Shown here piece after piece: positions 1 to 64,000 of a DNA stretch of 64,000 nt. The DNA is taken from the sequence record OM362897.1; one strand, given 5' to 3'. The position numbers were made by a program, and so were the translations under genes. Source of the DNA: Escherichia phage SKA64. The notes below the pieces were generated by a model. The model was not told the origin of the DNA. It ran no database searches and worked only from the letters and a program-made list of their open reading frames with translations. How positions within the stretch are numbered: the first letter of the stretch is position 1; each line of letters begins with the position of its first letter.

Positions 1-23
1 GAAGCCATTTATAAGGAGGATTG

Positions 24-524
24 ATGGGTGTAGCAACAATAGCTATCGGAAGAAGCGGTATAGATGAGTGCTATCAAACGGGACTCGTAAAACCTAACGA
101 ATTTCGTCAAATTTGTGTAAACCATATTGAAAAAGAGATTGCTCTTACTTTAGAGAATATGACCCTCCGAGATAAGCTGGAAATGTTTAAATGTTGGTGT
201 CTAGGAGAAGATTGGCTTTTAAACCATTTTCAAGAACTTTCTGATAGTAAAGAAAGCTTGTTTGATTGTATAATAGGAATAGCTGGCTCCGATCCTAGCC
301 TTCTGCACATAACAGAAGAAGAGGCGAAGTTACTGTTCTTAAGTAATTTGTTTAATAAGAAAGCACTGCTTGTTCGTGATTGCAGTGATCTTCTTAATAA
401 CCCGCTCGCAACGTCTGATCAAATTTTTGTTGACAAAGAGACACTACGTGCGATAGAATACATCTGCAAATATGTGAATGGCGGGAAAGCGGTTCTTAAA
501 ACATTAACAGAGGAGGAAGAATAG
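24..524 (+). CDS. hypothetical protein
   Basis: ORF track 21..524; ATG at 24 after AGGAGG at 14-19; first gene of packed + block. Confidence 0.6.
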   Translation: MGVATIAIGRSGIDECYQTGLVKPNEFRQICVNHIEKEIALTLENMTLRDKLEMFKCWCLGEDWLLNHFQELSDSKESLFDCIIGIAGSDPSLLHITEEEAKLLFLSNLFNKKALLVRDCSDLLNNPLATSDQIFVDKETLRAIEYICKYVNGGKAVLKTLTEEEE

Positions 525-1216
525 TGACGACAATTATTGCAACCAAAAATAAGATTTTGAGTGACGGTAAGGTAACTTTTGGTGGACGTGTAGATTCTAT
601 TAATTTCAAAAAGGTCCGAAAAATTGGAGATTACCTTGTAGGTGGTGCTGGTCGTCTGACCTCCGTGCTTTCTTTCTTTCAATGGTTTGAACAAAATCTA
701 CAGTGCGAAGCAGCACGTGATGCTGTCCCTGGTTTGATGATTCACTCTGATCCAGACAAAGAAGATGAAGAGTTTATTGCACTTGTTGTTCATCCAGACG
801 GACGTATTTTCCTGCACGAGGGTAACAACCCAACACGTGCATATCCGATTGATGAAGAATATTATGCAGTAGGGAGTGGGTCAGACTTTGCTTTAGCTGC
901 TCTTGATGCAGGGGCAACACCAGAACAGGCTATGGAAGTAGCTAAAAAGCGAGATGCTTTTTCTGGTGGTGAAACATTTATTGAAGAACAAGACGAGATT
1001 ATTGAATTAACAGACGATGATTTAGAAAACTTCTCCAAAGAAGAATTGATCAATCTTTTGAAATTCGGTAATCCCTACGGTGAAGAAGAACCTCGTAACG
1101 TGGCAGGTAACGAGGCGGATACTGAAGAAAAATCTGTTGCAGAAAACAACTTGACTTCTAAATCTGAAAATATTAATCTCGTAAATGTGGCGGATTTCGA
1201 AGGAACCGCTATTTAA
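524..1216 (+). CDS. HslV / proteasome beta-subunit-like Ntn-hydrolase peptidase with acidic C-terminal extension
   Basis: GTG start overlapping upstream stop; N-terminus M-TTIIAT (Thr1 nucleophile position), KKVRK, GGAG, AVGSGSDFALAALDAG resemble HslV TTIV / KKVRR / GFAGG / AIGSGG blocks; about 70 aa Asp/Glu-rich tail. Confidence 0.65.
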   Translation: MTTIIATKNKILSDGKVTFGGRVDSINFKKVRKIGDYLVGGAGRLTSVLSFFQWFEQNLQCEAARDAVPGLMIHSDPDKEDEEFIALVVHPDGRIFLHEGNNPTRAYPIDEEYYAVGSGSDFALAALDAGATPEQAMEVAKKRDAFSGGETFIEEQDEIIELTDDDLENFSKEELINLLKFGNPYGEEEPRNVAGNEADTEEKSVAENNLTSKSENINLVNVADFEGTAI

Positions 1217-1261
1217 CAAACTGCCCCTTCGGGGGCATTTCTTAAACATAGGAGATTAATA

Positions 1262-1696
1262 ATGTTACAAGTTCCTGCTAAGTTTGTTGAAGGCGCTATC
1301 CACTCTTACCGTCAAACATGTAAGAGGGCAAGAAACTGTTTAGATGGTCTGGTGGCAAAAACCTATACTGTTGAAAAGAAGAAACGTTGGTTTGGCAAAG
1401 ATGTTTACGAAGTTAATATTTTTGGTGAACATAAACTAAACCACGATACTCCTGAAAACATGTTAGAAATATTTCTAAGAGATGACAAAATATCTCCTAT
1501 GGATTACCAACTTTTAAAATTTTATGATTCTTCTTTGGCTATTGATAAGTTTGTTGAAGATATTCTGTCTAGAAAAACAGATAAAAACACTTATCCTCTA
1601 GAAGCTGATCAAATAGGATTATTAAACGAGATTTCATCCTTTAAAGAGTTGGATAATATTACAAAAGAGGAGATTTTAGATGGCATTAGATTATGA
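1262..1696 (+). CDS. hypothetical protein
   Basis: ORF track; AGGAG upstream; same-strand packing. Confidence 0.55.
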   Translation: MLQVPAKFVEGAIHSYRQTCKRARNCLDGLVAKTYTVEKKKRWFGKDVYEVNIFGEHKLNHDTPENMLEIFLRDDKISPMDYQLLKFYDSSLAIDKFVEDILSRKTDKNTYPLEADQIGLLNEISSFKELDNITKEEILDGIRL

Positions 1697-2189
1697 TCGC
1701 CCAACGAGCGATTATTATCCAACACCGCAAAAAGCAATCAATAGTTTGTTTAGTGTTATAGATTTCAAAAATCTAAAGGAAGAAGGTTGGGTTTTTGCAG
1801 AACCTTGCAGAGGTGAAGCTGAAGCGATTTATCGCCATTTTCCTGAAGGTTCAGAATATTGCGAACTTGAAGAAGGTAAAGATTATTTTAGTCATGAATG
1901 GGAAAATCGTCCCGACATTATAATCACAAATCCTCCATTTAAGTTAGCAATGGAGTTCTTGGAAAAGAGCTTAAAAGAGGCGGATGTTTGTATTTATCTT
2001 CTTCGGTTGGGCTTCTTGGAGTCAAAGAAACGACGAGAGTTCCATCAAAAGAATCCACCAACAAACCTTATAGTCCTTTCAGAACGGCCTTCGTTTGTTG
2101 CAGGTGGAACAGATAAGACAGCATACGCTTGGTATGTATACGACCCAAAGAATCGTTTGGGCCTCTCTCAACCATTTTATTTTGTTTAA
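1680..2189 (+). CDS. short Rossmann-fold methyltransferase-like protein (NPPF motif; N6-adenine/amino-MTase-like)
   Basis: FAEPCRGEAEAI (motif I-like) then IIITNPPF (motif IV of amino-methyltransferases); only 169 aa. Confidence 0.45.
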   Translation: MALDYDRPTSDYYPTPQKAINSLFSVIDFKNLKEEGWVFAEPCRGEAEAIYRHFPEGSEYCELEEGKDYFSHEWENRPDIIITNPPFKLAMEFLEKSLKEADVCIYLLRLGFLESKKRREFHQKNPPTNLIVLSERPSFVAGGTDKTAYAWYVYDPKNRLGLSQPFYFV

Positions 2190-2201
2190 GGAGTGTGAAC
2201 T

Positions 2202-2438
2202 ATGGGTAAACTAATTATGACAGTGGCTATTGATTTTGATGAAGTAGATGAAAGCCTCAACCTTTCACTTTCTACTGACGTAGATGGCGAAATGGATAAT
2301 ATTGAAGCAGCTACTGCTCTTTTCTTCAAAAAAGCCATTGAAGTTTATGCCGAACATGCTGCAAATCAGGCAGTAGATTACGGTGGTATCGTGCGAGCTT
2401 TAGTTCACTCTACCGAGGGCAATGACTGGGAAGATTAA
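2202..2438 (+). CDS. hypothetical protein
   Basis: ORF track; GGAG RBS; acidic. Confidence 0.5.
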   Translation: MGKLIMTVAIDFDEVDESLNLSLSTDVDGEMDNIEAATALFFKKAIEVYAEHAANQAVDYGGIVRALVHSTEGNDWED

Positions 2439-2641
2439 TGGCTTACAATTATTACTGCATTTATGCACATGAAAAGAAAAAAGGTGACACTGGGACTAAC
2501 GTTTATGCGGAGTCCGAATCTCATGCAAAAGAGATTGGTGCTATCCTTTTATCACGCTGGACTGGAAATAATTACAGTGCAGAAGATATGTTTGCAGAAG
2601 TGGATTCTAGAATCCAAGAAGACAACATAACAACTACGTGA
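2438..2641 (+). CDS. hypothetical protein
   Basis: ORF track; ATGG overlap with upstream stop. Confidence 0.5.
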   Translation: MAYNYYCIYAHEKKKGDTGTNVYAESESHAKEIGAILLSRWTGNNYSAEDMFAEVDSRIQEDNITTT

Positions 2642-2650
2642 TATACTTAT

Positions 2651-2676
2651 ACTCCCTTTTCGGAGGGAGTATTTTA
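2651..2676 (+). terminator. rho-independent terminator
   Basis: hairpin actccctTTTCGgagggagt followed by ATTTT. Confidence 0.6.
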
Positions 2677-2686
2677 AGGAGGGATT

Positions 2687-2881
2687 ATGCAGAGCGGAGA
2701 AGAACTTTTAGAGAAACAATTCTCAACGCGTCAACAAGCTTTAAGTTATATGGTTTTTCTAAGCAATCTTGATGTGAATGAGATACTTTTACGGCGCGAA
2801 GGTAATTTCTGGAGCGTTAAATATCATGCAACAAGGTCTGTAATCTACCTGGAAGAGGCGGAATTCTCTTTGGTAGAATGA
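2687..2881 (+). CDS. hypothetical protein
   Basis: ORF track; AAGGAGGG RBS. Confidence 0.5.
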   Translation: MQSGEELLEKQFSTRQQALSYMVFLSNLDVNEILLRREGNFWSVKYHATRSVIYLEEAEFSLVE

Positions 2882-2895
2882 TCCGAGGAGTAGTT

Positions 2896-3468
2896 ATGCG
2901 TTCAACTTTCACTGGCAAAATAAATGCTGGTTTGATTTTTACAGCAGTAAGCATTCTTAGCAAAAAGTTTAAAGTTGTTAACTTACCTGTGTGTGTCGAT
3001 TTCGATCATGTTTTTGATCCTTCGAACCCCACTCGTTGCATAGTAAGGAGTAATGTTGAAAACCCAACAGAAAATCTTTTTTATGTAACAAAACCATCTC
3101 AAAGCATACTTAACCAGGTTGAGGCGAAATTGATACCTAACGGTAAATATTACTCCTTTTTACCTTGTAAGTCGGTTGAAGTAGAGAATAGCAATACTTT
3201 CGCTAATAACTTGTCTGTATTCGTTTTCTTTGTTTCACAGGAAGACGAAACAGATGAAATGGTAGCAACAGTGAGATCACTTTATGACTCTTTAGGGGTT
3301 GTTTATAGTCAACAAGTGTGCGAAAATAATAAAGCCTGTGTAGATTTCATTATCAACGGTATTTGTGTTTGTAGAGTAGAATCTTTTTGGCTGCACGATA
3401 CATATGTGACTGTAGCAGAGGTTATATCTGAACCAAGATTTAGTCATGCGGTTTCGTTAATAATTTGA
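2896..3468 (+). CDS. hypothetical protein
   Basis: ORF track 2878..3468; ATG at 2896 after GAGGAG chosen. Confidence 0.55.
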   Translation: MRSTFTGKINAGLIFTAVSILSKKFKVVNLPVCVDFDHVFDPSNPTRCIVRSNVENPTENLFYVTKPSQSILNQVEAKLIPNGKYYSFLPCKSVEVENSNTFANNLSVFVFFVSQEDETDEMVATVRSLYDSLGVVYSQQVCENNKACVDFIINGICVCRVESFWLHDTYVTVAEVISEPRFSHAVSLII

Positions 3469-3478
3469 GGAGGAAGGA

Positions 3479-3808
3479 ATGGAAATTACTACAGAACAAG
3501 CCCTTATCGATGAGGGTCGTAAAATCTTAGAAAAGTATTTAGGGGAGATTCATAAAACCCCTGGCTATTTGGGTTGGAGAATTGTTGAAGCTGTAGATTT
3601 CCTTCCTCGTAACAGTAAAAACGTCGAAATGCGATCTCTTTTCTTATTAGTAAAGGTGGATGGGGATACGCCTTTTAAAGATGCCGCAGAACATATTGAA
3701 AAAGTTGAAGAGAAAGCTTATGCAGAATTTGCCGATCTTGTTTTAGAACAAGAGATTGAAGGAAAGGTGAATATTTTTATTTTCTTAGATTTTGAGGAGG
3801 ATAAGTGA
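3479..3808 (+). CDS. hypothetical protein
   Basis: ORF track; GGAGGAAGGA RBS. Confidence 0.55.
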   Translation: MEITTEQALIDEGRKILEKYLGEIHKTPGYLGWRIVEAVDFLPRNSKNVEMRSLFLLVKVDGDTPFKDAAEHIEKVEEKAYAEFADLVLEQEIEGKVNIFIFLDFEEDK

Positions 3809-4548
3809 TCATACACAGAGAAATTACTGTTAAAAGCGATCAAGATCTTTTTATAATTGGAGATCTACACGGTTGTTATAATTTGTATGAAAAAGGAAAG
3901 GCAAAGTTAGGTATCCGAGATACAGATGTGGTTGTATCTCTAGGAGATCTTACTGACCGTGGAAAGCAAAACTTTCGTTGTGTTTTAGAATTTACTCGTA
4001 AACACAATCGCTACGCTATTCGTGGCAATCATGAAGACATGATGATTAAAGGTATGCTGGAAGGAGATCGTAGCTACTACGAGTGTTGGTATCAAAATGG
4101 AGGATATACGGTCTTTGAAGAATGTGGTGAAGAAGGAGCTACAGCCTTAGCAATGATGACAGAAGATTTACCTGTTGTTCTCATTGTTAACTACAGAGGC
4201 ATGAAACTTGCGTTTATTCATGGTGGGTATCCATCTTCTTTGGAATATCTCCCTGTAACAGATATTCCAGAATACATTTCGAAGATGACAAAAACACAGG
4301 AAAACCGTTTTGCTGAAGCACTTATGTGGGACAGAGATATGGTAGACTGTGCTAAAGAGGGAATGAAACTTCCTGTTGTGATGGGTGTGGATTATGTGTT
4401 TCATGGACACTCTTATGTAAAAACACCTATTATCAATGCGAATCGTGTTTATATGGATACTGGATCTGTGTTCAATAATAACTTAACATTTGCTTATTTC
4501 GATATGGACGGTGGTCTTCAATTTTATTCAACTCTTGAGGAGGATTAA
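3805..4548 (+). CDS. PPP-family Ser/Thr protein phosphatase / calcineurin-like metallophosphoesterase
   Basis: GDLHG, GDLTDRG and GNHE motifs in canonical order; 247 aa. Confidence 0.8.
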   Translation: MIIHREITVKSDQDLFIIGDLHGCYNLYEKGKAKLGIRDTDVVVSLGDLTDRGKQNFRCVLEFTRKHNRYAIRGNHEDMMIKGMLEGDRSYYECWYQNGGYTVFEECGEEGATALAMMTEDLPVVLIVNYRGMKLAFIHGGYPSSLEYLPVTDIPEYISKMTKTQENRFAEALMWDRDMVDCAKEGMKLPVVMGVDYVFHGHSYVKTPIINANRVYMDTGSVFNNNLTFAYFDMDGGLQFYSTLEED

Positions 4549-4856
4549 TGTATAAGATTACAATTATTCAAAGTGTAGGTAATATCCGTAAAGAAGTTAT
4601 CTTAGAAACAGAAGATGTTAATCTTGTTCGTGAGATTGTTCTTAAGGAAGATAACCTGCAAGCTGTAGAATCAGATGCACCGAATCTTATGGTGGATCAA
4701 GAATATTCTGAACTTCGTCGTATTTTTGAAGAGATTCAGAAGAAAGAAACACAACCGACCATAAAACCTTTTGGTCCTTATGATCCGAGCAATCCTAGCA
4801 GTCCTTGGATCATGAGAAATACGGAACCGTATACACCTTTTGAAATTACTTGTTGA
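4548..4856 (+). CDS. hypothetical protein
   Basis: ORF track; ATGA overlap with phosphatase stop. Confidence 0.5.
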   Translation: MYKITIIQSVGNIRKEVILETEDVNLVREIVLKEDNLQAVESDAPNLMVDQEYSELRRIFEEIQKKETQPTIKPFGPYDPSNPSSPWIMRNTEPYTPFEITC

Positions 4857-4863
4857 GGTGATT

Positions 4864-5445
4864 ATGGCAGAACTGTTCTATACGGGAGTTGGAAGTAGAG
4901 ACATATCCGAAGAAGAGTGGGCTTTGATGGTAGGCATAGGGAAATGGCTTTCAAACCTTGGGTTTAAATTAAGGTCTGGGAAGGCAGAGGGTAGTGATTC
5001 TGCTTTTGAAACAGGTGTCCAAGAGTCTGAAAATCCTACTAACAAGGAGATTTATGTTCCTTGGGAAAATTTCAAAGGTAATCAGATTCCAGGGGATGTT
5101 ATTGTTCTTGCAAAACCAGATACAATGAACTATGCTATCTCTGTGCAATGGATCAAAGATGTTCACCCAGCCTATGAAAAGCTTAAGCAGGGTGCTAGAA
5201 AATTGCACCAACGTAATGTGCATCAAGTGTTAGGTAGAGATTTGGAGAATCCTGCTCCATCATGTTTCTTGTTGGCTTGTGCTAATACTGATAAACATGG
5301 AGATGCAAAAGGTGGAACAGCTACGGCTTGGAAGATAGCTAAAGCCAATAATGTTCCTTGTTTAAATATTCGTGGGAAAACAAAACAAGAGATTTACGAT
5401 TTTCTACGACCTTTGGTAATGAGGGCAATAACAAGTGATTCCTAG
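4864..5445 (+). CDS. DprA/LOG-like (SLOG) Rossmann-fold protein
   Basis: ATG 4864 after GAGGTG; YTGVGSR...LSNLGFKLRSGKAEGSDSAFETG matches GSR...G..L.SG.A.G.D.A pattern of DprA/Smf/LOG fold. Confidence 0.45.
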   Translation: MAELFYTGVGSRDISEEEWALMVGIGKWLSNLGFKLRSGKAEGSDSAFETGVQESENPTNKEIYVPWENFKGNQIPGDVIVLAKPDTMNYAISVQWIKDVHPAYEKLKQGARKLHQRNVHQVLGRDLENPAPSCFLLACANTDKHGDAKGGTATAWKIAKANNVPCLNIRGKTKQEIYDFLRPLVMRAITSDS

Positions 5446-5947
5446 ACGTAAACGTGGTGAACAAAGAACAAACTTGGCAGAAATCTTAGATTACAACATG
5501 GTTAATGATGTGACAAAAGAAATTCTCCCTGTTGTAGAAGATATTCTTCGTAGAGGGTTACGATTCTGCTCGGATCGGGTGCATTTCATGTGGACACATA
5601 AAAGTGACTCCTCTTTGAATTTTTATCCTTTAGACTATACTCTGAACAATACGGAGATGAAAGATATCAACAAATATTTAATGGGATATAAAGATATAAC
5701 CGAAACTGTTCTTGGAGAATTGGCAGAAATCTTGGCTAATGATATCCTTAGAAATATTAATAAGGCTCTTGACAGAAGCCCAGCAGGAGTAGTAGTATCT
5801 TTTGCTGTGCCAGATATGGTTAAATATGAGTCTACAATACCTAATAAAGCTTATGCCTTTCTTCGGAGAGACGTTCGTGGAAATGTGTTGGAGATGGAGT
5901 CAAACTACAAGATTGAGGAGGTTTTATGGCAGAGTTCGGATCAGTAA
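5435..5947 (+). CDS. hypothetical protein
   Basis: ORF track; GTG start overlapping upstream stop; alternative ATG at about 5495. Confidence 0.45.
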   Translation: MIPRRKRGEQRTNLAEILDYNMVNDVTKEILPVVEDILRRGLRFCSDRVHFMWTHKSDSSLNFYPLDYTLNNTEMKDINKYLMGYKDITETVLGELAEILANDILRNINKALDRSPAGVVVSFAVPDMVKYESTIPNKAYAFLRRDVRGNVLEMESNYKIEEVLWQSSDQ

Positions 5948-6216
5948 CAAGTTTTGAAAGTAACTTCGTTACCGCTTGGGAAGCTTGGGATGAAATGGGT
6001 GTTGGGGAACTTTATTTTTACAATGTAACACTACGTCCAGAGTATGCTTACCTGGTACCAGAAGGAACAGTTCAAATTGGCATGTATTTGTCTTCTCAAG
6101 ACGGTGTTGTTCAATTTGAGTTTTATTCTAACACAACGGACAACGAATTTACATACCGCGCATTTCATGTCAACATGTCTTTAGGAGAGGAGAAATTTTA
6201 TGACGACCAAGTTTAA
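5926..6216 (+). CDS. hypothetical protein
   Basis: ORF track; GAGGAGG upstream. Confidence 0.45.
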   Translation: MAEFGSVTSFESNFVTAWEAWDEMGVGELYFYNVTLRPEYAYLVPEGTVQIGMYLSSQDGVVQFEFYSNTTDNEFTYRAFHVNMSLGEEKFYDDQV

Positions 6217-6397
6217 AACAGTAGAAGAAGCCGTAAAAGCAGCTTATGAGGCTTTAGCGGAAGCAGAACAGTTAGCAGACGAGACTGGTGAAGGTTTCAG
6301 TTTCTCCCCTGAATATGGGATGGGTGGTTATTATGATCCAGAAGATGAAAATGAGAATACTGGAACAAATTGGCATCCATCTTCTTTAAGTTGTTAA
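6200..6397 (+). CDS. small acidic protein, member of tandem family with C-terminal W-x-SS-x-SC
   Basis: ORF track; ends TNWHPSSLSC. Confidence 0.5.
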   Translation: MTTKFKTVEEAVKAAYEALAEAEQLADETGEGFSFSPEYGMGGYYDPEDENENTGTNWHPSSLSC

Positions 6398-6408
6398 TAG
6401 GAGGTAAA

Positions 6409-6678
6409 GTGGGAATCGAAGATATCAAAGGTTATAAACCGCATACCGATGACAAAATTGGTAAAGTGAATGCTATTAAAGATGCTGAAGTTCGATTAGG
6501 ATTAATCTTTGATGCTCTAATGTCTGAATTGTGGGCTGAACTGGATGATTGTGAAGATTTGGAAGAGTCTACCAATATATCCACCCGCCTTGACCAAATT
6601 TCAATAGCAAAGACTAAGTTGAAAGAAGCTTCTATGTGGGCCTGTCGTTCCGTTTTCCAACCAGAGGAGAAATACTAA
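6409..6678 (+). CDS. hypothetical protein
   Basis: in-frame GTG at 6409 after AGGAGG (6399-6404) preferred over track start 6370. Confidence 0.4.
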   Translation: MGIEDIKGYKPHTDDKIGKVNAIKDAEVRLGLIFDALMSELWAELDDCEDLEESTNISTRLDQISIAKTKLKEASMWACRSVFQPEEKY

Positions 6679-6896
6679 TGAGTTATCGTAATGTTGAAGA
6701 ATTAACTGAAAAAGCCCAAGCTATTATGGCTTTGGTGGACGAACTTACAAAAGAAGCTGAAGATGCTGGTTTTGGTCTTAGTTTAGAAGATGACGCAATC
6801 TGTTTTGAAGATTGGCAATCCTCTTCTTGTTATGGTGAAGGTGATGATGGTTTCGTTGTTAATTCTCAAGGCGTTTGGCACAGTAGTAGCTGTTAA
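6678..6896 (+). CDS. small acidic protein, tandem family member
   Basis: ATG 6678 after GAGGAG; ends QGVWHSSSC. Confidence 0.5.
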   Translation: MSYRNVEELTEKAQAIMALVDELTKEAEDAGFGLSLEDDAICFEDWQSSSCYGEGDDGFVVNSQGVWHSSSC

Positions 6897-6905
6897 GGAG
6901 AGATT

Positions 6906-7178
6906 GTGGAGTCTGAAGGTGAACTGCTGATAAAAAAGAAAGTTAAAGAGATGGAACAAGCACAAAGAAAGTTTCGTAAGGAAATTGAAGAACTTTGTGA
7001 ACAGTTTCAGGAACAAGCTTGGATAGGTGACTACGGTAACGGAGAAACTTATTACCCTACAGGAACGCCAGCCGCAGATCACTATATTGATTTCATTTGT
7101 GAAGATTATGGTGTAGAGTTGGATGAAAATGGTTTAACCACAAGAGGTGTTTGGATCTCTTCTTCCTCAATGTGTTAG
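6906..7178 (+). CDS. small acidic protein, tandem family member
   Basis: GTG 6906 after AAGGAGAG; ends RGVWISSSSMC. Confidence 0.5.
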   Translation: MESEGELLIKKKVKEMEQAQRKFRKEIEELCEQFQEQAWIGDYGNGETYYPTGTPAADHYIDFICEDYGVELDENGLTTRGVWISSSSMC

Positions 7179-7186
7179 TAAATAAT

Positions 7187-7210
7187 AACCCGCTTCGGCG
7201 GGTTTTTTAT
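7187..7210 (+). terminator. rho-independent terminator
   Basis: aacccgcttcggcgggtt hairpin followed by TTTTTT. Confidence 0.7.
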
Positions 7211-7238
7211 TGACAGGAATCTGGAAGCCTGATAAACT
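7210..7238 (+). promoter_or_regulatory. sigma70-like promoter
   Basis: TTGACA, 17 bp spacer, TAAACT, about 30 nt upstream of gene at 7269. Confidence 0.4.
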
Positions 7239-7268
7239 TAACCTATCAACCAATAGAGGAGAAATATT

Positions 7269-8210
7269 ATGGTGTTAATTGGTAGCCGTGCATTACAAAT
7301 TCATGCTATGGACATGGGAAAAGACTTGTATCGCCCTTGTGTAGATTTAGATTACCTGTGTACAGAACAAGAGTGGGAAGAATTATCAAAAATGTTCTCT
7401 CAAGACGAGTTTGTTGAACTTGTAGAACGTAAAGGGAGCAAAGGCCATGTCAAAATGATAGCTGGTGCACATTTGGAATACGATATTGCTTCTCAAGGAG
7501 ATAGCACAGAAGCTTTGATTAGTTATTGTGAAGATTCTGATGATGTTCGTCGAACTTACGCTGGACATGTTGTTGCTCCTTTAGATGTGCTCTACCTTCT
7601 TAAAATGAGTCATCGTTTTAAAAAGGATAGTCCTCACTTCTTTAAAACTATGAAAGATATTCATTTCATGCGGTCACTGGGCGCAAAGATCCCAGAAAAT
7701 CTTAAGAGTATTTATGAGTTGCGTGAGAAAGAAACATACACTTACTCTCATCCGAACTTAAACGTAAAAAGTAAAGAGTTCTTTAAAGGTGACGAGGTTC
7801 CGTATGTTTATGATCATGATTCTATCCATGAAGCAATCGCGTTAATGGATGCTCCAGCATATAAATCTTATATGAAAGATGGAAGTGAAGTTATGACCAG
7901 CAAAGAAAAGTTTTTTGCTCAACCAAAACATGTGCGGCTGTTAGGTGTTTATGAAGAAGCGTGTGTTTTGGCTTTGGAACGTTCACAAATTCCTTTCGGT
8001 GAAGAGATCGGAGGTCCAACCCCTAAGCAAAGTTTTATAATGGCTTTATCTAAAGTCTGCACATCCATCACTAGTGGTTGGTTTAGGGAATATGCTTGGG
8101 AAAACTTTTATGTTGTTATTAAGCTATATGAAAACATGGGCGAAAACGACTATGTTGAACGTTTTAAAGCTAATCAACATGTAGTAAAGCCTTTTGAAGG
8201 AGGTTATTAA
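7269..8210 (+). CDS. hypothetical protein (313 aa); weak minimal-nucleotidyltransferase-like N-terminus
   Basis: ORF track; AGAGGAG RBS; N-terminal LIGSRAL...VDLDYL loosely resembles GS...DxD NTase signature (spacing atypical). Confidence 0.55.
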   Translation: MVLIGSRALQIHAMDMGKDLYRPCVDLDYLCTEQEWEELSKMFSQDEFVELVERKGSKGHVKMIAGAHLEYDIASQGDSTEALISYCEDSDDVRRTYAGHVVAPLDVLYLLKMSHRFKKDSPHFFKTMKDIHFMRSLGAKIPENLKSIYELREKETYTYSHPNLNVKSKEFFKGDEVPYVYDHDSIHEAIALMDAPAYKSYMKDGSEVMTSKEKFFAQPKHVRLLGVYEEACVLALERSQIPFGEEIGGPTPKQSFIMALSKVCTSITSGWFREYAWENFYVVIKLYENMGENDYVERFKANQHVVKPFEGGY

Positions 8211-8211
8211 T

Positions 8212-8607
8212 ATGTGTGGATATCTTTCAGAAAGTTATTTCAAAGTGACGCATGAGGATTTAGAAAAAGCACGATTGAAACTGACAGCTATTATTGAATA
8301 CTCTAATACTGTTGAACACAGATTAAAGACTACTAAAGTATCTGTTCCTTGTTGGTTAGGTTTACGGCATAAAATAATGTCTCAACATGACCATGTTGTT
8401 CGAGAGATGCATGGTTGGTGTTGGTTTCACGATGTGGCTCTGCATTTTGGTTATATTACAGAAGAAGAGCATAGATTCTGTGAACTAACATATCGTATTC
8501 CAACCCTTCACGATTTAGATTTGTGGAAGAAAGCAAACGAGATTTTTCTTACAGAAAGTGATTGGCGTAAAGTTATGGCTTGTCTTGAATGGAGGGGTAA
8601 TGAGTAA
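8212..8607 (+). CDS. hypothetical protein
   Basis: ATG 8212 after GAAGGAGG preferred over TTG 8194. Confidence 0.55.
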   Translation: MCGYLSESYFKVTHEDLEKARLKLTAIIEYSNTVEHRLKTTKVSVPCWLGLRHKIMSQHDHVVREMHGWCWFHDVALHFGYITEEEHRFCELTYRIPTLHDLDLWKKANEIFLTESDWRKVMACLEWRGNE

Positions 8608-9283
8608 AACAGTTTTGTCTATGTTTGACGGATCTGGGATCATGGTGTTACGTTATGCCGAAGCAGGTCACAAGTGTTTTTGTGTAAACGCTGATGAAGG
8701 GGATCACGGTAAATACGAGGTTAGGATGGAGCACCCAAACATAACCTATGTGAATGCCTGGATAGATTCTACATTCAACCCTGAAGATCATGGGATACCT
8801 AAACCCGATATTATTTTTGGATTTCCACCTTGTACTATGTTAGCAGGTAGTGGTAGCAAACACGAACGTAGCACAGAGGAATTAGATGAAGCTTTAGCTA
8901 ATATTCGTGTAGTGGAAGCTTTGGGTAACAAATATAATGTTCCTTGGATGATTGAGAACCCAGTAGGTAAACTTTCAACCTTATGGCGTAAACCCGATTT
9001 TTACTTTGATCCTTATGAATATGGTGGGTATTTGTTTGAAGAGGAAGGAAGCTTTCATCCTAAAATGCCTACCCGTGATGGGTATACAAAGAAAACTTGT
9101 ATTTGGCACGGCAATGGTTTTGTTCAACCAGTGAAGAAACCAGTAGATCATATAGGCTGCTTCTGGGGTTGGAAAAGCTTAGGTGGAGCTAGTGCAAAAA
9201 CAAAACAACTTAGATCCCTAACCGCACGTGGTTTTGCTCGTGCCGTGTTTTTGTCTAACAATCTTCTAGATAAGGAGAAATAA
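8600..9283 (+). CDS. short C5-cytosine methyltransferase-like protein (catalytic core only)
   Basis: ATG 8600 after GGAGGGG; SMFDGSG (motif I-like), FGFPPCTMLAGSG (motif IV Pro-Cys-like), MIENPVGK (motif VI ENV-like); no obvious target-recognition domain at 228 aa. Confidence 0.45.
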   Translation: MSKTVLSMFDGSGIMVLRYAEAGHKCFCVNADEGDHGKYEVRMEHPNITYVNAWIDSTFNPEDHGIPKPDIIFGFPPCTMLAGSGSKHERSTEELDEALANIRVVEALGNKYNVPWMIENPVGKLSTLWRKPDFYFDPYEYGGYLFEEEGSFHPKMPTRDGYTKKTCIWHGNGFVQPVKKPVDHIGCFWGWKSLGGASAKTKQLRSLTARGFARAVFLSNNLLDKEK

Positions 9284-9933
9284 TGTCAAATTCAAAACCA
9301 GTAGTTGCTTATCAAGTAGATCGTAATGATGGTGAAGGAAGTGTTGTTATTTTCAGTACACACGGTCTTGAGGCTCGTCGAAAAGGTGCATATCGTTTAG
9401 AATGTGAGTTTGAAGACTGCACAAGCCACCGTGTGAAACAATTCGATCAATATGCTGATAAAGGCTTCGTCCCTATCAAAGCCTTACTGGAAGATGGTTG
9501 GTGGGTATATTCTGCTTTTGATGGTGTTAGACTCGACGAACCTGTAGGAGGTCTTGAGGCAGATTTTGACGAATGCGAAGATGGCTTGTATATTGAAGAG
9601 GATCTTGTATTTTCCCTTGACGAGAAAAGCGTGTGGAAGAACTGGGAAGAAATGGAACGTCACGCGCATTTTATCAACAATGCTTTGATTCGTAAAGCTT
9701 GGTTTATGGAGGCGGTGAAGGTAGCGTATCCGCAGTTCACCTTTACAGAGGTTTGGGGCGGTCCACACCACATCACCCATACAGCATTTTTCGACTTCCC
9801 TGGTTCACGTTACAAAGGTAATATAATGTGGGACTGGGATGAGAATAAAGTACCATCTGTTAAAGACTTTCGTTGTTATGTTTGCCAAGGCGATCAAGAA
9901 GCCCTTGACAAATACCTACAAAGTCTGGTATAG
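9283..9933 (+). CDS. hypothetical protein
   Basis: ORF track; ATGTCA overlap with upstream stop. Confidence 0.55.
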   Translation: MSNSKPVVAYQVDRNDGEGSVVIFSTHGLEARRKGAYRLECEFEDCTSHRVKQFDQYADKGFVPIKALLEDGWWVYSAFDGVRLDEPVGGLEADFDECEDGLYIEEDLVFSLDEKSVWKNWEEMERHAHFINNALIRKAWFMEAVKVAYPQFTFTEVWGGPHHITHTAFFDFPGSRYKGNIMWDWDENKVPSVKDFRCYVCQGDQEALDKYLQSLV

Positions 9934-9950
9934 TGCCAGCATCTGAACAA

Positions 9951-9980
9951 AGCCTCCTGTTTCAGGGGGCTTTTCTTTTA
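9951..9980 (+). terminator. rho-independent terminator
   Basis: agcctcctg-tttc-agggggct hairpin then TTTTCTTTT. Confidence 0.6.
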
Positions 9981-9991
9981 TGGGAGGAAAT

Positions 9992-10483
9992 ATGTTTCAA
10001 GTAGAAATTCATGTGCACAACAGTTGTTCAAATTGCGAGACTTGTGGTTACAATAGTTCAACCATGATCACTATTAGCGGAGACTTAGGAGATGCCAAGT
10101 TTGGCGAAGTCGCAAGCTGCTTCAGCGGAGAGGATGCAGATTGGCATGATATTGCACACTGGTTGGTGAGCAAACTAAAAGAAAAAGAGAAACCATTTCC
10201 TACTCTGCTTGATCGTTCTCTTGTGGAAGATGCAGGTAAAGCATATGCAGACTATGCGTATGCAGACGGGAAATATTTGGAAGATGATAAGGCTAACCAT
10301 TTGCTTTATGTTTACTATGAAGCTGAATCTGCCTACGATAATTATTACAGCATGTCCAACATTCTACGTTTGTTTGCGGAGTTTGATATTTACTTTGAAG
10401 TGAGTTATTCTCAAGACGAAGTGTACGATTTGGATGACGAAGATTATGATGATTATGAGGAGGAAGAATGCCAAGACGATTAA
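9992..10483 (+). CDS. hypothetical Cys-containing protein with acidic tail
   Basis: ATG 9992 after GGGAGG; track start 9980 lies in terminator T-tract. Confidence 0.55.
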   Translation: MFQVEIHVHNSCSNCETCGYNSSTMITISGDLGDAKFGEVASCFSGEDADWHDIAHWLVSKLKEKEKPFPTLLDRSLVEDAGKAYADYAYADGKYLEDDKANHLLYVYYEAESAYDNYYSMSNILRLFAEFDIYFEVSYSQDEVYDLDDEDYDDYEEEECQDD

Positions 10484-11268
10484 TAGTGATCAGCGGCGCG
10501 GGTCTAAGCGCCGATAGCGGTGTACGTACTTTCCGCACTGACACAGAAAGTGGCAAAGCTTTGTGGGATGAATACGACCTTTCTGAAGTGTGCGACATTT
10601 TCAACTTCCGTGCTGGATACCAACAAGAACAGTGTGTTCCTGGGGCTGTTGGCGGATTAGATGCAGAGGGATACAACCTCTACCGTAAAACTCATGACTT
10701 CTACAATAAACGTCGCGTAGAGATGGATAGTGTAACTCCTAACGCTGCGCATTACCAGATCGCGGAATGGTTCCAAGAGTACGGCTGTGATCGTGTTATC
10801 AACATCACGACAAACGTAGATGATCTTCTGGAACAAGCAGGTGTTGTTCATGAAGATGTTCTACATGTTCACGGCTTCCTGCCTGAAGTGATCGTAGACA
10901 ATAGAATCATCAAAGATGTTGGCTATGCTGCTATCGATGTGGATGATTACAAGTATGTGAAGCCCAATGTAGTGTTCTTTGGGGAGACTGCCCCATTGTA
11001 TAACGATATGTACCACATCTTAGACGGCTTGACGGCTCAAGATATGGTGATTGTAGTGGGTTGCTCTAATCAAGTTATCAATTTTAACTGGGAGCTTTTT
11101 CCTGCTCTTAACATCGGAACAAAAATGGTTGTAGTTAACCCTGGAGTTAATTACGAAGAAACACTTCTCTATGAAGATCGTGGAGTTTTTGTTTACCGAG
11201 AAAAAGCTGCAACAGCCTTCAGCAATGAAGGTTTCATTAAAATGGTCGAAGACCACTTAAACAAATAA
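10468..11268 (+). CDS. Sir2-family (sirtuin-like) NAD-binding protein
   Basis: GAGLSADSGVRTFR, TTNVDDL, LHVHG, VVFFGE sirtuin motifs; no Cx2C...Cx2C zinc module seen. Confidence 0.8.
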   Translation: MPRRLIVISGAGLSADSGVRTFRTDTESGKALWDEYDLSEVCDIFNFRAGYQQEQCVPGAVGGLDAEGYNLYRKTHDFYNKRRVEMDSVTPNAAHYQIAEWFQEYGCDRVINITTNVDDLLEQAGVVHEDVLHVHGFLPEVIVDNRIIKDVGYAAIDVDDYKYVKPNVVFFGETAPLYNDMYHILDGLTAQDMVIVVGCSNQVINFNWELFPALNIGTKMVVVNPGVNYEETLLYEDRGVFVYREKAATAFSNEGFIKMVEDHLNK

Positions 11269-11277
11269 ACCACTCAA

Positions 11278-11302
11278 GGGGCTTCGGCCCCTTTCTTATT
11301 AG
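11278..11302 (+). terminator. rho-independent terminator
   Basis: aaggggcttcggcccctt hairpin plus T-rich tail. Confidence 0.65.
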
Positions 11303-11311
11303 GAGAATAAA

Positions 11312-11584
11312 ATGACTGAAGAAATCCGTGATTACTACCTTGCACATTACGTTTACTACTTTGCCAATGCTACACAAAAAGGGGAAGGTAATCTTTACTT
11401 GGCAACAGGGCATGGAACAGGCGTTAGGAAATCAAATATTGATAACGCCTTGGCTCAAGTGGCTGCTGGGCTAGAAGATAAACTTCAAACACCTGTAGTT
11501 GTAGTGATGCAAAACATAAGTTACCTAGCAAGCTGTACTGAAACCGAATTTAACGCGTCTGAAACGCAATCTAACGAAGAATAA
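11312..11584 (+). CDS. hypothetical protein
   Basis: ORF track; AGGAG RBS. Confidence 0.5.
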   Translation: MTEEIRDYYLAHYVYYFANATQKGEGNLYLATGHGTGVRKSNIDNALAQVAAGLEDKLQTPVVVVMQNISYLASCTETEFNASETQSNEE

Positions 11585-11587
11585 AAC

Positions 11588-11619
11588 AAAGGCACCCAAG
11601 TGGGTGCCTTTTCTATTTT
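11588..11619. terminator. bidirectional terminator at convergent block boundary
   Basis: aaaggcacccaagtgggtgcctttt with A-run before and T-run after. Confidence 0.6.
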
Positions 11620-11653
11620 AGAGCGTCTCTGTTCGATTTAGGTGGGTTCTAGC

Positions 11654-11884
11654 TTACTTGTGCAGTGCTCTCTCGTATAACTCAATGATCAATTCATCCT
11701 CTACTGTAATACGCGCCATTTGATCCGTCTTGAGTATTGTTGGTTGGTAGTGGTGCATTTCACTATTGATACTACAATCCCATTCGTCATAACCTAAATA
11801 CTCTCCTACATGGACCTTAACCATAAAGGGAAACGGGTTATCTACCAAAAATGCCATACAACCTTCTTCGATTTTATTTAACAC
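11654..11884 (-). CDS. hypothetical protein
   Basis: ORF track. Confidence 0.5.
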   Translation of the reverse strand: MLNKIEEGCMAFLVDNPFPFMVKVHVGEYLGYDEWDCSINSEMHHYQPTILKTDQMARITVEDELIIELYERALHK

Positions 11885-11907
11885 ACGACCTCCTATTGCT
11901 ACAGATA

Positions 11908-11931
11908 TGAAAAAACCCGCCGAAGCGGGTT
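11908..11931 (-). terminator. rho-independent terminator (minus strand)
   Basis: acccgccgaagcgggt hairpin; U-run on minus strand after it. Confidence 0.6.
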
Positions 11932-11975
11932 CTATTGCTACGATAGGATCACTATCCTATAGTATTGTTTCTGTG

Positions 11976-12257
11976 TCAAGCCTTAGCGTAGAAAAACTTC
12001 TCATATTCAGATTTTGTTACGATTGTGGGGCAACCTTTTGTTCCATCCTCGATAACAGGGGCTTCTACCATTCTGGTGTTGAATAAGCAATAAGTTCCAC
12101 GCATGTAAATACCCAGTTTTGTTTCTACGATGTGCTCTTTACTTACGCTTGAAAACTTAATCTCACCATCGGAGTCTCTTATAGCAATAAGCGCATGTTC
12201 GGGCCAATCTTTTCCTTTTGCTCCTAAAGCATTATACAATTCTTGAACGAGTTCCAT
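11976..12257 (-). CDS. hypothetical protein
   Basis: ORF track; GGAGG RBS on minus strand. Confidence 0.5.
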   Translation of the reverse strand: MELVQELYNALGAKGKDWPEHALIAIRDSDGEIKFSSVSKEHIVETKLGIYMRGTYCLFNTRMVEAPVIEDGTKGCPTIVTKSEYEKFFYAKA

Positions 12258-12269
12258 ATGACCTCCTTA

Positions 12270-12443
12270 TTAAATAACAAATTTTTCTTCTTCTGGCTTA
12301 TCGTAATCTGGAGAATAAACATGTGCGGGATTAAAACCTTTAAAATTTCCGCGACCTTTACGTGGACAGTTGAATGTGCGAGCTTGATGATCCCCAAAAG
12401 ATTTCCCACAATGCATACATTTAAAATCAGTGCGTTTAGTCAT
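12270..12443 (-). CDS. small zinc-ribbon protein
   Basis: internal ATG (MTKRTD) with AAGGAG RBS preferred over track start; CMHCGK...NCPRKG cysteine pairs. Confidence 0.5.
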   Translation of the reverse strand: MTKRTDFKCMHCGKSFGDHQARTFNCPRKGRGNFKGFNPAHVYSPDYDKPEEEKFVI

Positions 12444-12495
12444 GCCATATCTCCTTTTAAAAGGCTGCACCTATTGAAGATGCAGCTTTGATAGA

Positions 12496-12597
12496 TTATT
12501 TAGATGAGTCTAAAATGTCTTTTACTTTTGCCGTGATAACGTCTTGATATTTGTTAATAAGATAGCCTACAACTACACCTACGATAAATGAAACCAT
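12496..12597 (-). CDS. 33 aa hydrophobic peptide (not in ORF track)
   Basis: ATG after AAGGAG; MVSFIVGVVVGYLINKYQDVITAKVKDILDSSK; fills gap between flanking genes. Confidence 0.35.
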   Translation of the reverse strand: MVSFIVGVVVGYLINKYQDVITAKVKDILDSSK

Positions 12598-12606
12598 TAT
12601 TTCTCC

Positions 12607-13215
12607 TTATTTAAGTGGTGAGAGAACAATCTCTCGGTTTTTTAAGAACCAAAGCATGTCATCTTGATCATAGTCTGATCCCTCTGTAGTAGAATTTTTG
12701 ATAGAATCAAAAAACCAACGAGGTATACCAAAACAACTTCCAGATGACTGCATGTCTTTCTGCGACATTTTAAATGTGATTGGAAAATCACAATTATCAA
12801 TCTCTCGTATATCTGCTGAAGATAAGATTGTAACTTCAACCAGTTCGTCGTTAGATGTAGTATCGTTGTCTTCCTGAATAATGTCAAATGCTTTTTGCAC
12901 ATCTTTTGCATCTAATGTTAAACCTGTGGCTTTCTGAAAAGCCGAAACAAAAATTAGAGCTTCTTCAGAGCAAGGGGCTTCCAGCAAATGAGCCATAATA
13001 GGTGACAAGCAAATGTTAAGATCTTTGTCATACCAACGAACAATCCACACAGGCGTTGCTCCGTTTTGTTTGTCACGAGCCAAAATTGTAACGTGCTGAC
13101 CTTCTTCTGGTATATGATACAAACCAGAAAAACCAGGGCCTGTAGTAGATTTTTTGACACGTGCTACGTGTCCCACTTCTAAAGGATCTTTACCATCCCA
13201 AATCTTCTCTTCCAT
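12607..13215 (-). CDS. hypothetical protein
   Basis: ORF track; GGAGG RBS. Confidence 0.55.
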   Translation of the reverse strand: MEEKIWDGKDPLEVGHVARVKKSTTGPGFSGLYHIPEEGQHVTILARDKQNGATPVWIVRWYDKDLNICLSPIMAHLLEAPCSEEALIFVSAFQKATGLTLDAKDVQKAFDIIQEDNDTTSNDELVEVTILSSADIREIDNCDFPITFKMSQKDMQSSGSCFGIPRWFFDSIKNSTTEGSDYDQDDMLWFLKNREIVLSPLK

Positions 13216-13223
13216 ATAACCTC

Positions 13224-13487
13224 CTAAATAACATCTTTGAAATAGTGAATCACTTCAATATTATGGTACAAAGTGCTTCGCTCTTTTGTGTACTCTGTTT
13301 TAGTAACAAACACTTTTGCAATACCGTACTTATGTGCTGGTAGGTTTGGATTGGTTTGCATAATTTCTTTCACTACACTTATAGTTTCGTGCTCGGATTC
13401 CCAATAAGTGAAGTAACCCTCACTATCAACGATTAAAGACTCGTTTTCAAGATCTACAAAACAGAAAAATATTGACGGATGGCTCAT
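13224..13487 (-). CDS. hypothetical protein
   Basis: ORF track. Confidence 0.5.
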   Translation of the reverse strand: MSHPSIFFCFVDLENESLIVDSEGYFTYWESEHETISVVKEIMQTNPNLPAHKYGIAKVFVTKTEYTKERSTLYHNIEVIHYFKDVI

Positions 13488-13651
13488 TCTTTTTCTTCAA
13501 CCTTCCTCAAAGCTTTTTGATCGAATATAGCGTGTTGCAACTCGCCGTTTTCATCAAACCAAGTTACTTTACAAGATTCACCATAACTTTCTATTACTGT
13601 CATTTGTTTGTTTGCACCTTTAAGACAAACCACATCACCTACTTGCATCAT
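13484..13651 (-). CDS. 55 aa small protein (not in ORF track)
   Basis: ATGA overlaps with both neighbours; AAAGGA RBS; MMQVGDVVCLKGANKQMTV... Confidence 0.4.
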   Translation of the reverse strand: MMQVGDVVCLKGANKQMTVIESYGESCKVTWFDENGELQHAIFDQKALRKVEEKE

Positions 13652-14097
13652 GATTGAGTTCCTTTTTGTTTTTCAATAGCTGCACGAATTTCTGCTAAAG
13701 GCTCTGCTACCAGATCTTCAACTTCTTGGATTTGTTCATTCATTACGTCACGAACCATTTGAATCCGCTCTTCAAGGGAAACAGCAAGTTCATCTGCATA
13801 AGCCATATTAAGAACGTGGTAGAAATTTTCTTGTGCACTTAAAGCACCAGATAACAAATAATCCTGATCTTCCTCTGGTAAAAGCATGTGTTGCTCATAT
13901 TCAGCAAAAGTGTTTTTGTTAATCTCAAGCAAAGCACCCATCATAACATCATACTGATAATCTTTATGACCAGGGTTGTTTAAAATAACATCTTCAAAGA
14001 TATTAAGAAGAATCTTAGTAACAAAAGCATTGTTTTCGGCACCTTCCATCTGACGGATTACCGTGATTACTTCTTTTTCTTTAGCGTTTTGGCTCAT
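13648..14097 (-). CDS. hypothetical protein
   Basis: ORF track; GAGGAG RBS. Confidence 0.55.
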   Translation of the reverse strand: MSQNAKEKEVITVIRQMEGAENNAFVTKILLNIFEDVILNNPGHKDYQYDVMMGALLEINKNTFAEYEQHMLLPEEDQDYLLSGALSAQENFYHVLNMAYADELAVSLEERIQMVRDVMNEQIQEVEDLVAEPLAEIRAAIEKQKGTQS

Positions 14098-14287
14098 AGT
14101 GTTTCTCCTCTGATTCTATTTGGATATAACCTGTGGTTTTGCACGGGTTACACTCGTAAATTTGACCTACATCCGCCATAACATATCCTGCACCACCACA
14201 ATAGGGGCAAGACATAGGAGGACAAGGTATGGACGTAGTGATTGTTACGACATTATCAATTTTCAACATTTTCGCCATTATTACCAT
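14081..14287 (-). CDS. small zinc-ribbon protein
   Basis: ORF track; CPYCGG...CNPCK. Confidence 0.5.
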   Translation of the reverse strand: MVIMAKMLKIDNVVTITTSIPCPPMSCPYCGGAGYVMADVGQIYECNPCKTTGYIQIESEEKHYEPKR

Positions 14288-14529
14288 TCCGCTATTAACG
14301 TCAAACCAAGTGCATCGTTAAAACGCTCAACATTTGAGTATAGGTATGGAGGGGTTATTTGCTCTAAAATTTGTGCTGCTTCCACTTGGTGCTCTATGTT
14401 TTGAGAAGTTCGGGCATAAACTAAGACACCCATTTTATTCAAAATAAAAACAGAATCAGACCCATCCAGCTTATCAACGGCTGCATACATTTTAGTCATA
14501 TCTTCTCCTGGATTACCATTCAGCAACAA
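14281..14529 (-). CDS. hypothetical protein
   Basis: ORF track. Confidence 0.5.
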   Translation of the reverse strand: MLLNGNPGEDMTKMYAAVDKLDGSDSVFILNKMGVLVYARTSQNIEHQVEAAQILEQITPPYLYSNVERFNDALGLTLIAEW

Positions 14530-14728
14530 GACTAGGATTCATAGCAAAAGCTTTGAAAGTTGTTATATCATGACTAACATTAAAACTAACACCTTTTACT
14601 TTCTCTAGTATTTGAACTTTCGTCTCTCCGTCCCACGGTAGGATGATAACACCATCTTCTGTGATCAACCACCAATGGTTCTCTCCATCTCGTGAATCTT
14701 TTGCTTTGTATAGAAAATTGGAACTCAT
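14513..14728 (-). CDS. hypothetical protein
   Basis: ORF track; GGAGGAAGA RBS. Confidence 0.5.
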   Translation of the reverse strand: MSSNFLYKAKDSRDGENHWWLITEDGVIILPWDGETKVQILEKVKGVSFNVSHDITTFKAFAMNPSLVAEW

Positions 14729-14929
14729 TCTTCCTCCTGTTCGGTATTATTCACTTGTGAGACACAATGTAACACAAGCTTTGTGAGTTTGTCAAGGATC
14801 TAATTACATTCTACAGAAGAAGAGGGTTAATAACTATAGGAATAGTCTTACTATAGGTGCAATACTAGTTAAGAGTTAGATTGATAGGTAAGATTTATCT
14901 TAAACAGATAATTGATAGGTGAATCAGCA

Positions 14930-14995
14930 TTGACTTTTTCAAAAAAATATGGTACCCTAAACATATGTTTACGAGCGATAGCGAGTAGTAGATTT
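14930..14995 (+). repeat. conserved about 65 bp element, copy 1
   Basis: TTGACTTTTTCAAAAAAATATGGTACCCTAAAC, 12 nt variable, GAGCGATAGCGAGTA; near-identical copy at 50073-50138. Confidence 0.45.
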
Positions 14996-15088
14996 CTATA
15001 TAATAATGTTTCATGTTACTCACGATAGTGAGGTATGAAACGTAAGTGAAGGTAGATAAACTATGATCATCTATCTACCATCTATTAA

Positions 15089-15298
15089 TCAATATAGATC
15101 TAATGTTAGACTAACAGTTATCCAACAAACAATAGCAGTCCATATAACAAGTAATGATCTACAAACTACATCCCATTCAAATACATTGTATGTTAACCAT
15201 TCTCCCATCACAACAGAAGAACCCAACCAACATCCAACAACAACTATAATCCAATAAAAGAATCCTACAGTAGAGTATACAGCAAAAGCTTTTAACAT
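15089..15298 (-). CDS. small hydrophobic membrane protein
   Basis: ORF track; GGAGGAAAG RBS; antisense + ORF 15063..15257 judged spurious. Confidence 0.45.
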   Translation of the reverse strand: MLKAFAVYSTVGFFYWIIVVVGCWLGSSVVMGEWLTYNVFEWDVVCRSLLVIWTAIVCWITVSLTLDLY

Positions 15299-15711
15299 CT
15301 TTCCTCCAGAAGTTGTTCAACAGTTTGACGAGTATGATTGTCCCAGTAAACCTTAGTGAAGTCAAGAGTTCCTTGTTCGTTTCTCTTAGTTTCGAAGAAG
15401 TATCCACCTTCTCTTTCTACTCTGTCTCTAATGTGCTCTATGAGATGCTTTTTACAAGGCGCTGATAAACAATAGTCATACTCCCCACGAAGCAATGCTA
15501 TAGCTGCAAGTCTGTTATCCCCAACTTGAGATATTGTCCAAGAAAGCATACTACCTTCTATACCTAAAGGTGTTTGTTTAATTGAATATCCACCATACCG
15601 ACTGATAGAAATTATGGCAAGTGGTTCTCCTGTTAGAGATCTTCCTAATGCACCTTCTGTTGGACTTCCTTCAACAATACGTTTGAAAAAAGCTTTGATC
15701 TTACCTAACAT
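15292..15711 (-). CDS. hypothetical protein
   Basis: ORF track. Confidence 0.55.
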   Translation of the reverse strand: MLGKIKAFFKRIVEGSPTEGALGRSLTGEPLAIISISRYGGYSIKQTPLGIEGSMLSWTISQVGDNRLAAIALLRGEYDYCLSAPCKKHLIEHIRDRVEREGGYFFETKRNEQGTLDFTKVYWDNHTRQTVEQLLEERC

Positions 15712-15728
15712 AAGTCCCCCTTAAAAAT

Positions 15729-15863
15729 TTACTTGTTTAAAGTATCTCTTACTTGTTCTGCTTGACGTTTAGTAATAAAAGTCCCAACCGAAACGTTAAA
15801 CTCATTGACTACAGAGAACGATCCATCACGGTTCTCACGAATATTAAACAATTTCTTACTCAT
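15729..15863 (-). CDS. 44 aa small protein (not in ORF track)
   Basis: ATG after AAGGAGG; MSKKLFNIRENRDGSFSVVNEF... Confidence 0.45.
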   Translation of the reverse strand: MSKKLFNIRENRDGSFSVVNEFNVSVGTFITKRQAEQVRDTLNK

Positions 15864-16059
15864 TTCTACCTCCTTCAATGCTTTGTGCCGTACCATCCCA
15901 AGCCATTAGAATGTTTTCCAATAGTTCACGAGGCTCTTTAAACCAAACTTCCATTTCATCAAGAATCTCGTCCGTGTCGTAAGTATAACCTGGAACACCA
16001 AGTTCACATTTCTTAAGATAGCTTTCTAACCAGCGGTGATAATTCTTAACCCCATTCAT
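15856..16059 (-). CDS. hypothetical protein
   Basis: ORF track. Confidence 0.5.
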   Translation of the reverse strand: MNGVKNYHRWLESYLKKCELGVPGYTYDTDEILDEMEVWFKEPRELLENILMAWDGTAQSIEGGRNE

Positions 16060-16432
16060 ACTGTGCTACCTTTTCTTTTACCCAATCTACACGATCTTTA
16101 TCATAATGTTGAGTGCCAAGGAAAAGACCATTGTGGAAACTTTCCTCACCGAAAGGATAAATTAGATCTAAACCATCTTCTTCAAACAACATTTTTAATC
16201 TGTTTGATGTAGATTTCTTAGTTTCTGAATTGTAGTTTGTGGTTATAAGCCAATCTTCCAAACAACGACACAAGCCTTGACGAGAATCCCAAGGAAAAAC
16301 ACAATCTCCGACAGGAGCTTGTTCCGCCCATTTCAACCAACCTTTAAAAAAGTTATACAATATGTAGTCTTCAGTGTAATACATTAGCGCCTCCTTTACA
16401 TATACAATAACACCCCGCAGAACGGGGTGCAA
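16046..16432 (-). CDS. paralog family A member
   Basis: shares F-x-K-x-WL, GLC-x-CL, PF and C-terminal WV-x-(D/E)-(K/R)-(I/V) blocks with five other ORFs. Confidence 0.55.
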   Translation of the reverse strand: MHPVLRGVIVYVKEALMYYTEDYILYNFFKGWLKWAEQAPVGDCVFPWDSRQGLCRCLEDWLITTNYNSETKKSTSNRLKMLFEEDGLDLIYPFGEESFHNGLFLGTQHYDKDRVDWVKEKVAQYEWG

Positions 16433-16435
16433 CTG

Positions 16436-17047
16436 TTATTTAATCTGTTTGAAAATTTCGTTTGGAACAGTACCGTTTAAAATACCTTCTACGATCTCCT
16501 GTGCAGACGTGTAAGAGAGTCCAAAAGAAGCTACGCCTAAAATTGCCTCCTTCAAAGGATCTGGCAGGGGTTCAAAGTTACCTGCAACAAAGCCACCTGC
16601 ACAAGCAGCGCCTTCATCATCCCAGAAAACAACTGCTACATCGTTACCATGCGAAGTCGTGCGATGTGCAATAACTTCAACTTCGGTGCCTTCTTTAGGA
16701 ACAGAATAAGAACTGTCCCAAGAATATCTTTCCAAATCAGGAACAAAGATAACCTTTTCACCTACTGGCGGCAGTTCACAACGATAATACCAAGAATTTT
16801 TTTCGTTCATTGTTTTATTTTCCTCCACGTCTTCAAAAGTAACGATCCAATCGTAGCCGTAAGAAAACGGATATTTTAGATCTAAAGAATAAGTTTGACC
16901 CAGATCGTCCTCAACAAGAACCATCCTATCAAAGTTTGCGATGTTAGGATTATGTTTAATGACAGGGTATGTTTCCCCTACAGTAAATTGTCCCAAATGG
17001 TAAAGTTCATCTCTCCAAGTAATTTGGATATGAGTGCATTGAATCAT
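16436..17047 (-). CDS. hypothetical protein
   Basis: ORF track. Confidence 0.55.
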   Translation of the reverse strand: MIQCTHIQITWRDELYHLGQFTVGETYPVIKHNPNIANFDRMVLVEDDLGQTYSLDLKYPFSYGYDWIVTFEDVEENKTMNEKNSWYYRCELPPVGEKVIFVPDLERYSWDSSYSVPKEGTEVEVIAHRTTSHGNDVAVVFWDDEGAACAGGFVAGNFEPLPDPLKEAILGVASFGLSYTSAQEIVEGILNGTVPNEIFKQIK

Positions 17048-17051
17048 AAAA

Positions 17052-17324
17052 TCACCCCCAAGAAATATTTATATATCTTACAATGTTTGCACTGTCTAAA
17101 GCCATGTTTGCACCACACCCACGCTCGCGCCAGTAACTAACAATACCTTCACAGATACTCTCTTGTATCTTCTTATCACTTGGCATTTCTAGTATAAGAT
17201 TTGGGTTATGGATGTTTATGTTATAATATCCTTCCTCTGCGGCTTGAGCTACCAATTTACTTACTTTTTCAAAGTACGGGGAATTAGTGGCATCTGCTAT
17301 TGTTTTTAAGGTTTGTCTATCCAT
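17052..17324 (-). CDS. hypothetical protein
   Basis: ORF track. Confidence 0.5.
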   Translation of the reverse strand: MDRQTLKTIADATNSPYFEKVSKLVAQAAEEGYYNINIHNPNLILEMPSDKKIQESICEGIVSYWRERGCGANMALDSANIVRYINISWG

Positions 17325-17722
17325 TATTCTGCCTCATCATAGAAGAAATCCAACTCTTGTTCCAGTTGTTTAACTCGATCCTTAACCCACTGTACACGTT
17401 TTTCATTAAACATGCAACGTTTTTCCTTACACTCTTGCTCAAAAGATTTTGCTGTGTTAAATGGGAAAGTTGTATCTAAGCCAGCGTTTTCAAAACTGGC
17501 TAATTGCATACCATAAACAGAATATGCTAAAGAATGCTCGGCCCGAAATTCATCACTTATATACATACGTAGACCTCGGCATAAGCCAACATCAGCGTAA
17601 CCACTTTCTCTTGGAAAGAGACGGAGGTGTTCTAACCAATTATTATAGAAATCTAAAAGAATCCTCTTACACTTCAAATCGATTGTCATAAAAAGTTTCT
17701 CCTTCATCGAACAAGTTGGCAA
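17324..17722 (-). CDS. paralog family A member
   Basis: LLDFYNNWL...GLCRGL...FPFN...VQWVKDRV. Confidence 0.55.
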   Translation of the reverse strand: MPTCSMKEKLFMTIDLKCKRILLDFYNNWLEHLRLFPRESGYADVGLCRGLRMYISDEFRAEHSLAYSVYGMQLASFENAGLDTTFPFNTAKSFEQECKEKRCMFNEKRVQWVKDRVKQLEQELDFFYDEAE

Positions 17723-18089
17723 GATTGTTCACGGCAATCTGGGTGGAAAGAAGACAACTGTTTGCAGACACATAAGCACGAGCTATTTTGTAAACATAGG
17801 CTTTCGTATTACAATTGTCTAGGATCGGAAGACTTTCGTCGATAGCATCTATAACACTAAACATCACATCTAAAACTTTAATGGTGAGTGTTGTATTTGT
17901 ATCTTCGTAACCTTTTTCAATCCGACCTGAATAGAAAGCATAGTCCTCAACAGTTCGTCGTTTAAACTGGCGCATAAAATCGGAACCATCTGTAGCAGAA
18001 TTGAACAAATTTTCAAAAAATACGTCCCATCCGGCAAAAAGGGCTGACAGCATGATTAAGTGATCTACAGATTCATTTTCTTGTTTCAT
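17667..18089 (-). CDS. hypothetical protein
   Basis: ORF track; GGAGAGGA RBS. Confidence 0.5.
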   Translation of the reverse strand: MKQENESVDHLIMLSALFAGWDVFFENLFNSATDGSDFMRQFKRRTVEDYAFYSGRIEKGYEDTNTTLTIKVLDVMFSVIDAIDESLPILDNCNTKAYVYKIARAYVSANSCLLSTQIAVNNLANLFDEGETFYDNRFEV

Positions 18090-18097
18090 ATCCTCTC

Positions 18098-18775
18098 CTA
18101 TTTAATGTTCAGTCTGGCACACAAACGAGAAACAGTTTTAGCATCCCATTTACCACCACGTGCTGTTGCTATTTTCTTACTATTGAATTTTTCAGCAATA
18201 GTTTTGTAAGGTGTATTTAAATCTCTAAGGATCTCCAAGCGTTCACGGAATGTCTCTGCAAAAGCGTCTGCTTTAACAGAGTTGTATTCCATTTTTCCTT
18301 TTCTACGTGCAGCGGCAGTTTTAGGATTAGCACTGCCTAATAAAACACCTTTGCTTTTTGCTACAGCAAGACCCTTTTTAATACGATCAGCAATACCTCT
18401 AACTTCTTGTTCAGCCAGAACAGACAGAAGCTGTATAACCATTTTATCTGCGTCTGGCATAATGGCTATCTTAACATCGATCATTTCTAGAAGAGTTGCT
18501 ACGGAGGCGTTATTACGACCCAAGCGGTCAACTTTAGCTACCAATAAAGTTGCTCCGGTAGCTTTACACATTTCAACCGCTTTAACCAGTTCCTTACGTT
18601 GCTTCCAATCGCCCTTACCCGAATAGTATTCAGAAAATTGACCAATAACTTCCGCATCAGGCACAGAGTCTAAGAAGTAACGGATATCATTCTCTTGGCT
18701 CTCCATACCATATTGTGCCTCACCTTTTTTCTGTTTAGAAAGACGACTGTAAACAACAAACTTTTTCATAACCAC
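18098..18775 (-). CDS. small serine recombinase (resolvase/invertase family)
   Basis: YSRLS catalytic-Ser context, LLVAKVDRLGRN, E-x-E...I-x-x-RIKKGL blocks; 225 aa, no large-integrase extension. Confidence 0.7.
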   Translation of the reverse strand: MVMKKFVVYSRLSKQKKGEAQYGMESQENDIRYFLDSVPDAEVIGQFSEYYSGKGDWKQRKELVKAVEMCKATGATLLVAKVDRLGRNNASVATLLEMIDVKIAIMPDADKMVIQLLSVLAEQEVRGIADRIKKGLAVAKSKGVLLGSANPKTAAARRKGKMEYNSVKADAFAETFRERLEILRDLNTPYKTIAEKFNSKKIATARGGKWDAKTVSRLCARLNIK

Positions 18776-18839
18776 TCCTAAACCATTGCTGTATTCTCAC
18801 TTTACAAAACGAATAAACACTTGTCAAGGTATTTATTAT

Positions 18840-19052
18840 TTACAGCCATTCTACTCTTAAGCAGTATTCCTCGACATGTTGTTTACGCTTGTTTTTGTCT
18901 ATGTAAGTGTATTCAACAAATGTCCCAAGATAGTCCTTGTCTACAGTGTGTGGGCTATTGATTGGACATTTAGTACGACAAACCCGTTGCCACTGACGAA
19001 GAATTACGGCTTTGTTTTTAGGATCAAATGGATGAGGGTAATGTACCTTCAT
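18840..19052 (-). CDS. hypothetical protein
   Basis: ORF track. Confidence 0.45.
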   Translation of the reverse strand: MKVHYPHPFDPKNKAVILRQWQRVCRTKCPINSPHTVDKDYLGTFVEYTYIDKNKRKQHVEEYCLRVEWL

Positions 19053-19376
19053 TCACGCCCCCTGTTTTAGTCGAAAAATATTTTGAATAACTAGAGATGT
19101 ATAGTTATCACCTAGTCCCATAAGTTCTACTTCCAAGTTTCTAATATCTTCCACCGTAGGAGGATATGTTGGTAAAAATGCTTGAGCATTGCCAGATCCA
19201 ACCTCATTGCTGTAAGCAGTTGTAAAATTGTAAGATACAAAACATGAAACACCTTTTTGTCGGTACCCGATTAATCGACGAATACACCAGATAAGAGCTA
19301 AACCTATGAGAACACCTCCTAAACCAGCTAACAAGAAGGATAAGTTCATAATAGCTTCGTTAACAACTGCTTGCAT
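19053..19376 (-). CDS. membrane-anchored protein
   Basis: ORF track; hydrophobic LSFLLAGLGGVLIGLALIW segment. Confidence 0.5.
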   Translation of the reverse strand: MQAVVNEAIMNLSFLLAGLGGVLIGLALIWCIRRLIGYRQKGVSCFVSYNFTTAYSNEVGSGNAQAFLPTYPPTVEDIRNLEVELMGLGDNYTSLVIQNIFRLKQGA

Positions 19377-19386
19377 TCTTTTCTCC

Positions 19387-19740
19387 TTAGTTATGTAAAC
19401 CCAAATGCGCTACAACTTCCCTACGATAAGATAACTGCATAGCGATTTTATAGCCAGGATGAAAACCATTTACATCAATGTCATCAAACCAAACCTCAAA
19501 CGAACCGTGCTTAAGGGTCATTAAGTTGATATACCATTCGATAGTATAATGATCGTTAGCAATACCTTCGATGTAAAACTCTCGGCAACAATGAGATAAA
19601 TCTTCACTTGTTTCACGTTTCCAGTCTTTGATAGCACCCTTCTCTTTAGCTTTATTCAGAATGTGGATCAGGTCTTCAACTTGCATATTCTCTCCTTTAG
19701 TTCCAACTAATAATGATGTGTTTGATAATCCCAAAAACAC
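19387..19740 (-). CDS. hypothetical protein
   Basis: ORF track. Confidence 0.5.
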   Translation of the reverse strand: MFLGLSNTSLLVGTKGENMQVEDLIHILNKAKEKGAIKDWKRETSEDLSHCCREFYIEGIANDHYTIEWYINLMTLKHGSFEVWFDDIDVNGFHPGYKIAMQLSYRREVVAHLGLHN

Positions 19741-20251
19741 TGTGCTCTGCGGTTGCCAATGTTACATCCAAACCTTTTGCACGTAGCATTGTAGCTACAA
19801 CATTTGCCCCTCTTTTCTGCTCACTTATCTGTTCATAAGAAGAAGGGTTATTGCACAAACCAAAACTGGAAGGTTCAAAGTATTTTTCAAACTTCCCTTG
19901 TTCCGCACAATCTTCAATCTCTAATAGAACGGCGTCTACCATTTCAGTAAAATGGGAATTTGCTTGCAGTGCTTTATTACGCAGTTTATCACGTAAACTT
20001 CCCGTAGATTCTTCCTGCTCTTCTGTCTGTCCATCTTCACAGAAAGGATGAAGTTCAGCCCAGTCCCAAGCATCTCCTTCTAAAGCAAATGGAGTGTTGT
20101 AATTGAAGAAAGTGCAGCGCGGATATTCCCCGTTGAAAGAATCTTTCAGCAGAATATATTTCTTACCGTTTGCATGGAAGAGTTCTCCTTTGATAACCTT
20201 ACCTACAAGGATATCACTGTTAGTGGAACGGGTGCAAATAAATTTTTTCAT
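19697..20251 (-). CDS. hypothetical protein
   Basis: ORF track; GAGGAGAA RBS. Confidence 0.55.
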   Translation of the reverse strand: MKKFICTRSTNSDILVGKVIKGELFHANGKKYILLKDSFNGEYPRCTFFNYNTPFALEGDAWDWAELHPFCEDGQTEEQEESTGSLRDKLRNKALQANSHFTEMVDAVLLEIEDCAEQGKFEKYFEPSSFGLCNNPSSYEQISEQKRGANVVATMLRAKGLDVTLATAEHSVFGIIKHIIISWN

Positions 20252-20313
20252 GATTTTCTCCTCTTTGTTTCGATGAGATGATTATGACAAAGACAGATCC
20301 TTCTGTCAACTAT

Positions 20314-20535
20314 TTATTTCCATTCCCCTTGGTGTTCTTTGATCTCATAAGAGTAGTATTCGAACATGCTCATACAAACCACACCAGACATTTCTAAACA
20401 AAGAGGTTTACTATTATAAAAGGCACTTATCATTCTTCCAGCTTTATCTGCTGACTCTTTAGTATCACATCCGCAAACTGTTCTCACCCAAGGATTAGGG
20501 CCATCATACTTAAGACGCACAATCCACATGATCAT
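20314..20535 (-). CDS. hypothetical protein
   Basis: ORF track. Confidence 0.45.
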   Translation of the reverse strand: MIMWIVRLKYDGPNPWVRTVCGCDTKESADKAGRMISAFYNSKPLCLEMSGVVCMSMFEYYSYEIKEHQGEWK

Positions 20536-20759
20536 TCTTCCATCTCAAACCATTCAGGGAACACTTTGCGGAAGACCCGCGTGTTTTCTAAGAGAAATTC
20601 CAACTCTTTTTCCAAATCTGCGTTCCAACCGTTTATTTTAACACGGATTGCCAATGCACTTGCACGGCGACTCAATTCTTGACAGATTGGATCACGCAGA
20701 ACTATTGAGTCATAAAACTGACAAACAGCCTCAAGTTCATACCAGTTATAATCTGACAT
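20532..20759 (-). CDS. hypothetical protein
   Basis: ORF track; ATGA overlap. Confidence 0.45.
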   Translation of the reverse strand: MSDYNWYELEAVCQFYDSIVLRDPICQELSRRASALAIRVKINGWNADLEKELEFLLENTRVFRKVFPEWFEMEE

Positions 20760-21085
20760 TATTCATCCTCCTCTGCAATACGATCTCTTACCCAATTAAT
20801 CCTGTCCACGTTCAGGTGACATACCTCTGCATCTGATTCTAAGACATATGCATCGTAGTTCTCATTGAAAGGGAGTGCTTGACTCAACCCTTTATAGTGG
20901 AACTGCGCGTGCATTTCATCTGATAAGGTCGTTATAATGGGGTTGTAATTGCCTCTGTGCACATAGTCGAATAAGTTGGCACACAAACCGCAATCCCGCC
21001 GAAAAGGTTTACCATCAGGAGCACCAACATCAATCCATGCTAGATAAATTTTATAAAACTCTATCAACCTTGCGCTTGTTTTCAT
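20759..21085 (-). CDS. paralog family A member
   Basis: FYKIYLAWI...GLCANL...PFN...INWVRDRI. Confidence 0.55.
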   Translation of the reverse strand: MKTSARLIEFYKIYLAWIDVGAPDGKPFRRDCGLCANLFDYVHRGNYNPIITTLSDEMHAQFHYKGLSQALPFNENYDAYVLESDAEVCHLNVDRINWVRDRIAEEDE

Positions 21086-21323
21086 TTAGCCACCTCGTTA
21101 GTTTTTCTTGCTCTTTGTTTGCGCGTTCTAAGCTTCTGAACTTTAAACAGAGGGAACGAGAATCCCTACCCATGCACAAGCTTTCATCTAAGCTGTGCTC
21201 CCCAACCAACCAAAGAGAGTATGTTTGAACATCTAACCCATAGTTTCTGTCTTTCCATAATCTCACCCCAAGAACATCAAAAGGAGCTTCCGTGACTAAA
21301 GAAAGAAACCGATCTTTATTCAT
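21051..21323 (-). CDS. hypothetical protein
   Basis: ORF track. Confidence 0.45.
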   Translation of the reverse strand: MNKDRFLSLVTEAPFDVLGVRLWKDRNYGLDVQTYSLWLVGEHSLDESLCMGRDSRSLCLKFRSLERANKEQEKLTRWLNENKRKVDRVL

Positions 21324-21385
21324 ATTACACCACCTTACTCACGTTGATAATGTATGTATACCATACATAAAATAAATGTCAAGGC

Positions 21386-21586
21386 TTATCGACACAGATA
21401 GTTGTAACGATCTGCTTTATCCTCTGCTTCAGCAAAGTCAGCAATCAAGGAAGTTTTAAGTTCTTCCAACTCTTTCACCCAAGAGTCGTAATCGTCCTGT
21501 GTTTCTCCAATAGTTTGGAGAAAACAATCGTCGTAGCCAATAGACATGGCTAACTCGATAATACGTTCCAGTTTTTCTTCCATCAC
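21386..21586 (-). CDS. hypothetical protein
   Basis: ORF track. Confidence 0.45.
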   Translation of the reverse strand: MMEEKLERIIELAMSIGYDDCFLQTIGETQDDYDSWVKELEELKTSLIADFAEAEDKADRYNYLCR

Positions 21587-21945
21587 TTCTCTCCTTCTAC
21601 AGACTTCTGTTTAACATAAAAGTAAGCACCACGGGCAAGATACAAATCATGTTCAATATCGCTCACAGGAAAACCATCTGGATTTTTAAAACCATCTTCT
21701 ACAGCCAAAATGAGAGATCGTAAACTGATAGCTAACAACTCCATTTGATCTTGTAGTTTTCTATTTTCTGCGTAAAGGTTTTTGCATTTTTGTTCTGCAT
21801 TTTTCCATTGTTCTAATGCATGATCATAGCGGTGCATAAGAATAGCTTTTTCTTGTTCACGCTTAAAAGTTTCTTCGCAAATGAAACCTGTGCCTAAACC
21901 AGTTTCTTCGTCTTTGACAAACACTTCAACAAAATCTTTAGACAT
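21583..21945 (-). CDS. hypothetical protein
   Basis: internal ATG (MSKDF) with AGGAGA RBS preferred so as not to overlap neighbour. Confidence 0.5.
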   Translation of the reverse strand: MSKDFVEVFVKDEETGLGTGFICEETFKREQEKAILMHRYDHALEQWKNAEQKCKNLYAENRKLQDQMELLAISLRSLILAVEDGFKNPDGFPVSDIEHDLYLARGAYFYVKQKSVEGEK

Positions 21946-21946
21946 A

Positions 21947-22210
21947 TTATCTCCTATTTGCTTTCGGATACTCCCAACCCTCTGGGAGATCTTCTTTACA
22001 CATCCACTCAAAAGGCCAGCGACAATAACTGTGCCACTTTCCATTGAGATACAAACAATCTTCATCTATTGGTCCACAAGGGTTGATAACTACAACACAC
22101 CCTTTTGCTCGCCAATATTGAACTATTTCAGGGTAAAAACAAGAAACGTCGGTCCACTCCCAAATACGTTCATCATTCAAACGGTATGCTGCTGGCAATG
22201 TCTCTTTCAT
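21947..22210 (-). CDS. Cys/Trp-rich small protein
   Basis: ORF track. Confidence 0.45.
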   Translation of the reverse strand: MKETLPAAYRLNDERIWEWTDVSCFYPEIVQYWRAKGCVVVINPCGPIDEDCLYLNGKWHSYCRWPFEWMCKEDLPEGWEYPKANRR

Positions 22211-22214
22211 ATTA

Positions 22215-22661
22215 TTAAACCTCTGTCAAAGAGAAACGCCAATCCTTACTACTACCTACGCCAAGGAAGATATAGTCTCCGGTACTAACGGAAATACGCC
22301 AAGCGGGAATCCAATCAGGAATCTCTGGCTTATGGCTGTAACCATAACGATCACCATCCGAGTCTGTTGCAATATAATTAACAAATTCAGGAACATCTAA
22401 AGTTTCACCTTGATACTCTACACGCTTGAAGCCATCTTCCACTTCTTTCTCACCTTCTACCAGACAAGCAAGAAGTTTGATGTGAGGGCAAGTGAAATCT
22501 TGTCCTGGATAACGTGAACGGATATCGGTTAACAATGCGATCACAGCATCCGATAACTCTTTATAATCCTCATATCTTACAAATGTGCCTTCTGTCGGAT
22601 CATCAGGACACAAACGCCAAGCATCGTTGCAGTTTACAGCATAATGTCTCACTTTAGTCAT
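22215..22661 (-). CDS. hypothetical protein
   Basis: ORF track. Confidence 0.5.
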   Translation of the reverse strand: MTKVRHYAVNCNDAWRLCPDDPTEGTFVRYEDYKELSDAVIALLTDIRSRYPGQDFTCPHIKLLACLVEGEKEVEDGFKRVEYQGETLDVPEFVNYIATDSDGDRYGYSHKPEIPDWIPAWRISVSTGDYIFLGVGSSKDWRFSLTEV

Positions 22662-22670
22662 AAATCCCCC

Positions 22671-23069
22671 TTATCGTTGCGTACAATCAGCTTCTAGAGT
22701 AAGAACATTCGTTATTGTTTTATCATTTTTTAGAAATGCAAACCAAGCTAAAGTGTCTCGATACTCTGTGCGCATCATCACAACTTCAGTAGTGCCAATA
22801 AACTGTTGTGAACCGTACATAGCACTACCATCTTTACTTTTTTCTCCTGTGTGTTGCAGAATGCCACTCATCAAAGCACCACCTGAATTTTTAAGGATAA
22901 AGGAGTTATCTTTATTAATGACAACAGAAGCCATTTTCTTAGGACCAGAAATAACTTCACCTTTCAGATTTTTAACAACCACATCTGACACACACTCATA
23001 AACTTGAGACGCATTTGCTGTTCCAAGTGATGCAATGAGTAACAATAAACCTACGATGATCTTTTTCAT
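22671..23069 (-). CDS. secreted protein with Sec signal peptide
   Basis: MKKIIVGLLLLIASLGTANA-SQ signal peptide; AGAGGAG RBS. Confidence 0.55.
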   Translation of the reverse strand: MKKIIVGLLLLIASLGTANASQVYECVSDVVVKNLKGEVISGPKKMASVVINKDNSFILKNSGGALMSGILQHTGEKSKDGSAMYGSQQFIGTTEVVMMRTEYRDTLAWFAFLKNDKTITNVLTLEADCTQR

Positions 23070-23164
23070 ATAAACTCTCCTCTTTATTTACCCGACGCGC
23101 CCCTGTTGGGCGGAAAGGGTTGTACGCAAAATTTTTAGCTCCAATCGTCGGGTGTCCCGACTCC

Positions 23165-23371
23165 TTACGCTTTTAATGTTTTAACAGAATGACAAGCTTT
23201 GCAAACCATAACCGGAACAAGTTCGTCTCCACTATCCGCATAAATCACTGTTTTCTTCATTCTGCCACCACATGAACAATACTCTGTATGATCCACTGGA
23301 ATATTAAATATTCCGTAATCACTTTCATACTGTTTCTTACATATGGACACTGCTTTTGTAAAACAAGACAT
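23165..23371 (-). CDS. small zinc-ribbon protein
   Basis: ORF track; C-x-C...C-x2-C. Confidence 0.5.
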   Translation of the reverse strand: MSCFTKAVSICKKQYESDYGIFNIPVDHTEYCSCGGRMKKTVIYADSGDELVPVMVCKACHSVKTLKA

Positions 23372-23373
23372 AC

Positions 23374-23595
23374 CTACTCCGAAAGAACATTCACTTCATC
23401 AGAGAAAAATACGTAATCACAACCTTCCCAAACATCTTCTTCAAACCACTCCCATCCCTCAACTTTGGACATTTCTTCTATCGTAACAAAGAATGTTGTC
23501 ATGTCATCGCTAACAAGATGTGCTTCAACAACAAAAGGAATCTGAACATTCTCAAAACCAACATAACCCAATACATCACAAACTCTAATTTTCAT
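23374..23595 (-). CDS. paralog family B member
   Basis: shares W-x-WF-x-E...EG-x-DYVFF with 26970..27200. Confidence 0.5.
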   Translation of the reverse strand: MKIRVCDVLGYVGFENVQIPFVVEAHLVSDDMTTFFVTIEEMSKVEGWEWFEEDVWEGCDYVFFSDEVNVLSE

Positions 23596-23596
23596 A

Positions 23597-23797
23597 TTAT
23601 GCTCCTTTGTAGATTATGTTGGTGCGTTCACACTCTGCTACCAGCAAGCGATTAGCAATGTTATCCATAGGAACATTAATCTCTACACTCCAGGCATTGA
23701 TACACACTTCTTCAATCTTTGCTCCCAACATTTGTGCGATCAGGGCAACAGCCCCAGCATATTCAAGTTTAATCTCAATTACCATTTTGCACCTCAA
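23597..23797 (-). CDS. hypothetical protein
   Basis: ORF track. Confidence 0.45.
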   Translation of the reverse strand: MRCKMVIEIKLEYAGAVALIAQMLGAKIEEVCINAWSVEINVPMDNIANRLLVAECERTNIIYKGA

Positions 23798-23799
23798 GG

Positions 23800-24036
23800 T
23801 TATTTATCTTGCTTGTATCTTACAAGGCGATCACACTCTAGGTCAAGAAATTTCTCCGCATTTCGTTCATGTTTGAGCACAATACATTGTTCTTTCCAGT
23901 CTGTAGCTCTTTGCTGCGCTGCTCCTGGGTCAAAATCCCAAAGCCATGCCGCGAAAAGAACAACCATAACAATCACTAAGAAACTAAACACTATTGGCAT
24001 TGCACATCCTCCTGTGTAGCATGGTCTTTTACCCAT
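23800..24036 (-). CDS. small membrane protein
   Basis: ORF track; PIVFSFLVIVMVVLFAAWLW hydrophobic helix. Confidence 0.45.
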   Translation of the reverse strand: MGKRPCYTGGCAMPIVFSFLVIVMVVLFAAWLWDFDPGAAQQRATDWKEQCIVLKHERNAEKFLDLECDRLVRYKQDK

Positions 24037-24305
24037 TTTATACGGGCAGCATTCAAATGCAATAGCCCGTTTCTTTGTGCAAAATCATATTTAAACCAGT
24101 CTCCGTCATCAAACGGGTATTCTTCAGACAATCCTGCCTCACGGAATTGCATTTGCATTTCATAATTTAGATCATCATAACCTCCAGTCCAAAGGTAGAG
24201 GCAACTACATAATCCTTTATCATGCCAGAAAGGATTATTATCTGGAGCACCAGCTAACAGCCAGTTATGATATGCTTGATAAAATTCTTTAAGTTCTTCT
24301 GACAT
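23991..24305 (-). CDS. paralog family A member
   Basis: FYQAYHNWL...GLCSCL...IKWVKDH. Confidence 0.55.
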   Translation of the reverse strand: MSEELKEFYQAYHNWLLAGAPDNNPFWHDKGLCSCLYLWTGGYDDLNYEMQMQFREAGLSEEYPFDDGDWFKYDFAQRNGLLHLNAARIKWVKDHATQEDVQCQ

Positions 24306-24482
24306 TTAACCTCCTGTGTACAGGGTTGAAAGATACACAGCAAAAGCATTCTCGGCTGTTTTCACCTCCTCTTCAAGATCTTCACGCTCTGCTGGCGTTA
24401 ATGCATTCCGCACAGCAGCGTCTGCTTCTCGGATTTTTCTTACTAAACGTGAAACATCTTTCAATTGTTGAAAAGTAGCCAT
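24306..24482 (-). CDS. 58 aa small protein (not in ORF track)
   Basis: ATG after GGAGAAAG; MATFQQLKDVSRLVRKIREADAAVRNALTPAER... Confidence 0.4.
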   Translation of the reverse strand: MATFQQLKDVSRLVRKIREADAAVRNALTPAEREDLEEEVKTAENAFAVYLSTLYTGG

Positions 24483-24497
24483 AATCTTTCTCCTGTT

Positions 24498-24782
24498 TTA
24501 GTGAGTATCACGCCATTCGGCAATCTCTTCGGCTAAACGATCACAAGAATCGAAAGCCACTTTACCTTTAGTCTGATTTTCATATCGCACTTCCTTCAAT
24601 GCGAGTAATGCATTCACCAGATTATCAACACCTTGATCATCCAGTGCGATAACATCGAAGTTAAACCCTGTGTCAGTTGGGACTTTACGTTTTATGGTGT
24701 AATAGTCCCCTTCATGACGTTCAACATACACGTATGGGTAACTGCTGTTCGGATCATGTTTTACGCGAATAGATGTTTTCAT
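24498..24782 (-). CDS. hypothetical protein
   Basis: ORF track; GGAGAACAAAAC RBS. Confidence 0.5.
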   Translation of the reverse strand: MKTSIRVKHDPNSSYPYVYVERHEGDYYTIKRKVPTDTGFNFDVIALDDQGVDNLVNALLALKEVRYENQTKGKVAFDSCDRLAEEIAEWRDTH

Positions 24783-24797
24783 GTTTTGTTCTCCTCT

Positions 24798-25049
24798 TTA
24801 GTCAAACCAGTTGTATTCAGAAGGGTAACGAGCGTAGTTTGGCTTATACCCCAACCTTTTCATCTTAACAGACATACGAGTGAAGCCAAAGGTTGTTTTG
24901 CCCTTAGACATAAACTTCTTCCCGCTCTTCATTGGCTTCTTAGGGTTTTTGATCGTCTGGTGTAACGCTCGCGCAAGCCACAAAGTGTATGCGCTCGGCA
25001 CTTGATTAACTTTCATCTTGTTACCTTTCATCATTTCACCTCGGACCAA
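24798..25049 (-). CDS. small basic protein
   Basis: ORF track; Lys/Arg rich. Confidence 0.45.
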   Translation of the reverse strand: MVRGEMMKGNKMKVNQVPSAYTLWLARALHQTIKNPKKPMKSGKKFMSKGKTTFGFTRMSVKMKRLGYKPNYARYPSEYNWFD

Positions 25050-25330
25050 TCAATAGTGATCCACTCGTATGCCCCGTTCAGATCCATTTCTTTATAAACA
25101 ATAAGCCCACGCTCACGAAGAATTGCTACTGCTTCATCCATCCACTTCACCTGATTGTAGATCTGCTCTGGGTGGGTGGGAGAATTATTCAGACCAAAAT
25201 CAGATGGCGTGAAATTTCTTGAAGAGTTTCCCGCTCGTGCTTCAGCAAAACATGTCTCGATCACTTCTTCAACAGGGAAGTTGAAGGAAGCTTCTTTTGC
25301 AATACGGCGTAACTGTTCGGTCAGATTCAT
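25031..25330 (-). CDS. hypothetical protein
   Basis: ORF track; AAGGAGAA RBS. Confidence 0.5.
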   Translation of the reverse strand: MNLTEQLRRIAKEASFNFPVEEVIETCFAEARAGNSSRNFTPSDFGLNNSPTHPEQIYNQVKWMDEAVAILRERGLIVYKEMDLNGAYEWITIDWSEVK

Positions 25331-25357
25331 CTTATTCTCCTTTCGTTGTGCGAAACA

Positions 25358-25861
25358 TTATAACAGATCTAATGCTTTCAACTCTTCTTTCAATGATTCA
25401 GGCAGGTCACATTCAATGTCAATCAGAGATAACAAGTGACCAACAATGCCTTCCAGATGTTGATACTCACTATAACTTATAAATTCAGAATTGTAAACAG
25501 AAACATCCTTAGTTTCTTTCACAACTTCCCCCGCAGACACGCACATAAAAAAGTTACGCTCTCCGCGAGCTAACAATATCTCCCAACTCCTGAACGGATA
25601 CTGTCCAGCTTCAATAATATCCCCGCTGTCCAATAAAGTCAATGAGCAAACAGACCCTGATTCACTAACATCCTCGACGCGGAAACAAGACCCTTCAATC
25701 AAAGCTGCCATTTTGAAATTTTCATCAGAGATCATAGAGAAAGCTTCACAGGCAGCTTTACTTTTGAAACAATAAACAGCATTAACTTTAAACATAACAT
25801 TCCCCTTTTTAAACAAAAGATACGCCGATGGTAGCAACAACCAAACGTTTATAAACTTCAA
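25358..25861 (-). CDS. hypothetical protein
   Basis: ORF track. Confidence 0.5.
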   Translation of the reverse strand: MKFINVWLLLPSAYLLFKKGNVMFKVNAVYCFKSKAACEAFSMISDENFKMAALIEGSCFRVEDVSESGSVCSLTLLDSGDIIEAGQYPFRSWEILLARGERNFFMCVSAGEVVKETKDVSVYNSEFISYSEYQHLEGIVGHLLSLIDIECDLPESLKEELKALDLL

Positions 25862-26267
25862 CCTCTTCTGTAGGATTAGACATTTTATGCTCTGCTGCCT
25901 CTTTCAAAGCTTCTTCATAACTTTCAAATCCAGAAATACAGGTGTCATCAGTCATTACAACATACCACTCTTCTTTTGTTGTATCAACAGGTTCTTCTTG
26001 TGGTTTTCCACGACCACCACGAACACCACCGTCAACAAAATAATCTATATGAGCAGAATTGATTATGTAACGATCCCCATCACCAGCAGTGATAATACCG
26101 TCTCTCATACCTATTACAACCATTGACAAGATATTACCATTTGCATCAGTGCTCAACACCTCGAAAAAATTCTCTCCAATGATAGCAGCAATACTGTTAT
26201 CAAAGGTAGAATATAATCGCATATAATCCTCATCCTGGAAACGGTAGACATGACCTTCTTTAAACAT
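25809..26267 (-). CDS. hypothetical protein
   Basis: ORF track. Confidence 0.5.
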   Translation of the reverse strand: MFKEGHVYRFQDEDYMRLYSTFDNSIAAIIGENFFEVLSTDANGNILSMVVIGMRDGIITAGDGDRYIINSAHIDYFVDGGVRGGRGKPQEEPVDTTKEEWYVVMTDDTCISGFESYEEALKEAAEHKMSNPTEEVEVYKRLVVATIGVSFV

Positions 26268-26721
26268 TGTTCTCTCCTCCTAACTCATCATACCATTTCA
26301 AAGCGTCTTTTGGAAGCATACCAAAATCTTCTTTTAGTTCTTTTTCAATCTCTTCTTGCATTTCCATCAGCGTTTTCAGTTGACGGACTTTTTTGTGCAT
26401 AGCCACATTCCTTTCATTAAGGTTTGTCACTACATTATTTGCACGACTCGGTGGAAATGACAAAGGTTTCACGGGAAGATAATCTTCGATATTATCTAGT
26501 GCGTTACGAAAATTATGATCCAAGAAACGCACATCTACACGATTGTAATCGGCAGCTACAACAGTGAACACTTTAAACGGCACATTGGATAAAGTATGTT
26601 GCACATAGACAGTACCCATATTGCCTTCAATTTTACTATTAACTTCCAGCAAACCTGTATGAGCACTAACATAATCGTGAACACATTGCACATAAGCTGC
26701 CAGTATAGTGAATTGTCTCAT
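26260..26721 (-). CDS. hypothetical protein
   Basis: ORF track. Confidence 0.5.
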   Translation of the reverse strand: MRQFTILAAYVQCVHDYVSAHTGLLEVNSKIEGNMGTVYVQHTLSNVPFKVFTVVAADYNRVDVRFLDHNFRNALDNIEDYLPVKPLSFPPSRANNVVTNLNERNVAMHKKVRQLKTLMEMQEEIEKELKEDFGMLPKDALKWYDELGGENNV

Positions 26722-26957
26722 TTTCTACCTCCCCATAATGCTAACATTTTATTGAAAATGGAAACGCGTCGTGCGCGAGATGCCATATCATAATTCATTC
26801 TTTCCGTCCCTGCAAGAAATTGATCTACTGTAATCAACGCTTTTGTCTTCTCTTTCAGAGTTTGCATATTCATCCATTCACATTCAGAGTACCAATTATC
26901 GAAATACAAACTATCAAGAAGATCCATTGCTGCTTCGTTCTGCTGTGGTGTGATCAT
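26718..26957 (-). CDS. hypothetical protein
   Basis: ORF track. Confidence 0.45.
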   Translation of the reverse strand: MITPQQNEAAMDLLDSLYFDNWYSECEWMNMQTLKEKTKALITVDQFLAGTERMNYDMASRARRVSIFNKMLALWGGRK

Positions 26958-26969
26958 TGCACACTACCT

Positions 26970-27200
26970 TTAATAGACAATGTTATATTCGTGAGGAAAG
27001 AAAACATAATCTTCCCCTTCTCGTGCATCTATCTCGTCCCAAAACCATTCCTGCACTTCCATCATCTTCGAGAATCGCACATGAGCAAGCCCACTGTATT
27101 CCACCGTAGCTTCCAGCACAAGTGGAAATTTTGCATGTGCCAATCCTTTATAACCACCATCATTCTCAATACGAATTTTCATGCGTTTCATATTATGCAT
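26970..27200 (-). CDS. paralog family B member
   Basis: MEVQEWFWDEIDAREGEDYVFF matches 23374..23595. Confidence 0.5.
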   Translation of the reverse strand: MHNMKRMKIRIENDGGYKGLAHAKFPLVLEATVEYSGLAHVRFSKMMEVQEWFWDEIDAREGEDYVFFPHEYNIVY

Positions 27201-27402
27201 CCTTCAAACCCTTAATAAAGTAACGACCAACCGGATTCCCTCGGAAGTATTCGTTAATGAAATCGATAACACACGTTTCACTGCCTGTCACAACGGACGG
27301 TGCGAAGTTTCGGAACTGCACGAGTACACGACTTGCGTTAGCAAGGGTGTGCACACGATCAGTGTTAGCTAAATACAAGGATACAGTTTTCATATTTGAC
27401 AT
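27193..27402 (-). CDS. hypothetical protein
   Basis: ORF track; GAGGAGA RBS. Confidence 0.45.
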   Translation of the reverse strand: MSNMKTVSLYLANTDRVHTLANASRVLVQFRNFAPSVVTGSETCVIDFINEYFRGNPVGRYFIKGLKDA

Positions 27403-27461
27403 TTCAATCTCCTCATTGGCTATCTGTTATGCGCGGTATGCAAACCACTATACAGACATTT

Positions 27462-27830
27462 TTATTCAATGCAAGCATTATTTGCATCTTCAATTCTGTC
27501 TTTCACCCATTGAAGACGTAACGTGTTGGTATGACACGCCAAGTTTATACACTCTGAAAGGTAATCCATGCAATCTGCATTGAACGGAAGATTGTAGTCC
27601 AGCCCTGCACATGTAAATTGTTTCCTCATTTCATATTTCAAGCGGTCCAACAAACTATCCCGCCATCTTCTATCTTCTTCTCTAGTTGTCTCACCAACAA
27701 AATCATTTACATAATCTACCAGACAACCACATAAGCCACTCGTTGTGCGATTCATTGCAGGATAGTTGGCAATCCATGCTTTATAGAAGCGAAGCAATGT
27801 TGCACTGCTCAACGGAATACTATTTGTCAT
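27462..27830 (-). CDS. paralog family A member
   Basis: FYKAWIANY...GLCGCL...PFN...LQWVKDRI. Confidence 0.55.
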   Translation of the reverse strand: MTNSIPLSSATLLRFYKAWIANYPAMNRTTSGLCGCLVDYVNDFVGETTREEDRRWRDSLLDRLKYEMRKQFTCAGLDYNLPFNADCMDYLSECINLACHTNTLRLQWVKDRIEDANNACIE

Positions 27831-28164
27831 TTTTCTCTCCTTCGTAATCTTGAATTCTATCTAGCACCCATTGTATACGATGTTTGTTTTTATGGCAAAT
27901 ATGTTTTTTATGTTCGAAGGTGTATTCTTCATAACCACCTTCATTAAACGGGAAATTGTAATCCAATCCTGCACCAATAAACTGTGATTTCATCTCCTGT
28001 TGTAGACGAGGTAACAGTTCATCAGGATATGTTCCCTCTACATACTTAATCAAACATATACACAAGCCACTCGTTGTGTGACCTTCTACCTCACCAGCAA
28101 GCCAAGCTTTGTAAAACTTCATTAGACGTAAACTACTCAACGGAACATTTTTACTCTCTTGCAT
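27820..28164 (-). CDS. paralog family A member
   Basis: FYKAWLAGE...GLCICL...FPFN...IQWVLDRI; adjacent to previous member. Confidence 0.55.
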   Translation of the reverse strand: MQESKNVPLSSLRLMKFYKAWLAGEVEGHTTSGLCICLIKYVEGTYPDELLPRLQQEMKSQFIGAGLDYNFPFNEGGYEEYTFEHKKHICHKNKHRIQWVLDRIQDYEGEKNDK

Positions 28165-28891
28165 GATAATCTCCTCTCATCGTTAGCCATCTTTCATGGC
28201 AATCATCAATCACCAACATCATACGATCAATCTTAGGGAATTACAATCGAATTATCATAGGGGATTCCTATCAATTATCCCATATATACCGATTATTTTT
28301 GACACCCCACTCTTGTATAAAAAGTAACCCAAAATATCTACGGGGAGAGATTATTTCGGGACACCCTGTTTCATGGCAATCATGGCAAGAATATCTAATA
28401 GAATCAATATCATATGGCAAAAATCATGGCGCATACGTAAGAAGTGCTTAACGCGAATTTTCGGGCCGTCAGGTCCACGCAGCGACAATTCCCAAATATC
28501 ATGAGAATGAGAATAATTATCATTCGTATTCAATGACTTATGCAAGGCTTATGCCAACGTAGCGACAAGGTGGGCCACTTGATTATAAATCACACAAACA
28601 CTTATTTATCAATGGTTTGGCAACCTCATCATATGACGGAACAATGTCAACTGATCCCGCTCATGACAAGCAGACTATTATTTATATGAGAATGATTATT
28701 ATTTAAACGTTTATTAGCATAAAAACTAAAATAAATCAAGAATTTTCTGATTTTATTTACGTTTAAGAGAAGATGCTCAACATATCGCTACGCGATAGTA
28801 TTCGCCCCCGAAAGATTAGCCTTTATTTTCTTGTATGTTTATACGCTATGTGCACACTATGCAACCTGTCGCTATTCGCTCATGTTGCTAC

Positions 28892-29167
28892 GTGCTAATA
28901 CTTCACCGTGCTAATGATCTTTGAGCGATAGCGATTATTTCATCTTGTAATTACCACAATGATTATTGTTATTGCGCTAATGTTATGATCTTGGTAATTA
29001 CATATAATGCTAATAATAAGCCAGCGCAATAAGTGTAAGCGTATTACGCTTGCAATTATTGCAAGCTACGCAGTAACAAGAAATAACCATCACCGATGGT
29101 TATGATTGTTGGGGTGTAGTTGGCTTATTATTAGCTCGCTATGTGTCCGGCATAGCGTGCTAATGAT
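28892..29167. repeat. iteron-like direct repeats (C)GTGCTAATGAT plus palindromes
   Basis: GTGCTAAT-type copies at about 28892, 28908, 28974, 29008, 29157; palindromes AAGCGTAtTACGCTT (about 29037-29051), TTGCAATtATTGCAA (29050-29064), AACCATCaccGATGGTT (29085-29101). Confidence 0.5.
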
Positions 29168-29684
29168 GACTCTGTGAATGATTCGTTTTGTAATGATTTC
29201 ATTTAGTCACTATTATGGCAATAGTTATTATTTTAATGGTTTCGTTTGTTATTGTTCGTTAGTTGGTTGTTTTGTCGTGTTATCGTTATCTTGCTTAGTA
29301 TTCATCATGGTTTGATTGTTTGTTGTTATCAATCATCTTGCTATTATTCCTTTGATTATGATTAGTTTGCTTATTGTTTTATGTTGTTTGTTGGTTAGTT
29401 GTTGCGAACTATTATCAACATTATAGTTATGCACTTATATTGCATAGATAAACATGGATAGATGATAATGGTTATCATTGCACTAGAAAGGAGGTAAAAG
29501 GGTGTTTTTGATGGTTTGTTGTTGGTTGTTGATCGATTTTAACCGCTTTAAATGGCTCTCTAACAGCCTGTTACCCTGGGAGGTATGGTTATTCATTTAA
29601 TGGTTGATTAGCTCGATACCGCGATCTATTCAGTTTTGTTCTGTGTCGGTTTTTCATAGGCGGAATCTATCAACATTATTCAGG

Positions 29685-29720
29685 CAAAAAGAAAGGGCGC
29701 TTAGTGCGCCCCTTGTTTTG
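29685..29720. terminator. bidirectional terminator
   Basis: GGGCGCttagtGCGCCC hairpin flanked by A-run and T-run; same hairpin recurs at about 30260 and 36052. Confidence 0.6.
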
Positions 29721-29727
29721 TTGTCAA

Positions 29728-30147
29728 TTATAACGCTTCATAGATTGAGTAGATCCGGTTCGCCAGGTCATTACGAAAGCGGAATTTTTCATCACGTTTA
29801 ATCATCAGATCCTTAAAACCGCATTCTTTCAAGGCTTCATTAACTTTACTGCGGCATACTTTCATATTGTCCTGCGCGTCACCAATAAACTTATTGCTAT
29901 GATGCATTGCTTTGATCTCTTCCTCTAATACCAGGGCAACTACACGGACCGGATCAAGCTGATATGCGGTAACATCCATGCGGCATTGTAAACGGCTTTT
30001 AACATCGTTTACCGGATATACTGCAACCTCTTCCCCGTCAACGTTCACGATAACCAATTTACCATCGATTTCGAAGCCTTTGGCGGCGCTACCGTGACAA
30101 AAAGCGTTATCGAAGGAGTAAGCTGGATTATTTGATTTAATGTTCAT
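29728..30147 (-). CDS. hypothetical protein
   Basis: ORF track; AAGGACAACATC RBS. Confidence 0.55.
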   Translation of the reverse strand: MNIKSNNPAYSFDNAFCHGSAAKGFEIDGKLVIVNVDGEEVAVYPVNDVKSRLQCRMDVTAYQLDPVRVVALVLEEEIKAMHHSNKFIGDAQDNMKVCRSKVNEALKECGFKDLMIKRDEKFRFRNDLANRIYSIYEAL

Positions 30148-30287
30148 GATGTTGTCCTTTGTTTCGTTTCGTTGTTTGCTGCCAGTGAGTTAAATATAAT
30201 ATAACGCCGATCCCCTGTCAATAGGGGATAGCGCATTATTTACATTTCTTTACGTTAAAGGGCGCTTAGTGCGCCCCTTGTATAATC

Positions 30288-30656
30288 TTACTTTGTGCGG
30301 TTGTGAACGTTATCGCGTTCAACCATCAAGGCAAGGCGGATCAGTTGATCAGTTGTATCGCGTAAATTGTCGGGCCATGTTTTACTGTTCCAGCTATCCA
30401 TGTTTGATTGTATATAGGTTTCAATGGCTTGATCCATATTATCAAACAAGTTTTCCTCCAGGCTCTCGGCTGTTTCACACTGGAAAGCATTAGCGACACT
30501 ATTAATCAATAAGCAAGCCAGTAAATCAGCATTACGCCAATTTTTACGGATAGTTTCATCTTCCAGATAAGCTACCAAATTAATATTTGCGCCAGTGGTT
30601 GACGTTGCGATCACTTCTTGCGCTTTTTCAACTGCTTTAATTGCCGATTTGCTCAT
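30288..30656 (-). CDS. hypothetical protein
   Basis: internal ATG (MSKSAIKAV) after AAAGAGGAAAAG; track N-terminal extension runs through the promoter hairpin. Confidence 0.55.
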   Translation of the reverse strand: MSKSAIKAVEKAQEVIATSTTGANINLVAYLEDETIRKNWRNADLLACLLINSVANAFQCETAESLEENLFDNMDQAIETYIQSNMDSWNSKTWPDNLRDTTDQLIRLALMVERDNVHNRTK

Positions 30657-30673
30657 CTTCTTTTCCTCTTTGT

Positions 30674-30734
30674 GGGCTTGCTGTATTGCTCGCCCTACGT
30701 GATAAATAATAATAGAAAGGTGATCCGGTGTCAA
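30674..30734 (-). promoter_or_regulatory. promoter + leader hairpin cassette (variant)
   Basis: minus strand TTGACA...TATTAT-like -10, CACGTAGGGCG then weaker hairpin; upstream of 30288..30656. Confidence 0.45.
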
Positions 30735-30864
30735 TAGGTAGAATTGTAAAGATTCGATAGTTTATCTCTTTGATGTTTTGTTGTTTGATAGGTGTTAGCT
30801 ATCAATATATAGCGGGGTCGTCCGGTGATTACCTCCCCCGTTGCCAGTGCCGCCCGTTGAATAA

Positions 30865-30905
30865 GCATAACAAAAAACAGGACAAAAGCAAGCCCTGTTT
30901 TTGTA
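30865..30905 (-). terminator. rho-independent terminator (minus strand)
   Basis: aaacagg...cctgttt hairpin with U-run on minus strand after gene ending 30910. Confidence 0.45.
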
Positions 30906-30909
30906 AAGA

Positions 30910-31113
30910 TTAGATGATTTGCATATCCTCCACGATAATTTCTAATTTCCAAACAAGATGATCTAAGCTCCCTGATAAAAATGATTCCGATACATAACCG
31001 CCATCGGACACCGTAGCAAGGATCTCGCCATTTGCTTGCTCTTTGATTTGAACATCCAGGCGGTTAGCCTTTGCTTTGTTCAGGACGGCGATCAGGCGGT
31101 TAGCTGTAGTCAT
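30910..31113 (-). CDS. hypothetical protein
   Basis: ORF track; GGAAGGA RBS. Confidence 0.55.
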   Translation of the reverse strand: MTTANRLIAVLNKAKANRLDVQIKEQANGEILATVSDGGYVSESFLSGSLDHLVWKLEIIVEDMQII

Positions 31114-31135
31114 GGTGTTTTCCTTCCAGTTGTGA

Positions 31136-31191
31136 GCGGCACCATTGCCGCCCTACGTGATACATCTTACACTATCAGATACATTGTGCAA
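31136..31191 (-). promoter_or_regulatory. promoter + leader hairpin cassette
   Basis: minus strand TTGCAC, 16-17 bp, TAAGAT, then GTAGGG + hairpin gcggcaccattgccgc. Confidence 0.5.
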
Positions 31192-31197
31192 GCTATT

Positions 31198-31389
31198 TTA
31201 GATCTCGTCACCTATATAATCAGATCTGTTCTTCTCTGTCATACGTTTAAACAATTCTTGCATATGGCTGATAGCTTGCAATGTGTCTTCTTCCAGGCTT
31301 GAATCGAGATAATCAGGATCATTCTTTACCTTGCTATGGTTGTGATACCGCAACGCTGCTAATACCTTTCTAACTTGTTCTGCATTCAT
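31198..31389 (-). CDS. hypothetical protein
   Basis: ORF track; AAGGAG RBS. Confidence 0.55.
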   Translation of the reverse strand: MNAEQVRKVLAALRYHNHSKVKNDPDYLDSSLEEDTLQAISHMQELFKRMTEKNRSDYIGDEI

Positions 31390-31401
31390 TTTTATTACTC
31401 C

Positions 31402-31536
31402 TTAAAACCAGGTGCCAACCGTTTCCAATAGGTCACTGACTACCAGAACAACATTGATTAGCACATATTTAATCAGGAAGGGGATAAGCGCCAGCGTCGC
31501 TACTATGATCCCCATTGTGATGATTACCTTTCTCAT
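31402..31536 (-). CDS. 44 aa membrane peptide (not in ORF track)
   Basis: ATG 2 nt after upstream stop; MRKVIITMGIIVATLALIPFLIKYVLINVVLVV... Confidence 0.4.
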   Translation of the reverse strand: MRKVIITMGIIVATLALIPFLIKYVLINVVLVVSDLLETVGTWF

Positions 31537-31538
31537 CG

Positions 31539-31823
31539 TTAGCGGTTTACGTAAGCTTTACCGTTTACGGTCATCGGTATGGCTTCAAGGTCTGGATCTT
31601 CCTTAAGGTCGCGTGCAAGCTCACCGCACCGGACACCCTCGAATCCGTGGTATTCTGTTTCCCCGTCCTTAAAAGTTTTAGCGGCAAGGCATAGGCGATA
31701 ATTAACACCGATCCGGTTTACTGCGTTGATATCGGTTAACGTGATCGATTCCGGCAAATCGTTAGCCATGACAGGCGCGTTAATACCAACAACCAGGGCA
31801 ACTACTGCGATCATCTTTTTCAT
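31539..31823 (-). CDS. secreted protein with Sec signal peptide
   Basis: MKKMIAVVALVVGINAPVMA-ND; GAAGAGGA RBS. Confidence 0.55.
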   Translation of the reverse strand: MKKMIAVVALVVGINAPVMANDLPESITLTDINAVNRIGVNYRLCLAAKTFKDGETEYHGFEGVRCGELARDLKEDPDLEAIPMTVNGKAYVNR

Positions 31824-31858
31824 GTGTCTATCCTCTTCCTATTGCGTTTAATGGGGCG

Positions 31859-32095
31859 TTATTGATTGATGTTATGATGAAAGTTATTTTCTTCAACGGC
31901 TTTTAAAATAAAGGCTGTTACCGCTTTCGTGTCTACTTGTTCGAACGTATCAGAATAAGCCCAATAATGATCATCCCCTACTTTCGGCGGGTAAACCTGG
32001 ACAAGGAGATCGCCACCTGGTTGATCTATAAGCTCAACATGCAAGCCGGATGATTCGGCGGTTTTAACGGCGGTTAATACTGTTGCAATACTCAT
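31859..32095 (-). CDS. hypothetical protein
   Basis: ORF track. Confidence 0.5.
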   Translation of the reverse strand: MSIATVLTAVKTAESSGLHVELIDQPGGDLLVQVYPPKVGDDHYWAYSDTFEQVDTKAVTAFILKAVEENNFHHNINQ

Positions 32096-32140
32096 AATCT
32101 TTTCCCTTCCTGATGTGGGGCGTTGCCGCCCCTTTGTTGA

Positions 32141-32440
32141 TTAGATCGCTGTTTCCAGTAGTTCGGCTAACGTCTTACCGCCTGATAGTTGGTCTAACGT
32201 TTGCTCTTCTGGCAAGAAATTAGCGGATATTAAACCGACCTGGTTCCCTTTGTGCCAGTTAGCCTGACGGGTGATTCCATCCTTCAAGGATTTTACCGCC
32301 ATTGTGCAACCATCGCCAAATGATTCATTTTTATGGTCCATCACTTCATAAGCGCCCAGCTTGCTGCTGTTAGGCACCATTAACGCAAATACATCACCAA
32401 CAACCAGTTTTTCTACGGTAACAATAGCGATAGTTTCCAT
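32141..32440 (-). CDS. hypothetical protein
   Basis: ORF track; GAGGAAAA RBS. Confidence 0.55.
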   Translation of the reverse strand: METIAIVTVEKLVVGDVFALMVPNSSKLGAYEVMDHKNESFGDGCTMAVKSLKDGITRQANWHKGNQVGLISANFLPEEQTLDQLSGGKTLAELLETAI

Positions 32441-32459
32441 TTTGTTTTCCTCATTATCG

Positions 32460-32515
32460 GCGGCACCATTGCCGCCCTACGCATTAAATATAAATTATCT
32501 AAGAGATTAGATCAA
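32460..32515 (-). promoter_or_regulatory. promoter + leader hairpin cassette
   Basis: minus strand TTGATC ... TATTTA ... GCGTAGGG + gcggcaccattgccgc. Confidence 0.45.
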
Positions 32516-32518
32516 GGA

Positions 32519-32710
32519 TTATTTTGTAAAGATTACAGCTTCATCAAAATTTTCAACATAGTAAGCAAGTTTTTCATTTGCTGCAACCAGTTGTAAAAGT
32601 TGGTCGTAAGATAATCCATTGATCCCCTCTTCGTTGTTTAAAGCCTCGATGATTTCATCAACGGGCGCAAAAAACATGTTATTCGATTCCAGGTAGGTGA
32701 TAGTTTTCAT
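32519..32710 (-). CDS. hypothetical protein
   Basis: ORF track; AAAAGGTAAAAC RBS. Confidence 0.55.
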   Translation of the reverse strand: MKTITYLESNNMFFAPVDEIIEALNNEEGINGLSYDQLLQLVAANEKLAYYVENFDEAVIFTK

Positions 32711-32732
32711 AATGTTTTACCTTTTTCGGGGA

Positions 32733-32788
32733 GCGGCACCATTGCCGCCCTACGTGGTAAATATTAGCACACTGGCGATCTGTGTCAA
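32733..32788 (-). promoter_or_regulatory. promoter + leader hairpin cassette
   Basis: minus strand TTGACA, 16 bp, TAATAT, TTACCACGTAGGG + gcggcaccattgccgc. Confidence 0.55.
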
Positions 32789-32794
32789 TACTTT

Positions 32795-33181
32795 TTATTC
32801 AATATAAATCAAATTATCTTCACCAATGTAAGCCGACACGTTCGGCATAAACTTAGCTGCATTGGTTAGGCGGTTCGCCGTGTTAGTGGTGTATATTTCA
32901 GGGCGATCCCAAAAGCCTACGCCGTGACCGTTACGGGTAAAATGTAAATCATTCCCGATCTGGTTGGCTGTTGCGCCGTCGCTCATTGCCTCAGAGATAG
33001 CGGCAAGATTAGCATTAATAAAGGCTGTTACATCCTGGGCGATCCGTTCGTCCGCGCTAGGAGAAAAATCATAATCGTCTAAGTTATCAATAAAATTACC
33101 TTCATGATCCCTTGCTGATTCAGCAAAAATAAAGGCTTCTTTATAGCCGTTGATGATTTCAATAATGATTTCTGTTTTCAT
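32795..33181 (-). CDS. hypothetical protein
   Basis: ORF track; AAGAGAGA RBS. Confidence 0.55.
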   Translation of the reverse strand: MKTEIIIEIINGYKEAFIFAESARDHEGNFIDNLDDYDFSPSADERIAQDVTAFINANLAAISEAMSDGATANQIGNDLHFTRNGHGVGFWDRPEIYTTNTANRLTNAAKFMPNVSAYIGEDNLIYIE

Positions 33182-33195
33182 GTTGTGTCTCTCTT

Positions 33196-33300
33196 TTAGC
33201 CGATACCGTGGGAAGATAGGATCATGTTAGCCATAGTTGCAACCACTCCAACCGATAACGCCAGGCCCACTACTACGACCGTGAAAATTTTCTCTAACAT
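33196..33300 (-). CDS. 34 aa hydrophobic peptide (not in ORF track)
   Basis: MLEKIFTVVVVGLALSVGVVATMANMILSSHGIG between hairpin cassette and next gene. Confidence 0.4.
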   Translation of the reverse strand: MLEKIFTVVVVGLALSVGVVATMANMILSSHGIG

Positions 33301-33318
33301 GATTCTACCCTCATTAAT

Positions 33319-33380
33319 GGGCGTTGCCTTATTGCCCCGCCCTACGAAATACATTCTACCCGATTTATAATTGTTGTCAA
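33319..33380 (-). promoter_or_regulatory. promoter + leader hairpin cassette (variant stem)
   Basis: minus strand TTGACA ... TCGTAGGGCGGGG ... GC stem. Confidence 0.45.
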
Positions 33381-33381
33381 A

Positions 33382-33651
33382 TTATTTTTTCAAGCTTGAC
33401 CACTCAAAACACGGGGCGATCTCGTTAAAACTTGTGCCCTGTAAAGCACATAATTTTTTAGCAATAGCCGCCGTGACCTGGCGCTGTACGCGCGGATCTG
33501 CTACTGATTGGAGAAAGTAGGCGGCTTTATATGTGATCATGCTTTCACCTGTTTCCTTGTTAACATGATGCACTATTTTAGCCTTATCATCTTTTACCAG
33601 GATGTAACCGGATTCGATGGCCTTGATTGCAACGTCTAATGATATTTTCAT
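33382..33651 (-). CDS. hypothetical protein
   Basis: ORF track; intergenic hairpin ggcgggggagtattccccgcc upstream without promoter. Confidence 0.55.
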   Translation of the reverse strand: MKISLDVAIKAIESGYILVKDDKAKIVHHVNKETGESMITYKAAYFLQSVADPRVQRQVTAAIAKKLCALQGTSFNEIAPCFEWSSLKK

Positions 33652-33698
33652 GATTTACCTCTTTATTGACGGCGGGGAATACTCCCCCGCCTCATTAA

Positions 33699-33869
33699 TT
33701 ATTCTTCATCGTCGCCGTTATAGTATTCAATGCCATTTTCATCGGTTACGGTGATGTTAACGCCACCGATAGCAACACGATCACGGGCAAACGTCATAGC
33801 TTCATTTAAATCTTCAGACCAAAAAATATTGTGACCTTTGCGCGATACATAAAACATAGTCGGGATCAT
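33699..33869 (-). CDS. hypothetical protein (56 aa)
   Basis: internal ATG (MIPTMFY) after AGAAGAGAAAC; track extension covers hairpin. Confidence 0.5.
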   Translation of the reverse strand: MIPTMFYVSRKGHNIFWSEDLNEAMTFARDRVAIGGVNITVTDENGIEYYNGDDEE

Positions 33870-33890
33870 GATTTGTTTCTCTTCTGTTGT

Positions 33891-33953
33891 GAGCGGTGGA
33901 CCATTCCGCCGCTCTATGTAATAAACTTTACTACGTTGTTTGCCTACTGTCAA
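33891..33953 (-). promoter_or_regulatory. promoter + leader hairpin cassette
   Basis: minus strand TTGACA, 17 bp, TAAAGT, ACATAGAGCGG + gagcggtggaccattccgccgctc. Confidence 0.5.
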
Positions 33954-33954
33954 A

Positions 33955-34239
33955 TTATTTTTTAATGTTTTGCCCTACAAAATTGATCACTTCCTTAAGC
34001 TGTCTCTCTGTCATGATCGTACCTGGTAACTCTTCTTTAATTTCTTCTGGTAAATAGATATTACCGCGCCAGGTTAACAAACAACCGTTTTGATCTTCGC
34101 AGATAGAATAAGAAAACATCCACTCGCAATCATTCTCAAGCTCCCAAAAACACAAAAAGTCTTCTTTCCCTAAGTTTTCAACGGTTAAGCATAATCCGCG
34201 ACGTGCTGCATAATTAGTTAGGCTTTTTGTAATTTTCAT
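33955..34239 (-). CDS. hypothetical protein
   Basis: internal ATG (MKITKSL) after AAGAGAGAAAAATC. Confidence 0.55.
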   Translation of the reverse strand: MKITKSLTNYAARRGLCLTVENLGKEDFLCFWELENDCEWMFSYSICEDQNGCLLTWRGNIYLPEEIKEELPGTIMTERQLKEVINFVGQNIKK

Positions 34240-34260
34240 GATTTTTCTCTCTTCTTGTGA

Positions 34261-34316
34261 GCGGCACCATTGCCGCCCTACAAGATACATATTATCAGAC
34301 TACGCGGACTTGTCAA
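34261..34316 (-). promoter_or_regulatory. promoter + leader hairpin cassette
   Basis: minus strand TTGACA, 16 bp, TAATAT, CTTGTAGGG + gcggcaccattgccgc. Confidence 0.55.
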
Positions 34317-34317
34317 A

Positions 34318-34428
34318 CTATTTTTTCTTTTTCTTTGCTTCCAACCGTCTAAGGTTACGGCTTGACTTATTGCGCAAGGCGCTTAGATCGTCGTACCCTT
34401 TCCATGCTTGCATATCTTTCGGATTCAT
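34318..34428 (-). CDS. 36 aa basic small protein
   Basis: internal ATG of track ORF 34318..34590 after GGGGGATAAC; MNPKDMQAWKGYDDLSALRNKSSRNLRRLEAKKKKK. Confidence 0.4.
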   Translation of the reverse strand: MNPKDMQAWKGYDDLSALRNKSSRNLRRLEAKKKKK

Positions 34429-34438
34429 GTTATCCCCC

Positions 34439-34717
34439 TTAACGATTATAAACATTATGGATGGCTTCAAAGGCAAGATGACCATAAGCCGCCAAATCGG
34501 GATTGATCCAAGCGTTATCCAACATCGTTTCAAGGACTGTGGAATCATCGTATAAAGCATCATAGAAATCTGCACGGATGATCGTTTCAATGTCGTCCGG
34601 TGTTAGTTTGTCGTTCAACTTGCACACTGTTTCAACGTCAACACCAATTTTCCAATTTTGTAAATTAGTGGTTAACATTGTTTTCATTTCTTCGGTTGTT
34701 AATTTAACGATGGTCAT
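34439..34717 (-). CDS. hypothetical protein
   Basis: ORF track; AGAAGAGAGAAAAAATC RBS. Confidence 0.55.
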   Translation of the reverse strand: MTIVKLTTEEMKTMLTTNLQNWKIGVDVETVCKLNDKLTPDDIETIIRADFYDALYDDSTVLETMLDNAWINPDLAAYGHLAFEAIHNVYNR

Positions 34718-34738
34718 GATTTTTTCTCTCTTCTGTTA

Positions 34739-34796
34739 GGCGGGGCGCTTGTCGCCCCTATGTGATACATCTTATCAGGTTGATTCAGCTTGTCAA
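34739..34796 (-). promoter_or_regulatory. promoter + leader hairpin cassette
   Basis: minus strand TTGACA, 16 bp, TAAGAT, CACATAGGGG + ggcggggcgcttgtcgcccc. Confidence 0.55.
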
Positions 34797-34797
34797 A

Positions 34798-34959
34798 CTA
34801 TTTGTTAGCCGGATTATATGCCAGGACCGCGCCGCTTGCTTTCACACTTTCCGCTTCATAGTTGCGCAGATCGTTTTCTGTAAGATTGAGCGCGATCACT
34901 TCCTCGACTTCAACGCCAGCGACAAGGGCGATCTCTTTGATAATGTCTGTTATTTTCAT
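34798..34959 (-). CDS. hypothetical protein (53 aa)
   Basis: internal ATG (MKITDII) after TAAGGTG. Confidence 0.5.
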   Translation of the reverse strand: MKITDIIKEIALVAGVEVEEVIALNLTENDLRNYEAESVKASGAVLAYNPANK

Positions 34960-34969
34960 GGTGTGCACC

Positions 34970-35089
34970 TTATAAGATGATTGATAAGATAGTGACAACG
35001 AAAGCGATTATACTGATGGCAAATGTCATCTTTTTACCTTCGGATACTGCCGGATTCTCTACCGTGTATTCTACTGTGTACTTGCTCAT
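34970..35089 (-). CDS. 39 aa membrane peptide (not in ORF track)
   Basis: ATG after GAGAGGA; MSKYTVEYTVENPAVSEGKKMTFAISIIAFVVTILSIIL. Confidence 0.4.
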   Translation of the reverse strand: MSKYTVEYTVENPAVSEGKKMTFAISIIAFVVTILSIIL

Positions 35090-35112
35090 CGTGTAATCCT
35101 CTCGTTTGCTTT

Positions 35113-35169
35113 GGGAACTATTCCCGCCGCCCTATGAATTAAATATACACTATCTCAAAATGATTGCAA
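35113..35169 (-). promoter_or_regulatory. promoter + leader hairpin cassette
   Basis: minus strand TTGCAA, 17 bp, TATATT, TCATAGGGCGGCGGG + gggaactattccc. Confidence 0.5.
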
Positions 35170-35186
35170 GCCTTTTTCTAAATTAT

Positions 35187-35471
35187 TTATGCAGTAAACA
35201 AACCATCATTTACAACGGCGGCGATGATCTCCCGTGCCATTGATTCAGGGAAAGGGGCGCTATAGTCCTGGCTTGTCTCATCGGTATCAGTGATCCAATG
35301 ATAAGCTAACGAGTAAAAGCCTTTACTAACTGTTTTCAGTGAGATGATGATCACTCGGTCAAGCTTATTGGTGAATGTTGCCGTTAATGTGTTACCATCC
35401 TGCGTCATGTTGGACAAGTAAGCGGGATCATTAATCAGGGAAAACATTAGCACGGTGTTAGCTTTACTCAT
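35187..35471 (-). CDS. hypothetical protein
   Basis: internal ATG (MSKANTV) after TTGAGGA. Confidence 0.55.
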   Translation of the reverse strand: MSKANTVLMFSLINDPAYLSNMTQDGNTLTATFTNKLDRVIIISLKTVSKGFYSLAYHWITDTDETSQDYSAPFPESMAREIIAAVVNDGLFTA

Positions 35472-35492
35472 GATTGCATCCTCAAAGGGGCG

Positions 35493-35546
35493 CGGCACCA
35501 TTGCCGCCCTACACGATAACTATAACACAATATAAAACAGGATCAA
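35493..35546 (-). promoter_or_regulatory. promoter + leader hairpin cassette
   Basis: minus strand TTGATC ... TATAGT ... GTGTAGGG + gcggcaccattgccgc. Confidence 0.45.
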
Positions 35547-35749
35547 CCTTTATTTTTCCACGGTGTCAGCTTGTTAATCATTGGTGATAAATAGCGTTTA
35601 CCAACGTAAAACAGCACGCCAACTGATGCAACGGCGGCGATCTCATGCATAGCCGACGGGAAACGGGTATCATAATAAGATCCAATAATAGCAATAGCGG
35701 CAACGGCTGCAACGTCGATAATGATTTTTTCTTGTTTTGCGGTGATCAT
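35543..35749 (-). CDS. small membrane protein (68 aa)
   Basis: internal ATG (MITAKQEK) after AAAAAGGTAAA; hydrophobic AAVAAIAIIGSYY. Confidence 0.5.
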   Translation of the reverse strand: MITAKQEKIIIDVAAVAAIAIIGSYYDTRFPSAMHEIAAVASVGVLFYVGKRYLSPMINKLTPWKNKG

Positions 35750-35770
35750 AATATTTACCTTTTTGTATGG

Positions 35771-35829
35771 TGGGGGAACTATTCCCCGCCTGATGTAATA
35801 CAGTTTAACAGGTCCGGTTATGGTGTCAA
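35771..35829 (-). promoter_or_regulatory. promoter + leader hairpin cassette
   Basis: minus strand TTGACA, 16 bp, TAAACT, + ggcggggaatagttccccca hairpin. Confidence 0.5.
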
Positions 35830-35835
35830 CCACTT

Positions 35836-36021
35836 TTAAAGATATTTTATACTGATAACGTTTTCCGGTTTAACCTTGTTGTGATGTGCATCAACATAGA
35901 TCAAACCATCGTCAGAAAAGCCCAGGATCACGCCCTGCGCGATAAAACCGTATTCGTCACGGTAACGCACGGCTATTTTTAATGTTGCGTTGTAGGCTGT
36001 TTTAAGCTCGTTTAAAGTCAT
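35836..36021 (-). CDS. hypothetical protein
   Basis: ORF track. Confidence 0.5.
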   Translation of the reverse strand: MTLNELKTAYNATLKIAVRYRDEYGFIAQGVILGFSDDGLIYVDAHHNKVKPENVISIKYL

Positions 36022-36039
36022 TTTTGTTTATCCTCTACA

Positions 36040-36070
36040 TGTAAAAAGAAAGGGCGCTTGGTGCGCCCTT
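36040..36070 (-). terminator. rho-independent terminator (minus strand)
   Basis: GGGCGCaccaaGCGCCC hairpin followed on minus strand by UUUCUUUUU. Confidence 0.6.
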
Positions 36071-36076
36071 GTTATG

Positions 36077-36223
36077 TTAATTCTCTAAATCCATCCAATT
36101 ATATTTGTCACTCTTCCCGCGCTTTGTTTTATTGCGCTTGTCGCCTTTGCGGATCACTTCCTCATTCCAGGCCTTGCGGATCTTGGAAGATTGAATTTTT
36201 TCTGCACGATTAGATGTATTCAT
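36077..36223 (-). CDS. 48 aa basic small protein (not in ORF track)
   Basis: ATG after AAAGAGGAAAC; MNTSNRAEKIQSSKIRKAWNEEVIRKGDKRNKTKRGKSDKYNWMDLEN. Confidence 0.45.
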   Translation of the reverse strand: MNTSNRAEKIQSSKIRKAWNEEVIRKGDKRNKTKRGKSDKYNWMDLEN

Positions 36224-36243
36224 TTTGTTTCCTCTTTATATGA

Positions 36244-36296
36244 GCGGCACCATTGCCGCTATATTATTAATTTAAACTGTTTTGTAAAATTGTCAA
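36244..36296 (-). promoter_or_regulatory. promoter + leader hairpin cassette
   Basis: minus strand TTGACA ... TAAATT ... gcggcaatggtgccgc. Confidence 0.5.
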
Positions 36297-36302
36297 GGTT
36301 TA

Positions 36303-36656
36303 TCATTCATAAGAGCAAGCAAGGATCACGCCTGCAATATAAAGCCAATAATTTTCCCTTTCTCGTTGGATTTTATCATCGCTGCTATTCTCTTTAATGT
36401 ATCCCCAGGATGTTAACAAGCGATCAATTTCCCAATATTCGAAAGCGATATTAATATCTGATGGCAAACCTTGTAACCATGATGCTATTGCTCTGATAAT
36501 GTTATGATCGTAACGTTTTTGGTTATCGGTATACCAATACTCGGATTTAAAACAGCGCATCAATTCCGCGATCTTCTCTTTATCTTCTGTGATGCCATAC
36601 TTGCTATAATCAATTGAGGCCAGAATATAAAGTTTAATTGCATTTTGTGCTTTCAT
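36303..36656 (-). CDS. hypothetical protein
   Basis: ORF track; AGAGAGACACC RBS. Confidence 0.55.
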   Translation of the reverse strand: MKAQNAIKLYILASIDYSKYGITEDKEKIAELMRCFKSEYWYTDNQKRYDHNIIRAIASWLQGLPSDINIAFEYWEIDRLLTSWGYIKENSSDDKIQRERENYWLYIAGVILACSYE

Positions 36657-36676
36657 GGTGTCTCTCTTCTGTTGTT

Positions 36677-36733
36677 GGCGGCACCATTGCCGCCCTACTT
36701 GTTACATCTTACTGGATTTTTAAAACTTGTCAA
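36677..36733 (-). promoter_or_regulatory. promoter + leader hairpin cassette
   Basis: minus strand TTGACA, 16 bp, TAAGAT, AACAAGTAGGG + ggcggcaatggtgccgcc. Confidence 0.55.
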
Positions 36734-36955
36734 TCATTTTTCTACTATCATTTGATACCCTGTTTCAACGTTAGAAAACACTGTTATCCCGTCCTGGCGT
36801 TCACTCATTAACATACAAGGCGCTAACATCCTTTCTACTGCCTTGCACTCGTTGTAAACGGCGGTTATATCTCCTGCTGCCTTGTCTTCTGTAGTAAATG
36901 TCTCATTTACGTAAACTTGACCAGCGACAACGGCGACAATAGCGAAAGTGATCAT
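36734..36955 (-). CDS. hypothetical protein
   Basis: ORF track; AAGGAAAC RBS; shares first codons ATGATCACTTTCGCTA with gene starting 37196. Confidence 0.55.
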   Translation of the reverse strand: MITFAIVAVVAGQVYVNETFTTEDKAAGDITAVYNECKAVERMLAPCMLMSERQDGITVFSNVETGYQMIVEK

Positions 36956-36989
36956 GATGTTTCCTTGTTAGTAGTGGTTTCTCTTCTCT

Positions 36990-37025
36990 ATAGCGCCCAT
37001 TATAGGCGCTATAACGAAAAGTCAA
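36990..37025 (-). promoter_or_regulatory. promoter + hairpin cassette (variant; -10 inside stem)
   Basis: minus strand TTGACT then atagcgccTATAATgggcgctat palindrome. Confidence 0.4.
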
Positions 37026-37028
37026 CTA

Positions 37029-37196
37029 TTATTTTTTAAGGCTTAAAGTGCCTAGCTTATCAGCGTGACGCAGACCAGGGAAGATCCATTTTCCTGATTC
37101 ATCTTTCACCGGGGCTTTAAAAGTAGCGCCCAGGTTGGCGGCGTTAACTTTACGTGCAACGTTGCGAGCGGCTTCACGGGTAGCGAAAGTGATCAT
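37029..37196 (-). CDS. 55 aa small protein (not in ORF track)
   Basis: ATG after GAGGAAAATATC; MITFATREAARNVARKVNAANLGATFKAPVKDESGKW... Confidence 0.45.
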   Translation of the reverse strand: MITFATREAARNVARKVNAANLGATFKAPVKDESGKWIFPGLRHADKLGTLSLKK

Positions 37197-37220
37197 GATA
37201 TTTTCCTCTTCTCTTTGTTA

Positions 37221-37282
37221 GGCGGTGGACCATTCCGCCGCCTTGATGTAATACAGTTTACTTTATTTTTGCAGTATTGCAA
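37221..37282 (-). promoter_or_regulatory. promoter + leader hairpin cassette
   Basis: minus strand TTGCAA ... hairpin ggcggcggaatggtccaccgcc. Confidence 0.4.
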
Positions 37283-37288
37283 GCGGTT

Positions 37289-37504
37289 TTATGAAATAAA
37301 TGTCAAAGTAAAATCATAATCTTTTGACAGTTTATATTGCACCTTGTTACCGTATATGTCACCTTTACGTAAAGATCCACGGATACCGATAACATCCTTC
37401 ACGTCTTTTAAATTTTTCACGCCTGTAATGTCTTTGTTGAAATACTCGTCATCTGAAAATAAAACTTGCTTTGCATTTTTTAACAAGGTGCGGATATTAG
37501 CCAT
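37289..37504 (-). CDS. hypothetical protein
   Basis: internal ATG (MANIRTLL) after AAGAGAGATTATC. Confidence 0.5.
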   Translation of the reverse strand: MANIRTLLKNAKQVLFSDDEYFNKDITGVKNLKDVKDVIGIRGSLRKGDIYGNKVQYKLSKDYDFTLTFIS

Positions 37505-37526
37505 TTTGATAATCTCTCTTACTAGG

Positions 37527-37584
37527 GGCGGCAATAGTGCCGCCCTATGAATTACATTTTACTAATTTTAGTTGTCTTGTCAAT
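37527..37584 (-). promoter_or_regulatory. promoter + leader hairpin cassette
   Basis: minus strand TTGACA, 16 bp, TAAAAT, TCATAGGG + ggcggcactattgccgcc. Confidence 0.55.
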
Positions 37585-37591
37585 ATTATTT

Positions 37592-37819
37592 TTAGTTTAA
37601 TTGATCCAGGCATAACAGACGATCAACGTTGAGATCGGTCAGGCTAATCGTTGGCACCTGGTAGGATTCGATGTACTCAACGCTCGACCATTGCCCAAAG
37701 TTAGCGACCGCCCAGCTATTCAATGAGGAGTGAAGATCATCCCCTTTCTTCTCGGTGATAACTGCTACTACCTGGGAGATTCCAACCGTGCCGGATACGC
37801 GAACAATAACGATAGCCAT
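37592..37819 (-). CDS. hypothetical protein
   Basis: ORF track; AAAGAAAGGTTATC RBS. Confidence 0.5.
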   Translation of the reverse strand: MAIVIVRVSGTVGISQVVAVITEKKGDDLHSSLNSWAVANFGQWSSVEYIESYQVPTISLTDLNVDRLLCLDQLN

Positions 37820-37841
37820 AATGATAACCTTTCTTTGATTT

Positions 37842-37902
37842 GGCGGGAAACCATTTCCCGCCCTATGCGATAAACTACACCAGATTAAAAAACGTTGTCA
37901 AC
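37842..37902 (-). promoter_or_regulatory. promoter + leader hairpin cassette
   Basis: minus strand TTGACA ... GCATAGGG + ggcgggaaatggtttcccgcc. Confidence 0.5.
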
Positions 37903-37910
37903 TGCTTTTA

Positions 37911-38150
37911 TTACATTCCTACCATAGCGGCACGGATTGCAGTTTTACTATACTTGAAACCATCAGGTGTATGAGTGATTCCATCCTGTTTTAATCTGTA
38001 GCACATCAGATCCGCCGCTTTATCTTTATTGCCGCACTCATTTATTAAACCTACAGCGTATAAGTATAACGATTCATCATTATTAATCCAAAGGCTTACA
38101 TTCCAATGAGTTTTATTTTTGTGACCGTTGTACATTTTAGATTTAGCCAT
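37911..38150 (-). CDS. hypothetical protein
   Basis: ORF track; AAAGAGATTAAC RBS. Confidence 0.5.
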   Translation of the reverse strand: MAKSKMYNGHKNKTHWNVSLWINNDESLYLYAVGLINECGNKDKAADLMCYRLKQDGITHTPDGFKYSKTAIRAAMVGM

Positions 38151-38174
38151 GATGTTAATCTCTTTTTCAGTGAG

Positions 38175-38232
38175 GCGGGAACTATTCCCGCTCTCGATAT
38201 AAGTATTATATGCTTTTTATTCGTGCTGTCAA
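38175..38232 (-). promoter_or_regulatory. promoter + leader hairpin cassette
   Basis: minus strand TTGACA ... TAATAC ... gcgggaatagttcccgc. Confidence 0.5.
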
Positions 38233-38238
38233 TGCTTT

Positions 38239-38604
38239 TTATAAATCTTTTTTACGTTTTACATCGCTTGCATGACTGTATACAGCGATCCCATTATCAC
38301 GGCAAAAGCGGGAAAGGTAGGCATAATTTGAAAACTCTTTACCTTCCAGGTTGATAACCTTGCTAAACTCTTCTAGGGCGACGGTATCAAAATGATCACC
38401 ATAGCCATATTGAAACGGAACGTTAACCACCTCGATCAGTTTACCGCCGATCTCAACGTCAACCATTAAAGAAAAATATGTATTACCGTAGGACCGTTGA
38501 AACCAGCGACGGGCGCTAATATGCACCGCCTCAATGCTGGATAATTCAATTTTAGCCGTGTTAGCCAGGGTAGCATAAGCGGAAACATTAATATTAATAG
38601 CCAT
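38239..38604 (-). CDS. hypothetical protein
   Basis: internal ATG (MAININ) preferred. Confidence 0.5.
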   Translation of the reverse strand: MAININVSAYATLANTAKIELSSIEAVHISARRWFQRSYGNTYFSLMVDVEIGGKLIEVVNVPFQYGYGDHFDTVALEEFSKVINLEGKEFSNYAYLSRFCRDNGIAVYSHASDVKRKKDL

Positions 38605-38636
38605 GATGATAACCTTTTTCATTGTTGGCGGGAAAC

Positions 38637-38696
38637 CACTTCCCGCCCTATGTGGTAAACTATACTAGAATTTTAAACAATGTCAACCGTTTTTAT
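38637..38696 (-). promoter_or_regulatory. promoter + leader hairpin cassette
   Basis: minus strand TTGACA ... TAGTTT ... CACATAGGG + ggcgggaagtggtttcccgcc. Confidence 0.5.
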
Positions 38697-39055
38697 TCGT
38701 AAATTTTACCGCTTTCAGCCCATACCATAACGCGGCGCATACTATCCCAAGTGTTTTGATCCAGGTTTAAGCCGTGCAACTCTTCGGTACTTTCCAGACC
38801 AGGTACCGCCTTGTTGTAAGTCGCATATAAGCGCCCTTGATACTCATACGCCAGAGTAAGATCCGTTTGAATCATCTTTTTAAGCATAGCATTAAGCATC
38901 ATATTAGCGGCATGTTGATCACGTTTTAGCGGTAACATATCAATAAAGGCGCGATAAGCTGAAACATGAATATCAACCGTTTCACGTGGTAAATTTTTCA
39001 TGTCATCGCGGAAAGATACCAGATTAAACATGATAGTATTGATTTGCTTGCTCAT
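38693..39055 (-). CDS. hypothetical protein
   Basis: internal ATG (MSKQINTI) preferred; track extension covers hairpin. Confidence 0.5.
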   Translation of the reverse strand: MSKQINTIMFNLVSFRDDMKNLPRETVDIHVSAYRAFIDMLPLKRDQHAANMMLNAMLKKMIQTDLTLAYEYQGRLYATYNKAVPGLESTEELHGLNLDQNTWDSMRRVMVWAESGKIYE

Positions 39056-39076
39056 TGTGTTACCCTTTTTTGTTTT

Positions 39077-39138
39077 GGCGGGGAAGTATTCCACCGCCCT
39101 ATGTGTTACATCTTATCAGATTAAAAAACGTTGTCAAG
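39077..39138 (-). promoter_or_regulatory. promoter + leader hairpin cassette
   Basis: minus strand TTGACA, 16-17 bp, TAAGAT, ACACATAGGG + ggcggtggaatacttccccgcc. Confidence 0.55.
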
Positions 39139-39155
39139 AATATTTTTAGATAATT

Positions 39156-39437
39156 TTAACTGTATGATCCACATCGTTCGCAGTAGTGATCATCGTCGTC
39201 ATCAGCTACCTGGCTGATAAAGTGATCTACTTTTGCTTTTAGGTTATTATAATTATTTTCTACTTCCTTTAATCGCTCCTGATAGTATCCCAGGGCTTCA
39301 ATATACGCCGCCTCTTCTGTTTTTTCACGCATGGCTAAATTCATGCCGCGCGTATCATCATACAGCCAAAAACCATCGGTGCACTCACTCATTGAAAGGG
39401 TAGGGCTTAACTCTTTATGATTAATTACCTTGCTCAT
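39156..39437 (-). CDS. hypothetical protein
   Basis: internal ATG (MSKVINHK); C-terminal CERCGS. Confidence 0.5.
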   Translation of the reverse strand: MSKVINHKELSPTLSMSECTDGFWLYDDTRGMNLAMREKTEEAAYIEALGYYQERLKEVENNYNNLKAKVDHFISQVADDDDDHYCERCGSYS

Positions 39438-39447
39438 AGTGTGCGCC

Positions 39448-39552
39448 TTATAGAATGATTGAAACAACAATTGCTACAGTGATCCACACTGGAACGGCTA
39501 ACAAAATAGCGTTAATCGTTCCAACCGTCAAACTATTTTCTTTATTAATCAT
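39448..39552 (-). CDS. 34 aa membrane peptide (not in ORF track)
   Basis: MINKENSLTVGTINAILLAVPVWITVAIVVSIIL directly downstream of a cassette. Confidence 0.4.
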   Translation of the reverse strand: MINKENSLTVGTINAILLAVPVWITVAIVVSIIL

Positions 39553-39581
39553 TGTAAGCCTCTTGCATAATTTCACTATGA

Positions 39582-39638
39582 GCGGCACCATTGCCGCCCT
39601 ACGTGGTAAATATTATGCCAGTGGCGGCGATATGTCAA
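39582..39638 (-). promoter_or_regulatory. promoter + leader hairpin cassette
   Basis: minus strand TTGACA ... TAATAT, TTACCACGTAGGG + gcggcaatggtgccgc. Confidence 0.55.
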
Positions 39639-40201
39639 AGACTATTTTCAAAGTTTTCTAGTGCGATCCTTTTTTCTTCCTCTGTTGGCTGATAATCAGG
39701 AAAAGCATCAACACACAACAACGGCGGGATCTCTTCGTACTCTTCCTCTTCCGTTGTCTCCTCGTCTTCCTCCTGGGCTATGGCTGCAATTTTGGCTAAT
39801 TTTCTTTCAGCTTGAATCAATTTACCATCAAGTACGTTTTTTGCCATATTGTAAGCGGTCCAGGTTATGCGCTTACTTTCTAATGCTTCCTCAAGCGCCG
39901 CTATCTTGCTGGGGTATTCATCCAGGACACGAAAAGCCGGATCAACTTTGTACAAAGGATTATCTTTCGCGCCGTCGCTCGCATCTTCCGCACTGGATAA
40001 ATCAGCGTTACCATTTGCCAGCCAGCCAGGGCGCACATAACGCGCTTTTACGTTGCCGTTACTACGTGCTAATCTGTTACCTATTTGCTCACCGCTATAT
40101 CCCGTGGATTCATCGATAAGATGATCGGTAATGATGCGCGGATCATCTGCTTCATGTTTTACCCAAGACTGGATCACATATTCGCGGCCCATATTAACCA
40201 C
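39635..40201 (-). CDS. hypothetical protein with acidic C-terminal region
   Basis: ORF track; AAAAGGTGG RBS. Confidence 0.55.
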   Translation of the reverse strand: MVNMGREYVIQSWVKHEADDPRIITDHLIDESTGYSGEQIGNRLARSNGNVKARYVRPGWLANGNADLSSAEDASDGAKDNPLYKVDPAFRVLDEYPSKIAALEEALESKRITWTAYNMAKNVLDGKLIQAERKLAKIAAIAQEEDEETTEEEEYEEIPPLLCVDAFPDYQPTEEEKRIALENFENSL

Positions 40202-40451
40202 CTTTTTTCAACAATTGGCATACTTTAAAAAGACTTGCTGAATCCTTGCAAGGGTAGAAAGATGTACGATAGTCACGTACGCCAACCTTGCGGATCTCGA
40301 TGTTCTCGCATGTTGTTTGATCAAAGATATTTATTTCATCATGCCCCCTTATATAAACATAGTGGGGATGTATTAACGCATATTTTGCTAATCTGTAAAA
40401 AGCGTTATCTTTGAACGCGATCACGTGACCTTTTAATTTGATGTAAAACAT
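40194..40451 (-). CDS. hypothetical protein
   Basis: ORF track; AAGGTGG RBS. Confidence 0.5.
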   Translation of the reverse strand: MFYIKLKGHVIAFKDNAFYRLAKYALIHPHYVYIRGHDEINIFDQTTCENIEIRKVGVRDYRTSFYPCKDSASLFKVCQLLKKGG

Positions 40452-40468
40452 TCTACCACCTTACAAAT

Positions 40469-40523
40469 AGCGGGAACTATTCCCGCTTTATGTAACATAT
40501 TAACAAATTATTCGTTAATGTCA
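40469..40523 (-). promoter_or_regulatory. promoter + leader hairpin cassette
   Basis: minus strand TTGACA ... TAATAT ... gcgggaatagttcccgc. Confidence 0.5.
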
Positions 40524-40527
40524 AGCC

Positions 40528-40800
40528 TTAAAGCAAAAACGCTACATCTTGCGCTTTTAGTGTAGTATCAACCATTTTCGGGCTTTTATAATCAACAAAG
40601 CGCGCGGTTTTTTCAATAGCGAAACCGAGATAATCTTGTTTATTGAATTTACATTCTTTCTTAAATGTTTCCCGCGCCACGGTGATCGCTGCGTCCAGGG
40701 ATAAACGCCCGTCAATGTTGATATTTGCGAAAGATCCGCCACCGCTCATAGGTTTACCAGTGGTGCCAGTTACGATCATTGTTGCGCTATATGATGCCAT
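40528..40800 (-). CDS. hypothetical protein
   Basis: ORF track; AGAAGAGAGAAATC RBS. Confidence 0.55.
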   Translation of the reverse strand: MASYSATMIVTGTTGKPMSGGGSFANINIDGRLSLDAAITVARETFKKECKFNKQDYLGFAIEKTARFVDYKSPKMVDTTLKAQDVAFLL

Positions 40801-40821
40801 GATGATTTCTCTCTTCTGTTA

Positions 40822-40879
40822 GGCGGGGCGCTTGTCGCCCCTATGTGATACATCTTATCAGGTTGTGGCTTGTTGTCAA
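40822..40879 (-). promoter_or_regulatory. promoter + leader hairpin cassette
   Basis: minus strand TTGACA ... TAAGAT, CACATAGGGG + ggggcgacaagcgccccgcc. Confidence 0.55.
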
Positions 40880-40884
40880 GACTT

Positions 40885-41082
40885 TTATTCTATTCCTGCA
40901 ATCTGCTTAACGCGCTTGCATTTTGCAGTATGCTGATCTTCTGTAATTACTCCCATTTCTAACAGTGAATCAATGAAAGATAAAACCGTTTCATGATCAT
41001 CTTGGGGATGACTGAACTCAGTAAAACCGTTTACTATTACGTTGATTTGTCCAGCTTTCGCCACAATGTGCAATGTTGCCAT
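40885..41082 (-). CDS. hypothetical protein (65 aa)
   Basis: internal ATG (MATLHIV) after GGAG. Confidence 0.5.
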   Translation of the reverse strand: MATLHIVAKAGQINVIVNGFTEFSHPQDDHETVLSFIDSLLEMGVITEDQHTAKCKRVKQIAGIE

Positions 41083-41103
41083 GATCTTAACTCCAAATAG
41101 TGA

Positions 41104-41160
41104 GCGGCACCATTGCCGCCCTACGTGGTAAATATTATGCCGCCACCTGGCGAACGTCAA
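41104..41160 (-). promoter_or_regulatory. promoter + leader hairpin cassette
   Basis: minus strand TTGACG ... TAATAT, TTACCACGTAGGG + gcggcaatggtgccgc. Confidence 0.5.
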
Positions 41161-41268
41161 CCACTTTTTCAATCTTTTTATTTTCTTTTTGCTTGCTATA
41201 TATAAAGGAAAGGGCTATCATCTTTCTACCGCGCCAACCAGGGCGCACAACAAAGAAAGGGCGACACC

Positions 41269-41535
41269 ATGACAAATACTACATTACACCTTATGCACTC
41301 ATTGGGCTGGCAAGGCGGCACGGTGCACCAGGTAGCAAGCGCAACGGGCTTAAAGGTTGAAACCGTTCTCAACCTATCAGATTATAAGGTCGAGGATAGT
41401 TATCAATTACAAAGTTACACGGGCGGTTTTACCTGGGCGCGTGAAGGTGGGAAAGAAAGCAATATACCACATTGGGGAAAAGGTGATATTCATTTTTGGC
41501 TAGGTGTCCTGACCTGGCAAGAAAACAAAAAATAA
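41269..41535 (+). CDS. hypothetical protein (lone + strand gene inside - block)
   Basis: ORF track; AAAGGG upstream; no clear promoter assigned. Confidence 0.45.
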   Translation: MTNTTLHLMHSLGWQGGTVHQVASATGLKVETVLNLSDYKVEDSYQLQSYTGGFTWAREGGKESNIPHWGKGDIHFWLGVLTWQENKK

Positions 41536-41537
41536 TC

Positions 41538-41566
41538 TTGACAAGCCCAGGGATCGGGCTTATACT
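41538..41566 (+). promoter_or_regulatory. sigma70-like promoter (alternatively part of a weak terminator)
   Basis: TTGACA, 17 bp, TATACT; spacer itself is a small hairpin agccc...gggct. Confidence 0.35.
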
Positions 41567-41572
41567 GTTTTA

Positions 41573-41680
41573 CATACAGAAGAGGAAGCGCCACCCCACG
41601 GCGTAAAGGCGGGGCTAACATACCAGGGGCACTGGTTGGAAGGTTGATCGCCGGTAGGCTGGGCGCTATATATTTGTAAA
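41573..41680 (+). ncRNA. candidate structured small RNA
   Basis: GC-rich non-coding segment after promoter; closing stem AGCGCC (about 41587-41592) with GGCGCT (about 41662-41667), internal CCCC/GGGG and CCAG/CTGG stems, then AUAUAUUUG. Confidence 0.3.
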
Positions 41681-41785
41681 GAAATGTAAAGATAAAATAA
41701 TCGCTTGCTTTCCTGGGTGGATCTGTTATTCTTATTACATGGCGAGGGGACACGGGAGCGCGAGACAAACACCGCCCCTGCGCGT

Positions 41786-41903
41786 CATTCTCTAAATGAG
41801 AATGATTATCATTTACCTTATCAAATAAGAATCAATCTCATTTATAAACCTAAATGCGAATCATTATCATTTGCATTTCCATATGAGAACTCTTCTCATT
41901 CCC
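41786..41903. promoter_or_regulatory. cluster of Fur-box-like AT-rich operator motifs
   Basis: GAGAATGATTATCATTTAC (41798-41816; 15 of 19 matches to GATAATGATAATCATTATC), GCGAATCATTATCATTTGC (41856-41874), palindromes CATTCTCtaaatGAGAATG and ATGAGAActcTTCTCAT. Confidence 0.35.
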
Positions 41904-41921
41904 ATCTGCATAAATTTTTGT

Positions 41922-42098
41922 AAACTTTAAATTTTGCTTTTGTACTTTCATTTTTGTAAAAGCAAAAAAACTTTAAATACTGTGGGCGCGCAAAATTTTT
42001 AAAATTTTCCTTGATTTTTGAGTTTTGTTTTGTATCTGACATTTTAAGATAATTTTCCTAAACTTTAAATTTTGGTTTTCAACTTTCACTTTTGTAAA
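41922..42098. repeat. AT-rich 39 bp direct repeat pair
   Basis: AAACTTTAAATTTTGCTTTTGTACTTTCATTTTTGTAAA (41922-41960) vs AAACTTTAAATTTTGGTTTTCAACTTTCACTTTTGTAAA (42060-42098). Confidence 0.5.
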
Positions 42099-42261
42099 TT
42101 CTTAAAAAGTTTAAATAATTTGAGGGATTTTTGAGATAATAGGTAATGGGAATTTGAGATAACCTTTAATCTTATTGGCAGACCTTCAGGAACCCACTCA
42201 GATCGAATCCTAGTGATGCAAACTGAAAAAGACAAGGGTTTGTATAGGACAAAATAATAGG

Positions 42262-42290
42262 CTCTCTACGGTGCTGTAGGAGCCTTATTT
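42262..42290 (-). terminator. rho-independent terminator (bidirectional-capable)
   Basis: ggctctctacggtgctgtaggagcc hairpin with T/U-rich tracts on both sides; downstream of minus gene ending 42341. Confidence 0.55.
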
Positions 42291-42340
42291 CTGTGCTACA
42301 AAGTGACGCCTTTGTTCTAAAAATGAAAAAAGTTAAAATA

Positions 42341-42883
42341 TCACAAATATCGTCTTTGCGGTATTTTGTCTGGGAAAAGTATTTCGATCAGTTTGTTATG
42401 ATATTTACCTAAAAGATTTTGCCCTTTCCAGTTGACCGGATTTAGCACCCCTGGTTCATACATTCCCATTCCAATACCGTAAACCTTATCGTAAGGACTT
42501 GCTTCAACAAACGTTTTGTATTGGTAAAGGTGTAAGTCTGCATACAAATCTGGATTCTGTACATATTTCAAGCATAAACCTCGCATAACAATACGCTCAC
42601 GGTTCTCTTCCCATACATTGTTATCAAAATCCGACACTGCCCTACCCATACGTTTGTAATAAGCCTGGATCTTCTCATCTTTCCGTATCAAACTATGAGT
42701 CAGAATAGCCTGTGCAGTGTTGTGATCATTAAAAAGCAAAGCTTTACGCCACATCATGTATTGTTCGACACAATTAAATGTCTGATTGTAACCTGGTTCG
42801 GTTTCTGTAAAGGGTGCAATATACCAATTACTAAAAACATCTTTATGTGAAAAGAAGAATACATAATCATCAGTTATTCGCAT
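42341..42883 (-). CDS. NADAR (YbiA-like) domain protein
   Basis: FFFSHKDVFSNWYIAPF, VEQYMMWRKAL, LCLKYVQNPDLYADLHLY, FVEASPYDKVYGIGMG match YbiA/NADAR blocks. Confidence 0.8.
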   Translation of the reverse strand: MRITDDYVFFFSHKDVFSNWYIAPFTETEPGYNQTFNCVEQYMMWRKALLFNDHNTAQAILTHSLIRKDEKIQAYYKRMGRAVSDFDNNVWEENRERIVMRGLCLKYVQNPDLYADLHLYQYKTFVEASPYDKVYGIGMGMYEPGVLNPVNWKGQNLLGKYHNKLIEILFPDKIPQRRYL

Positions 42884-43094
42884 TTTTCATACTCTCCAAA
42901 ATTTCACGTTGCCCTTGCTGATAGGCTTTCATCAGAACTACTTTAAGGTTTGTCTCCAAGAGGTCTTCATTGTAATTATACCGCTCCACAACATATGTCA
43001 ATTCATCATAAAGATCAAGAACGGGGTAGAATACAGGGTTATCTGCTAAACGTGCCATAGTTTCTCCTTTGTTAATCCATCCACCAGTAGCCAT
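42870..43094 (-). CDS. hypothetical protein
   Basis: ORF track. Confidence 0.5.
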   Translation of the reverse strand: MATGGWINKGETMARLADNPVFYPVLDLYDELTYVVERYNYNEDLLETNLKVVLMKAYQQGQREILESMKNANN

Positions 43095-43437
43095 AAACTG
43101 CGTCTGCGTCGATGAGTTTGTGTTTGTTGTTCCGCATGTAGTCTAAGATAAGTAGACGTTTATTGTATCTGGAGAGATTATGACCCTCTTTTCCGCCATA
43201 GTCAAAATATTTTGCAAGATCTTTGCACTCAAACAAAATTAGTTCGGGAGTTTCTTCACACTGGTCTGTCTGGTACACTTGACGAATGATCATGTATACA
43301 TCATCGTCTTCCGCTAAATGCTCTACTGGTCCACATCCAGCAGGAACAAATTCATAGTCCCATCTGATCAGATGTTTCTCTACTGCTTCAAAGAAGTCCA
43401 TTCTTTCGTTGCGCATAATTTGAACGTCAACTAACAT
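43072..43437 (-). CDS. hypothetical protein
   Basis: ORF track. Confidence 0.5.
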   Translation of the reverse strand: MLVDVQIMRNERMDFFEAVEKHLIRWDYEFVPAGCGPVEHLAEDDDVYMIIRQVYQTDQCEETPELILFECKDLAKYFDYGGKEGHNLSRYNKRLLILDYMRNNKHKLIDADAVYGYWWMD

Positions 43438-44411
43438 GTTTCCTCCTGTAATATTCCACCATAAAGTTTATAAATGTTTTGTATTGATGCCATGCAAGAT
43501 AACTCTACTGTTTCTGTGTAGCCATCTGGCATAGCATATTTGCTCACTGCTTCCGTATCAAGAATACGCTTACAACGACTCTCTGCATCTTTGCACTGCT
43601 TAACAGTAGGGAAGTGCCACACTTGGTGTTGTTTCATAGTTAACACATTATGGCTATTTTGTTCTTTAATACGCCTATCGCTATCTTTAGTAATGCCAAA
43701 TTTCAAGGCACAGAGAACACCTTGTTCATCATAGACATAGTTAATGTAACATTGCTGTTGATTTTTGTTAGCACAATGCGGACAACCTTGACCCAGGTTT
43801 AATAAGCTATTAGCACTCCCTATATGCTCCCCGTGATCCTTACACCCATATTTAAACTTCCCTATTGATGAGGGTTTACTGATCCACTCTATCCAGATAT
43901 ATCCTTTACTTTCTAAACCTTTTCTCACTTTGTAGGTGATTTGTTCGTCTGTATAATGATAATTTTTAGAACAACGGCAAGGGAGACTCCCTCTTTTAAG
44001 GTTATTCCCTTGTGCATAAAACCTGCCATCACAGACGTGAGCTTGCACATATTCATCATGGGAACATTTAGGACATTCAACCATCCAGATAATACTCTTC
44101 CCTTTACGTTTGCCTGTATTGGTGAAGATAGTTCCAGGCTTAAACTTCCCTGTACTTATGAAATTTTGTATGTGCTGATTGTCTGGAATAGCTTTTGCTT
44201 TACTTATTTTATCATACACACAGGTAGGGCAACCAGTACCCCGTTTAAAGTTATAAAAACAGCATGTATTCCATTCATGACCATGACTACAACGTAGGAT
44301 CATCTTCGTATGCGCACCTTTAAACGGCTCTACGATACCTATAATGGTAATCCCCTTAGTTTCCGCTATTGGTTTACATTCTTCCATGTACTGTTCTAAC
44401 GTCTTTGCCAT
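43431..44411 (-). CDS. multi-zinc-ribbon protein
   Basis: three C-x-H/C...C-x2-C modules (CSHGHEW...CPTC; CPKCSHDEY; CKDHGEH...CPHCANKN). Confidence 0.55.
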   Translation of the reverse strand: MAKTLEQYMEECKPIAETKGITIIGIVEPFKGAHTKMILRCSHGHEWNTCCFYNFKRGTGCPTCVYDKISKAKAIPDNQHIQNFISTGKFKPGTIFTNTGKRKGKSIIWMVECPKCSHDEYVQAHVCDGRFYAQGNNLKRGSLPCRCSKNYHYTDEQITYKVRKGLESKGYIWIEWISKPSSIGKFKYGCKDHGEHIGSANSLLNLGQGCPHCANKNQQQCYINYVYDEQGVLCALKFGITKDSDRRIKEQNSHNVLTMKQHQVWHFPTVKQCKDAESRCKRILDTEAVSKYAMPDGYTETVELSCMASIQNIYKLYGGILQEETC

Positions 44412-44439
44412 CTCTAACGATCCTCTCTCTCTATTAAAC

Positions 44440-44475
44440 TAAAATCAATATAACAAAACCCGCCGAAGCGGGTTT
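44440..44475 (-). terminator. rho-independent terminator (minus strand)
   Basis: aaacccgccgaagcgggttt hairpin with U-rich tail on minus strand. Confidence 0.55.
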
Positions 44476-44491
44476 AATAAATCTCAACTTA

Positions 44492-45631
44492 TTAGAACAC
44501 GCTACCTAATGTGGTGGAACGTTGTGTTACAGGCTCCAGCACCACTCGCAGAGTGTTTCCTGGTGTAGTGCTCATCACCAGAATCTTACCACCTTCAATC
44601 AGATCACAAGTTAGACCATCAGCAGTTGCACATAGATCAATATGTGGATCACCATCTTCATCCAGGATAACATAACTGTTGGTTTCCATTGCTTCCACTT
44701 CATCATCTTTCAAACTTTGTAGATAGATGTTCAGGGAACAAGCACCCGACAAAAACTTAGTAGGGGTGAAGTCGTGCCAGTTATTGATCCAATTCACCTT
44801 CAAGGTTTTGCCATTAGCTACGATAGAAGCCACATTCCATTTAGCATCGTTCCCTAAAGAAATACCCATCATTTCAAGACATTCTTTAAAAGTCATTTTT
44901 GGATAGAAATTCAATTCTTCTACAATGCCTTGAATAACATCGAAAGACAACTCTGTGCTAACATCCCATAAACGTTGGAAGTTATCTACGTGCTTTTTAT
45001 TTACCAAGTTCTTATCCAAGTAATCTAACATAGTTTCACTAGACAGTTTATCGTAATTGAAACTGTAGTAGATACGACTAGGACGGTTTACAAAATATTC
45101 CGAGATATAGCCACTATTTTTAGTGAGGATGTAAAGTTTATTTCCACTTCCTGTTCCATCCAACAAGGTCAACAGTGCTTCCTGATCTTCTTTCTTAGCG
45201 TACACTTTATCAAACTCGTCAAATAAAACAACAGCACGATCTGTAATTTTACTCATAAATTCTAAGAATCCAGCGTCTGTGTAAGGCTGTGTCACCAAAA
45301 TGGTTGGAATACCTAAACCTTCTGTGGACATTAGGGACATGCTAATCAGTTTAGCTAACATCGTCTTACCACTGCCCTTTGTCCCTGTCAGTAACACCCC
45401 AGTATTTTTACCTTCTTTACTACGACGAGCAAATGTTTTAATAACATGTGCGGCGCGGTCTTTAGTTTCCCCATAAAGAGTGTTCGGAAGAGAGAAACTT
45501 TCGCCACGCACTAAAGAGTAGTTACCGTGCGGATCGCAGTTGACAACCCAAACTCCAGCAGGAAGTTTATTAGCTTCAACACCATATTCCTTATTTACAA
45601 CAGCCACATCTCCAAAAATAGTGTATTTCAT
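44492..45631 (-). CDS. AAA+ family ATPase
   Basis: Walker A GTKGSGKT, Walker B VVLFDEFD. Confidence 0.7.
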   Translation of the reverse strand: MKYTIFGDVAVVNKEYGVEANKLPAGVWVVNCDPHGNYSLVRGESFSLPNTLYGETKDRAAHVIKTFARRSKEGKNTGVLLTGTKGSGKTMLAKLISMSLMSTEGLGIPTILVTQPYTDAGFLEFMSKITDRAVVLFDEFDKVYAKKEDQEALLTLLDGTGSGNKLYILTKNSGYISEYFVNRPSRIYYSFNYDKLSSETMLDYLDKNLVNKKHVDNFQRLWDVSTELSFDVIQGIVEELNFYPKMTFKECLEMMGISLGNDAKWNVASIVANGKTLKVNWINNWHDFTPTKFLSGACSLNIYLQSLKDDEVEAMETNSYVILDEDGDPHIDLCATADGLTCDLIEGGKILVMSTTPGNTLRVVLEPVTQRSTTLGSVF

Positions 45632-45987
45632 TAGAACGTTTCTCCTTTTAAAATAATTACTGTAAACTTTGCAGTTTTTTCACTCTTAATATTCTTGATT
45701 AATAAGTACTCTCCTCCAGGTGCATCTTTGTATTGTTTAATAGCTACTATTTCATTTTTGCAAGTAGCTATAATCGAATAAAAAGGACGTTCCGTGTTAT
45801 CTTCTTTTCCTGTATATGCCTCAACATCTTTGCACTCTTCTAGAACACCATTCCCAGGTGTATAGTAAAACTTGTTGCCTGTGATCACAACATCTTTACC
45901 AATATCCGTTTTAACTGCTACAAATTTTTGAGCATAAGTGGTGAAGCTTACGGTAGCCAGCAATGTGGCTAAGATTAATTTTTTCAT
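45631..45987 (-). CDS. secreted protein with Sec signal peptide
   Basis: internal ATG (MKKLILATLLATVSFTTYA-QK) after AGGAGGGAAG. Confidence 0.55.
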   Translation of the reverse strand: MKKLILATLLATVSFTTYAQKFVAVKTDIGKDVVITGNKFYYTPGNGVLEECKDVEAYTGKEDNTERPFYSIIATCKNEIVAIKQYKDAPGGEYLLIKNIKSEKTAKFTVIILKGETF

Positions 45988-45998
45988 AAACTTCCCTC

Positions 45999-46163
45999 CT
46001 ATTCCCACAACATACAAATCGCAGCGACAAACATATTAGCAATAGCCGCACCAAGAACTATAAACATCGCCAGTTCAGAACAATATTCACCAACCAGAGG
46101 GGATACTATTGCACAGAGTAATCCCAATGTCAAACACAAGTTGATGATGAAGTTTAAAATCAT
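45999..46163 (-). CDS. 54 aa membrane protein (not in ORF track)
   Basis: ATG after TAAGGAGAGAAT; MILNFIINLCLTLGLLCAIVSPLVGEYCSELAMFIVLGAAIANMFVAAICMLWE. Confidence 0.4.
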   Translation of the reverse strand: MILNFIINLCLTLGLLCAIVSPLVGEYCSELAMFIVLGAAIANMFVAAICMLWE

Positions 46164-46172
46164 ATTCTCTCC

Positions 46173-46364
46173 TTACAACCAACCTTTTGCCTGATAGCCT
46201 TTAGAAAATCCATCTTCCCATTCTTCGAATTCCTTTTTGTGTGTCATTGGACAATATGGATTTACTTTATTAAACATACCAAACTTGAACCCTGCGGTAT
46301 ACCCCTTCTTAAAAGCTATTGATTCTAAAGAGATCATATTCTTTCTCCTCTTAGAACTCGACAA
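46173..46364 (-). CDS. hypothetical protein
   Basis: ORF track; GAGGAGAAAG RBS. Confidence 0.5.
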   Translation of the reverse strand: MSSSKRRKNMISLESIAFKKGYTAGFKFGMFNKVNPYCPMTHKKEFEEWEDGFSKGYQAKGWL

Positions 46365-46602
46365 TGATTTTGTCTAAGTGTTCTGCTTCAACTTGGGATA
46401 ATGTTAACACCTGCACCAAACCTCTGTCAATACCAATTTTAATGACTTGCAAATAATTACCAAAAAGATCTGATAAAGAAATAGCATGTTCCGTAACTAC
46501 AATAACTTCATTACCTTTAGTGTATTCTTTCCACACCCGACCACATTTATAAATGTAATCTTTTTGATCTTCAGTAATCATTTTAGGTTTGATACTTAAC
46601 AT
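46351..46602 (-). CDS. hypothetical protein
   Basis: ORF track. Confidence 0.5.
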   Translation of the reverse strand: MLSIKPKMITEDQKDYIYKCGRVWKEYTKGNEVIVVTEHAISLSDLFGNYLQVIKIGIDRGLVQVLTLSQVEAEHLDKIIVEF

Positions 46603-46958
46603 TACATACTCCCGTATTCTGGTTCAATATTATGTTTACGACAAATGGTATCCCAACGTTCATTACCAAAACTTCTTCCATGTAGAGCGTTAAATGCGAA
46701 ATGCTCTGCCAACCACAATACTACATCATCAGGATCTGTGTCAAGAGGAATTCTAAACTCTCGATCATAACGCATACGCAGAATAAAATCCTTATCATCT
46801 TCAAGGAGATACATGTGACTTTTAGCCCGTGATGCCAAATCAAAGAAAGGAGGCTCATCTTTCCAAATGTGACGCTCAACTTCAACACCATGATCAACTA
46901 CCAGAGTAGCGATCACCTCTCTCATTTCTTTACTAAACATATTACCTCCATTAACCAA
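46602..46958 (-). CDS. hypothetical protein
   Basis: ORF track; GGAGG RBS. Confidence 0.5.
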   Translation of the reverse strand: MVNGGNMFSKEMREVIATLVVDHGVEVERHIWKDEPPFFDLASRAKSHMYLLEDDKDFILRMRYDREFRIPLDTDPDDVVLWLAEHFAFNALHGRSFGNERWDTICRKHNIEPEYGSM

Positions 46959-47139
46959 TTAGTTCAACCGATTTGCAAATGTAAATCCAAACTGGAGTGA
47001 GCATAAGAGCTATACCGAATACACAATTCCACTTAATTCCCATTTCCTCTATTAGAGACATGATTAAGCCAACAGCACTAATAATCAGATAGATCCCTAA
47101 GAAAGCCATTGTGAAGAATTCAGACATATTTAGCTCCAA
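46951..47139 (-). CDS. small membrane protein
   Basis: ORF track; two hydrophobic helices. Confidence 0.5.
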   Translation of the reverse strand: MELNMSEFFTMAFLGIYLIISAVGLIMSLIEEMGIKWNCVFGIALMLTPVWIYICKSVELIG

Positions 47140-47486
47140 AGATTATCAAAATAACTAGCGAATAAAAGACGGCCCTCTAATCGTGCCTTCCTTTGATCTT
47201 CAGCATACACGATTTCTGGATTACCACTATCAATAAAAGCATTCTCCATCTTTTCTAAAATATTTAACCACTCTCTTCTACCTGTCTCCTCTTCTTCATC
47301 TGTATACGGCGCACTTCTATTTGGATACAAAACACGCATCAGTTTAGTGGGGATCATGACAAACGTGCTATTGTTTGCCTTCTCACGGAAGGCTTTAATT
47401 CCTGCATAGATTACCTTCCCCAAAGCTGCATCCAAATCCATCAGGTCACTTTCTTCTATTTGAATTTCATCGTGTACAATTTTCAT
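47130..47486 (-). CDS. hypothetical protein
   Basis: ORF track. Confidence 0.5.
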   Translation of the reverse strand: MKIVHDEIQIEESDLMDLDAALGKVIYAGIKAFREKANNSTFVMIPTKLMRVLYPNRSAPYTDEEEETGRREWLNILEKMENAFIDSGNPEIVYAEDQRKARLEGRLLFASYFDNLWS

Positions 47487-47869
47487 CGTGCCTTCTCCCG
47501 ATCTGCATCTAATTTCAACAAGAAAGCTGTATACTCTTCCGAACCTTGGTGTAAAAACATGCGATAAGAGCTTACCAGTTTCTTGGTCGTTGTATAACGT
47601 TCCATTTCCCCAACAACACCTCCACCTAGTGTGTAGAGCACAATACCTTCAACTCCAACATGGGTTACTACTTCAACCAAGTCTGTGTTATCCCAATGAT
47701 AGTTAGGTGACACAATAAGATCGCCAACTGCCAGTTTAATGTTTGCTACTTCATTTTGTGAATAATACATTTGGTCCTCCTCTCTTAATTGATGGAAGTA
47801 GTATACCTTACCACATAATCTCGCGCAACTCTTTTTCTTCTTTAAAATTACGTAAGTTTTCCAGTGCAC
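47483..47869 (-). CDS. hypothetical protein
   Basis: ORF track. Confidence 0.5.
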   Translation of the reverse strand: MHWKTYVILKKKKSCARLCGKVYYFHQLREEDQMYYSQNEVANIKLAVGDLIVSPNYHWDNTDLVEVVTHVGVEGIVLYTLGGGVVGEMERYTTTKKLVSSYRMFLHQGSEEYTAFLLKLDADREKAR

Positions 47870-48299
47870 GATTTAGGTCTTCTTCCGTCTCTGCTTTCTG
47901 GACTTTTTCCATCATTTTCGCAACAATATTTTTCTTAACTTGCAAATCTGGAACAGGTATACGTTTTTCCATTTCATAAGCTTCTCGTTTATGACGTTCC
48001 TCCATCTCTGCTTTTTCTTTCACCCAATCCGCCTCGTCCATTGCACCTTTGCAGACACAAGTGTAACCTTTAATAGTATAATCACCATGTTCAATACCAG
48101 GTTGAAGAGCTAAGGCTTCATTACCACAATACGCGCACAACGGACGACCTGGCATTTTCAAAGTTTTGGTAGCCTTAGCGCCACATTGACTATCCCAGCT
48201 TGTTTTATAACTGGAACCGTTGTCTCCGTGAGAACGACCAACCAAGAAGTTACGGAAGAAACCCATAGCACGTTCGTCAATGTAATCAGGGTAAGCCAT
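47808..48299 (-). CDS. hypothetical Cys-containing protein
   Basis: ORF track; CAYCGN...CVCKG. Confidence 0.5.
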   Translation of the reverse strand: MAYPDYIDERAMGFFRNFLVGRSHGDNGSSYKTSWDSQCGAKATKTLKMPGRPLCAYCGNEALALQPGIEHGDYTIKGYTCVCKGAMDEADWVKEKAEMEERHKREAYEMEKRIPVPDLQVKKNIVAKMMEKVQKAETEEDLNRALENLRNFKEEKELREIMW

Positions 48300-48311
48300 T
48301 ATATTCTCCTT

Positions 48312-48605
48312 TCACATTAAGACACGTTTTGTGTCGATGGGTGCATTATCAAACATGTTAAGAACATTGTCAAGCAGTTTTACTAATTCATTTGTAATTT
48401 GTTCTTTTGAACGGGAGGAAGTGAGCACTTTGCTTTCACCAACGATATGCATAACTTTTATAGGAGCGTCTAAAATGATGTTGTGTTGACGATCCTCTTC
48501 AAAAGAAGCCAACCATTTCTCATTGTTACCGTGCAAGGCTACAATCACACCAAAACCGTTAATTGTTTCAGAAATATTCTTAGTTGCTAAAGTAATGTTC
48601 ATCAT
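48312..48605 (-). CDS. hypothetical protein
   Basis: ORF track; first gene of - block after divergent region. Confidence 0.5.
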   Translation of the reverse strand: MMNITLATKNISETINGFGVIVALHGNNEKWLASFEEDRQHNIILDAPIKVMHIVGESKVLTSSRSKEQITNELVKLLDNVLNMFDNAPIDTKRVLM

Positions 48606-48661
48606 CTACCTCTCTTGTTAATGTTCATACATGATACCTGAAAATAATTTCAGATCAAGTG

Positions 48662-48689
48662 TTGACATGCTTTTTAGTCCTGTTAAGAT
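48662..48689 (+). promoter_or_regulatory. sigma70-like promoter in divergent region
   Basis: TTGACA, 16 bp, TAAGAT, about 30 nt upstream of ATG 48720. Confidence 0.5.
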
Positions 48690-48719
48690 CAACTCATACA
48701 AAACGAGAGGAGAAAACAA

Positions 48720-49148
48720 ATGCAAAACATGACTTGGACCGAAGCTAAAGAAGCGATGCAGAATGGCAAACGTGTGAAGCACGAATACTTCTGTAGTGAT
48801 GAGTGGTTTGAGATGCAATACGGTGTTATTCTGGATGAGCATGGCTACAATATGTCAAACTGGTTCCGAGGGGAAGCTTGGCAAGAACAGGGTTGGTTTG
48901 TAATTGAAAAAGAAGACAGTAAGGAAGAAGGCGTGTTGTCTAATGTAGAACGCGAGATGAGGGAAACAAAGATACCTGCTTTGGATTTTGTATACCTGGA
49001 AGAACTTGTGGCAGCATCTTTTGTAGCAGGAAACCTTTGGAATACACCTGTTAGCCGACTGGAGAACCAAAATAACCCGTCTGCTCGTAATCACAAGCTT
49101 TATAAGGGTAAAGGTCACAACAAATTAAAGAAAGGAAAGAAGAAATGA
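48720..49148 (+). CDS. hypothetical protein
   Basis: ORF track; GAGAGGAGAAAAC RBS. Confidence 0.55.
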   Translation: MQNMTWTEAKEAMQNGKRVKHEYFCSDEWFEMQYGVILDEHGYNMSNWFRGEAWQEQGWFVIEKEDSKEEGVLSNVEREMRETKIPALDFVYLEELVAASFVAGNLWNTPVSRLENQNNPSARNHKLYKGKGHNKLKKGKKK

Positions 49149-49294
49149 TCTACAAAAACAAGTTCACTGGTTGTCTCCGTAAATTTATCGATAAGAAAGG
49201 GTTTGTTTCTCTTGACAAGGGTGTTACGTGGGTGCAAAATGGCACTTCAGAACAACTGATCAAGGCTTTACCTTACTATGAGGAGGTTTTATGA
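49145..49294 (+). CDS. 49 aa small protein (not in ORF track)
   Basis: ATGA overlaps on both ends; MIYKNKFTGCLRKFIDKKGFVSLDKG... Confidence 0.4.
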   Translation: MIYKNKFTGCLRKFIDKKGFVSLDKGVTWVQNGTSEQLIKALPYYEEVL

Positions 49295-49551
49295 CACTTT
49301 ATCACGTAACTACAGAAGGCGACTGTGAAGGCCGCACTACAAAAGATTTGGGGTATGTTGAAGCAGATTCACCTGAACATGCTATCAAATACCTGCATTC
49401 CATCGGGAAGTATGCGGGTTATGAGTATACTATCTACGAGGTTGAAATTATTAACCTTATACAAGTGGCAACTCCTATGGCAGAGTTGAAACATCTTAAG
49501 GCAAAAGTAAGACCTGGTGTAGTGTCCGATTACAAAGGGGAAGTAAAGTGA
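49291..49551 (+). CDS. hypothetical protein
   Basis: ORF track; GAGGAGG RBS. Confidence 0.5.
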   Translation: MTLYHVTTEGDCEGRTTKDLGYVEADSPEHAIKYLHSIGKYAGYEYTIYEVEIINLIQVATPMAELKHLKAKVRPGVVSDYKGEVK

Positions 49552-49760
49552 GTGGATGGATTAAAGTATCTGGTACCGAGAATGTTCCTATCGGAGAGTG
49601 GCTTGTAATCATGGCAAACGGCAAGAAGGGATTCTGTGAAGTTAACAAAACACGCAATGGCACGATAGCTGTTATCAATGGTCATTTTTATTTTGACTTG
49701 GCACCTGTGATCGCATACCATGCACTACCAACATATGAAGAGGAGATTAACAATGGCTAA
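49548..49760 (+). CDS. hypothetical protein
   Basis: ORF track. Confidence 0.5.
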   Translation: MSGWIKVSGTENVPIGEWLVIMANGKKGFCEVNKTRNGTIAVINGHFYFDLAPVIAYHALPTYEEEINNG

Positions 49761-50076
49761 CAAAGAACCACACGTATATACTGCACTGGTAAAGCACTTG
49801 AACAAAGAACGTAACAGGATCATTGCAGATTATCGTAAATTTAAACGTAGTAGTCTAAATCGTAAATACATGCCACATGCAGCTTTTGACGCTACACGTG
49901 CAGTATTTCGTGCAAAGATTGCGGAAATGGATAATCTGCTTAAGCTTGCACGATTATCTATTCAGGCATCCAAAGTAACAGGGGTCACTCACTTCTTTGA
50001 CTTCGATACTAAAGCACTATATGCACCAGAAGCAGGTGAACAATTGATTTATCTACTTACCAAAAATAAGTGTTGA
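49753..50076 (+). CDS. hypothetical basic protein
   Basis: ATG 49753 after AGGAG preferred over track start 49720. Confidence 0.5.
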   Translation: MANKEPHVYTALVKHLNKERNRIIADYRKFKRSSLNRKYMPHAAFDATRAVFRAKIAEMDNLLKLARLSIQASKVTGVTHFFDFDTKALYAPEAGEQLIYLLTKNKC

Positions 50077-50138
50077 CTTTTTTCAAAAAATATGCTACCC
50101 TAACCCCGAAGGGTCGAGCGATAGCGAGTATAGATTAT
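50073..50138 (+). repeat. conserved about 65 bp element, copy 2
   Basis: TTGACTTTTTTCAAAAAATATGCTACCCTAAC, 12 nt variable (ccccgaagggtc hairpin), GAGCGATAGCGAGTA; same spacing as copy 1. Confidence 0.45.
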
Positions 50139-50245
50139 GTAATAGATTAATCTCTATCGTTAGATGTTCGAAGAATAGAGATTTAAGTACTTGTTCTTAT
50201 CGGTAGATGATCGTAAGATCAAGAACAATAATAGGAGAGTATGTT

Positions 50246-50443
50246 ATGTTAGTCAGTGAAATACTACCTGACTCTAATGGTAATCAGATCACTGTTGATT
50301 GGTTTCCTGGTACTGGTACACTAGATCTAACTGCTGAATGGTCTGGTGATATTTATGGAGAAGGTGTATTATCATTGTCTACAGAACAAATGATCATCCT
50401 TCGTGACTTCTTAATTAGTTTAGATCTAGGAGAAAACAAATGA
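50246..50443 (+). CDS. hypothetical protein
   Basis: ATG 50246 after AGGAGAG preferred over track start 50207. Confidence 0.5.
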   Translation: MLVSEILPDSNGNQITVDWFPGTGTLDLTAEWSGDIYGEGVLSLSTEQMIILRDFLISLDLGENK

Positions 50444-50709
50444 GTAAAACTTCTGTTGAGTTTATCGAGAAATCCCCTGTTCCAAAGTTATACCGTTTAT
50501 CTGAAATTGAACCTATGTCTGTTTTCTACTACTACGATTCAGAAGTAAGTGAACAAGAACGGGACTACTACTTAGCTACAGATACAGGTGCAGTGTGCTT
50601 AACAGGTTCTCGTGCAGGAGAATACATTGTGACTAGTCGTTTTAATGAAGCAGATTACTGTTGGGCTAAGGTTGAAACTAAGATTGTCATCAACATCACT
50701 AATCATTAA
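50440..50709 (+). CDS. hypothetical protein
   Basis: ORF track; ATGA overlap. Confidence 0.5.
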   Translation: MSKTSVEFIEKSPVPKLYRLSEIEPMSVFYYYDSEVSEQERDYYLATDTGAVCLTGSRAGEYIVTSRFNEADYCWAKVETKIVINITNH

Positions 50710-50791
50710 GACTAATCTGACAAAGAGTTACTTGACATGTGCAAAGCTCTTTGTGTAGAATAAAGATTCACTTACTAAGGAGATTTTATAA

Positions 50792-50989
50792 ATGGCTACA
50801 AAGAAACAGAAAATGAAATGTCTTACTCTCACTGAACTGGGTCAAGCTTCCAACTGCGTTACTGTTGGTAAGATTTATTCTACAGTTCTTGATAAAGACA
50901 ACAACAGTTTTACTTTCAAAGATGATAACGGAAACCCTCAAGTTGGAATCTACCCTTCCTGTGCTTTTGGTACTTGGGAAAAAGTGTAA
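50792..50989 (+). CDS. hypothetical protein
   Basis: ORF track; AAGGAGAT RBS. Confidence 0.5.
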   Translation: MATKKQKMKCLTLTELGQASNCVTVGKIYSTVLDKDNNSFTFKDDNGNPQVGIYPSCAFGTWEKV

Positions 50990-51032
50990 CTAATTAGAGG
51001 GTATACTTGTAAACAAGATTAAGGAGGCATTT

Positions 51033-51206
51033 ATGGGAGATAAACAAAGTAACATCCGTTACGCGCTTTATGGAAGAATGGGTGCAGATTGTGAATGGAT
51101 GCTTCTGTCGCAACGTATACCCTCTTACAAAGAGGCTCTTGAAAAAAGAGACTATTATAAACAAACATGGCGTTTTGTCATTTGTAAACACTATTTGGAG
51201 GCGTGA
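51033..51206 (+). CDS. 57 aa small protein (not in ORF track)
   Basis: ATG after AAGGAGG; MGDKQSNIRYALYGRMGADCEWMLLSQ...; track ORF 51070..51294 is alternate frame. Confidence 0.4.
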   Translation: MGDKQSNIRYALYGRMGADCEWMLLSQRIPSYKEALEKRDYYKQTWRFVICKHYLEA

Positions 51207-51514
51207 TGAGTACATTATCATTAGCAGTTACGGTGCACCAGTATTACGAAGAAGCTGTAAAAGATTCAGAAAACCCATCTACATTAGTATTTGAAGATCG
51301 GACTGGTCTTAAATGGGTAGAATATGGGGATGAACTCTACTTTTGGTATCCACAAGGTTGCACAAGTAATTCTAATTTGTATAGTTATGAACTGGAGTAT
51401 CGTGCGCCTGTAGACGAAGATGACAATTACATCATGTATTATGTTAATAATGGTTGCGGTGAAACGTTTAATGTAGTATTCTCTAAAGCCTTGAAGTCCG
51501 ACGAGGAGATGTAA
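51203..51514 (+). CDS. tandem paralog 1
   Basis: TLSLAV..H..Y...VKD...P...F, YELEYRAPVDEDDNYIMYYV shared with next gene. Confidence 0.5.
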   Translation: MMSTLSLAVTVHQYYEEAVKDSENPSTLVFEDRTGLKWVEYGDELYFWYPQGCTSNSNLYSYELEYRAPVDEDDNYIMYYVNNGCGETFNVVFSKALKSDEEM

Positions 51515-51819
51515 TGCAGCACAATACGACTTTAAGTTTGGCAGTTGCAGCCCACATGCTGTACAATGATTCTGTGAAGGATGAGTTGTCGCCTGTGAGT
51601 TTAGCTTTCTATCTGATAGACAGGGATTGGATGTTCTCTGGTGAGGATGAAATCTACTACGTAAATTCACGCGGTTTTATTGAAAGTTTTGAACTTGAAC
51701 ATCGTGCACCAACAGCAGAAGATGATCGTTTTATTATGTTTTGTGTAAAAGATGGTTACGGAGAGGTATATGACGTAGTATTCTTCAAAAACCGACAGAA
51801 GACTGAAGAGGAATTCTAA
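51514..51819 (+). CDS. tandem paralog 2
   Basis: TLSLAVAAHMLYNDSVKDE, FELEHRAPTAEDDRFIMFCV. Confidence 0.5.
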   Translation: MQHNTTLSLAVAAHMLYNDSVKDELSPVSLAFYLIDRDWMFSGEDEIYYVNSRGFIESFELEHRAPTAEDDRFIMFCVKDGYGEVYDVVFFKNRQKTEEEF

Positions 51820-52182
51820 ATGAAAAGGCTACTTTGTGTCCTGATGTTGATGATTGCCACCAATGCTACAGCCGCCCGTGATGGTTTCAAGATTGGGGTG
51901 GAAGGTAGCCAATTCTTCACTTGGTATGGTGGTGAAGCTGTCTACCAAGTGGATGATAAAAAGTATAACTGCAAGTTTGATCGTATAGATCGTGGAGTGG
52001 ATAATTGGGGTGACGCTTACAAAGCCACAGGTTTCTATTGCACAAAAGATTTATATATTACAGTCAAAGAACCACAAGACAATAGAAAGGTGTTGTTCAT
52101 TGTGGTAAACCCTGCTAAATTTGAAGAACGTAAAGCTTACTATGCAGATATGTTCATTGAATACAAAAAGGAGGAAAAATGA
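51820..52182 (+). CDS. secreted protein with Sec signal peptide
   Basis: MKRLLCVLMLMIATNATA-AR. Confidence 0.55.
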   Translation: MKRLLCVLMLMIATNATAARDGFKIGVEGSQFFTWYGGEAVYQVDDKKYNCKFDRIDRGVDNWGDAYKATGFYCTKDLYITVKEPQDNRKVLFIVVNPAKFEERKAYYADMFIEYKKEEK

Positions 52183-52541
52183 GAGAAACAATCGTAGATG
52201 TTGTTATTAATGGTCAACGTTATGTGCCTGTTGTAGAGAAAGCTGAACCAGATGCTTTAGATGTTGTTTTTGAAGACGATGATCTTGGCACTGTTACTGT
52301 ACGTGAATATTTCAGACGACTGCTCTCTACGCTTTGGGAAGAAGAAGATAGTTTCAGTGGAAAACGCCCTTTCGGTAACTCTTGCTGGCAGTTCGATTTG
52401 ATTATTGGTTTGATCGATGCTGGGTACCTGGAAGGTAAAGTTTATCGTGACGAAGATGGTGGTATAGAAGATACCGACTATGATCGTGAAGAAGCAGATA
52501 AGCTCATCCAGGGTCTGATCGCACGTATGTGTTTAGGTTAA
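52179..52541 (+). CDS. hypothetical protein
   Basis: ORF track; AAGGAGGAAAA RBS. Confidence 0.5.
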   Translation: MRETIVDVVINGQRYVPVVEKAEPDALDVVFEDDDLGTVTVREYFRRLLSTLWEEEDSFSGKRPFGNSCWQFDLIIGLIDAGYLEGKVYRDEDGGIEDTDYDREEADKLIQGLIARMCLG

Positions 52542-52542
52542 T

Positions 52543-52911
52543 ATGAAGGTATTAAACTTTTACCATTTAGGCAAAACAATCCCAGAAGGTGCTGTTTATA
52601 TTGGTAGAGCAATGCCACACATGGGGCTAAAAGCCTCCAAGTTTGCAAACCCTTTTAAGTTAAAAGATGATGAACCACGAGGATCAACTATACAAAGGTA
52701 TAAAGAGTGGTTGTGGGAGCAAATTCGTTGTGGTAAGATCACTCTTGAAGATTTATTAGAGTTAGAAGGGAAAGATTTAGTTTGCTTCTGCTCACCTCAA
52801 CCTTGTCATGGAGATGTATTGGTAGCAGCCGTAGCTTGGGCTAGAAAAGAGTGGGACAAAAGGCATCCTACTTATGTAGACAATTATTGGATTTGGGAGG
52901 AGAATTTTTGA
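52543..52911 (+). CDS. DUF4326-like protein (conserved FANPF and C-x-C...CHGD motifs)
   Basis: GRAMPHMGLKASKFANPF...LVCFCSPQPCHGDVL; family assignment from memory of the CHG signature. Confidence 0.45.
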   Translation: MKVLNFYHLGKTIPEGAVYIGRAMPHMGLKASKFANPFKLKDDEPRGSTIQRYKEWLWEQIRCGKITLEDLLELEGKDLVCFCSPQPCHGDVLVAAVAWARKEWDKRHPTYVDNYWIWEENF

Positions 52912-53261
52912 AAAATATTATTGATGTGGATGTGTTTGGTATCACAACACTACAAGACAAACAAGCAACATTGTATTATCATAAAAAAGAGGACCAAGCT
53001 TACATCTACATCGGGGCAGAAAAGTTTGGTGTCGGAGATATGGTTTTAAATGTTGAAGGAGATCTTCCTTTAGAACAAAAGTTGAAAGTTTTTCGTTTCA
53101 CAGGAGATGTTAAACTAGACGGCGTTATCGCAATCCTACAAGAAGACCATTATTATATGGTAACTTTCGTTACTCCTGCTTTCTCTGGCCTTAATGGAGA
53201 AGAAGCTCTTAATGATGTTATTATCTTAAAGATTGGTAATGCTTTAAACGATGTAAACTAA
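52851..53261 (+). CDS. hypothetical protein (start uncertain)
   Basis: ORF track; 5' end overlaps upstream gene, real start may be TTG near 52909. Confidence 0.4.
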   Translation: MGQKASYLCRQLLDLGGEFLKNIIDVDVFGITTLQDKQATLYYHKKEDQAYIYIGAEKFGVGDMVLNVEGDLPLEQKLKVFRFTGDVKLDGVIAILQEDHYYMVTFVTPAFSGLNGEEALNDVIILKIGNALNDVN

Positions 53262-53269
53262 AGGAGGGA

Positions 53270-53785
53270 GTGAGTATGTTCTTTGATGCAAATTCTCTTT
53301 TTGTATCTACAGCAGGGCAGTCTGCTGTTAATGCAGAATTTGAGGAAAGAGAAGAATGGATTGATAATCACAACTACGATCCAAGTAATTTAAACTGGTG
53401 CAGTTTGGATGTTGGTAATCTTAGTAGAGATAATGCACTTAGAGCATACTACTCTGTATATACTGTTGACAATCTTTATCAATACTACGTGTTTCGTAGT
53501 CTTATTGTTAATCTTAATTTAGCTGGACGTTTAAAGAACAATAAGGCATTCACATTGGGACATTATATTCCCTTCCGTAAAGGTGGTGTGCATTTCCCAT
53601 GTAATTGGATTATTCAAACACGAAAAGAAAACAGTTTAGCAGGAGACACCATGCCAAGATTTAAAGATAAGTGGACATGGGAAAAACAAATGGGGTACAT
53701 TAATGCACATTTGCCACCTAATCTAAAAGAACCTTACGCCAGCAGAGCTAAGGAAATGATGAGGATTGTCAAGAGTTTTTATTAA
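53270..53785 (+). CDS. hypothetical protein; weak HNH-like motif
   Basis: GHYIPFRKGGVHFPCNWIIQTRKEN resembles H-N-N core of HNH nucleases. Confidence 0.45.
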   Translation: MSMFFDANSLFVSTAGQSAVNAEFEEREEWIDNHNYDPSNLNWCSLDVGNLSRDNALRAYYSVYTVDNLYQYYVFRSLIVNLNLAGRLKNNKAFTLGHYIPFRKGGVHFPCNWIIQTRKENSLAGDTMPRFKDKWTWEKQMGYINAHLPPNLKEPYASRAKEMMRIVKSFY

Positions 53786-53799
53786 GAGAGGAGAAATAC

Positions 53800-55392
53800 G
53801 TGTCTACACAATTGAGTTTTACACCTACTGATGAACAATACGCTATTGAAAGCGGGTATAAAGAAAATCGTTTCGTTACAATTCAAGCTAAATCTGGATC
53901 AGGTAAAACGTCAACACTGTATATGTTGGCTAATGGCACAAATGATAGTATTCTATATTTGGCATTTAACAAAAGTATGGCAGAGGAAGCTCGACGTAAA
54001 ATGCCACCCAATGTTATGTGCCGAACGCTACATTCTATCTGTTACCAACGTCTTCCACAAAACCTTCGACACAAATTGTCTCGTCCAGAAGGTCAATATG
54101 TTAACGTAGCTGGAACTGGTAGCGAGATTGCCAAAAAATTCAAGATTCAGAACTTGATTGATAAGAATGGTAAAGTGCTACTGACTCGTGCAATGATCGG
54201 GTTAATGGTAAAACAAACTTTAGCTAAATATGAGTTTTCTGACGATGAACATATTGGACATAAACATTTTCCTAAAGTGCATATGTCAGATCTTAAACGT
54301 AAGAACATCAACGAACAAAAACTTATTAACGAAGTTGTTAAATATGCGAAGCAACTTTGGCGTGAGCGTATCGATCCTAAATCAGAAACCATTATGACTC
54401 ATGACACCTATGTGAAACTCTTTGAATTGAGCAAAGAAGACTTAGGATACGATATTATTTTTGGAGATGAATTCCAAGATGTTAACCCTGCATTCCTGTC
54501 TATCCTTCGCAATGCTAAATCGGCTAAACGTATTGTTGTTGTGGGTGATGAATTTCAGAGTATTTATCAGTTCCGTGGAAGCCAGAACATGATGAAGCAA
54601 ACGGCTACATATGGGGTTGAGTTGCCTCTGACAGCTTGTTTTCGCTTTGGTCCTAAAGTTGCGGACATTGCTAATGCGATCCTTTCTGATCGTTCACCTC
54701 TGAAGCATCCGCTGGTAGGCAAAGGTTATGATACTGTCACTGGAAGTTTTCATTCTGATGTGGTAGATTATAGTAAACCTTACACCATTATTTTCCGTAA
54801 GAATTTGACTCTGTTGCTCGAAGCTATGGACCGAATCGCTAACGGAGAAGAGATTATTATTAACGTAGATACCAAAGATTTCATTTCTATGGTTGATAGT
54901 GTTAATGCTTTACGTAGAGGCGATTTGGACAAAGTTAAGCATGAGACAGTTCTCCCTTACACTTCTTGGGAAGAATTTGTAGAGTGTGCAGAATCAGATC
55001 CTGATGCAAAAAGACTTTTAAACATTGTTGTTTCTGGTAAAGCTAATAATATTGCATACACTTTACGTATGCACCGTAACTCTCCAACAGCTAAAGTTAC
55101 TTTAACTACAGCCCACAAATCAAAAGGTTTGGAGTGGGATCAGGTTATTGTTGCAAATGACTTCCCTTCCAATTATGATAAGAAGGGTGAGTGGGTAGGT
55201 CTTGAAGAATCAGAACGAAATCTTCTGTATGTTGCACATACACGTTGTATTAAATGTCTGCAATGGAACCGGACTGTTCAAGAGATTTTAGACATGCATC
55301 GTTTAGGTAAGAGCACGGCTCCTGTATCCGAAGAAGATAAGCTTATAGCTGCCCTTGCTCGTAAGATTAATCAAATCAGAGAGGATCGTTAA
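53800..55392 (+). CDS. UvrD/Rep-like superfamily 1 DNA helicase
   Basis: GTG start after GAGAGGAG; Walker A QAKSGSGKTS, motif II FGDEFQD, motif III VVVGDEFQSIYQFRG, motif VI TAHKSKGLEWDQVIV. Confidence 0.8.
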   Translation: MSTQLSFTPTDEQYAIESGYKENRFVTIQAKSGSGKTSTLYMLANGTNDSILYLAFNKSMAEEARRKMPPNVMCRTLHSICYQRLPQNLRHKLSRPEGQYVNVAGTGSEIAKKFKIQNLIDKNGKVLLTRAMIGLMVKQTLAKYEFSDDEHIGHKHFPKVHMSDLKRKNINEQKLINEVVKYAKQLWRERIDPKSETIMTHDTYVKLFELSKEDLGYDIIFGDEFQDVNPAFLSILRNAKSAKRIVVVGDEFQSIYQFRGSQNMMKQTATYGVELPLTACFRFGPKVADIANAILSDRSPLKHPLVGKGYDTVTGSFHSDVVDYSKPYTIIFRKNLTLLLEAMDRIANGEEIIINVDTKDFISMVDSVNALRRGDLDKVKHETVLPYTSWEEFVECAESDPDAKRLLNIVVSGKANNIAYTLRMHRNSPTAKVTLTTAHKSKGLEWDQVIVANDFPSNYDKKGEWVGLEESERNLLYVAHTRCIKCLQWNRTVQEILDMHRLGKSTAPVSEEDKLIAALARKINQIREDR

Positions 55393-55644
55393 ATGGCGGG
55401 GTATCACATAACAGACATTAAGAAACAACCTTATGGCAGCATAGAAAAGATTAAAGAGGAAGTAGAAGAACTTTTTGATGCTGTTGAGCAGGATTGCAAA
55501 ATAATGCAACTTGTTGAATTGTCAGATATTATAGGTGCTGTCGAGGGAGTTTTAGAACAACAGTTCCCAGATATGACTTTACAAGATTTAATCATTATGT
55601 CCAACATTACTAAACGTGCGTTTCGCACAGGAGGAAGGTCATGA
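55393..55644 (+). CDS. small acidic helical protein (possibly MazG-like NTP pyrophosphohydrolase)
   Basis: EKIKEEVEELFDAVEQD...ELSDIIGAVEGVLEQ Glu-rich helical pattern; weak. Confidence 0.3.
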   Translation: MAGYHITDIKKQPYGSIEKIKEEVEELFDAVEQDCKIMQLVELSDIIGAVEGVLEQQFPDMTLQDLIIMSNITKRAFRTGGRS

Positions 55645-56198
55645 ATACAGGTGTGATTGCCGAAGCCATCCAGAGTTATGGACGCTTTGCTGAAATGTTA
55701 GATGTTCCTTATTTAGTGGATGCAGATATTTTGGCATTCACACTGCCACCTGGCAAAGAAGATGCTCCTTTGGGGCATCCTAATGGGAAGTTTTATGTTG
55801 CCAGTGCCGAGCAATCATTCTTGCAAATGGAAAAGGATGGCTACGAGTTTATCGCTGGTCATCCCTACATGGCCCTGACACCATGTTACCGCACAGAGGA
55901 AGTGTTGGATGATTTTCACTTCAACATCTTCTTGAAGCTGGAGTTGATTGAGTTCTATCCCAGCTTTGGTGAAGTGAAAGAGTATGCCGAAGAAATGCGA
56001 TACTTCTTCTGGACCTACTACAAAGTCCAAACAAGAATTGTAGAAACAGAAATAGGGCTTGACGTGGAAGACATGAATGGTTTAGAATTAGGGTCATTCG
56101 GAACAAGATTGTCCCCACAAGGTCATCCATATATTTATGCAACAGCCATAGCCGAACCTCGTGCATCTATGGCAATTAACAGGAGGAATCATGATTAA
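55641..56198 (+). CDS. hypothetical protein with three GHP motifs
   Basis: ORF track; LGHPNGKFY, AGHPYMALT, QGHPYIYAT. Confidence 0.5.
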   Translation: MNTGVIAEAIQSYGRFAEMLDVPYLVDADILAFTLPPGKEDAPLGHPNGKFYVASAEQSFLQMEKDGYEFIAGHPYMALTPCYRTEEVLDDFHFNIFLKLELIEFYPSFGEVKEYAEEMRYFFWTYYKVQTRIVETEIGLDVEDMNGLELGSFGTRLSPQGHPYIYATAIAEPRASMAINRRNHD

Positions 56199-57579
56199 TA
56201 AATTTGCCCGTAAACAGGAAGTTGCTGAAGCAGCACGTCGCGCTGGTGTGTATGACAAATTGTGTGAAGGTATTGTGAAGGTGTATGGCTGGGAGGGAGA
56301 AGATGATCCAACCTGTTCAGGTGATTTTGCAATGAACGATATGACCTTCCCATATATTTCCTACAATGCCTCCACTGGTGAAATAAACGGTGTAACCAGC
56401 ACCAGTGTTGATCGTTATCCAGACGCAGAACAAACCACAGGAGGTTACATGTTAGATCTGATTCTTAAGAAATCAGGGTTATTGGGAATCGAAGACGTTT
56501 TCGTAGATGCAGATAGTTTATCATTAGGAGATGTTGTTAAACTACTGGTAGACTTTAGATTTGCAACAGGTAAAAGCTTCTGGAAGCCAGAAGATGCTGA
56601 ACGTTTGAAGACAATCGATCCAAGTATGTATGAACTGCCACAATATAAAGATAAACAATTCCGCAAGGTTATCTTCTTTGATCGTCAAGCAGGCTTAGAT
56701 GCAATGCATATTGAAGTTGGGGATTTACCACGCCCACACTCTGCTGCTACTGGTGATCGCGGCCTTGTAGAAGTCACGGCTCAAGAATTTAAAAATATGT
56801 TTGCTGCGAAATACGATGAAGCTGCGCCTGTGCCAAGTATTGAGGAGCAAGAGGAAGAACAGTTTGTAGCGGAAGATACTGCATTTGAATATCTGCCGAA
56901 CACAGGTGTTATGCCTTCAGAAGATTTCGTGCAGGTTCGCTTCAACAATGGTCAAACAGATGTTGCTAAGGGAACAGTATTCACTTGGAATATCGACAAT
57001 CTGGAAGAGTGGGCGATTAAAGAATACTTCATTCTCCCGCGCACGGCAAAATACAACTATAATAATGGTGGACACCGCCCTTGTGGTGGTCACGTAGAAG
57101 TTCTCTTTCGTGACGGAACTACGGATAGTGGATCGGCTACGCATTTCACTTGGGGTCATGTTGGATATGATCGGGATATTGTTGGTTGGCTTCCAACTAA
57201 CAACCCTAAACCACGTTACCGTAAGCCTCGTAAGAAGCCTCCGGTAGGTAAGAAGAGTGTCGTTCGTGTCCTCTACACTACACAACAGACATACACATTT
57301 AAAAATGTGGTTGATGTGCAAGTAACCGAGGAGCGGGTTTATATTCAATATGATCGTGAAGTTACAGAGGGTATCAAAGAATCGGTTACTACCGAAATTG
57401 AAAATAAGCTTGTTATGGCTATCATTGTGGAAGAAAGTAAAGTAGAGAACGGTAAAGCCTATACTGTTCGTGATAGCTTCTTGCGTAATATCGATGGAAC
57501 TTGGGATTATAATGGACACGATGGGACCGCTGTAAAGAACGGTAAGATCATGGGAAGACAATTCCTCTCCAAACGATAA
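56191..57579 (+). CDS. hypothetical protein (462 aa)
   Basis: ATG 56191 after AGGAGG preferred over track start 56161. Confidence 0.55.
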   Translation: MINKFARKQEVAEAARRAGVYDKLCEGIVKVYGWEGEDDPTCSGDFAMNDMTFPYISYNASTGEINGVTSTSVDRYPDAEQTTGGYMLDLILKKSGLLGIEDVFVDADSLSLGDVVKLLVDFRFATGKSFWKPEDAERLKTIDPSMYELPQYKDKQFRKVIFFDRQAGLDAMHIEVGDLPRPHSAATGDRGLVEVTAQEFKNMFAAKYDEAAPVPSIEEQEEEQFVAEDTAFEYLPNTGVMPSEDFVQVRFNNGQTDVAKGTVFTWNIDNLEEWAIKEYFILPRTAKYNYNNGGHRPCGGHVEVLFRDGTTDSGSATHFTWGHVGYDRDIVGWLPTNNPKPRYRKPRKKPPVGKKSVVRVLYTTQQTYTFKNVVDVQVTEERVYIQYDREVTEGIKESVTTEIENKLVMAIIVEESKVENGKAYTVRDSFLRNIDGTWDYNGHDGTAVKNGKIMGRQFLSKR

Positions 57580-57587
57580 AACTTAAA

Positions 57588-57609
57588 GGCGCACTTTGCG
57601 CCTTTTTTG
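57588..57609 (+). terminator. rho-independent terminator
   Basis: GGCGCA-ctt-TGCGCC hairpin followed by TTTTTT. Confidence 0.75.
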
Positions 57610-57679
57610 ATTTTCCTCAAAGCTTTTTTCGGTTGGAAGAGGTAGAATAATAGTTCTACTCACAAAATAAGGATTAATA

Positions 57680-59494
57680 ATGAAAGATTTGTACCAAGAT
57701 GTTTTTTCTTTTTTAGATCGCACTTCAGAAACATACACTAGAGAGAATGCAAACAAACCTTCCCACCTCGTTAACACACATAGGGATCTCTTGGCGGGGA
57801 TTTTAAGCAAACATATGGCAATGACACAGATACTGCCAAAAAACTTGTCAGAATGGCATACAGAAGGTTTTGGACATATTCACGACTTGGATTATCTGCT
57901 CTCTCCTCTTACAAACTGTTGTCTTGTTAATTATCAAGATATGTTAGAAAATGGTTTTAAGATCGGTGCCGCACAAATAGAAAAACCAAAATCTATTGGA
58001 GTAGCTACCACAGTGCTAACTCAAATCATCCAAGCTGTTGCCTCCAGTCAGTATGGAGGTCAGACGTGTGCGCACATTGATAAAGGTCTTAGTCCTTATG
58101 TTGAAGCTAGTTTCCTTAAAAACATGGAGATAACCAAACGTCGCTACGGTTGTTATGCAAGGAAAGAAGCCCTAGAAATGACCGAACAAGATGTATACGA
58201 TGCTATGCAAACTCTCTTGTATCAGGTTAATACTTTAATGAGTGTTAATGGACAATCTCCTTTTATTACAATCAGTATGGGTCTGGATACCTCTGTTTTT
58301 GGCAGAATGATCACAGCTAACTATCTTAAAGTGCATAGTAATGGTCTAGGCAAAGATCATGTAACGCCTGTATTCCCTAAAGTTATTTTCTTTTTACAAG
58401 AAGGTGTTAACATGAAACCTAGTGATCCTAACTATGACCTTAAGCAACAAGCTTTGGCATGTTGTGCTGATCGTATTTATCCAGATTTTATTTCTGTTCC
58501 TTTGAACAAAGAAGTTACGGGATCAGCAGATGGCACTGTTACGAGTATGGGTTGTCGTTCCTTTTTGTCGTACTATGCCACCGAACAAGGAGAAAAATAC
58601 GATGGACGATTCAACCTTGGAGTAGTTTCTATCAACTTACCTCTGATCGCTGCGGAAGCGAGAAGTAAAGGAGAATCTTTCACCGATCTTCTTAATAAAC
58701 ATATGGAGATAGCCTACGATGCTCACATGCTACGTGTAAACCGTATCAGACATACCAAAGCATCTGAAAACCCTATTCTTTTCATGGAAGGGGCTTTAGC
58801 TCGTTTAAATGCCAACGATGAAATTGGTGTTTTGTTTGAAGGTGGTTATGCTTCTATTAGTATTGGTTATGTAGGTCTTGCCGAAGCTTTGGAAATCCTT
58901 TATCCAGAAGAAAAAGATAAAAAGGAACTTGGTAAAAACATTCTGCAACATATGAAAGATGTGTGTGCTGTGTTTAAAGAACGATCTAATTTGGCGTTTA
59001 GTCTCTATGGAACTCCAGCAGAATCTTTGTGCTATAAGTTTGCAACAGCTTTAAATGAAAAATACCCAGGTTTGGTAGAAAGAGACTATCTTACTAACTC
59101 TTTTCATCAACCTGTGTGGTTGGTAACAAACCCTTTTGAAAAATGGGATTATGAAGCAGGTTTTGCACAGATTAGTAATGGTGGTAACATAAGTTATGTC
59201 GAAACACCAAACTTAAAGAATAACTTAGAAGCTTTGGAGACTTTAGTAGACTACGCTTATGAACATATTCACTATTTTGGTATTAATCAGCCCGTGGATC
59301 AATGCTTTAAGTGTGGTTTTCATGGGGAATTTAAGGCAACGGCTAAAGGGTTTGAGTGTCCTGATTGTGGCAACCATGAAGAAGAAACTATTTCTGTAGT
59401 TAGACGTGTGTCAGGGTATCTTTCTGCCCCTAACTCACGCCCTTACAACAAAGGTAAAATGCAGGAAGTTTTGCAAAGGGAGAAACATCTTTGA
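57680..59494 (+). CDS. nrdD: anaerobic ribonucleoside-triphosphate reductase (class III) NrdD
   Basis: 604 aa; C-terminal glycyl-radical motif RVSGYLSAPNSRPYNKGK; AAQIEKPKSIGVAT...QYGGQT blocks. Confidence 0.9.
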   Translation: MKDLYQDVFSFLDRTSETYTRENANKPSHLVNTHRDLLAGILSKHMAMTQILPKNLSEWHTEGFGHIHDLDYLLSPLTNCCLVNYQDMLENGFKIGAAQIEKPKSIGVATTVLTQIIQAVASSQYGGQTCAHIDKGLSPYVEASFLKNMEITKRRYGCYARKEALEMTEQDVYDAMQTLLYQVNTLMSVNGQSPFITISMGLDTSVFGRMITANYLKVHSNGLGKDHVTPVFPKVIFFLQEGVNMKPSDPNYDLKQQALACCADRIYPDFISVPLNKEVTGSADGTVTSMGCRSFLSYYATEQGEKYDGRFNLGVVSINLPLIAAEARSKGESFTDLLNKHMEIAYDAHMLRVNRIRHTKASENPILFMEGALARLNANDEIGVLFEGGYASISIGYVGLAEALEILYPEEKDKKELGKNILQHMKDVCAVFKERSNLAFSLYGTPAESLCYKFATALNEKYPGLVERDYLTNSFHQPVWLVTNPFEKWDYEAGFAQISNGGNISYVETPNLKNNLEALETLVDYAYEHIHYFGINQPVDQCFKCGFHGEFKATAKGFECPDCGNHEEETISVVRRVSGYLSAPNSRPYNKGKMQEVLQREKHL

Positions 59495-59961
59495 ATTTTG
59501 CAGGATATGAACCTGTAGATCTTATTAATGGCGAGGGAGTTAGGTGCTCCCTCTGGGTTAGTGGTTGTAGCCACGGTTGTCGTGGCTGTTTTAACCAAAA
59601 AGCCTGGTCTTATTCTTATGGGAAACCGTTCACTCACGAAAATGTAGAGCAAGTTTTAAAAGATTTGTCAAGACCGTTTGTAAAAGGTTTAACAATTTTA
59701 GGAGGAGAGCCATTAGATCCACAGAATATTTACAATGTTAAAAACCTTATAGAAAAGGTTAGAGACGTTTATGGGTCAAGCAAAGATATAATGGTGTATA
59801 CAGGGTATACTTTTGAGGAAGTGCCTTTGTATATTAAAAATCTTGTTGACATTATTGTAGACGGAAAGTATGAAATAAACAATCCAACTACAAAACCTTT
59901 CAGAGGGTCAGATAATCAAAGATTATGGACCAAAACGGCAAGTGGTTGGCAATCAGATTAA
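59491..59961 (+). CDS. nrdG: anaerobic RNR activating protein NrdG (radical SAM)
   Basis: TTGA overlap with nrdD stop; CSHGCRGC C-x3-C-x2-C cluster; 156 aa. Confidence 0.8.
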   Translation: MNFAGYEPVDLINGEGVRCSLWVSGCSHGCRGCFNQKAWSYSYGKPFTHENVEQVLKDLSRPFVKGLTILGGEPLDPQNIYNVKNLIEKVRDVYGSSKDIMVYTGYTFEEVPLYIKNLVDIIVDGKYEINNPTTKPFRGSDNQRLWTKTASGWQSD

Positions 59962-59974
59962 CTTAGGAGGTTTC

Positions 59975-60166
59975 ATGGTTACATATTTTGCTGTAGGAGA
60001 TAGAGTAGGGACGGCAGGAGAACTTTTGAAGAACAGTGATCGGGACGTTAAGGACATTCTTGCAACCCTTGTGGATATTTTACAAAGAAAAGAGTTGCTT
60101 TCTGATCGAGATGTTGCTAAATTACTTGATATCGGAGGAGATGAACTTCAAAGACTTCCATTTTAA
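59975..60166 (+). CDS. hypothetical protein (64 aa)
   Basis: ATG 59975 after TAGGAGG preferred over track start 59942. Confidence 0.5.
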   Translation: MVTYFAVGDRVGTAGELLKNSDRDVKDILATLVDILQRKELLSDRDVAKLLDIGGDELQRLPF

Positions 60167-60181
60167 GTGAGGAGATAAGTA

Positions 60182-60787
60182 ATGCAACATAGTGTAGTAG
60201 TCAACATGCCGAATAGTGGGGATAAATCTTTTGGTGTCCCTGCTAAAAAAGTGTGGAAAGCCCATTTTCATCTTACTTTATCTAACGTTAGTTCTGAAGA
60301 GTTGATGAAAGCAGCTAAGATTATTGGTGCCAAATGCACAACAATTGATTTACATCGGGATACAAAGTCTCAACGTGATCGTATGTTAACAAAGTATCAA
60401 AGCGATCTCGACACTACTTTAATGTTGCAGTGTGTAGAAAAACTTGAGAATGCAGGTTTCAATGTTGTTCGTTACAAACTGGAACGAATGTTTAAACATG
60501 TTGCCTGTGTTCTTTTCATGGATCTAAGTAAAGAAAATTACGGAGAAGTTCACATTAAGACTTCAGCAAGTGATCCCGAAGTAGAAACAAACTTCTTCCG
60601 TATTTCTTCTAATGCTGAAGAAATTGATTACCGATTTTATAATGCTCGCTTATATTCCGCAGAAGATAAGTTGCGTTTCAATGAAGCGTATGATATGCTC
60701 TTGAACAGTGGGATACAGATAAAAGGCTACCACATAGAACAAGTGGTAGTGGACAGTAATCTTAACTTAGACGCATGGTGGGCTTAA
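60182..60787 (+). CDS. hypothetical protein
   Basis: ORF track; GAGGAGATAAG RBS. Confidence 0.55.
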   Translation: MQHSVVVNMPNSGDKSFGVPAKKVWKAHFHLTLSNVSSEELMKAAKIIGAKCTTIDLHRDTKSQRDRMLTKYQSDLDTTLMLQCVEKLENAGFNVVRYKLERMFKHVACVLFMDLSKENYGEVHIKTSASDPEVETNFFRISSNAEEIDYRFYNARLYSAEDKLRFNEAYDMLLNSGIQIKGYHIEQVVVDSNLNLDAWWA

Positions 60788-60788
60788 T

Positions 60789-61445
60789 ATGACTATTAAA
60801 CATATCTCTTTTGATGTATGGAACACACTGATCACAGCAAACTCCAATTACGCAGACATGCGAGCCTGGACTATCGCAAAATATGGAGATATTACGGAAG
60901 TTGAAGCAAGAGCAGCTTATAAAAAGATCAAAAAGGAACTGGATAATGCAGCACTTCAAGGCAAAGCCGAGTGTGCAGCATACGCCTGGGAAAGACTTGG
61001 TTCTGAACTTGGGATAACGCCTTGGAAGTCTGCAAAGCTTCGTTTCGAGTGTGAACAGTGGTTCCTTAAGTTTCCACCACACGTAGCCGTAGATCTGCCG
61101 ATGTACTTGCTGTATCTTTCTGGGCGTTATGATTTGAGTATTAAGAGCAATACCAACTTCATATCAGGGGATATTCTGCGTCGTGCTTGTAAGTTTGATA
61201 GTTGGAATTGTTTTGAGTTCACCCATTTCTCGGATGAAGCTTTACTTTGTAAACCAGATCCGCGATTCTTTGCTCGCACGCTCACGTATTCTCCGATCCC
61301 TCTGTTAGGGCACGAAGTGTTGCACGTAGGCGATAGTGAAGAATATGATGGAAAATGTGTTGACTTAGGGTTTAACTTCTGTCATATTAAGAACCCTAAC
61401 GACTTACTAGAGAAACTTAAAAGAGGAGAAATTGTAAATGCGTAA
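60789..61445 (+). CDS. HAD-superfamily hydrolase-like protein
   Basis: ISFDVWNTLI (motif I with Asp nucleophile position), SIKSNTN, HVGDSEEYDGK (motif IV-like). Confidence 0.6.
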   Translation: MTIKHISFDVWNTLITANSNYADMRAWTIAKYGDITEVEARAAYKKIKKELDNAALQGKAECAAYAWERLGSELGITPWKSAKLRFECEQWFLKFPPHVAVDLPMYLLYLSGRYDLSIKSNTNFISGDILRRACKFDSWNCFEFTHFSDEALLCKPDPRFFARTLTYSPIPLLGHEVLHVGDSEEYDGKCVDLGFNFCHIKNPNDLLEKLKRGEIVNA

Positions 61446-62265
61446 TCAAACTCAAATTTTTGCAAATAAATTTGATGACCTGGAAACTGCTACTTTTGAT
61501 ATCCAAGATTATTCAAAATTGAAATTTGGTAGTAACCAAGCTGCGCGTCGTATGGGTAAAGAATTGGCACTTCAGTTTTTTGCTCAAGTGGCAATGAAAC
61601 ATATTGGGGAACAATTTGTTATCATTCCTTCTCCTTACAACCATGTGCATAATGCTGCAACAATGATGACAGATCATTTTATTAATTACTTCAATATGTT
61701 GCAAGCACAATATGATCAAGGTCGTTCAGCAGAACTGGACATTATTCATCGTAAAGTTAGCTATATCAACGATTATGGTTTCTTGGATAAAGCTAGTCGT
61801 AAGAAACTTATTGATGGGGATACATTCTACTGTAACAAAGAATTCTGGGGTGATAAGAAGCTTGTGTTTATTGATGATGTAAATATCACTGGAACTCATG
61901 AAGACAAACTGATTGAGATCCTTGATGAAAATCAAGTTAAAAATGATGTTTACTTCTTGTATTTTGCAAAATACGAAGGTAATCAAGCAGATACCGAAGC
62001 TAAACTGAATTTTAATTATATTAATACACCAGAAGCGTTTGTTAAAATGATTAATGAAGAACGTGATGCACAGTGTCTTGTTCGTCCTATTAAGTATCTT
62101 ATGGGCCAAAATCACGAAGACTTCAAAATCATTCTTAGCCAATTACCACACTACTATGTAGAGCAACTTTTCTTCGGATGTTTGGGAGAAGGTTACAACC
62201 GAATTTCAAAGTATGCCGAAAACTTTGAATTCTTGGATCGTTACACAAAACAACACATTCTGTAA
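61438..62265 (+). CDS. type I phosphoribosyltransferase-fold protein
   Basis: KLVFIDDVNITGTHE matches PRPP-binding loop; overlaps HAD gene stop. Confidence 0.6.
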   Translation: MRNQTQIFANKFDDLETATFDIQDYSKLKFGSNQAARRMGKELALQFFAQVAMKHIGEQFVIIPSPYNHVHNAATMMTDHFINYFNMLQAQYDQGRSAELDIIHRKVSYINDYGFLDKASRKKLIDGDTFYCNKEFWGDKKLVFIDDVNITGTHEDKLIEILDENQVKNDVYFLYFAKYEGNQADTEAKLNFNYINTPEAFVKMINEERDAQCLVRPIKYLMGQNHEDFKIILSQLPHYYVEQLFFGCLGEGYNRISKYAENFEFLDRYTKQHIL

Positions 62266-62278
62266 TAAGGAGCTAAAA

Positions 62279-62752
62279 ATGCTTAAAATGAAAACAGGTA
62301 ATCTTATTGATGCCGCTAAAGCAGGTGAAGTAACTGTTATTGCTCATTGTTGCAATTGTATGTGTAATATGGGGGCAGGTATTGCCCCACAAATCAAACG
62401 AGCATTTCCTTACGCATATGCAGCAGACTTAGACACAATGGCTGGTGATCAAAGTAAACTAGGTTGTTTTAGTTTAGGGGTGCCAGACGAACAATCAGAT
62501 CCTTTGGTATATAATCTATACGGGCAGTATCGTTATGGATACAATGCTAAAGGTCGTCAGTTGGACTATGATGCACTTTACGATGCACTAATAGCTATGG
62601 CTAACGATTTGCTTCTCCGTGACCAAAAATGTAAGATCGGCTTACCTATGATTGGCGCTGGATATGCTGGAGGTAATTGGGCTATCATCCAAGTGATGAT
62701 TGAAGAAACTTTAGTAAAAACAGGTCACGATGTGACTATTTATAAACTTTAA
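62279..62752 (+). CDS. macro domain protein
   Basis: ATG after TAAGGAG; VTVIAHCCNCMCNMGAGIAPQI and IGLPMIGAGYAGGNW macro-like blocks. Confidence 0.7.
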   Translation: MLKMKTGNLIDAAKAGEVTVIAHCCNCMCNMGAGIAPQIKRAFPYAYAADLDTMAGDQSKLGCFSLGVPDEQSDPLVYNLYGQYRYGYNAKGRQLDYDALYDALIAMANDLLLRDQKCKIGLPMIGAGYAGGNWAIIQVMIEETLVKTGHDVTIYKL

Positions 62753-62764
62753 GAGGAGATTAGT

Positions 62765-62986
62765 ATGGGTGTTTTTGCAGGTATTGTTGCAGTGGTAAGC
62801 TTTTTTGTTATTGCTTTTATGCTTAGTTTGATTCCAGCTTGGTTACTGTTGCTGGCTTACAACTATGTTGCTGAAGTTATGGGTCATGCAGATATCACTG
62901 TCCCAGTAACCTTCTGGACCGTGGTTTGTGTTTCGTTTATTCTGGCTGTATTACGAGGAATCTTTTCCTCTCATTCAACAAAATAA
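62765..62986 (+). CDS. small membrane protein
   Basis: ORF track; GAGGAGATTAGT RBS; two hydrophobic helices. Confidence 0.5.
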   Translation: MGVFAGIVAVVSFFVIAFMLSLIPAWLLLLAYNYVAEVMGHADITVPVTFWTVVCVSFILAVLRGIFSSHSTK

Positions 62987-62989
62987 GTG

Positions 62990-63048
62990 TTGACATAGTT
63001 CTTAAAAAGAGTAAGATATATCACATGAAGCGGGGAATAGTTCCCCGC
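62990..63048 (+). promoter_or_regulatory. promoter + leader hairpin cassette (only + strand copy)
   Basis: TTGACA, 16 bp, TAAGAT, then gcggggaatagttccccgc hairpin, then GAGAGGAGAAAAG RBS and ATG 63066. Confidence 0.55.
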
Positions 63049-63065
63049 AAAGAGAGGAGAAAAGA

Positions 63066-64000
63066 ATGCAACTTGGTTTCCCCATTATTGATGTAGTTGT
63101 TTTAGTTGGTATTTTAGCATTGTCTATTGGTATCGATTTCTTTGGTCACAAAGAAAATAAAGAAATTTCATTCAAATCCGCAGTTGATTGGTCGATCTTT
63201 TGGATTGGTGTATCATTAGCTTATTATGGTTTTGTATACTTCCAACATGGTGCCGATTTTGCTAACTTGTTTTTAAGTGGATATGTGTTGGAAAAATCTT
63301 TGTCGGTAGATAACTTAGTAGTATTTGTAGCAGTATTCGCAAGTTTTGGTATTAAAAGCACACACTTGCAGCACAAGATTCTACTTTGGGGTATTGCAGG
63401 TGCGATTGTCTTCCGAGGTGTGTTTGTAGCAGTAGGCACTTACTTGTTAAGTTTGGGCTGGTATGTTAATATCTTCTTCGGTGCGGTCATCCTTTTCTGT
63501 GCAGCTAAAATGGTATTTGCTGGAGATAATGACGCAGAAGTTGATTACTCTAAACACTGGGCTACCCGTATTGTTCGTAAACTGTTCCCTGTATCTAATA
63601 AAATGGATGGGGAGAAGTTCTTCACAATCGAAAATGGTGTTCGTGTAGCAACTCCAGCTTTGGTTTGCGTATTCGTGATGGAAATGGTGGATGTAATCTT
63701 TGCAGTAGATTCGGTTCCAGCGGTGATCGCAGTGACACAAGAACCCCTACTTGTATTCTCTTCGATGTTATGTGCAATCTTAGGTCTACGTGCTCTGTTC
63801 TTTGTTCTTAGTGTCGCACTGAAGTATCTGGTTCACTTGGAGAAAGCAGTTATTGTGGTTCTGGTGTTTGTAGGCGTTAAACTGATGTATCACCCGTTTG
63901 CAGAAACATTGCATGAGAAAATGAGTTTCCTGCCAGCACATATTGATCCAACTATTAGTATGTATATCGTGCTTGGTACTTTGGCCCTTGGTGTTATTGC
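63066..64000 (+). CDS. TerC-family integral membrane protein (partial, runs off window end)
   Basis: open frame from ATG 63066 with no stop to 64000 (absent from track because incomplete); EKSLSVDNL and DVIFAVDSVPAVIAV motifs; multiple TM helices. Confidence 0.75.
   Translation, partial: MQLGFPIIDVVVLVGILALSIGIDFFGHKENKEISFKSAVDWSIFWIGVSLAYYGFVYFQHGADFANLFLSGYVLEKSLSVDNLVVFVAVFASFGIKSTHLQHKILLWGIAGAIVFRGVFVAVGTYLLSLGWYVNIFFGAVILFCAAKMVFAGDNDAEVDYSKHWATRIVRKLFPVSNKMDGEKFFTIENGVRVATPALVCVFVMEMVDVIFAVDSVPAVIAVTQEPLLVFSSMLCAILGLRALFFVLSVALKYLVHLEKAVIVVLVFVGVKLMYHPFAETLHEKMSFLPAHIDPTISMYIVLGTLALGVI

Follow-up and report, generated by a model that had tools for sequence, protein, structure and literature searches.

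A stand-alone NADAR protein encoded by a Phapecoctavirus as a probable counter-defence enzyme against DarT1

The NADAR gene and its leftward operon

The DNA analyzed here (the window, a stretch of 64,000 nucleotides) comes from a Phapecoctavirus (phAPEC8-like) genome, subfamily Stephanstirmvirinae. The 5 kb around the gene under study share 90-95% nucleotide identity with phAPEC8-like coliphages, for example nepoznato, phAPEC8 and tuntematon, and Shigella phage SF1-1 encodes an identical protein. The gene codes for a NADAR protein of 180 amino acids (aa). An earlier note on this DNA had placed an ORF at 42341-42883, and both the ORF map and the sequence confirmed these limits to the nucleotide. 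The NADAR gene and the features of its operon are the following:

42248..42285, minus strand: intrinsic terminator at the end of the leftward operon, ~55 nt 3' of the NADAR stop codon
42341..42883, minus strand: NADAR coding sequence, ATG start, stop codon included, 180 aa (ORF list and sequence)
42892..42897, minus strand: Shine-Dalgarno sequence GGAGAG, 8 nt 5' of the NADAR ATG, read from the sequence
42870..43094, minus strand: small ORF 5' of NADAR, 74 aa (62 aa as annotated in relatives), from the ORF map
43072..43437, minus strand: ORF of 121 aa, part of the NADAR operon, from the ORF map
43431..44411, minus strand: CapR-repeat and GIY-YIG/T5orf172-type endonuclease, 326 aa (Pfam CapR, E=6.7e-27)
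44492..45631, minus strand: AAA-type ATPase, 379 aa, 64% identical to bas60_0109
48345..48373, minus strand: best sigma-70-like promoter, TTGACA-17-GATAAT, matching the consensus at 11 of 12 positions

NADAR is the last gene of a co-oriented leftward string. This string starts from a divergent intergenic region (about 48.3-48.7 kb) and ends with the terminator at 42.25 kb. Strong sigma-70-like promoters were found by consensus matching on both strands of this intergenic region, and the best of those on the minus strand heads the leftward string. This arrangement would fit early transcription by the host RNA polymerase, the timing being read solely from consensus promoter matches. The start of NADAR and the end of the preceding small ORF overlap by 14 nt (ORF coordinates), an overlap that would fit translational coupling of the two. 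The family search returned no match for this small ORF, which has the same orientation as NADAR, and none for the 121-aa ORF upstream of it. The latter is found in Phapecoctavirus and is missing from the corresponding block of phage Bas60 (see below). In the endonuclease, whose length differs among relatives and which is 55% identical to bas60_0110, the MUG113/T5orf172 matches to Pfam were weak.

At the other end of the operon, the terminator hairpin (42259-42285, minus strand) is followed by a U-rich tract (UAUUAUUUUGU). At a predicted -22.1 kcal/mol (z=-5.7), it folds more stably than each of 200 shuffled sequences. In the phAPEC8 record, an ARNold terminator is annotated at the homologous position. 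The stretch downstream of NADAR is poor in ORFs, and a structured RNA was considered for it. ARAGORN, as well as Rfam at gathering thresholds, returned nothing in the window, this stretch included, so that a structured RNA there finds no support among known families.

Family, fold and active site of the window protein

The window protein matched the Pfam NADAR family PF08719 (DUF1768) over residues 11-161 with E=1.8e-35 (123 bits, with a cut-off of 35.1), and the match covered positions 3-154 of the 163 positions of the profile. It also matched TIGR02464 (112.3 bits, with a cut-off of 73.7) and phrog_1017 in PHROG (E=7e-52). The sole solved structure in the PDB related to it by sequence (phmmer) was 8BAU, the P. 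nicotianae NADAR (PnNADAR) with ADP-ribose (E=4e-15). A profile of the family scored 121 bits on 8BAU versus 63.5 bits on E. coli YbiA (2B3W), and gave no match with the structure of Geobacter lovleyi DarG1 at E<=0.01. An AlphaFold2 model, for which an alignment of 56 homologs was the input, reached a pLDDT of 95.7 and a pTM of 0.89. With Foldseek this model gave significant matches only to 8BAU (TMq 0.78) and 2B3W (TMq 0.69), and it has the alpha-helical core flanked by two small beta sheets of the YbiA-like fold. By family and fold, the window protein is unambiguously a NADAR domain, and we predict with very high confidence that it is an active NADAR hydrolase. The earlier note had reported a strong similarity to YbiA/NADAR. 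That statement holds for the NADAR family, as the PF08719 and 8BAU matches attest, but not for YbiA itself, with which BLASTP gave 31.6 bits (29% identity over 96 aa).

The family is widespread. A search of 5.8 billion proteins yielded more than 1000 homologs, all of them with PF08719, and tblastn located the family in 718 phage records, among them phages of Staphylococcus (Kayvirus), Listeria (P100-like), Bacillus, Klebsiella and Pseudomonas. The closest database homologs lie on prophage-like or large phage-like contigs, where their genomic context contained no adjoining ADP-ribosyltransferase (ART) gene. The sigma-70-linked NADAR of E. coli was sought as a further reference in O157:H7 Sakai, but no NADAR is annotated next to rpsU-dnaG-rpoD in this strain. 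Within the genus, NADAR is under purifying selection (dN/dS of 0 to 0.15).

PnNADAR contacts ADP-ribose through E43, K50, K75, R79, Y84, D86, W89, R93, E125, D130 and W133 (Schuller et al. 2023, PMC11543638), and in E. coli C7 DarG1 the residues equivalent to E43, K50 and E125 proved important on mutagenesis (PMC11543638). We mapped these positions onto the window protein with HMMER, in whose alignment the 8BAU chain numbers equal the PnNADAR numbering of the paper plus 2, and also by multiple alignment. In the alignments E43, K50, K75, R79, W89, R93, E125 and D130 correspond to E40, K47, K77, R81, W91, R95, E127 and D132, respectively, and two contacts are substituted (Y84 by F86, and W133 by Y135). 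With S18, W20, S129 and Y135, the eight conserved contacts make up the key residues of the window NADAR. No variation was seen among 56-57 homologs at E40, K47, K77, G80, W91, E127, S129 and D132. The protein has the active-site layout of the NADAR superfamily, i.e., E40 and K47 seven residues apart on helix 1, basic side chains to hold the diphosphate, and E127 as the acidic residue of the diagnostic position. All the residues that are important by structure or mutagenesis in homologs are present, and mutants of equivalent residues lost activity, or had it lowered, in E. coli C7 DarG1, T4 AdfN and SCO5665.

The residue at the position of E127 is diagnostic of the branches of the superfamily: the 'NADAR' and YbiA families carry Glu there, DarG1 carries Asp, and the phage NADARs of the T4 type carry His. 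Both the window protein and AdfN^Bas60 have Glu. According to a 2026 study, Glu-type NADARs, like YbiA-type enzymes, cleared G-ADPr as well as C-ADPr from both DNA and RNA in vitro; DarG1 (Asp) and the T4 NADAR (His) acted on G-ADPr only. Docking of SCO5665 implicates W71, S169 and W175, which correspond to W20, S129 and Y135 of the window protein. Because the window protein combines the Glu-type residue with these SCO5665 equivalents, a dual G/C specificity, possibly on RNA too, is plausible by analogy.

Comparison with NADARs of known activity places the window protein more closely. PnNADAR is the best match of solved structure and has the Glu-type catalytic residue as well, but it is eukaryotic, is about 28-37% identical and carries N-terminal and internal extensions of its own. 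YbiA shares the fold and a Glu-type active site. Its gene has a housekeeping function and lies in an operon under LexA control, and the enzyme hydrolyses G-ADPr in vitro but does not rescue cells from DarT1 toxicity in vivo. The chemistry of DarG1 (E. coli C7 or Geobacter lovleyi), hydrolysis of guanine-N2-ADP-ribose, is the one proposed here for the window protein. DarG1 is a type IV 'antitoxin' that does not bind the toxin; its Asp diagnostic residue, its basic N-terminal beta-beta-alpha extension and its adjoining darT1 are absent from the window protein, which in the model begins directly at a core strand and falls outside the DarG1 (BC4488) subfamily. For this comparison with DarG1 we used published residue equivalences. 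AdfN^T4 (gp30.3) is likewise an orphan phage NADAR that acts against DarTG1, with the superfamily fold and with E and K seven residues apart. Its similarity to the window protein is not detectable pairwise (BLASTP E=4.3, 16% identity as aligned), and T4-type proteins have His at the diagnostic position and consist of the core domain only, whereas the window protein has E127. It is thus not a member of the T4-type 'phage NADARs'. AdfN^T4 needs the T-even context for full activity and does not remove C-ADPr.

Orthology with AdfN^Bas60 and the proposed role

Phage NADARs (AdfN) are orphan, antitoxin-like proteins that strip from phage DNA the ADP-ribose installed by DarT1 (Johannesman et al., Nat Commun 2025, PMC11825919). 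Removal of ADP-ribose from DarT1-modified DNA, neutralisation of DarT1 and phage rescue on DarTG1 hosts have been demonstrated only for T4 gp30.3, AdfN^Bas32 and AdfN^Bas60 (PMC11825919). The product of bas60_0111, AdfN^Bas60, neutralises DarT1 in E. coli on its own, and with it RB69, T5 and Bas25 regained plating on DarTG1 hosts; T5 was not rescued on DarTG2 (PMC11825919). Bas60-62 are phi92-like phages, classified in GenBank as Justusliebigvirus, a genus of Stephanstirmvirinae that is sister to the Phapecoctavirus of the window. Proteins nearly identical to AdfN^Bas60, which comes from Escherichia phage PaulScherrer, are encoded by Bas61, Bas62 and phi92 (gp223).

The window NADAR is 59% identical to bas60_0111 (QXV83846.1) over 172 residues (E=7e-69). 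An ATPase-endonuclease-NADAR block is common to both phages, the two flanking genes being 64% and 55% identical. From this identity and the conserved gene order we take the window gene to be the positional ortholog of an AdfN that has been validated by experiment. Both proteins, 180-183 aa long, are NADARs that stand alone in phages of the Stephanstirmvirinae, and they share a clade-specific insertion of ~7 aa (residues about 61-72) and the motifs FSNWY, VEQYMMWRKA and FVEASPYD. They differ in genus and in 41% of their residues. The loop after strand 2 is shorter in the window protein (TETEPGYNQT versus EPLAPKYNNSITSSVE in AdfN^Bas60), and the Bas60 block lacks the two small ORFs that are intercalated here between the endonuclease and NADAR. 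AdfN^Bas60 has been validated by experiment, whereas the window protein is known from its sequence and a model. No toxin or ART gene was found near the window NADAR, whose neighbours are the AAA ATPase, the CapR/GIY-YIG endonuclease and the unmatched small ORFs.

We consider it likely that the window protein is a stand-alone ADP-ribosylglycohydrolase whose main role, like that of its ortholog AdfN^Bas60, is counter-defence against DarT1. The protein would probably be made early, as the product of the final gene of the ~6-kb leftward operon, and would bind the ADP-ribose that a DarT1-type toxin of the host puts on guanine (at N2) in the phage DNA. K47, K77, R81, W91 and R95 would grip the diphosphate, and W20 would stack onto the base. 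E40, E127 and D132 would then place the distal ribose and catalyse the hydrolysis of the N-glycosidic bond. With free ADP-ribose and unmodified guanine as products, replication of the phage DNA could go on in DarTG1 hosts. As a Glu-type NADAR, the enzyme may also act on cytidine-linked ADP-ribose and on RNA.

The earlier note had put forward the reversal of DarT-made guanine ADP-ribosylation, and this proposal gains support from the published function of AdfN, the orthology with AdfN^Bas60 and the presence of the key residues. The idea itself had already appeared in print, in 2025, for a close syntenic ortholog from the sister genus; our literature search found no paper in which a Phapecoctavirus NADAR was tested. 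The presence in the window of a second orphan DarG-like enzyme, an AdfM-like macrodomain, fits selection by DNA ADP-ribosylation. Some points weigh on the other side. An identity of 59% leaves room for a possible divergence in specificity. YbiA and T4 gp30.3 are active in vitro and yet do not rescue uninfected cells from DarT1, so that hydrolysis of G-ADPr in vitro is no guarantee of protection in vivo. Finally, Iyer et al. 2022 argued that the substrates of most phage NADARs are small derivatives of ADP-ribose and not macromolecular adducts.

The residues around the active site also bear on a wider role, in which the protein would act as a nucleic-acid de-ADP-ribosylase of broad spectrum, with something other than DarT1 as its main natural target and the reversal of DarT1 modification as one facet. 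It would remove G- and C-linked ADP-ribose placed on DNA or RNA by other ADP-ribosyltransferases, for example pierisin/ScARP-like, YarT-like or as yet unknown defence toxins. E127 at the family-diagnostic position, together with W20 and S129, speaks for this role, as do the action of Glu-type enzymes on G-ADPr and C-ADPr (Asp- and His-types acting on G-ADPr only) and the closeness of the family profile to PnNADAR, which has no DarT association. Wider targets were suggested by the authors of the AdfN work themselves (PMC11825919). However, anti-DarTG1 activity is the sole in vivo phenotype known for AdfN^Bas60, and no phage defence by C-ADP-ribosylation is known. We regard a main target other than DarT1 as unlikely; a broad de-ADP-ribosylase activity as such is compatible with the anti-DarT1 model.

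The proposal of Iyer et al. 2022, made for phage NADARs generally, leads to another reading, that the protein hydrolyses low-molecular-weight ADP-ribose derivatives (for example cyclic or linear ADPr-based immune signals, or NAD-derived toxins), or is an inhibitor that binds ADP-ribose, and that its role is not the deconjugation of DNA. These authors pointed to the co-occurrence of NADAR and Macro genes in phage genomes, which is true here too, and the window carries Sir2, PRTase and Macro genes. The AdfN work cites, from a paper on Retron-Eco1 (its ref. 37), another phage NADAR for which enzymatic activity is not needed (PMC11825919). The syntenic ortholog AdfN^Bas60, however, works enzymatically against a DNA-modifying toxin, and the invariance of the catalytic residues among homologs argues against a purely binding role. 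The literature that we searched contained no NADAR that degrades an immune signal, and we judge this reading to be very improbable.

Least probable of all, and hardly to be expected, is a YbiA-type metabolic N-glycosidase that would act on reactive intermediates of the riboflavin pathway, or on other damaged nucleotides, during infection. In its favour are a Glu at the position by which de Souza and Aravind defined the 'YbiA family', the GenBank labels 'GTP cyclohydrolase II' or 'YbiA-like N-glycosidase' on ortholog records and a match above the cut-off to TIGR02464 ('riboflavin biosynthesis intermediates N-glycosidase'). The idea that the TIGR02464 match speaks for a riboflavin role was rejected, since AdfN^Bas60 scores alike: the window NADAR reaches 112.3 bits, AdfN^Bas60 109.4 bits and true YbiA 169.5 bits, which means that this profile does not separate the functions. 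Against such a role, YbiA is distant by both BLASTP (31.6 bits) and profile (63.5 versus 121 bits for PnNADAR), no rib genes or RibA/RibD fusion were found nearby, and AdfN^Bas60, a DarT1 antagonist, was grouped with the non-YbiA NADARs (PMC11825919). The window NADAR is neither closest to YbiA and plant COG3236 proteins nor clustered with riboflavin genes. Neither the gene context nor the degree of similarity to YbiA supports the nucleotide-metabolism N-glycosidase that the earlier note had held out as its alternative.

A second DarG-like enzyme and implications of the anti-DarT1 reading

Outside the NADAR locus, the window carries a further gene that bears on the anti-DarT1 role:

62279..62752, plus strand: stand-alone macrodomain of the DarG/TARG1 type, 157 aa (Pfam Macro)

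The probable start of this gene is the ATG at 62279, which follows AAGGAG. BLASTP revealed 36% identity of its product to T4 Tk.4 (E=1e-20), and its best relatives of solved structure in the PDB are SCO6735 (5E3B), TARG1 and the macrodomain of Thermus aquaticus DarG (5M31). The DarG model of PADLOC matched it with E=4.2e-10, over the macrodomain part only. A 2025 preprint named T4 Tk.4 AdfM and reported that it counters DarTG2. The window also has genes for a Sir2-family protein and a ComF-like PRTase.

Judged by these similarities, the phage appears to hold counterparts of both DarG classes, which suggests that NADAR and the macrodomain may form a two-enzyme kit against DarT toxins. A far-reaching version of this idea, in which NADAR would clear DNA or RNA of guanine- and cytidine-linked ADP-ribose and the macrodomain would erase thymine-linked ADP-ribose, with near-complete immunity to nucleobase ADP-ribosylation, by unrecognised transferases included, seems to us rather doubtful. 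If it were true, and a phage did reverse C-ADPr, it would follow that enterobacteria have a defence that modifies C.

Phapecoctaviruses and the phi92-like phages of the sister genus infect a broad range of hosts, and these coliphages are often considered for therapy. An AdfN-type NADAR together with an apparent AdfM-type macrodomain predicts that such phages would not be restricted by DarTG1 or DarTG2 in target strains. The gain over published work is incremental, a published counter-defence family being placed in another genus. The window protein also offers a natural Glu-type phage NADAR with which to ask whether phage enzymes reverse cytidine-linked as well as guanine-linked ADP-ribosylation.

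The assignment bears on annotation too. In databases, orthologs of the window protein carry the labels 'GTP cyclohydrolase II', 'YbiA-like N-glycosidase', 'DNA methyltransferase' and 'swarming motility protein'. The first of these looks like a transfer from RibA-fusion proteins, and it is misleading, as are the last two; the NADAR assignment corrects all three.

A stand-alone macrodomain gene and its upstream neighbours

Besides the NADAR gene, the window probably contains a second counter-defence gene resembling an orphan antitoxin. It encodes a macrodomain protein and is preceded by genes for two further enzymes:

62279-62752, + strand: stand-alone macrodomain protein of the DarG/TARG1 type (mechanical ORF start at 62213)
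60789-62265, + strand: HAD-like hydrolase (weak match) and ComF-like phosphoribosyltransferase (PF15610, 144 bits)

The macrodomain protein shares 36% identity with Tk.4 (AdfM) of phage T4, which reportedly counters DarTG2, and its nearest relatives in the PDB are SCO6735, TARG1 and Thermus aquaticus DarG. It covers the macrodomain part alone of the PADLOC DarG model. In Shigella phage SF1-1, which encodes a NADAR identical to that of the window, the macrodomain gene is annotated as a 'phosphatase'. The hydrolase and phosphoribosyltransferase genes lie directly 5′ of the macrodomain gene and overlap with it, and together these genes may form an ADP-ribose or nucleotide-processing module.

A further NAD-dependent enzyme is encoded elsewhere in this phage genome:

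10468-11268, + strand: Sir2-family protein (PF02146, 72 bits)

Allelic variation and distribution of the NADAR protein

When the window NADAR was compared with the allele of phage Schickermooser (L012:1501-2040), 18 amino-acid differences were found, 16 of which fall within residues 34-90, around a clade-specific insertion loop (residues ∼61-72). Residues 6 and 150-151 account for the remaining two, and the C-terminal half is otherwise identical. Such clustering points to mosaicism, or to rapid local evolution of a surface close to the side that binds ADP-ribose/DNA.

The GenBank labels of the orthologs disagree and are partly wrong: 'GTP cyclohydrolase II', 'DNA methyltransferase', 'swarming motility protein', 'YbiA-like N-glycosidase', 'NADAR family protein' and 'hypothetical protein' are all in use. 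The closest homologs labelled as bacterial, from two Burkholderia contigs (L013 and L014) and a 327-kb contig (L016), are embedded in gene arrays resembling those of prophages or large phages. The clade of the window NADAR may be largely phage-borne. No ADP-ribosyltransferase adjoins the NADAR homolog in any of these three loci; in L016, a gene of the adenylosuccinate synthetase family lies near it. The PADLOC candidate-defence model PDC-M42C is matched by both the window NADAR (120 bits) and AdfN^Bas60, the DarT1-neutralising NADAR of phage Bas60 (117 bits), and the NCBIfam model 'DS32_2 NADAR family anti-phage protein' gives a weak match to the window protein. NADARs of this type are therefore found on the defence side too.

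Surroundings of the NADAR gene

The NADAR gene is adjoined by an endonuclease gene, and a non-coding region of ∼780 bp separates its terminator from the next gene:

43431-44411, − strand: CapR-repeat and GIY-YIG/T5orf172 endonuclease
42051-42122 and 41913-41984: AT-rich 72-nt direct repeat (copies 82% identical)
41794-41872: three tandem 21-nt palindromes at 29-nt spacing, AAATGAGAATGATTATCATTT and variants
28505-28525 and 28684-28704: two further copies of the palindrome
41543-41561, + strand: terminator-like hairpin of the 88-aa ORF
41269-41535, + strand: 88-aa ORF, convergent with the NADAR operon

The length of the endonuclease differs among relatives through gain or loss of CapR/zinc-ribbon repeats: the version in the window has 326 aa, that of phAPEC8 394 aa and that of Bas60 467 aa. 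Elsewhere among phages (UPEC06, a Klebsiella phage), NADAR genes likewise have HNH endonucleases as neighbours.

Within the non-coding region, where neither tRNA nor Rfam matches were found, the direct repeat carries the promoter-like elements TTTACAAAA...AAATTTAAAGTTTA. The tandem palindromes lie downstream of the NADAR terminator, between genes and clear of any ORF. Their motif has 8 strand-matches (0.01 expected by chance), and resembles the E. coli Fur box, with 3 mismatches to GATAATGATAATCATTATC (0.05 such matches expected by chance).

The 88-aa ORF, which has no Pfam match, is provided with its own promoter-like site and its own terminator, and a 267-bp gene is similarly placed in Bas60 and JLBYU50.

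Follow-up and report, generated by a model that had tools for sequence, protein, structure and literature searches.

Introduction

Homing endonuclease genes (HEGs) of the T5orf172 type are typically built from repeated zinc fingers (CapR, DUF723 or DUF4379) and a T5orf172 domain, and they are found, with shuffling of the repeats, at boundaries of exchange (Barth et al., 2023; PMC10448857). Indeed, 87% of them carry such CapR, DUF723 or DUF4379 repeats (PMC10448857). In ICP1, these HEGs (gp165, gp174 and others; PMC10448857) encode N-terminal tandem zinc-finger repeats followed by a C-terminal T5orf172/GIY-YIG nuclease, vary in repeat number, shuffle their modules and lie beside a conserved gene at a genetic-exchange boundary, all features which they have in common with the gene described below. 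From such nucleases derives CapR, the DNA-binding-only repressor of the Vibrio cholerae PLE satellites, whose DNA binding requires the cysteines of a CxxC...CxC pattern (Netter et al., 2021; PMC8096241).

Here, we describe a locus of Escherichia phage SKA64 (OM362897.1), of which a stretch of 64,000 nucleotides, hereafter the window, was analysed. The window is that of a phAPEC8-like E. coli myophage (Phapecoctavirus, Stephanstirmvirinae), and among the best literature matches on phAPEC8, Phapecoctavirus and Stephanstirmvirinae, only genome and host-range work was found, with no functional study of either of the two genes considered here. An earlier note on this DNA had seen in them an ATPase paired with a zinc-ribbon protein. 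We propose that the second gene is probably a free-standing homing-endonuclease-type T5orf172 (GIY-YIG superfamily) nuclease gene, inserted between a conserved ATPase gene and a block of small open reading frames and NADAR.

Organization of the Locus

On the minus strand, the gene of a 379-aa AAA ATPase is followed by an intrinsic terminator and then by the gene of a 326-aa protein with three zinc modules, both open reading frames being where the earlier note had placed them:

44492..45631, minus strand: classical-clade AAA ATPase, 379 aa (open reading frame; Pfam AAA; PHROG 2376)
45362..45385, minus strand: Walker A of the ATPase, GTKGSGKT, aa 83-90, read off the sequence
45215..45232, minus strand: Walker B of the ATPase, VVLFDE, aa 134-139, read off the sequence
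44446..44475, minus strand: intrinsic terminator, AAACCCGC-TTCG-GCGGGTTT and T-rich tail (hairpin 44456-44475), between ATPase stop and nuclease start
43431..44411, minus strand: T5orf172/GIY-YIG-family homing-endonuclease-like gene, 326 aa
44202..44396, minus strand: zinc-finger module 1, about aa 6-70, ligands C41, H43/H45, C61, C64, overlapping a DUF4379 treble-clef match
43968..44162, minus strand: zinc-finger module 2, aa 84-148, C113-x2-C116...C145-x-C147, the best CapR stretch
43764..43955, minus strand: zinc-finger module 3, about aa 153-216, ligands C190, H193, C210, C213
43452..43760, minus strand: GIY-YIG-fold (T5orf172-type) nuclease domain, aa 218-320
42341-42883: NADAR gene (Pfam 1.8e-35)

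The NADAR gene is not the immediate neighbor, as had been supposed, two small open reading frames of 121 and 74 aa lying between it and the nuclease gene. The terminator was correctly noticed: 17 nt past the ATPase stop codon, it has an 8-bp GC-rich stem, a TTCG loop and a T-rich tail, and it outranks all other terminator-like sites in an 8.5-kb scan. At this position, Schickermooser has a hairpin of another sequence. The interval from the terminator to the nuclease start codon yielded no sigma-70-like promoter. Paralogues of the ATPase or nuclease gene are absent from the rest of the 64-kb window, as are tRNA genes from the window, and there is no Rfam match in 40500-49500. An iteron-like array (41790-41900) lies 1.3 kb downstream.

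A Predicted Nuclease With Three CapR-Type Zinc Fingers

The statement of the earlier note that neither protein matches a nameable function does not hold for the zinc-ribbon protein, which matches PHROG 681 'endonuclease' (2.6e-66), CapR and DUF4379, and has homologues with DUF723 and T5orf172/MUG113. The CapR homology domain occurs three times (Pfam E 6.7e-27), far beyond chance, in agreement with the three zinc modules already noted, and DUF4379 is matched at 2.8e-4 (Pfam). Module 2 has the canonical CxxC...CxC pattern as defined for CapR (PMC8096241), and none of the seven Cys ligands in modules 1 and 2 varies among 37 nuclease homologues; DUF723 and CapR are found in this set. The 326-aa protein has the same zinc-finger domain as the satellite repressor (Pfam PF21817), but with three fingers and a nuclease domain: it shares the CapR domain and is not a CapR orthologue.

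What had been overlooked is the C-terminal nuclease domain of 110 residues. Its predicted fold is confidently of GIY-YIG type, with the beta-beta-alpha-beta-alpha core, and Y222, K237-F238-G239, R247, E277 and G297-x-T299-E300-T301 are invariant in the 37 homologues, down to about 30% identity. From their position in the fold, these invariant Tyr, Arg and Glu residues would be equivalent to Y6/Y17, R27 and E75 of I-TevI. The profile scores of the 326-aa protein itself are sub-threshold, with 17.2 bits for Pfam T5orf172 (gathering cut-off 20) and 18.8 bits for MUG113 (cut-off 22.3). Within the family, T5orf172 is matched by 12 of the 37 homologues (best 1.9e-5) and MUG113 by nine; the allele of alia reaches 20.1 bits. 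The homologues of phAPEC8, Schickermooser and alia are already annotated as 'endonuclease' in RefSeq, and the ICP1 HEGs are direct tblastn matches to the 326-aa protein (about 28% identity, E 1e-18). A sequence search of the PDB gave no match for the nuclease, NCBIfam no equivalog match for either protein, and PADLOC no match for the nuclease and no system-level match for either protein.

In comparison with I-TevI, the T4 Seg proteins and SLX1/HIGLE, to which it is only 12-15% identical, the 326-aa protein has a reversed domain order, with the nuclease C-terminal, and zinc-finger repeats in place of a helix-turn-helix or NUMOD module for DNA binding. It differs from the ICP1 HEGs in belonging to a coliphage lineage with near-fixation at a single locus in two genera, where those are sporadic, and in its own sub-threshold T5orf172 score.

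Regarding selection, dN/dS is 0.24 over the whole nuclease and does not reach 1 in any module; the nuclease domain, at 0.15, has the lowest value after that of zinc module 3. Catalytic-type residues being kept under purifying selection, nuclease function appears to have been retained.

The AAA ATPase

For the ATPase, the biological role remains, as the earlier note had it, without a name. Its AAA core (aa 56-255) is preceded by a small beta domain (aa 1-45) and followed by a beta-rich C-terminal domain (aa 264-368). Its Walker motifs are indeed clean: in a 44-sequence alignment, G83, K85, G86, G88, K89 and T90 of Walker A, D138, E139 and F140 of Walker B, the sensor-1 N172 and the arginine-finger motif RPSR (aa 183-186) are all invariant. 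Pfam AAA is matched at E 8.7e-7, exceeding the gathering cut-off, and PHROG 2376 'ATPase' at 3.9e-111, while PADLOC gave generic P-loop matches only (at most 21 bits).

In a fold search of the kind suggested by the earlier note, the AF2 model (pLDDT 85.7) has Bcs1, Rpt, FtsH, Cdc48 and NSF as its top Foldseek matches in the PDB (E 2e-8 to 1e-6, probability 1.00); the whole nuclease model found nothing significant there. A profile search of the PDB placed the D2 domain of Cdc48/p97 first (1e-7). The ATPase is a classical-clade AAA protein (Cdc48/Bcs1/Rpt-like) and probably a hexameric AAA protein remodeller. With members of this clade (Cdc48/p97 D2, AFG2, Rix7/NVL, Bcs1, proteasomal Rpt and FtsH), it has in common Walker A and B, the sensor-1 Asn and the RPxR motif of the second region of homology, but its AAA module is single and is flanked by a small beta domain of its own at the N terminus and by a beta-rich one of about 105 aa at the C terminus, and it is only 14-21% identical to any solved structure. 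Past strand 110-113 (QPYTDAGF), the sequence has no obvious pore loop of the canonical aromatic-hydrophobic-Gly type. The family is widespread in large virulent phages, with more than 700 homologues, and no solved structure or assigned function was found for any member, including in the profile search of the PDB.

Exchange of the Nuclease Cassette

The two genes have discordant histories. About 60 phage records have the ATPase protein at 100% identity, whereas no other nuclease allele exceeds 76%, with the exception of one metagenomic cluster at 99%; at 90% clustering, the ATPase forms one cluster and the nuclease at least 10. Compared with phAPEC8, dS is 0.73 for the nuclease and 0.06-0.10 for the ATPase, the 121-aa gene and NADAR (the ATPase having a dN of 0 and a dS of 0.10), and the identity of the window drops from 96-100% in the flanks to 66-83% over most of the nuclease gene. 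Such a difference in dS (0.73 vs 0.1) indicates allele replacement and not rapid in-place adaptive change.

Homology breaks coincide with the borders of the nuclease gene. With Schickermooser, homology (98% and 90%) ends at the ATPase stop codon and restarts 30 nt before the nuclease stop, enclosing an allele of 486 aa with five repeats, 37% identical to the window protein. Alleles carry 3, 4 or 5 zinc repeats, and the DNA-binding half, in which the repeat number varies, is the most diverged part of the nuclease. Some alleles are mosaic, with zinc modules 57-69% but a nuclease domain only 47-48% identical to those of the window protein; others are 84-86% identical in the nuclease domain. No clear co-conversion gradient was seen against phAPEC8, the last 400 nt of the ATPase gene being 96-97% identical vs 98-100% elsewhere in the gene. 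An apparent swap of the DNA-binding half alone, in MRostami-2023b, was discarded, since in that unverified partial genome the stretch consists of 918 consecutive N.

In all the phapecoctaviruses and justusliebigviruses checked, the ATPase is followed by the nuclease, and 69 of 70 phapecoctavirus records have an occupied junction. The only 'empty site' in Phapecoctavirus, that of EP57, is an in-frame fusion of the ATPase and the 121-aa gene in a 130-kb record with several other deletions; it may be an assembly artefact and was not retained. Orthologous sites without the nuclease are found in Klebsiella phage phi1_175008 and in two metagenomic relatives (L016 and L017), whose ATPases are 57-64% identical to that of the window; small open reading frames come after the ATPase in these relatives, and in L016 the order is ATPase, 62 aa, 80 aa and NADAR. 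Beside more distant ATPase homologues, no nuclease was found in GAP32, EF24C, Aeromonas 4_4572, crAss-like cr272_1 or rV5-like contigs. The co-occurrence test covered 3-5 kb around the ATPase: L005-L008, L010-L013 and L015-L017 have no nuclease in that interval, and in L009 one lies 1.5 kb upstream on the opposite strand. Co-occurrence of the ATPase and the nuclease is confined to two genera.

With a terminator between them, discordant evolutionary histories (ATPase dN 0 and dS 0.10 vs nuclease dS 0.73), a cassette swapped at its own borders and ATPase loci devoid of the nuclease, the functional pairing implied by the earlier note is not supported.

A Proposed Homing Mechanism and Its Alternatives

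We infer DNA cleavage by the nuclease, a target site and active homing, which could proceed as follows. The three tandem CapR-type zinc fingers, arranged as beads on a string, would recognise a long DNA site, near which the C-terminal GIY-YIG-type domain would cut. In a mixed infection, the cut would fall in a related genome without this allele, and recombinational repair would copy the nuclease gene with some flanking sequence. As an outcome, the cassette would be exchanged independently of its neighbors and the zinc-finger array re-assorted (3 to 5 repeats). The ATPase would be merely a conserved neighbor, and its region possibly holds the nuclease target.

Several observations go against this reading: the T5orf172 and MUG113 scores of the 326-aa protein lie under the gathering cut-offs, the whole nuclease model had no significant match in the PDB, no clear co-conversion gradient was seen, and the one empty site in Phapecoctavirus (EP57) is doubtful. 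In addition, the gene is nearly fixed in Phapecoctavirus and Justusliebigvirus, yet it is under purifying selection. A purely selfish HEG without remaining empty sites is expected to decay. Near-fixation together with purifying selection fits equally well an ongoing competition of allele versus allele and a domestication of the nuclease. The latter, which we judge unlikely although worth considering, would have made of an HEG a fixed nuclease serving the phage, which might cut competing phages, satellites or their origins (as Odn of ICP1), or host DNA, and could double as a site-specific repressor (as I-TevI), an arms race re-programming its zinc-finger array. It would account for the occupied junctions (69 of 70 phapecoctavirus records and the justusliebigviruses checked), for purifying selection on the catalytic residues despite the apparent lack of empty sites in both genera, and for the marked divergence and variable repeat number of the DNA-binding half; the iteron-like array 1.3 kb downstream is also in its favor. 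Moreover, Odn-like T5orf172 nucleases aimed at putative E. coli satellites have been reported in the same phage subfamily (Inny, Muut and Mt1B1_P17) (Barth et al., PMC10448857). However, these Odn-like proteins carry RepA_N domains and not CapR arrays (PMC10448857), and the protein of Mt1B1_P17 at the present locus is an ordinary CapR-type allele. In addition, the contrast in dS corresponds to allele replacement, dN/dS stays below 1 in every module, and the nuclease gene is dispensable in related genera.

A more specific proposal, to which we give a still smaller chance, is that the gene, having ceased to be a selfish homing element, encodes a fixed, re-programmable exclusion nuclease of the phAPEC8- and phi92-like phages. 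As the CapR-array counterpart of ICP1 Odn, it would continually turn its array of 3-5 shuffled modules on new targets, be they co-infecting relatives or phage satellites of E. coli.

It is highly improbable that the 326-aa protein acts purely by DNA binding, as a regulator like the satellite CapR, with the nuclease domain as an inactive relic. DNA binding and transcriptional repression by CapR-homology zinc fingers are known from the PLE satellite (PMC8096241), and the T5orf172 and MUG113 scores are sub-threshold, but neither the GxTET motif nor the Tyr, Arg and Glu of the putative catalytic set vary in the 37 homologues, the nuclease domain has a dN/dS of 0.15 and a confident predicted GIY-YIG fold, and CapR itself has no nuclease domain. 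Finally, a two-component machine, in which the ATPase would load, regulate or power the zinc-ribbon nuclease, is scarcely credible and already largely refuted by the co-occurrence test: the genes are adjacent and co-oriented in two genera, and defence and repair systems often feature pairs of an ATPase and a nuclease, but a terminator separates the genes, an invariant ATPase stands beside exchanged nuclease alleles (37-76% identity, 3-5 repeats), orthologous ATPases (57-64% identity) and more distant homologues have no nuclease neighbor, PADLOC gave no system-level match, and the ATPase fold is of the protein-unfoldase type and not of the DNA-acting AAA+ clades.

Conclusion

An HEG-type nuclease beside a conserved ATPase is an ordinary arrangement in large phages, and the present gene is a new allele of a kind already described. 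As a coliphage case, the locus illustrates cleanly what has already been described in Vibrio and T5-like phages, a T5orf172 nuclease with shuffled zinc repeats at a recombination boundary next to an invariant gene, and its significance beyond annotation is little. If the exclusion-nuclease reading were true, the conserved slot after the AAA ATPase would be a dedicated 'specificity cassette' site. The phAPEC8-like phages are, moreover, therapeutic candidates carrying a hypervariable nuclease cassette, which can confuse assemblies, as seen in EP57, with its collapsed junction, and in MRostami-2023b, with its N-run. It is the ATPase, and not the 'pair', that is the more worthwhile question.

The ATPase and nuclease locus

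The window belongs to a large, virulent myophage of E. coli from the phAPEC8 group (subfamily Stephanstirmvirinae, genus Phapecoctavirus), and ~70 GenBank phage records share 90-95% identity with the 4.1 kb around its ATPase and nuclease genes, which sit in a long run of small minus-strand genes of early or middle type. The features are as follows.

41790-42135, repeat array region, inside an ORF-poor stretch (41540-42340)
42341-42883, minus strand, NADAR-domain protein (Pfam, 1.8e-35; PADLOC PDC-M42C, 2e-35)
43431-44411, minus strand, nuclease ORF, 326 aa; zinc-ligand sets C41/H43...C61/C64, C113/C116...C145/C147 and C190/H193...C210/C213
44475-44456, minus strand, intrinsic terminator-like hairpin, AAACCCGC-TTCG-GCGGGTTT, then a T-rich tail
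44492-45631, minus strand, ATPase ORF, 379 aa (Pfam AAA; PHROG 2376); Walker A GTKGSGKT (aa 83-90), Walker B VVLFDE (aa 134-139), sensor-1 Asn (N172), RPSR arginine-finger motif (aa 183-186)

The ATPase with its Walker motifs, the protein with three zinc modules and the intervening hairpin, all described in the earlier note, were confirmed. The hairpin starts 17 nt past the ATPase stop codon and is the strongest terminator-like site in the 8.5 kb scanned. The NADAR gene, said to be adjacent, is in fact separated from the nuclease gene by two small ORFs. Small low-identity islands relative to phAPEC8 occur at 41400-41500 (55%), in a 74-aa minus-strand ORF at 42870-43094 (67-80%) and at 46400-46600 (74-82%), in a backbone otherwise 96-100% identical; the nuclease gene is thus not the sole mosaic spot of the block.

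A probable zinc-finger nuclease of a known kind

Pfam fits the CapR homology domain three times, once to each zinc-ligand set (E 6.7e-27), and DNA binding by CapR requires CxxC...CxC cysteines (Netter et al. 2021, PMC8096241). The last 110 residues, overlooked in the earlier note, constitute the nuclease-domain region and give weak, sub-threshold Pfam matches to MUG113 and T5orf172 (GIY-YIG clan), families matched by 9 and 12 of the 37 homologues, respectively. As a whole, the protein falls into PHROG 681 'endonuclease' (2.6e-66), and its phAPEC8, Schickermooser and alia homologues already carry the RefSeq label 'endonuclease'. A confident AlphaFold model obtained from the 37-homologue alignment (pLDDT 93) has a beta-beta-alpha-beta-alpha domain at aa 220-283, and Y222, K237-F238-G239, R247, E277 and G297-x-T-E300-T are invariant in all 37 sequences, a pattern expected of an active site of GIY-YIG type; their correspondence to I-TevI residues is putative. 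The architecture, in which a CapR/DUF723/DUF4379 zinc-finger array precedes a T5orf172-type nuclease domain, is exactly that of the T5orf172 homing-endonuclease lineage, in which repeat-number variation and domain shuffling have also been described (Barth et al. 2023, PMC10448857). That neither protein matches a nameable function hence no longer holds for the zinc-ribbon protein, to which a named family and a probable activity can be assigned; it still stands for the role of the ATPase.

A classical-clade AAA ATPase

The ATPase scores above the Pfam AAA gathering threshold and matches PHROG 2376 'ATPase' end to end (3.9e-111); its Walker A, Walker B, N172 and RPSR motifs do not vary across 44 aligned homologues, whose identity falls to ~31%. 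In the AF2 model (pLDDT 85.7), residues 1-45 form a small N-terminal beta domain, residues 56-255 the AAA module and residues 264-368 a beta-rich C-terminal domain. The fold search proposed in the earlier note returned no match for the whole beads-on-a-string nuclease model; for the ATPase, Foldseek ranked Bcs1, proteasomal Rpt subunits, FtsH, Cdc48 and NSF at the top among PDB entries (E 2e-8 to 1e-6), and a profile search the p97/Cdc48 D2 domain, AFG2, NVL/Rix7 and PEX1 (1e-7). Fold model and sequence profiles therefore assign the protein to the classical AAA clade, whose members unfold and remodel proteins, and not to DNA-acting AAA+ proteins. Judged by clade membership alone, its substrate for remodelling or unfolding would be a protein of the host or the phage.

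More than 700 members of this family are detectable in large virulent phages, often among early genes or genes of nucleotide metabolism, with nrdD/G, UvrD-type helicase, primase or tRNA genes close by, and no solved structure or assigned function was found in the sources searched. Records of phi92-like phages (Justusliebigvirus) contain two paralogues each; no second copy lies within the 64-kb window. Two metagenomic clusters, P0004 (66% identity to the window ATPase) and P0038 (47%, near UvrD-type helicase, PRTase and macro-domain genes), probably derive from one contig (ERZ19041986 scaffold_126), since the longest contig is 154,307 bp for both.

Evolution of the nuclease gene

The two genes have discordant histories. 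In ~60 phage records the ATPase protein sequence is 100% identical, and it forms a single 90% cluster; the nuclease has a best full-length GenBank match of 75% and at least 10 clusters at the 90% level, 60-76% identical to the window protein, and metagenomic cluster P0121 is 99% identical to it. Against phAPEC8, the flanks reach 96-100% identity, most of the nuclease gene 66-83% and its 3' end 90-98%; the ATPase 3' end shows a slight sign of co-conversion. Nei-Gojobori dS between the same two phages is 0.10 for the ATPase (dN 0), 0.09 for a 121-aa gene (dN 0), 0.06 for NADAR and 0.73 for the nuclease; dN/dS of the latter is 0.24 for the whole gene and 0.15 for its nuclease domain. Such values indicate an allele much older than its surroundings and still under purifying selection, one that has been exchanged and is not decaying.

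The breakpoints fall at the borders of the nuclease gene. In Schickermooser, 98% identity stops at the ATPase stop codon and resumes at 90%, 30 nt before the nuclease stop; between them lies a 486-aa allele (37% identity) with five CapR repeats, preceded by its own, different terminator hairpin. At this locus alleles carry three (window), four (phAPEC8) or five (alia, Schickermooser) repeats. Some combine zinc modules 57-69% identical to those of the window with a nuclease domain of a different type (47-48%), and in others the nuclease domain reaches 84-86%.

All phapecoctaviruses and justusliebigviruses examined have the nuclease after the ATPase, and the junction is occupied in 69 of 70 phapecoctavirus records. 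It is empty of nuclease in Klebsiella phage phi1_175008 (same subfamily, ATPase 64%) and in L016, a 151-kb metagenomic relative (ATPase 57%) with the order ATPase - 62 aa - 80 aa - NADAR; L017, a 44% relative, lacks the nuclease too. No such nuclease neighbours the more distant ATPase homologues in GAP32, EF24C, Aeromonas 4_4572, a crAss-like phage or rV5-like contigs; in one contig with a distant homologue, a CapR/T5orf172 gene lies on the opposite strand, 1.5 kb upstream. PADLOC gave no defence-system match for either gene. Divergence, breakpoints, shuffling, distribution, distant neighbours and this null result all argue against the functional pairing implied in the earlier note: the comparative data indicate that the genes are real and are not a system, and with one of them having a nameable family, that interpretation is partly supported.

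Two records are unreliable despite their apparent informativeness. At 2880-2960, EP57 (OR544956.1) lacks exactly the nuclease gene: the ATPase, without its last 3 codons, runs in frame into the 121-aa gene, and a single CDS of 501 aa is annotated. This record spans 130.7 kb only, with other deletions nearby, and the gap reflects either a deletion in nature or variable regions that collapsed during assembly. MRostami-2023b (OQ031492.1, 'UNVERIFIED partial genome') has 918 N over the DNA-binding half of the gene (~3090-4000), which shows that the hypervariable cassette defeats reference-guided assembly; its nuclease-domain part is 99% identical to that of the window, so it probably carries the same allele. 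In a pair of rV5-like metagenomic contigs (1945-4513), nrdD beside the ATPase homologue is whole in L010; in L011 an ORF of 169 aa that contains an I-HmuI NUMOD-like domain interrupts it. The two contigs are a textbook case of presence/absence polymorphism, here of another homing endonuclease.

NADAR and the repeat array

Orphan phage NADARs are reported to neutralise the DarTG1 defence system (PMC11257639), which makes a counter-defence role plausible for the window NADAR. In several GenBank records it is misannotated as 'GTP cyclohydrolase II', and the ATPase...NADAR order is retained in L016, which has no nuclease gene. The array at 41790-42135 contains 3-4 copies of imperfect palindromes of ~22 nt (CTAAATGAGAATGATTATCATTT-like, 29-nt spacing), including an inverted pair (41793-41814/41823-41844), followed by two 72-nt AT-rich direct repeats (41913-41984 and 42051-42122, 82% identical). 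Annotated 'repeat_region' features occupy the corresponding position in phage alia, beyond its NADAR-like gene gp103, which is 64% identical in nt to the NADAR gene of the window. Given its iteron-like look and AT-rich region, the array could serve as an origin or bind a regulator; no tRNA or Rfam match was found there.

A probable homing element

The nuclease gene is most likely a free-standing homing-endonuclease-type element between the conserved ATPase gene and the small-ORF/NADAR block. Its zinc-finger array would recognise a long site, the GIY-YIG-type domain would cut a co-infecting relative devoid of the allele, and repair would copy the cassette into the cut genome. Such an element would account for the discordant dS, border breakpoints, mosaic modules, patchy distribution across genera and terminator insulation. 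Near-fixation in two genera and purifying selection, the weak point of homing, would suit equally well a domesticated, Odn-like exclusion or anti-satellite nuclease, which we consider rather unlikely. The window gene is a new allele of an already known kind of phage nuclease, beside a conserved uncharacterised phage AAA ATPase.

Follow-up and report, generated by a model that had tools for sequence, protein, structure and literature searches.

A TerC-family membrane protein gene in the Ter module of a Phapecoctavirus genome

TerC is encoded in the ter operon of IncHI2 plasmids, Klebsiella pneumoniae and Escherichia coli O157, an operon associated with tellurite resistance, phage inhibition and colicin resistance. 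The substrate of TerC proteins is debated, and Mn export (PMC10197570), Zn resistance (PMC12054061) and the metalation of secreted enzymes (PMC10550928) have all been proposed. It has been reported that TerC of K. pneumoniae has a part in resistance to Zn, Mn, tellurite and phages (PMC12054061), and that Mn2+ export by the E. coli relative Alx requires residues E86, D92, E213, D216 and D222 (PMC10197570). Ter systems have also been discussed in phages (PMC7824862, Iyer et al. 2021; PMC9796965, PhiPsa374; PMC8386662, phiKp34; PMC6141743, ZCKP1). One of these papers (PMC7824862) proposed that they act as anti-superinfection devices and assigned the phosphoribosyltransferase (PRTase) and HAD genes to signal synthesis in such systems. 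On the regulatory side, PeSL (promoter-early stem-loop) cassettes are known from T4-like phages (PMC2839356, PMC4122927).

The gene examined here lies at the end of a 64,000-nucleotide stretch of Escherichia phage SKA64 (OM362897.1), hereafter the window. That it is phage-borne, as originally predicted, was confirmed by 99.5% DNA identity to Phapecoctavirus records; the window belongs to this genus and is 99.5% identical to phages tuntematon and vB_EcoM-P3322 (P3322) over the compared stretch. Many phages, phAPEC8 and phi92 among them, already have a TerC annotation, and in P3322 the label is 'inner membrane protein alx'. Neither the phage TerC gene nor the phage Ter system is new: both have been annotated and treated in the literature before, and the gene is an ordinary one. 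For experiments on any phage TerC and for transcriptomes covering Phapecoctavirus terC, the searched literature gave annotation-level mentions only.

Translation of the window sequence bore out the predicted open frame at the window end: it opens with the ATG at 63066 on the plus strand and continues for 311 codons without a stop, to position 63998 of 64000. This ATG was taken as the start because the nearest upstream in-frame stop is the TAA at 63012-63014, with no alternative start between the two, and the equivalent start is used by the annotation in all relatives compared. The gene had been said to be missing from the list of open reading frames for want of a stop within the window, which holds, since the list leaves out frames that run past either end of the source. 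It can be described as follows:

63066..64000, plus strand: gene for an integral membrane protein of the TerC family (TerC/Alx subfamily), incomplete at the window end (the first 311 of 324 expected codons)

The full-length gene encodes 324 aa in tuntematon and P3322, so that only 13 codons are absent from the window copy, which ends at codon 311. These final codons and the stop are intact in both phages; in the relatives, the last 13 codons read ASFIFPEKEEATV and are followed by TAA and then by a terminator, GAGCCTCCTTCGGGAGGCTATTTTAT. The window protein differs from tuntematon gp093 at 3 of 311 residues (99% identity). The membrane gene at the window end is real and looks intact, and purifying selection, a GC content like that of the phage and the retention of the acidic residues for Mn2+ export (all below) make it look functional. 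Open reading frames of up to 97 aa are also present on the minus strand within terC, inside a strongly conserved coding frame.

The assignment to the TerC/Alx family, originally made from two motifs, was supported by profile searches. Both motifs are present, LSVDN at aa 79-83 (nt 63300-63314) and DSVPA at aa 215-219 (nt 63708-63722), and scores above the cutoff were obtained with Pfam TerC (PF03741; E 8.7e-39; 133.5 bits with a cutoff of 27.8; profile positions 2-177 of 178 aligned) as well as with the NCBIfam TerC/Alx model TIGR03718 (310.6 bits with a cutoff of 246.4). The models of the YkoY and YjbE subfamilies both stayed under their cutoffs (73 bits against 138.5 for YkoY). The protein also matched PHROG 7180 (E 4.1e-88), whose category is 'moron, auxiliary metabolic gene and host takeover'. 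When the motifs E-K-S-L-S-V-D-N and E-x-x-D-x-x-F-x-x-D-S-V-P were tested, all of E76, D82, N83, E206, D209, D215, S216 and P218 were found in the phage protein. Moreover, phage E76, D82, E206, D209 and D215 align with E86, D92, E213, D216 and D222 of Alx, and these five acidic export residues are invariant in an alignment of 44 homologues.

Topology prediction, which had been suggested as a check of the membrane assignment, gave approximately nine long helices from both hydropathy and an AlphaFold2 model (pLDDT 77) of a relative that shares 96% identity with the window protein. Phage TerC is accordingly predicted to be a polytopic inner-membrane protein with about nine transmembrane segments. 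DeepTMHMM placed 9 transmembrane domains in an integral membrane protein of related O177 phages (PMC10698182), which is taken here to be the orthologue of window TerC. Neither a PDB sequence search nor a Foldseek search of the AlphaFold2 model against the PDB returned a significant match, and hence no solved TerC-like structure could help in the interpretation.

Among characterized proteins, the TerC of the ter operon is nearer to the phage protein than Alx. Over the full length, phage TerC is 47-50% identical to TerC of the IncHI2 terZABCDEF operon, compared with 33-35% to E. coli Alx, and Alx was the outlier in a neighbor-joining tree that was midpoint-rooted and carried no bootstrap support; on these grounds, Alx does not appear to be its orthologue. 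The nearest cellular relatives are of the Ter type; besides the IncHI2 TerC, they include TerC of Haemophilus influenzae, which adjoins a gene set of TerY, a PP2C phosphatase and a kinase. Recent capture of the gene from E. coli was also considered and was ruled out by its phage-like GC content (39.5%, compared with a window mean of 39.2%) and by the low identity to Alx.

The genes upstream of terC in the window include several that resemble components of Ter systems:

60789..61445, plus strand: HAD-like hydrolase (PHROG 14393 'hydrolase', E 3.1e-117), overlapping and paired with the PRTase gene
61438..62265, plus strand: ComF-like phosphoribosyltransferase, PRTase_3 (Pfam PF15610, E 7.7e-42), a Ter-associated biosynthetic component
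62279..62752, plus strand: Macro-domain protein (Pfam Macro, E 7.3e-5; 23.1 bits with the cutoff at 22)
62765..62986, plus strand: hydrophobic ORF of 73 aa (PHROG 16065, E 6.2e-43), 'hypothetical protein' in relatives

The HAD-like gene is annotated as a dehalogenase-hydrolase in phAPEC8, and its Pfam Hydrolase match was weak (E 4.3e-4, 21.2 bits, under the cutoff of 26.4). PRTase genes are likewise found beside the IncHI2 ter operon and in the Ter region of Klebsiella phage FBKp34. The Macro-domain protein matched the PADLOC DarG macrodomain model (E 4.2e-10), and its membership in the Ter module is uncertain. Past the window end, TelA (E 3.2e-33), a vWA-TerF-like protein (E 1.6e-37) and TerD (E 3.2e-28) are encoded 2-6 kb downstream in tuntematon and P3322. 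By the gene content of its surroundings, terC belongs to a phage Ter module, with HAD and PRTase_3 genes upstream and TelA, TerF-vWA and TerD genes downstream in near-identical relatives. Several genes of unknown function lie between terC and TelA/TerD, and terC has its own promoter and terminator, so that neither co-regulation nor a physical interaction can be read from the layout. The same Ter gene set was found in FBKp34, and TerC occurs with TerD, plus TerB or PRTases, in Cronobacter phage A24, Vibrio phage BUCT194 and Proteus phage Privateer. PADLOC returned no match for TerC, TelA, TerD or TerF-vWA.

Between the 73-aa ORF, which ends 3 nt before the -35 box, and the terC start codon, three signals can be distinguished:

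62990..63017, plus strand: sigma-70-type promoter, -35 TTGACA at 62990-62995, 16-nt spacer, -10 TAAGAT at 63012-63017
63030..63048, plus strand: 5'-UTR hairpin, arms GCGGGGAA (63030-63037) and TTCCCCGC (63041-63048), loop TAG
63052..63059, plus strand: Shine-Dalgarno sequence GAGAGGAG, 6 nt before the ATG, read from the sequence

The promoter matches the consensus at 10 of 12 positions, and transcription would start at approximately 63023-63025. It is kept in tuntematon, P3322, Wec188 and phAPEC8, where the annotation at this position reads 'putative host dependent promoter', and the phi92 version is TTGACT-17-TATAGT. The hairpin is a GC-rich element of 8 bp and 19 nt that starts 12 nt after the -10 box; by RNA folding, the hairpin has an energy of -14.6 kcal/mol, and the leader as a whole has z = -2.66. 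At the same place in phi92, the arms are GCGGAGGA and TCCTCCGC, which amounts to two compensatory base-pair changes, and an AGGAG ribosome-binding site is annotated in phi92 at the place equivalent to GAGAGGAG. The hairpin was also considered as an intrinsic terminator and rejected as such, because a U-run after it is wanting on both strands; a terminator scan found no terminator there.

The original prediction had placed the gene behind a promoter-hairpin cassette, and this cassette proved to be real. The exact pattern TTGACA-N15-18-TAWRAT occurs at 9 sites in the window, the terC promoter among them, against 0.44 expected, and 15 of 28 promoter-like sites in the window have a hairpin 9-13 nt further on, where a hairpin was counted if its folding energy lay past the 5th percentile of 45-mers drawn at random from the window. 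The window thus contains 15 or more cassettes of this kind, the promoter and hairpin before terC being one of them. When RNAalifold was applied to 16 paralogous cassettes, no consensus emerged, since stem and loop lengths vary and the 3' arms fall out of register, and the evidence for the hairpin therefore consists of per-sequence folding against background and of the compensatory changes in phi92. A pattern scan of IMG/VR for orthologous leaders yielded one relevant contig, with a phAPEC8-type cassette, which is too few for covariation statistics. In FBKp34, the cassette before terC is absent. A moron is a self-contained promoter-gene-terminator unit in a phage genome. The predicted signals around terC have this arrangement, with the promoter in front and, in relatives, the terminator GAGCCTCC-TTCG-GGAGGCT-ATTTTAT directly after the stop, all inside a longer co-oriented block.

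The leader differs from that of E. coli alx in what it can hold. The -10 box is separated from the ATG by only 48 nt, which include the single 19-nt hairpin, and the yybP-ykoY aptamer is too large for a leader of this size, so that there is no room for such a riboswitch. Rfam gave no match on the phage leader at E<=1; the E. coli alx leader used as a control was likewise missed (gathering score, E<=1), which makes the Rfam result uninformative, and the absence of the riboswitch is read from the length of the leader.

We put the probability at roughly 60% that the gene encodes a functional TerC-type cation mover, carried as a moron-like early unit, and that it serves as the membrane part of a Ter module conditioning the infected cell. 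Phage TerC would most likely move a divalent cation of the Mn2+ or Zn2+ class across the inner membrane. The gene seems to be built like a moron within a longer rightward block, with a sigma-70 promoter, a hairpin 5' UTR, a strong Shine-Dalgarno sequence and, in relatives, a terminator. Given this host sigma-70 promoter unit of its own, host RNA polymerase should express terC early in infection, and the Mn2+/pH riboswitch that gates E. coli alx would be absent from the unit. TerC would then represent the membrane component of the phage-borne Ter module, whose most likely payoff, following the published proposal for phage Ter systems, may be a conditioning of the envelope and metal status of the infected cell; such conditioning would protect it against superinfecting phages, colicins or chemical stress. 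Four parts of this scheme are inferred: which ion is transported, that expression is early, that TerC works physically with TerD, TelA and TerF, and what the biological gain is. The original suggestion that a phage copy may alter envelope ion homeostasis is likewise an inference.

Several other explanations were weighed against the Ter-module reading. TerC might be a stand-alone, Alx-like Mn2+ exporter that acts independently of TerD, TelA and TerF and only lowers cytoplasmic Mn2+ (or another metal), for example to shield Fe-S and radical enzymes, among them NrdD/NrdG, the anaerobic ribonucleotide reductase encoded close by. This idea, which we regard as unlikely, would agree with the score above the cutoff of the TerC/Alx subfamily model, with the retention of all five Alx export residues, with the monocistronic terC unit, set apart from the other ter genes by its own promoter and terminator, with the presence of nrdD and nrdG 3.5 kb upstream and with the alx label in P3322. 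However, the closer identity is to the ter-operon TerC, with Alx as the outlier of the tree, and the nearest cellular homologues themselves lie in Ter-type neighborhoods; in addition, several phage families that are not related to each other carry TerC along with TerD, TerB, TelA and PRTases, a co-occurrence that argues for joint function. It is quite improbable that TerC is instead a metalation factor that supplies enzymes of the membrane or periplasm with Mn2+ (or a different metal) as they are secreted, like MeeF and MeeY of Bacillus subtilis, with phage-encoded or host envelope enzymes needed in infection as its clients. These two TerC proteins metalate exoenzymes and associate with SecYEG (PMC10550928, PMC12096827), and a cell-wall hydrolase and glycosyltransferases, which act on the envelope, are also encoded in the phage region; however, that evidence comes from Gram-positive TerC paralogues of other subfamilies, the YkoY model scored the phage protein well under its cutoff, and no candidate client enzyme was identified.

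The gene could also be a decaying or neutral passenger, effectively a pseudogene without a role for the phage. In its favor, the relative EP57 has a 56-bp frameshifting deletion in terC, which implies that the gene may be dispensable or that the EP57 record is faulty, and the stop codon of the window copy is not within the window. By the dN/dS values of 0.04-0.18 among Stephanstirmvirinae alleles, at dS up to approximately 2, terC is nevertheless under strong purifying selection. In 170 of 176 phage records, at least 80% of the TerC protein is covered by a match; the catalytic acidic residues do not vary, the GC content is fully adjusted to the phage, and promoter, hairpin and terminator are all conserved. 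The pseudogene reading is thus strongly disfavored, and a passenger role is extremely improbable.

As a discovery, the gene carries little weight, and its residual value is practical. The function of TerC is still debated, and for this question, as for that of phage exclusion by Ter systems, a virulent coliphage that grows on E. coli K-12 and combines a riboswitch-free, early-promoter TerC with TelA, TerD, TerF-vWA and PRTase/HAD offers a tractable test system. If the module excludes superinfecting phages or alters metal tolerance, this would bear on phage-therapy cocktails that contain Phapecoctavirus isolates. A more speculative and, in our view, unlikely extension is that the promoter and GC-hairpin cassette is an undescribed early-gene regulatory element of the Stephanstirmvirinae. 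Placed before terC and at least 14 other early genes, the cassette may serve as a 5' mRNA stabilizer, as a binding site for a phage factor or as a recombination hotspot for the shuffling of accessory genes. If this were true, riboswitch-free TerC would stand under immediate-early control, and the Ter module would rewire envelope and metal physiology, excluding competitors within minutes of infection.

With regard to known cassettes, those of the window resemble PeSL in that both are short repeated units with a strong sigma-70-like promoter, a stem-loop and a Shine-Dalgarno sequence before small accessory genes, and the mosaicism of terC alleles and flanks is compatible with recombination at conserved flanks. 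In PeSL, however, the stem-loop precedes the promoter and functions as a terminator (PMC4122927), whereas the terC hairpin is situated 12 nt downstream of the -10 box, within the 5' UTR and without a U-tract. For this reason, the element is no PeSL, and a terminator role is improbable. With E. coli Alx, phage TerC shares the TerC/Alx subfamily model, a similar length (324 and 321 aa), the 9-TM architecture and the five acidic residues. On the other hand, Alx is a riboswitch- and pH-controlled Mn2+ exporter, whereas the expression of phage terC would be constitutive and early, with no induction by Mn or by alkaline pH.

The ter-operon TerC and the phage protein share both the Pfam family and the NCBIfam subfamily, and TerD-family, TerF-type vWA and PRTase genes are found nearby in both cases. 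The phage version differs in being carried by a virulent myovirus, in having its genes spread over approximately 9 kb amid genes of unknown function instead of a compact operon, and in the separate promoter and terminator of terC; TerZ, TerA, TerB and TerE were not seen, and TelA is present instead. The closest likeness is to other phage-borne Ter systems, in which PRTase and HAD, TerC, TerD, TerF-vWA and TelA are all carried by a tailed phage. Klebsiella phage FBKp34 (phiKp34) belongs to the same subfamily, and its TerC orthologue shows 69% identity; as its terC has no such cassette, the local arrangement and the promoter-hairpin unit of terC are lineage-specific. Compared with these phage systems, nothing essential differs, and the window contains the Phapecoctavirus version.

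The original prediction of a phage-borne TerC-family membrane protein at the window end of Escherichia phage SKA64 is correct both as an observation and in its interpretation, and the gene encodes a bona fide TerC-type predicted membrane transporter that is under selection and belongs to a phage Ter module. The gene and its leader comprise:

62990-62995 and 63012-63017, plus strand: promoter, -35 TTGACA and -10 TAAGAT with a 16-nt spacer
63030-63048, plus strand: 5'-UTR hairpin GCGGGGAA-TAG-TTCCCCGC, 12 nt past the -10 (-14.6 kcal/mol)
63052-63059, plus strand: Shine-Dalgarno sequence GAGAGGAG, 5' of the terC ATG
63066-64000, plus strand: terC, cut by the window end

Translation from the ATG at 63066 yielded 311 codons without a stop, so the frame runs off the window end as described, and it was missing from the ORF list because this list omits ORFs running off an end. 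An in-frame TAA at 63012-63014 without any further start codon up to 63066 makes this start unambiguous, and the equivalent start is annotated in every relative. Both TerC signatures previously recognized are present (LSVDN, aa 79-83; DSVPA, aa 215-219), and no minus-strand ORF within the region exceeds 97 aa, all of them being inside the conserved coding frame. The phage origin of the gene is borne out by the final 1.3 kb of the window, which are 99.5% identical to Escherichia phages vB_EcoM-P3322 (P3322) and tuntematon (both Stephanstirmvirinae, Phapecoctavirus); megablast of the window end matched 127 phage records. The tuntematon gene (gp093, 975 nt, 324 aa, labelled 'membrane protein; integral membrane protein TerC [phAPEC8]') differs from the window protein at 3 of 311 residues, and its length implies that only 13 codons are absent from the window. 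In the relatives, TAA closes the frame after these codons, and a canonical intrinsic terminator comes next (GAGCCTCC-TTCG-GGAGGCT-ATTTTAT).

The protein matched Pfam TerC (E 8.7e-39, 133.5 bits; cutoff 27.8), NCBIfam TIGR03718 'TerC/Alx family metal homeostasis membrane protein' (310.6 bits; cutoff 246.4) and PHROG 7180 (E 4.1e-88; category 'moron, auxiliary metabolic gene and host takeover'), in agreement with the predicted family, and scored under the cutoffs of the NCBIfam YkoY and YjbE subfamily models. Approximately nine long helices were predicted both by hydropathy and in an AlphaFold2 model of a 96% identical relative (pLDDT 77, pTM 0.76), which also has a short beta-hairpin in a cytoplasmic loop. 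A study of O177 phages reported nine DeepTMHMM transmembrane domains in their integral membrane protein (PMC10698182), which is taken to be the orthologue. Neither sequence search nor fold search found a solved structure resembling phage TerC. The residues E86, D92, E213, D216 and D222, required for Mn2+ export by E. coli Alx (PMC10197570), correspond in a BLASTP alignment to phage E76, D82, E206, D209 and D215, all five of which are invariant among 44 aligned homologues.

Nei-Gojobori dN/dS values of about 0.04-0.17 (dS 0.5-1.9) between the window allele and those of phi92, phiWec188, phAPEC8 and FBKp34 point to strong purifying selection. At least 80% of TerC was covered in 170 of 176 tblastn-positive phage records, and terC is intact in all examined relatives except vB_EcoM_EP57 (OR544956.1; positions 967-1885 of the retrieved record, L018), where terC has a 56-bp frameshifting internal deletion and is annotated as two CDSs. 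The EP57 record measures 130.7 kb, about 20 kb less than those of its relatives, and the deletion reflects either genuine loss or faulty assembly. The phage-like GC content of terC (39.5% vs a window mean of 39.2%) rules out recent acquisition from E. coli and indicates a long-term phage resident.

The alleles are mosaic with respect to their flanks. Comparison of three terC regions (L010 1090-2240, L008 8890-10040 and L001 6260-7400 of the retrieved phage relatives) revealed that phiWec188 combines a phAPEC8-type leader with a coding sequence of the tuntematon type (94% amino acid identity), and that phAPEC8 pairs a terminator of the tuntematon type with a coding sequence sharing only 73% identity; this phAPEC8 allele matches that of Klebsiella phage FBKp34 at 88% identity. 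Such mismatches suggest that recombination in the conserved flanks, which hold the promoter and terminator, exchanges terC alleles. Separately, four records labelled as Campylobacter, Pseudomonas or Acinetobacter phages (MG065656.1, MG065650.1, OR584014.1 and OP562383.1; genomes of ~150 kb) carry Phapecoctavirus/Justusliebigvirus terC (73-96% protein identity), and their host labels look doubtful.

The promoter-hairpin cassette was also found as predicted, with AAA, the Shine-Dalgarno sequence and the ATG following the hairpin. The window holds 9 copies of the pattern TTGACA-N15-18-TAWRAT (0.44 expected), and a slightly looser pattern gives 28 sites, 15 of which are followed by 45 nt folding beyond the 5th percentile of random window 45-mers. 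All 15 carry a GC-rich hairpin beginning 9-13 nt after the -10, with no U-run. Fourteen lie on the minus strand between 32.7 and 40.9 kb, 5' of small early ORFs (30657-40884 at widest), and the terC cassette (62990-63066) is the sole plus-strand member. The family thus has at least 15 members, built of TTGACA, 16-17 nt, a TAAGAT-like box, 9-13 nt and a GC-rich hairpin of 6-9 bp (for example, GGGCGGCA-ATGG-TGCCGCYC), with ~10-20 nt from hairpin to Shine-Dalgarno sequence and start codon. The terC cassette is kept in tuntematon, P3322, phiWec188 and phAPEC8, and the phi92 stem (GCGGAGGA/TCCTCCGC) shows two compensatory pair changes; FBKp34 has terC without the cassette. The terC promoter is already annotated in phAPEC8, and neither the rV5 paper nor the phAPEC8 record annotation describes the cassette family. 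terC is probably expressed early. In the P3322 rightward block, the terC cassette is the only one of its kind, and terminators lie before nrdD and after terC, an arrangement that makes terC a moron-like unit.

Among described elements, the PeSL of T4-like phages comes closest, with a stem-loop 5' of the promoter that terminates transcription (PMC4122927). However, the SKA64 hairpin lies in the 5' UTR, downstream of the promoter, and this different geometry rules out a PeSL. A 5'-UTR stabiliser or factor-binding element is our best guess, at low confidence; RNAalifold gave no alignment of the paralogous cassette stems, and the orthologous terC leaders retrieved were too few for statistics. Riboswitch control was considered as well, as cellular Alx is gated by a yybP-ykoY/PRE riboswitch (PMC10197570, PMC12153347). 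The phage leader spans 48 nt from the -10 box to the ATG. A yybP-ykoY-type aptamer is larger than such a leader can hold, and the phage leader is therefore too short for one. Rfam gave no match to the phage leader, but this carries no weight because the same search also missed E. coli's own alx leader (K-12 alx region, L004 2298-2581; nothing at gathering score or E<=1). Negative results of this search for yybP-ykoY-type elements are not to be trusted.

Phage TerC is only 33-35% identical to chromosomal E. coli Alx, vs 46-47% (tblastn) or 49-50% (MAFFT alignment) to TerC of the terZABCDEF operon of IncHI2-type plasmids and 48-54% to 'TerC/Alx' proteins of Pasteurellaceae, Moraxella and Vitreoscilla. 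In a midpoint-rooted neighbor-joining tree without bootstrap support, Alx was the outlier, and Stephanstirmvirinae TerCs clustered with those of Cronobacter phage A24 and Proteus phage Privateer, beside the ter-operon and Pasteurellaceae branches. TerC of Vibrio phage BUCT194 clustered with plasmid TerC (66% identity), which suggests independent acquisition. The H. influenzae homologue (48% identity), among the nearest cellular ones, adjoins genes for TerY (vWA and TerY_C), a PP2C phosphatase and a protein kinase (L014 4001-8999), which is a Ter-type and not an Alx-type riboswitch context. Given this affinity and neighbourhood, the annotation 'alx' is correct at the subfamily level only, and Ter-type TerC is the best name.

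The surroundings of terC, within the window and in tuntematon and P3322, contain:

Upstream, in the window: nrdD and nrdG
60182-60787: 201-aa AbiEi-like protein (two PADLOC AbiEi antitoxin models, E 4.7e-13 and 4.4e-12; no Pfam match), a possible antitoxin mimic
60789-62265: overlapping genes for a HAD-like hydrolase (weak Pfam match) and a ComF-like PRTase_3 (Pfam E 7.7e-42), directly 3' of nrdD/nrdG
62279-62752: Macro-domain protein (Pfam E 7.3e-5; PADLOC DarG macrodomain model, E 4.2e-10), which could be a counter to DarT-type ADP-ribosylation of DNA
62765-62986: conserved 73-aa hydrophobic ORF (PHROG 16065) directly 5' of the terC promoter, which may be a small membrane partner
3' of terC, in tuntematon and P3322: four genes with no assigned function, a SprT-like protein, TelA (E 3.2e-33), a vWA-TerF-like protein (E 1.6e-37), TerD (E 3.2e-28) and a cell-wall hydrolase

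Phage terC has been annotated before and is treated in published work, and Ter systems in phages are noted at annotation level for PhiPsa374 (PMC9796965), phiKp34 (PMC8386662) and ZCKP1 (PMC6141743); experiments on any phage TerC copy were not found in the literature searched. The remaining value lies in an experimentally tractable phage Ter module and in the so far undescribed 5'-UTR hairpin cassette family.

The neighbourhood of terC fits the Ter system of Iyer et al. 2021, in which a nucleoside-like signal is made by PRTase and HAD proteins and sensed by TerB and TerD, membrane transport is altered by TerC, and sub-membrane structures are formed by TelA and TerF-vWA (PMC7824862). The same study noted Ter systems in jumbo phages as well as in 'related smaller tailed phages', with a proposed role against superinfecting phages. 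The HAD-like hydrolase and PRTase_3 are the pair proposed there as signal makers. The same set (TerC, TerF-vWA, two TerD genes, TelA, hydrolase and ComF-like PRTase) is found in Klebsiella phage FBKp34, of the same phage subfamily. Moreover, TerC occurs with TerD-type proteins and PRTases in the Grimontviridae phages A24 and Privateer and with TerD and TerB in the Schitoviridae phage BUCT194, and in the IncHI2 locus, PRTase and ATP-grasp genes adjoin terZABCDEF.
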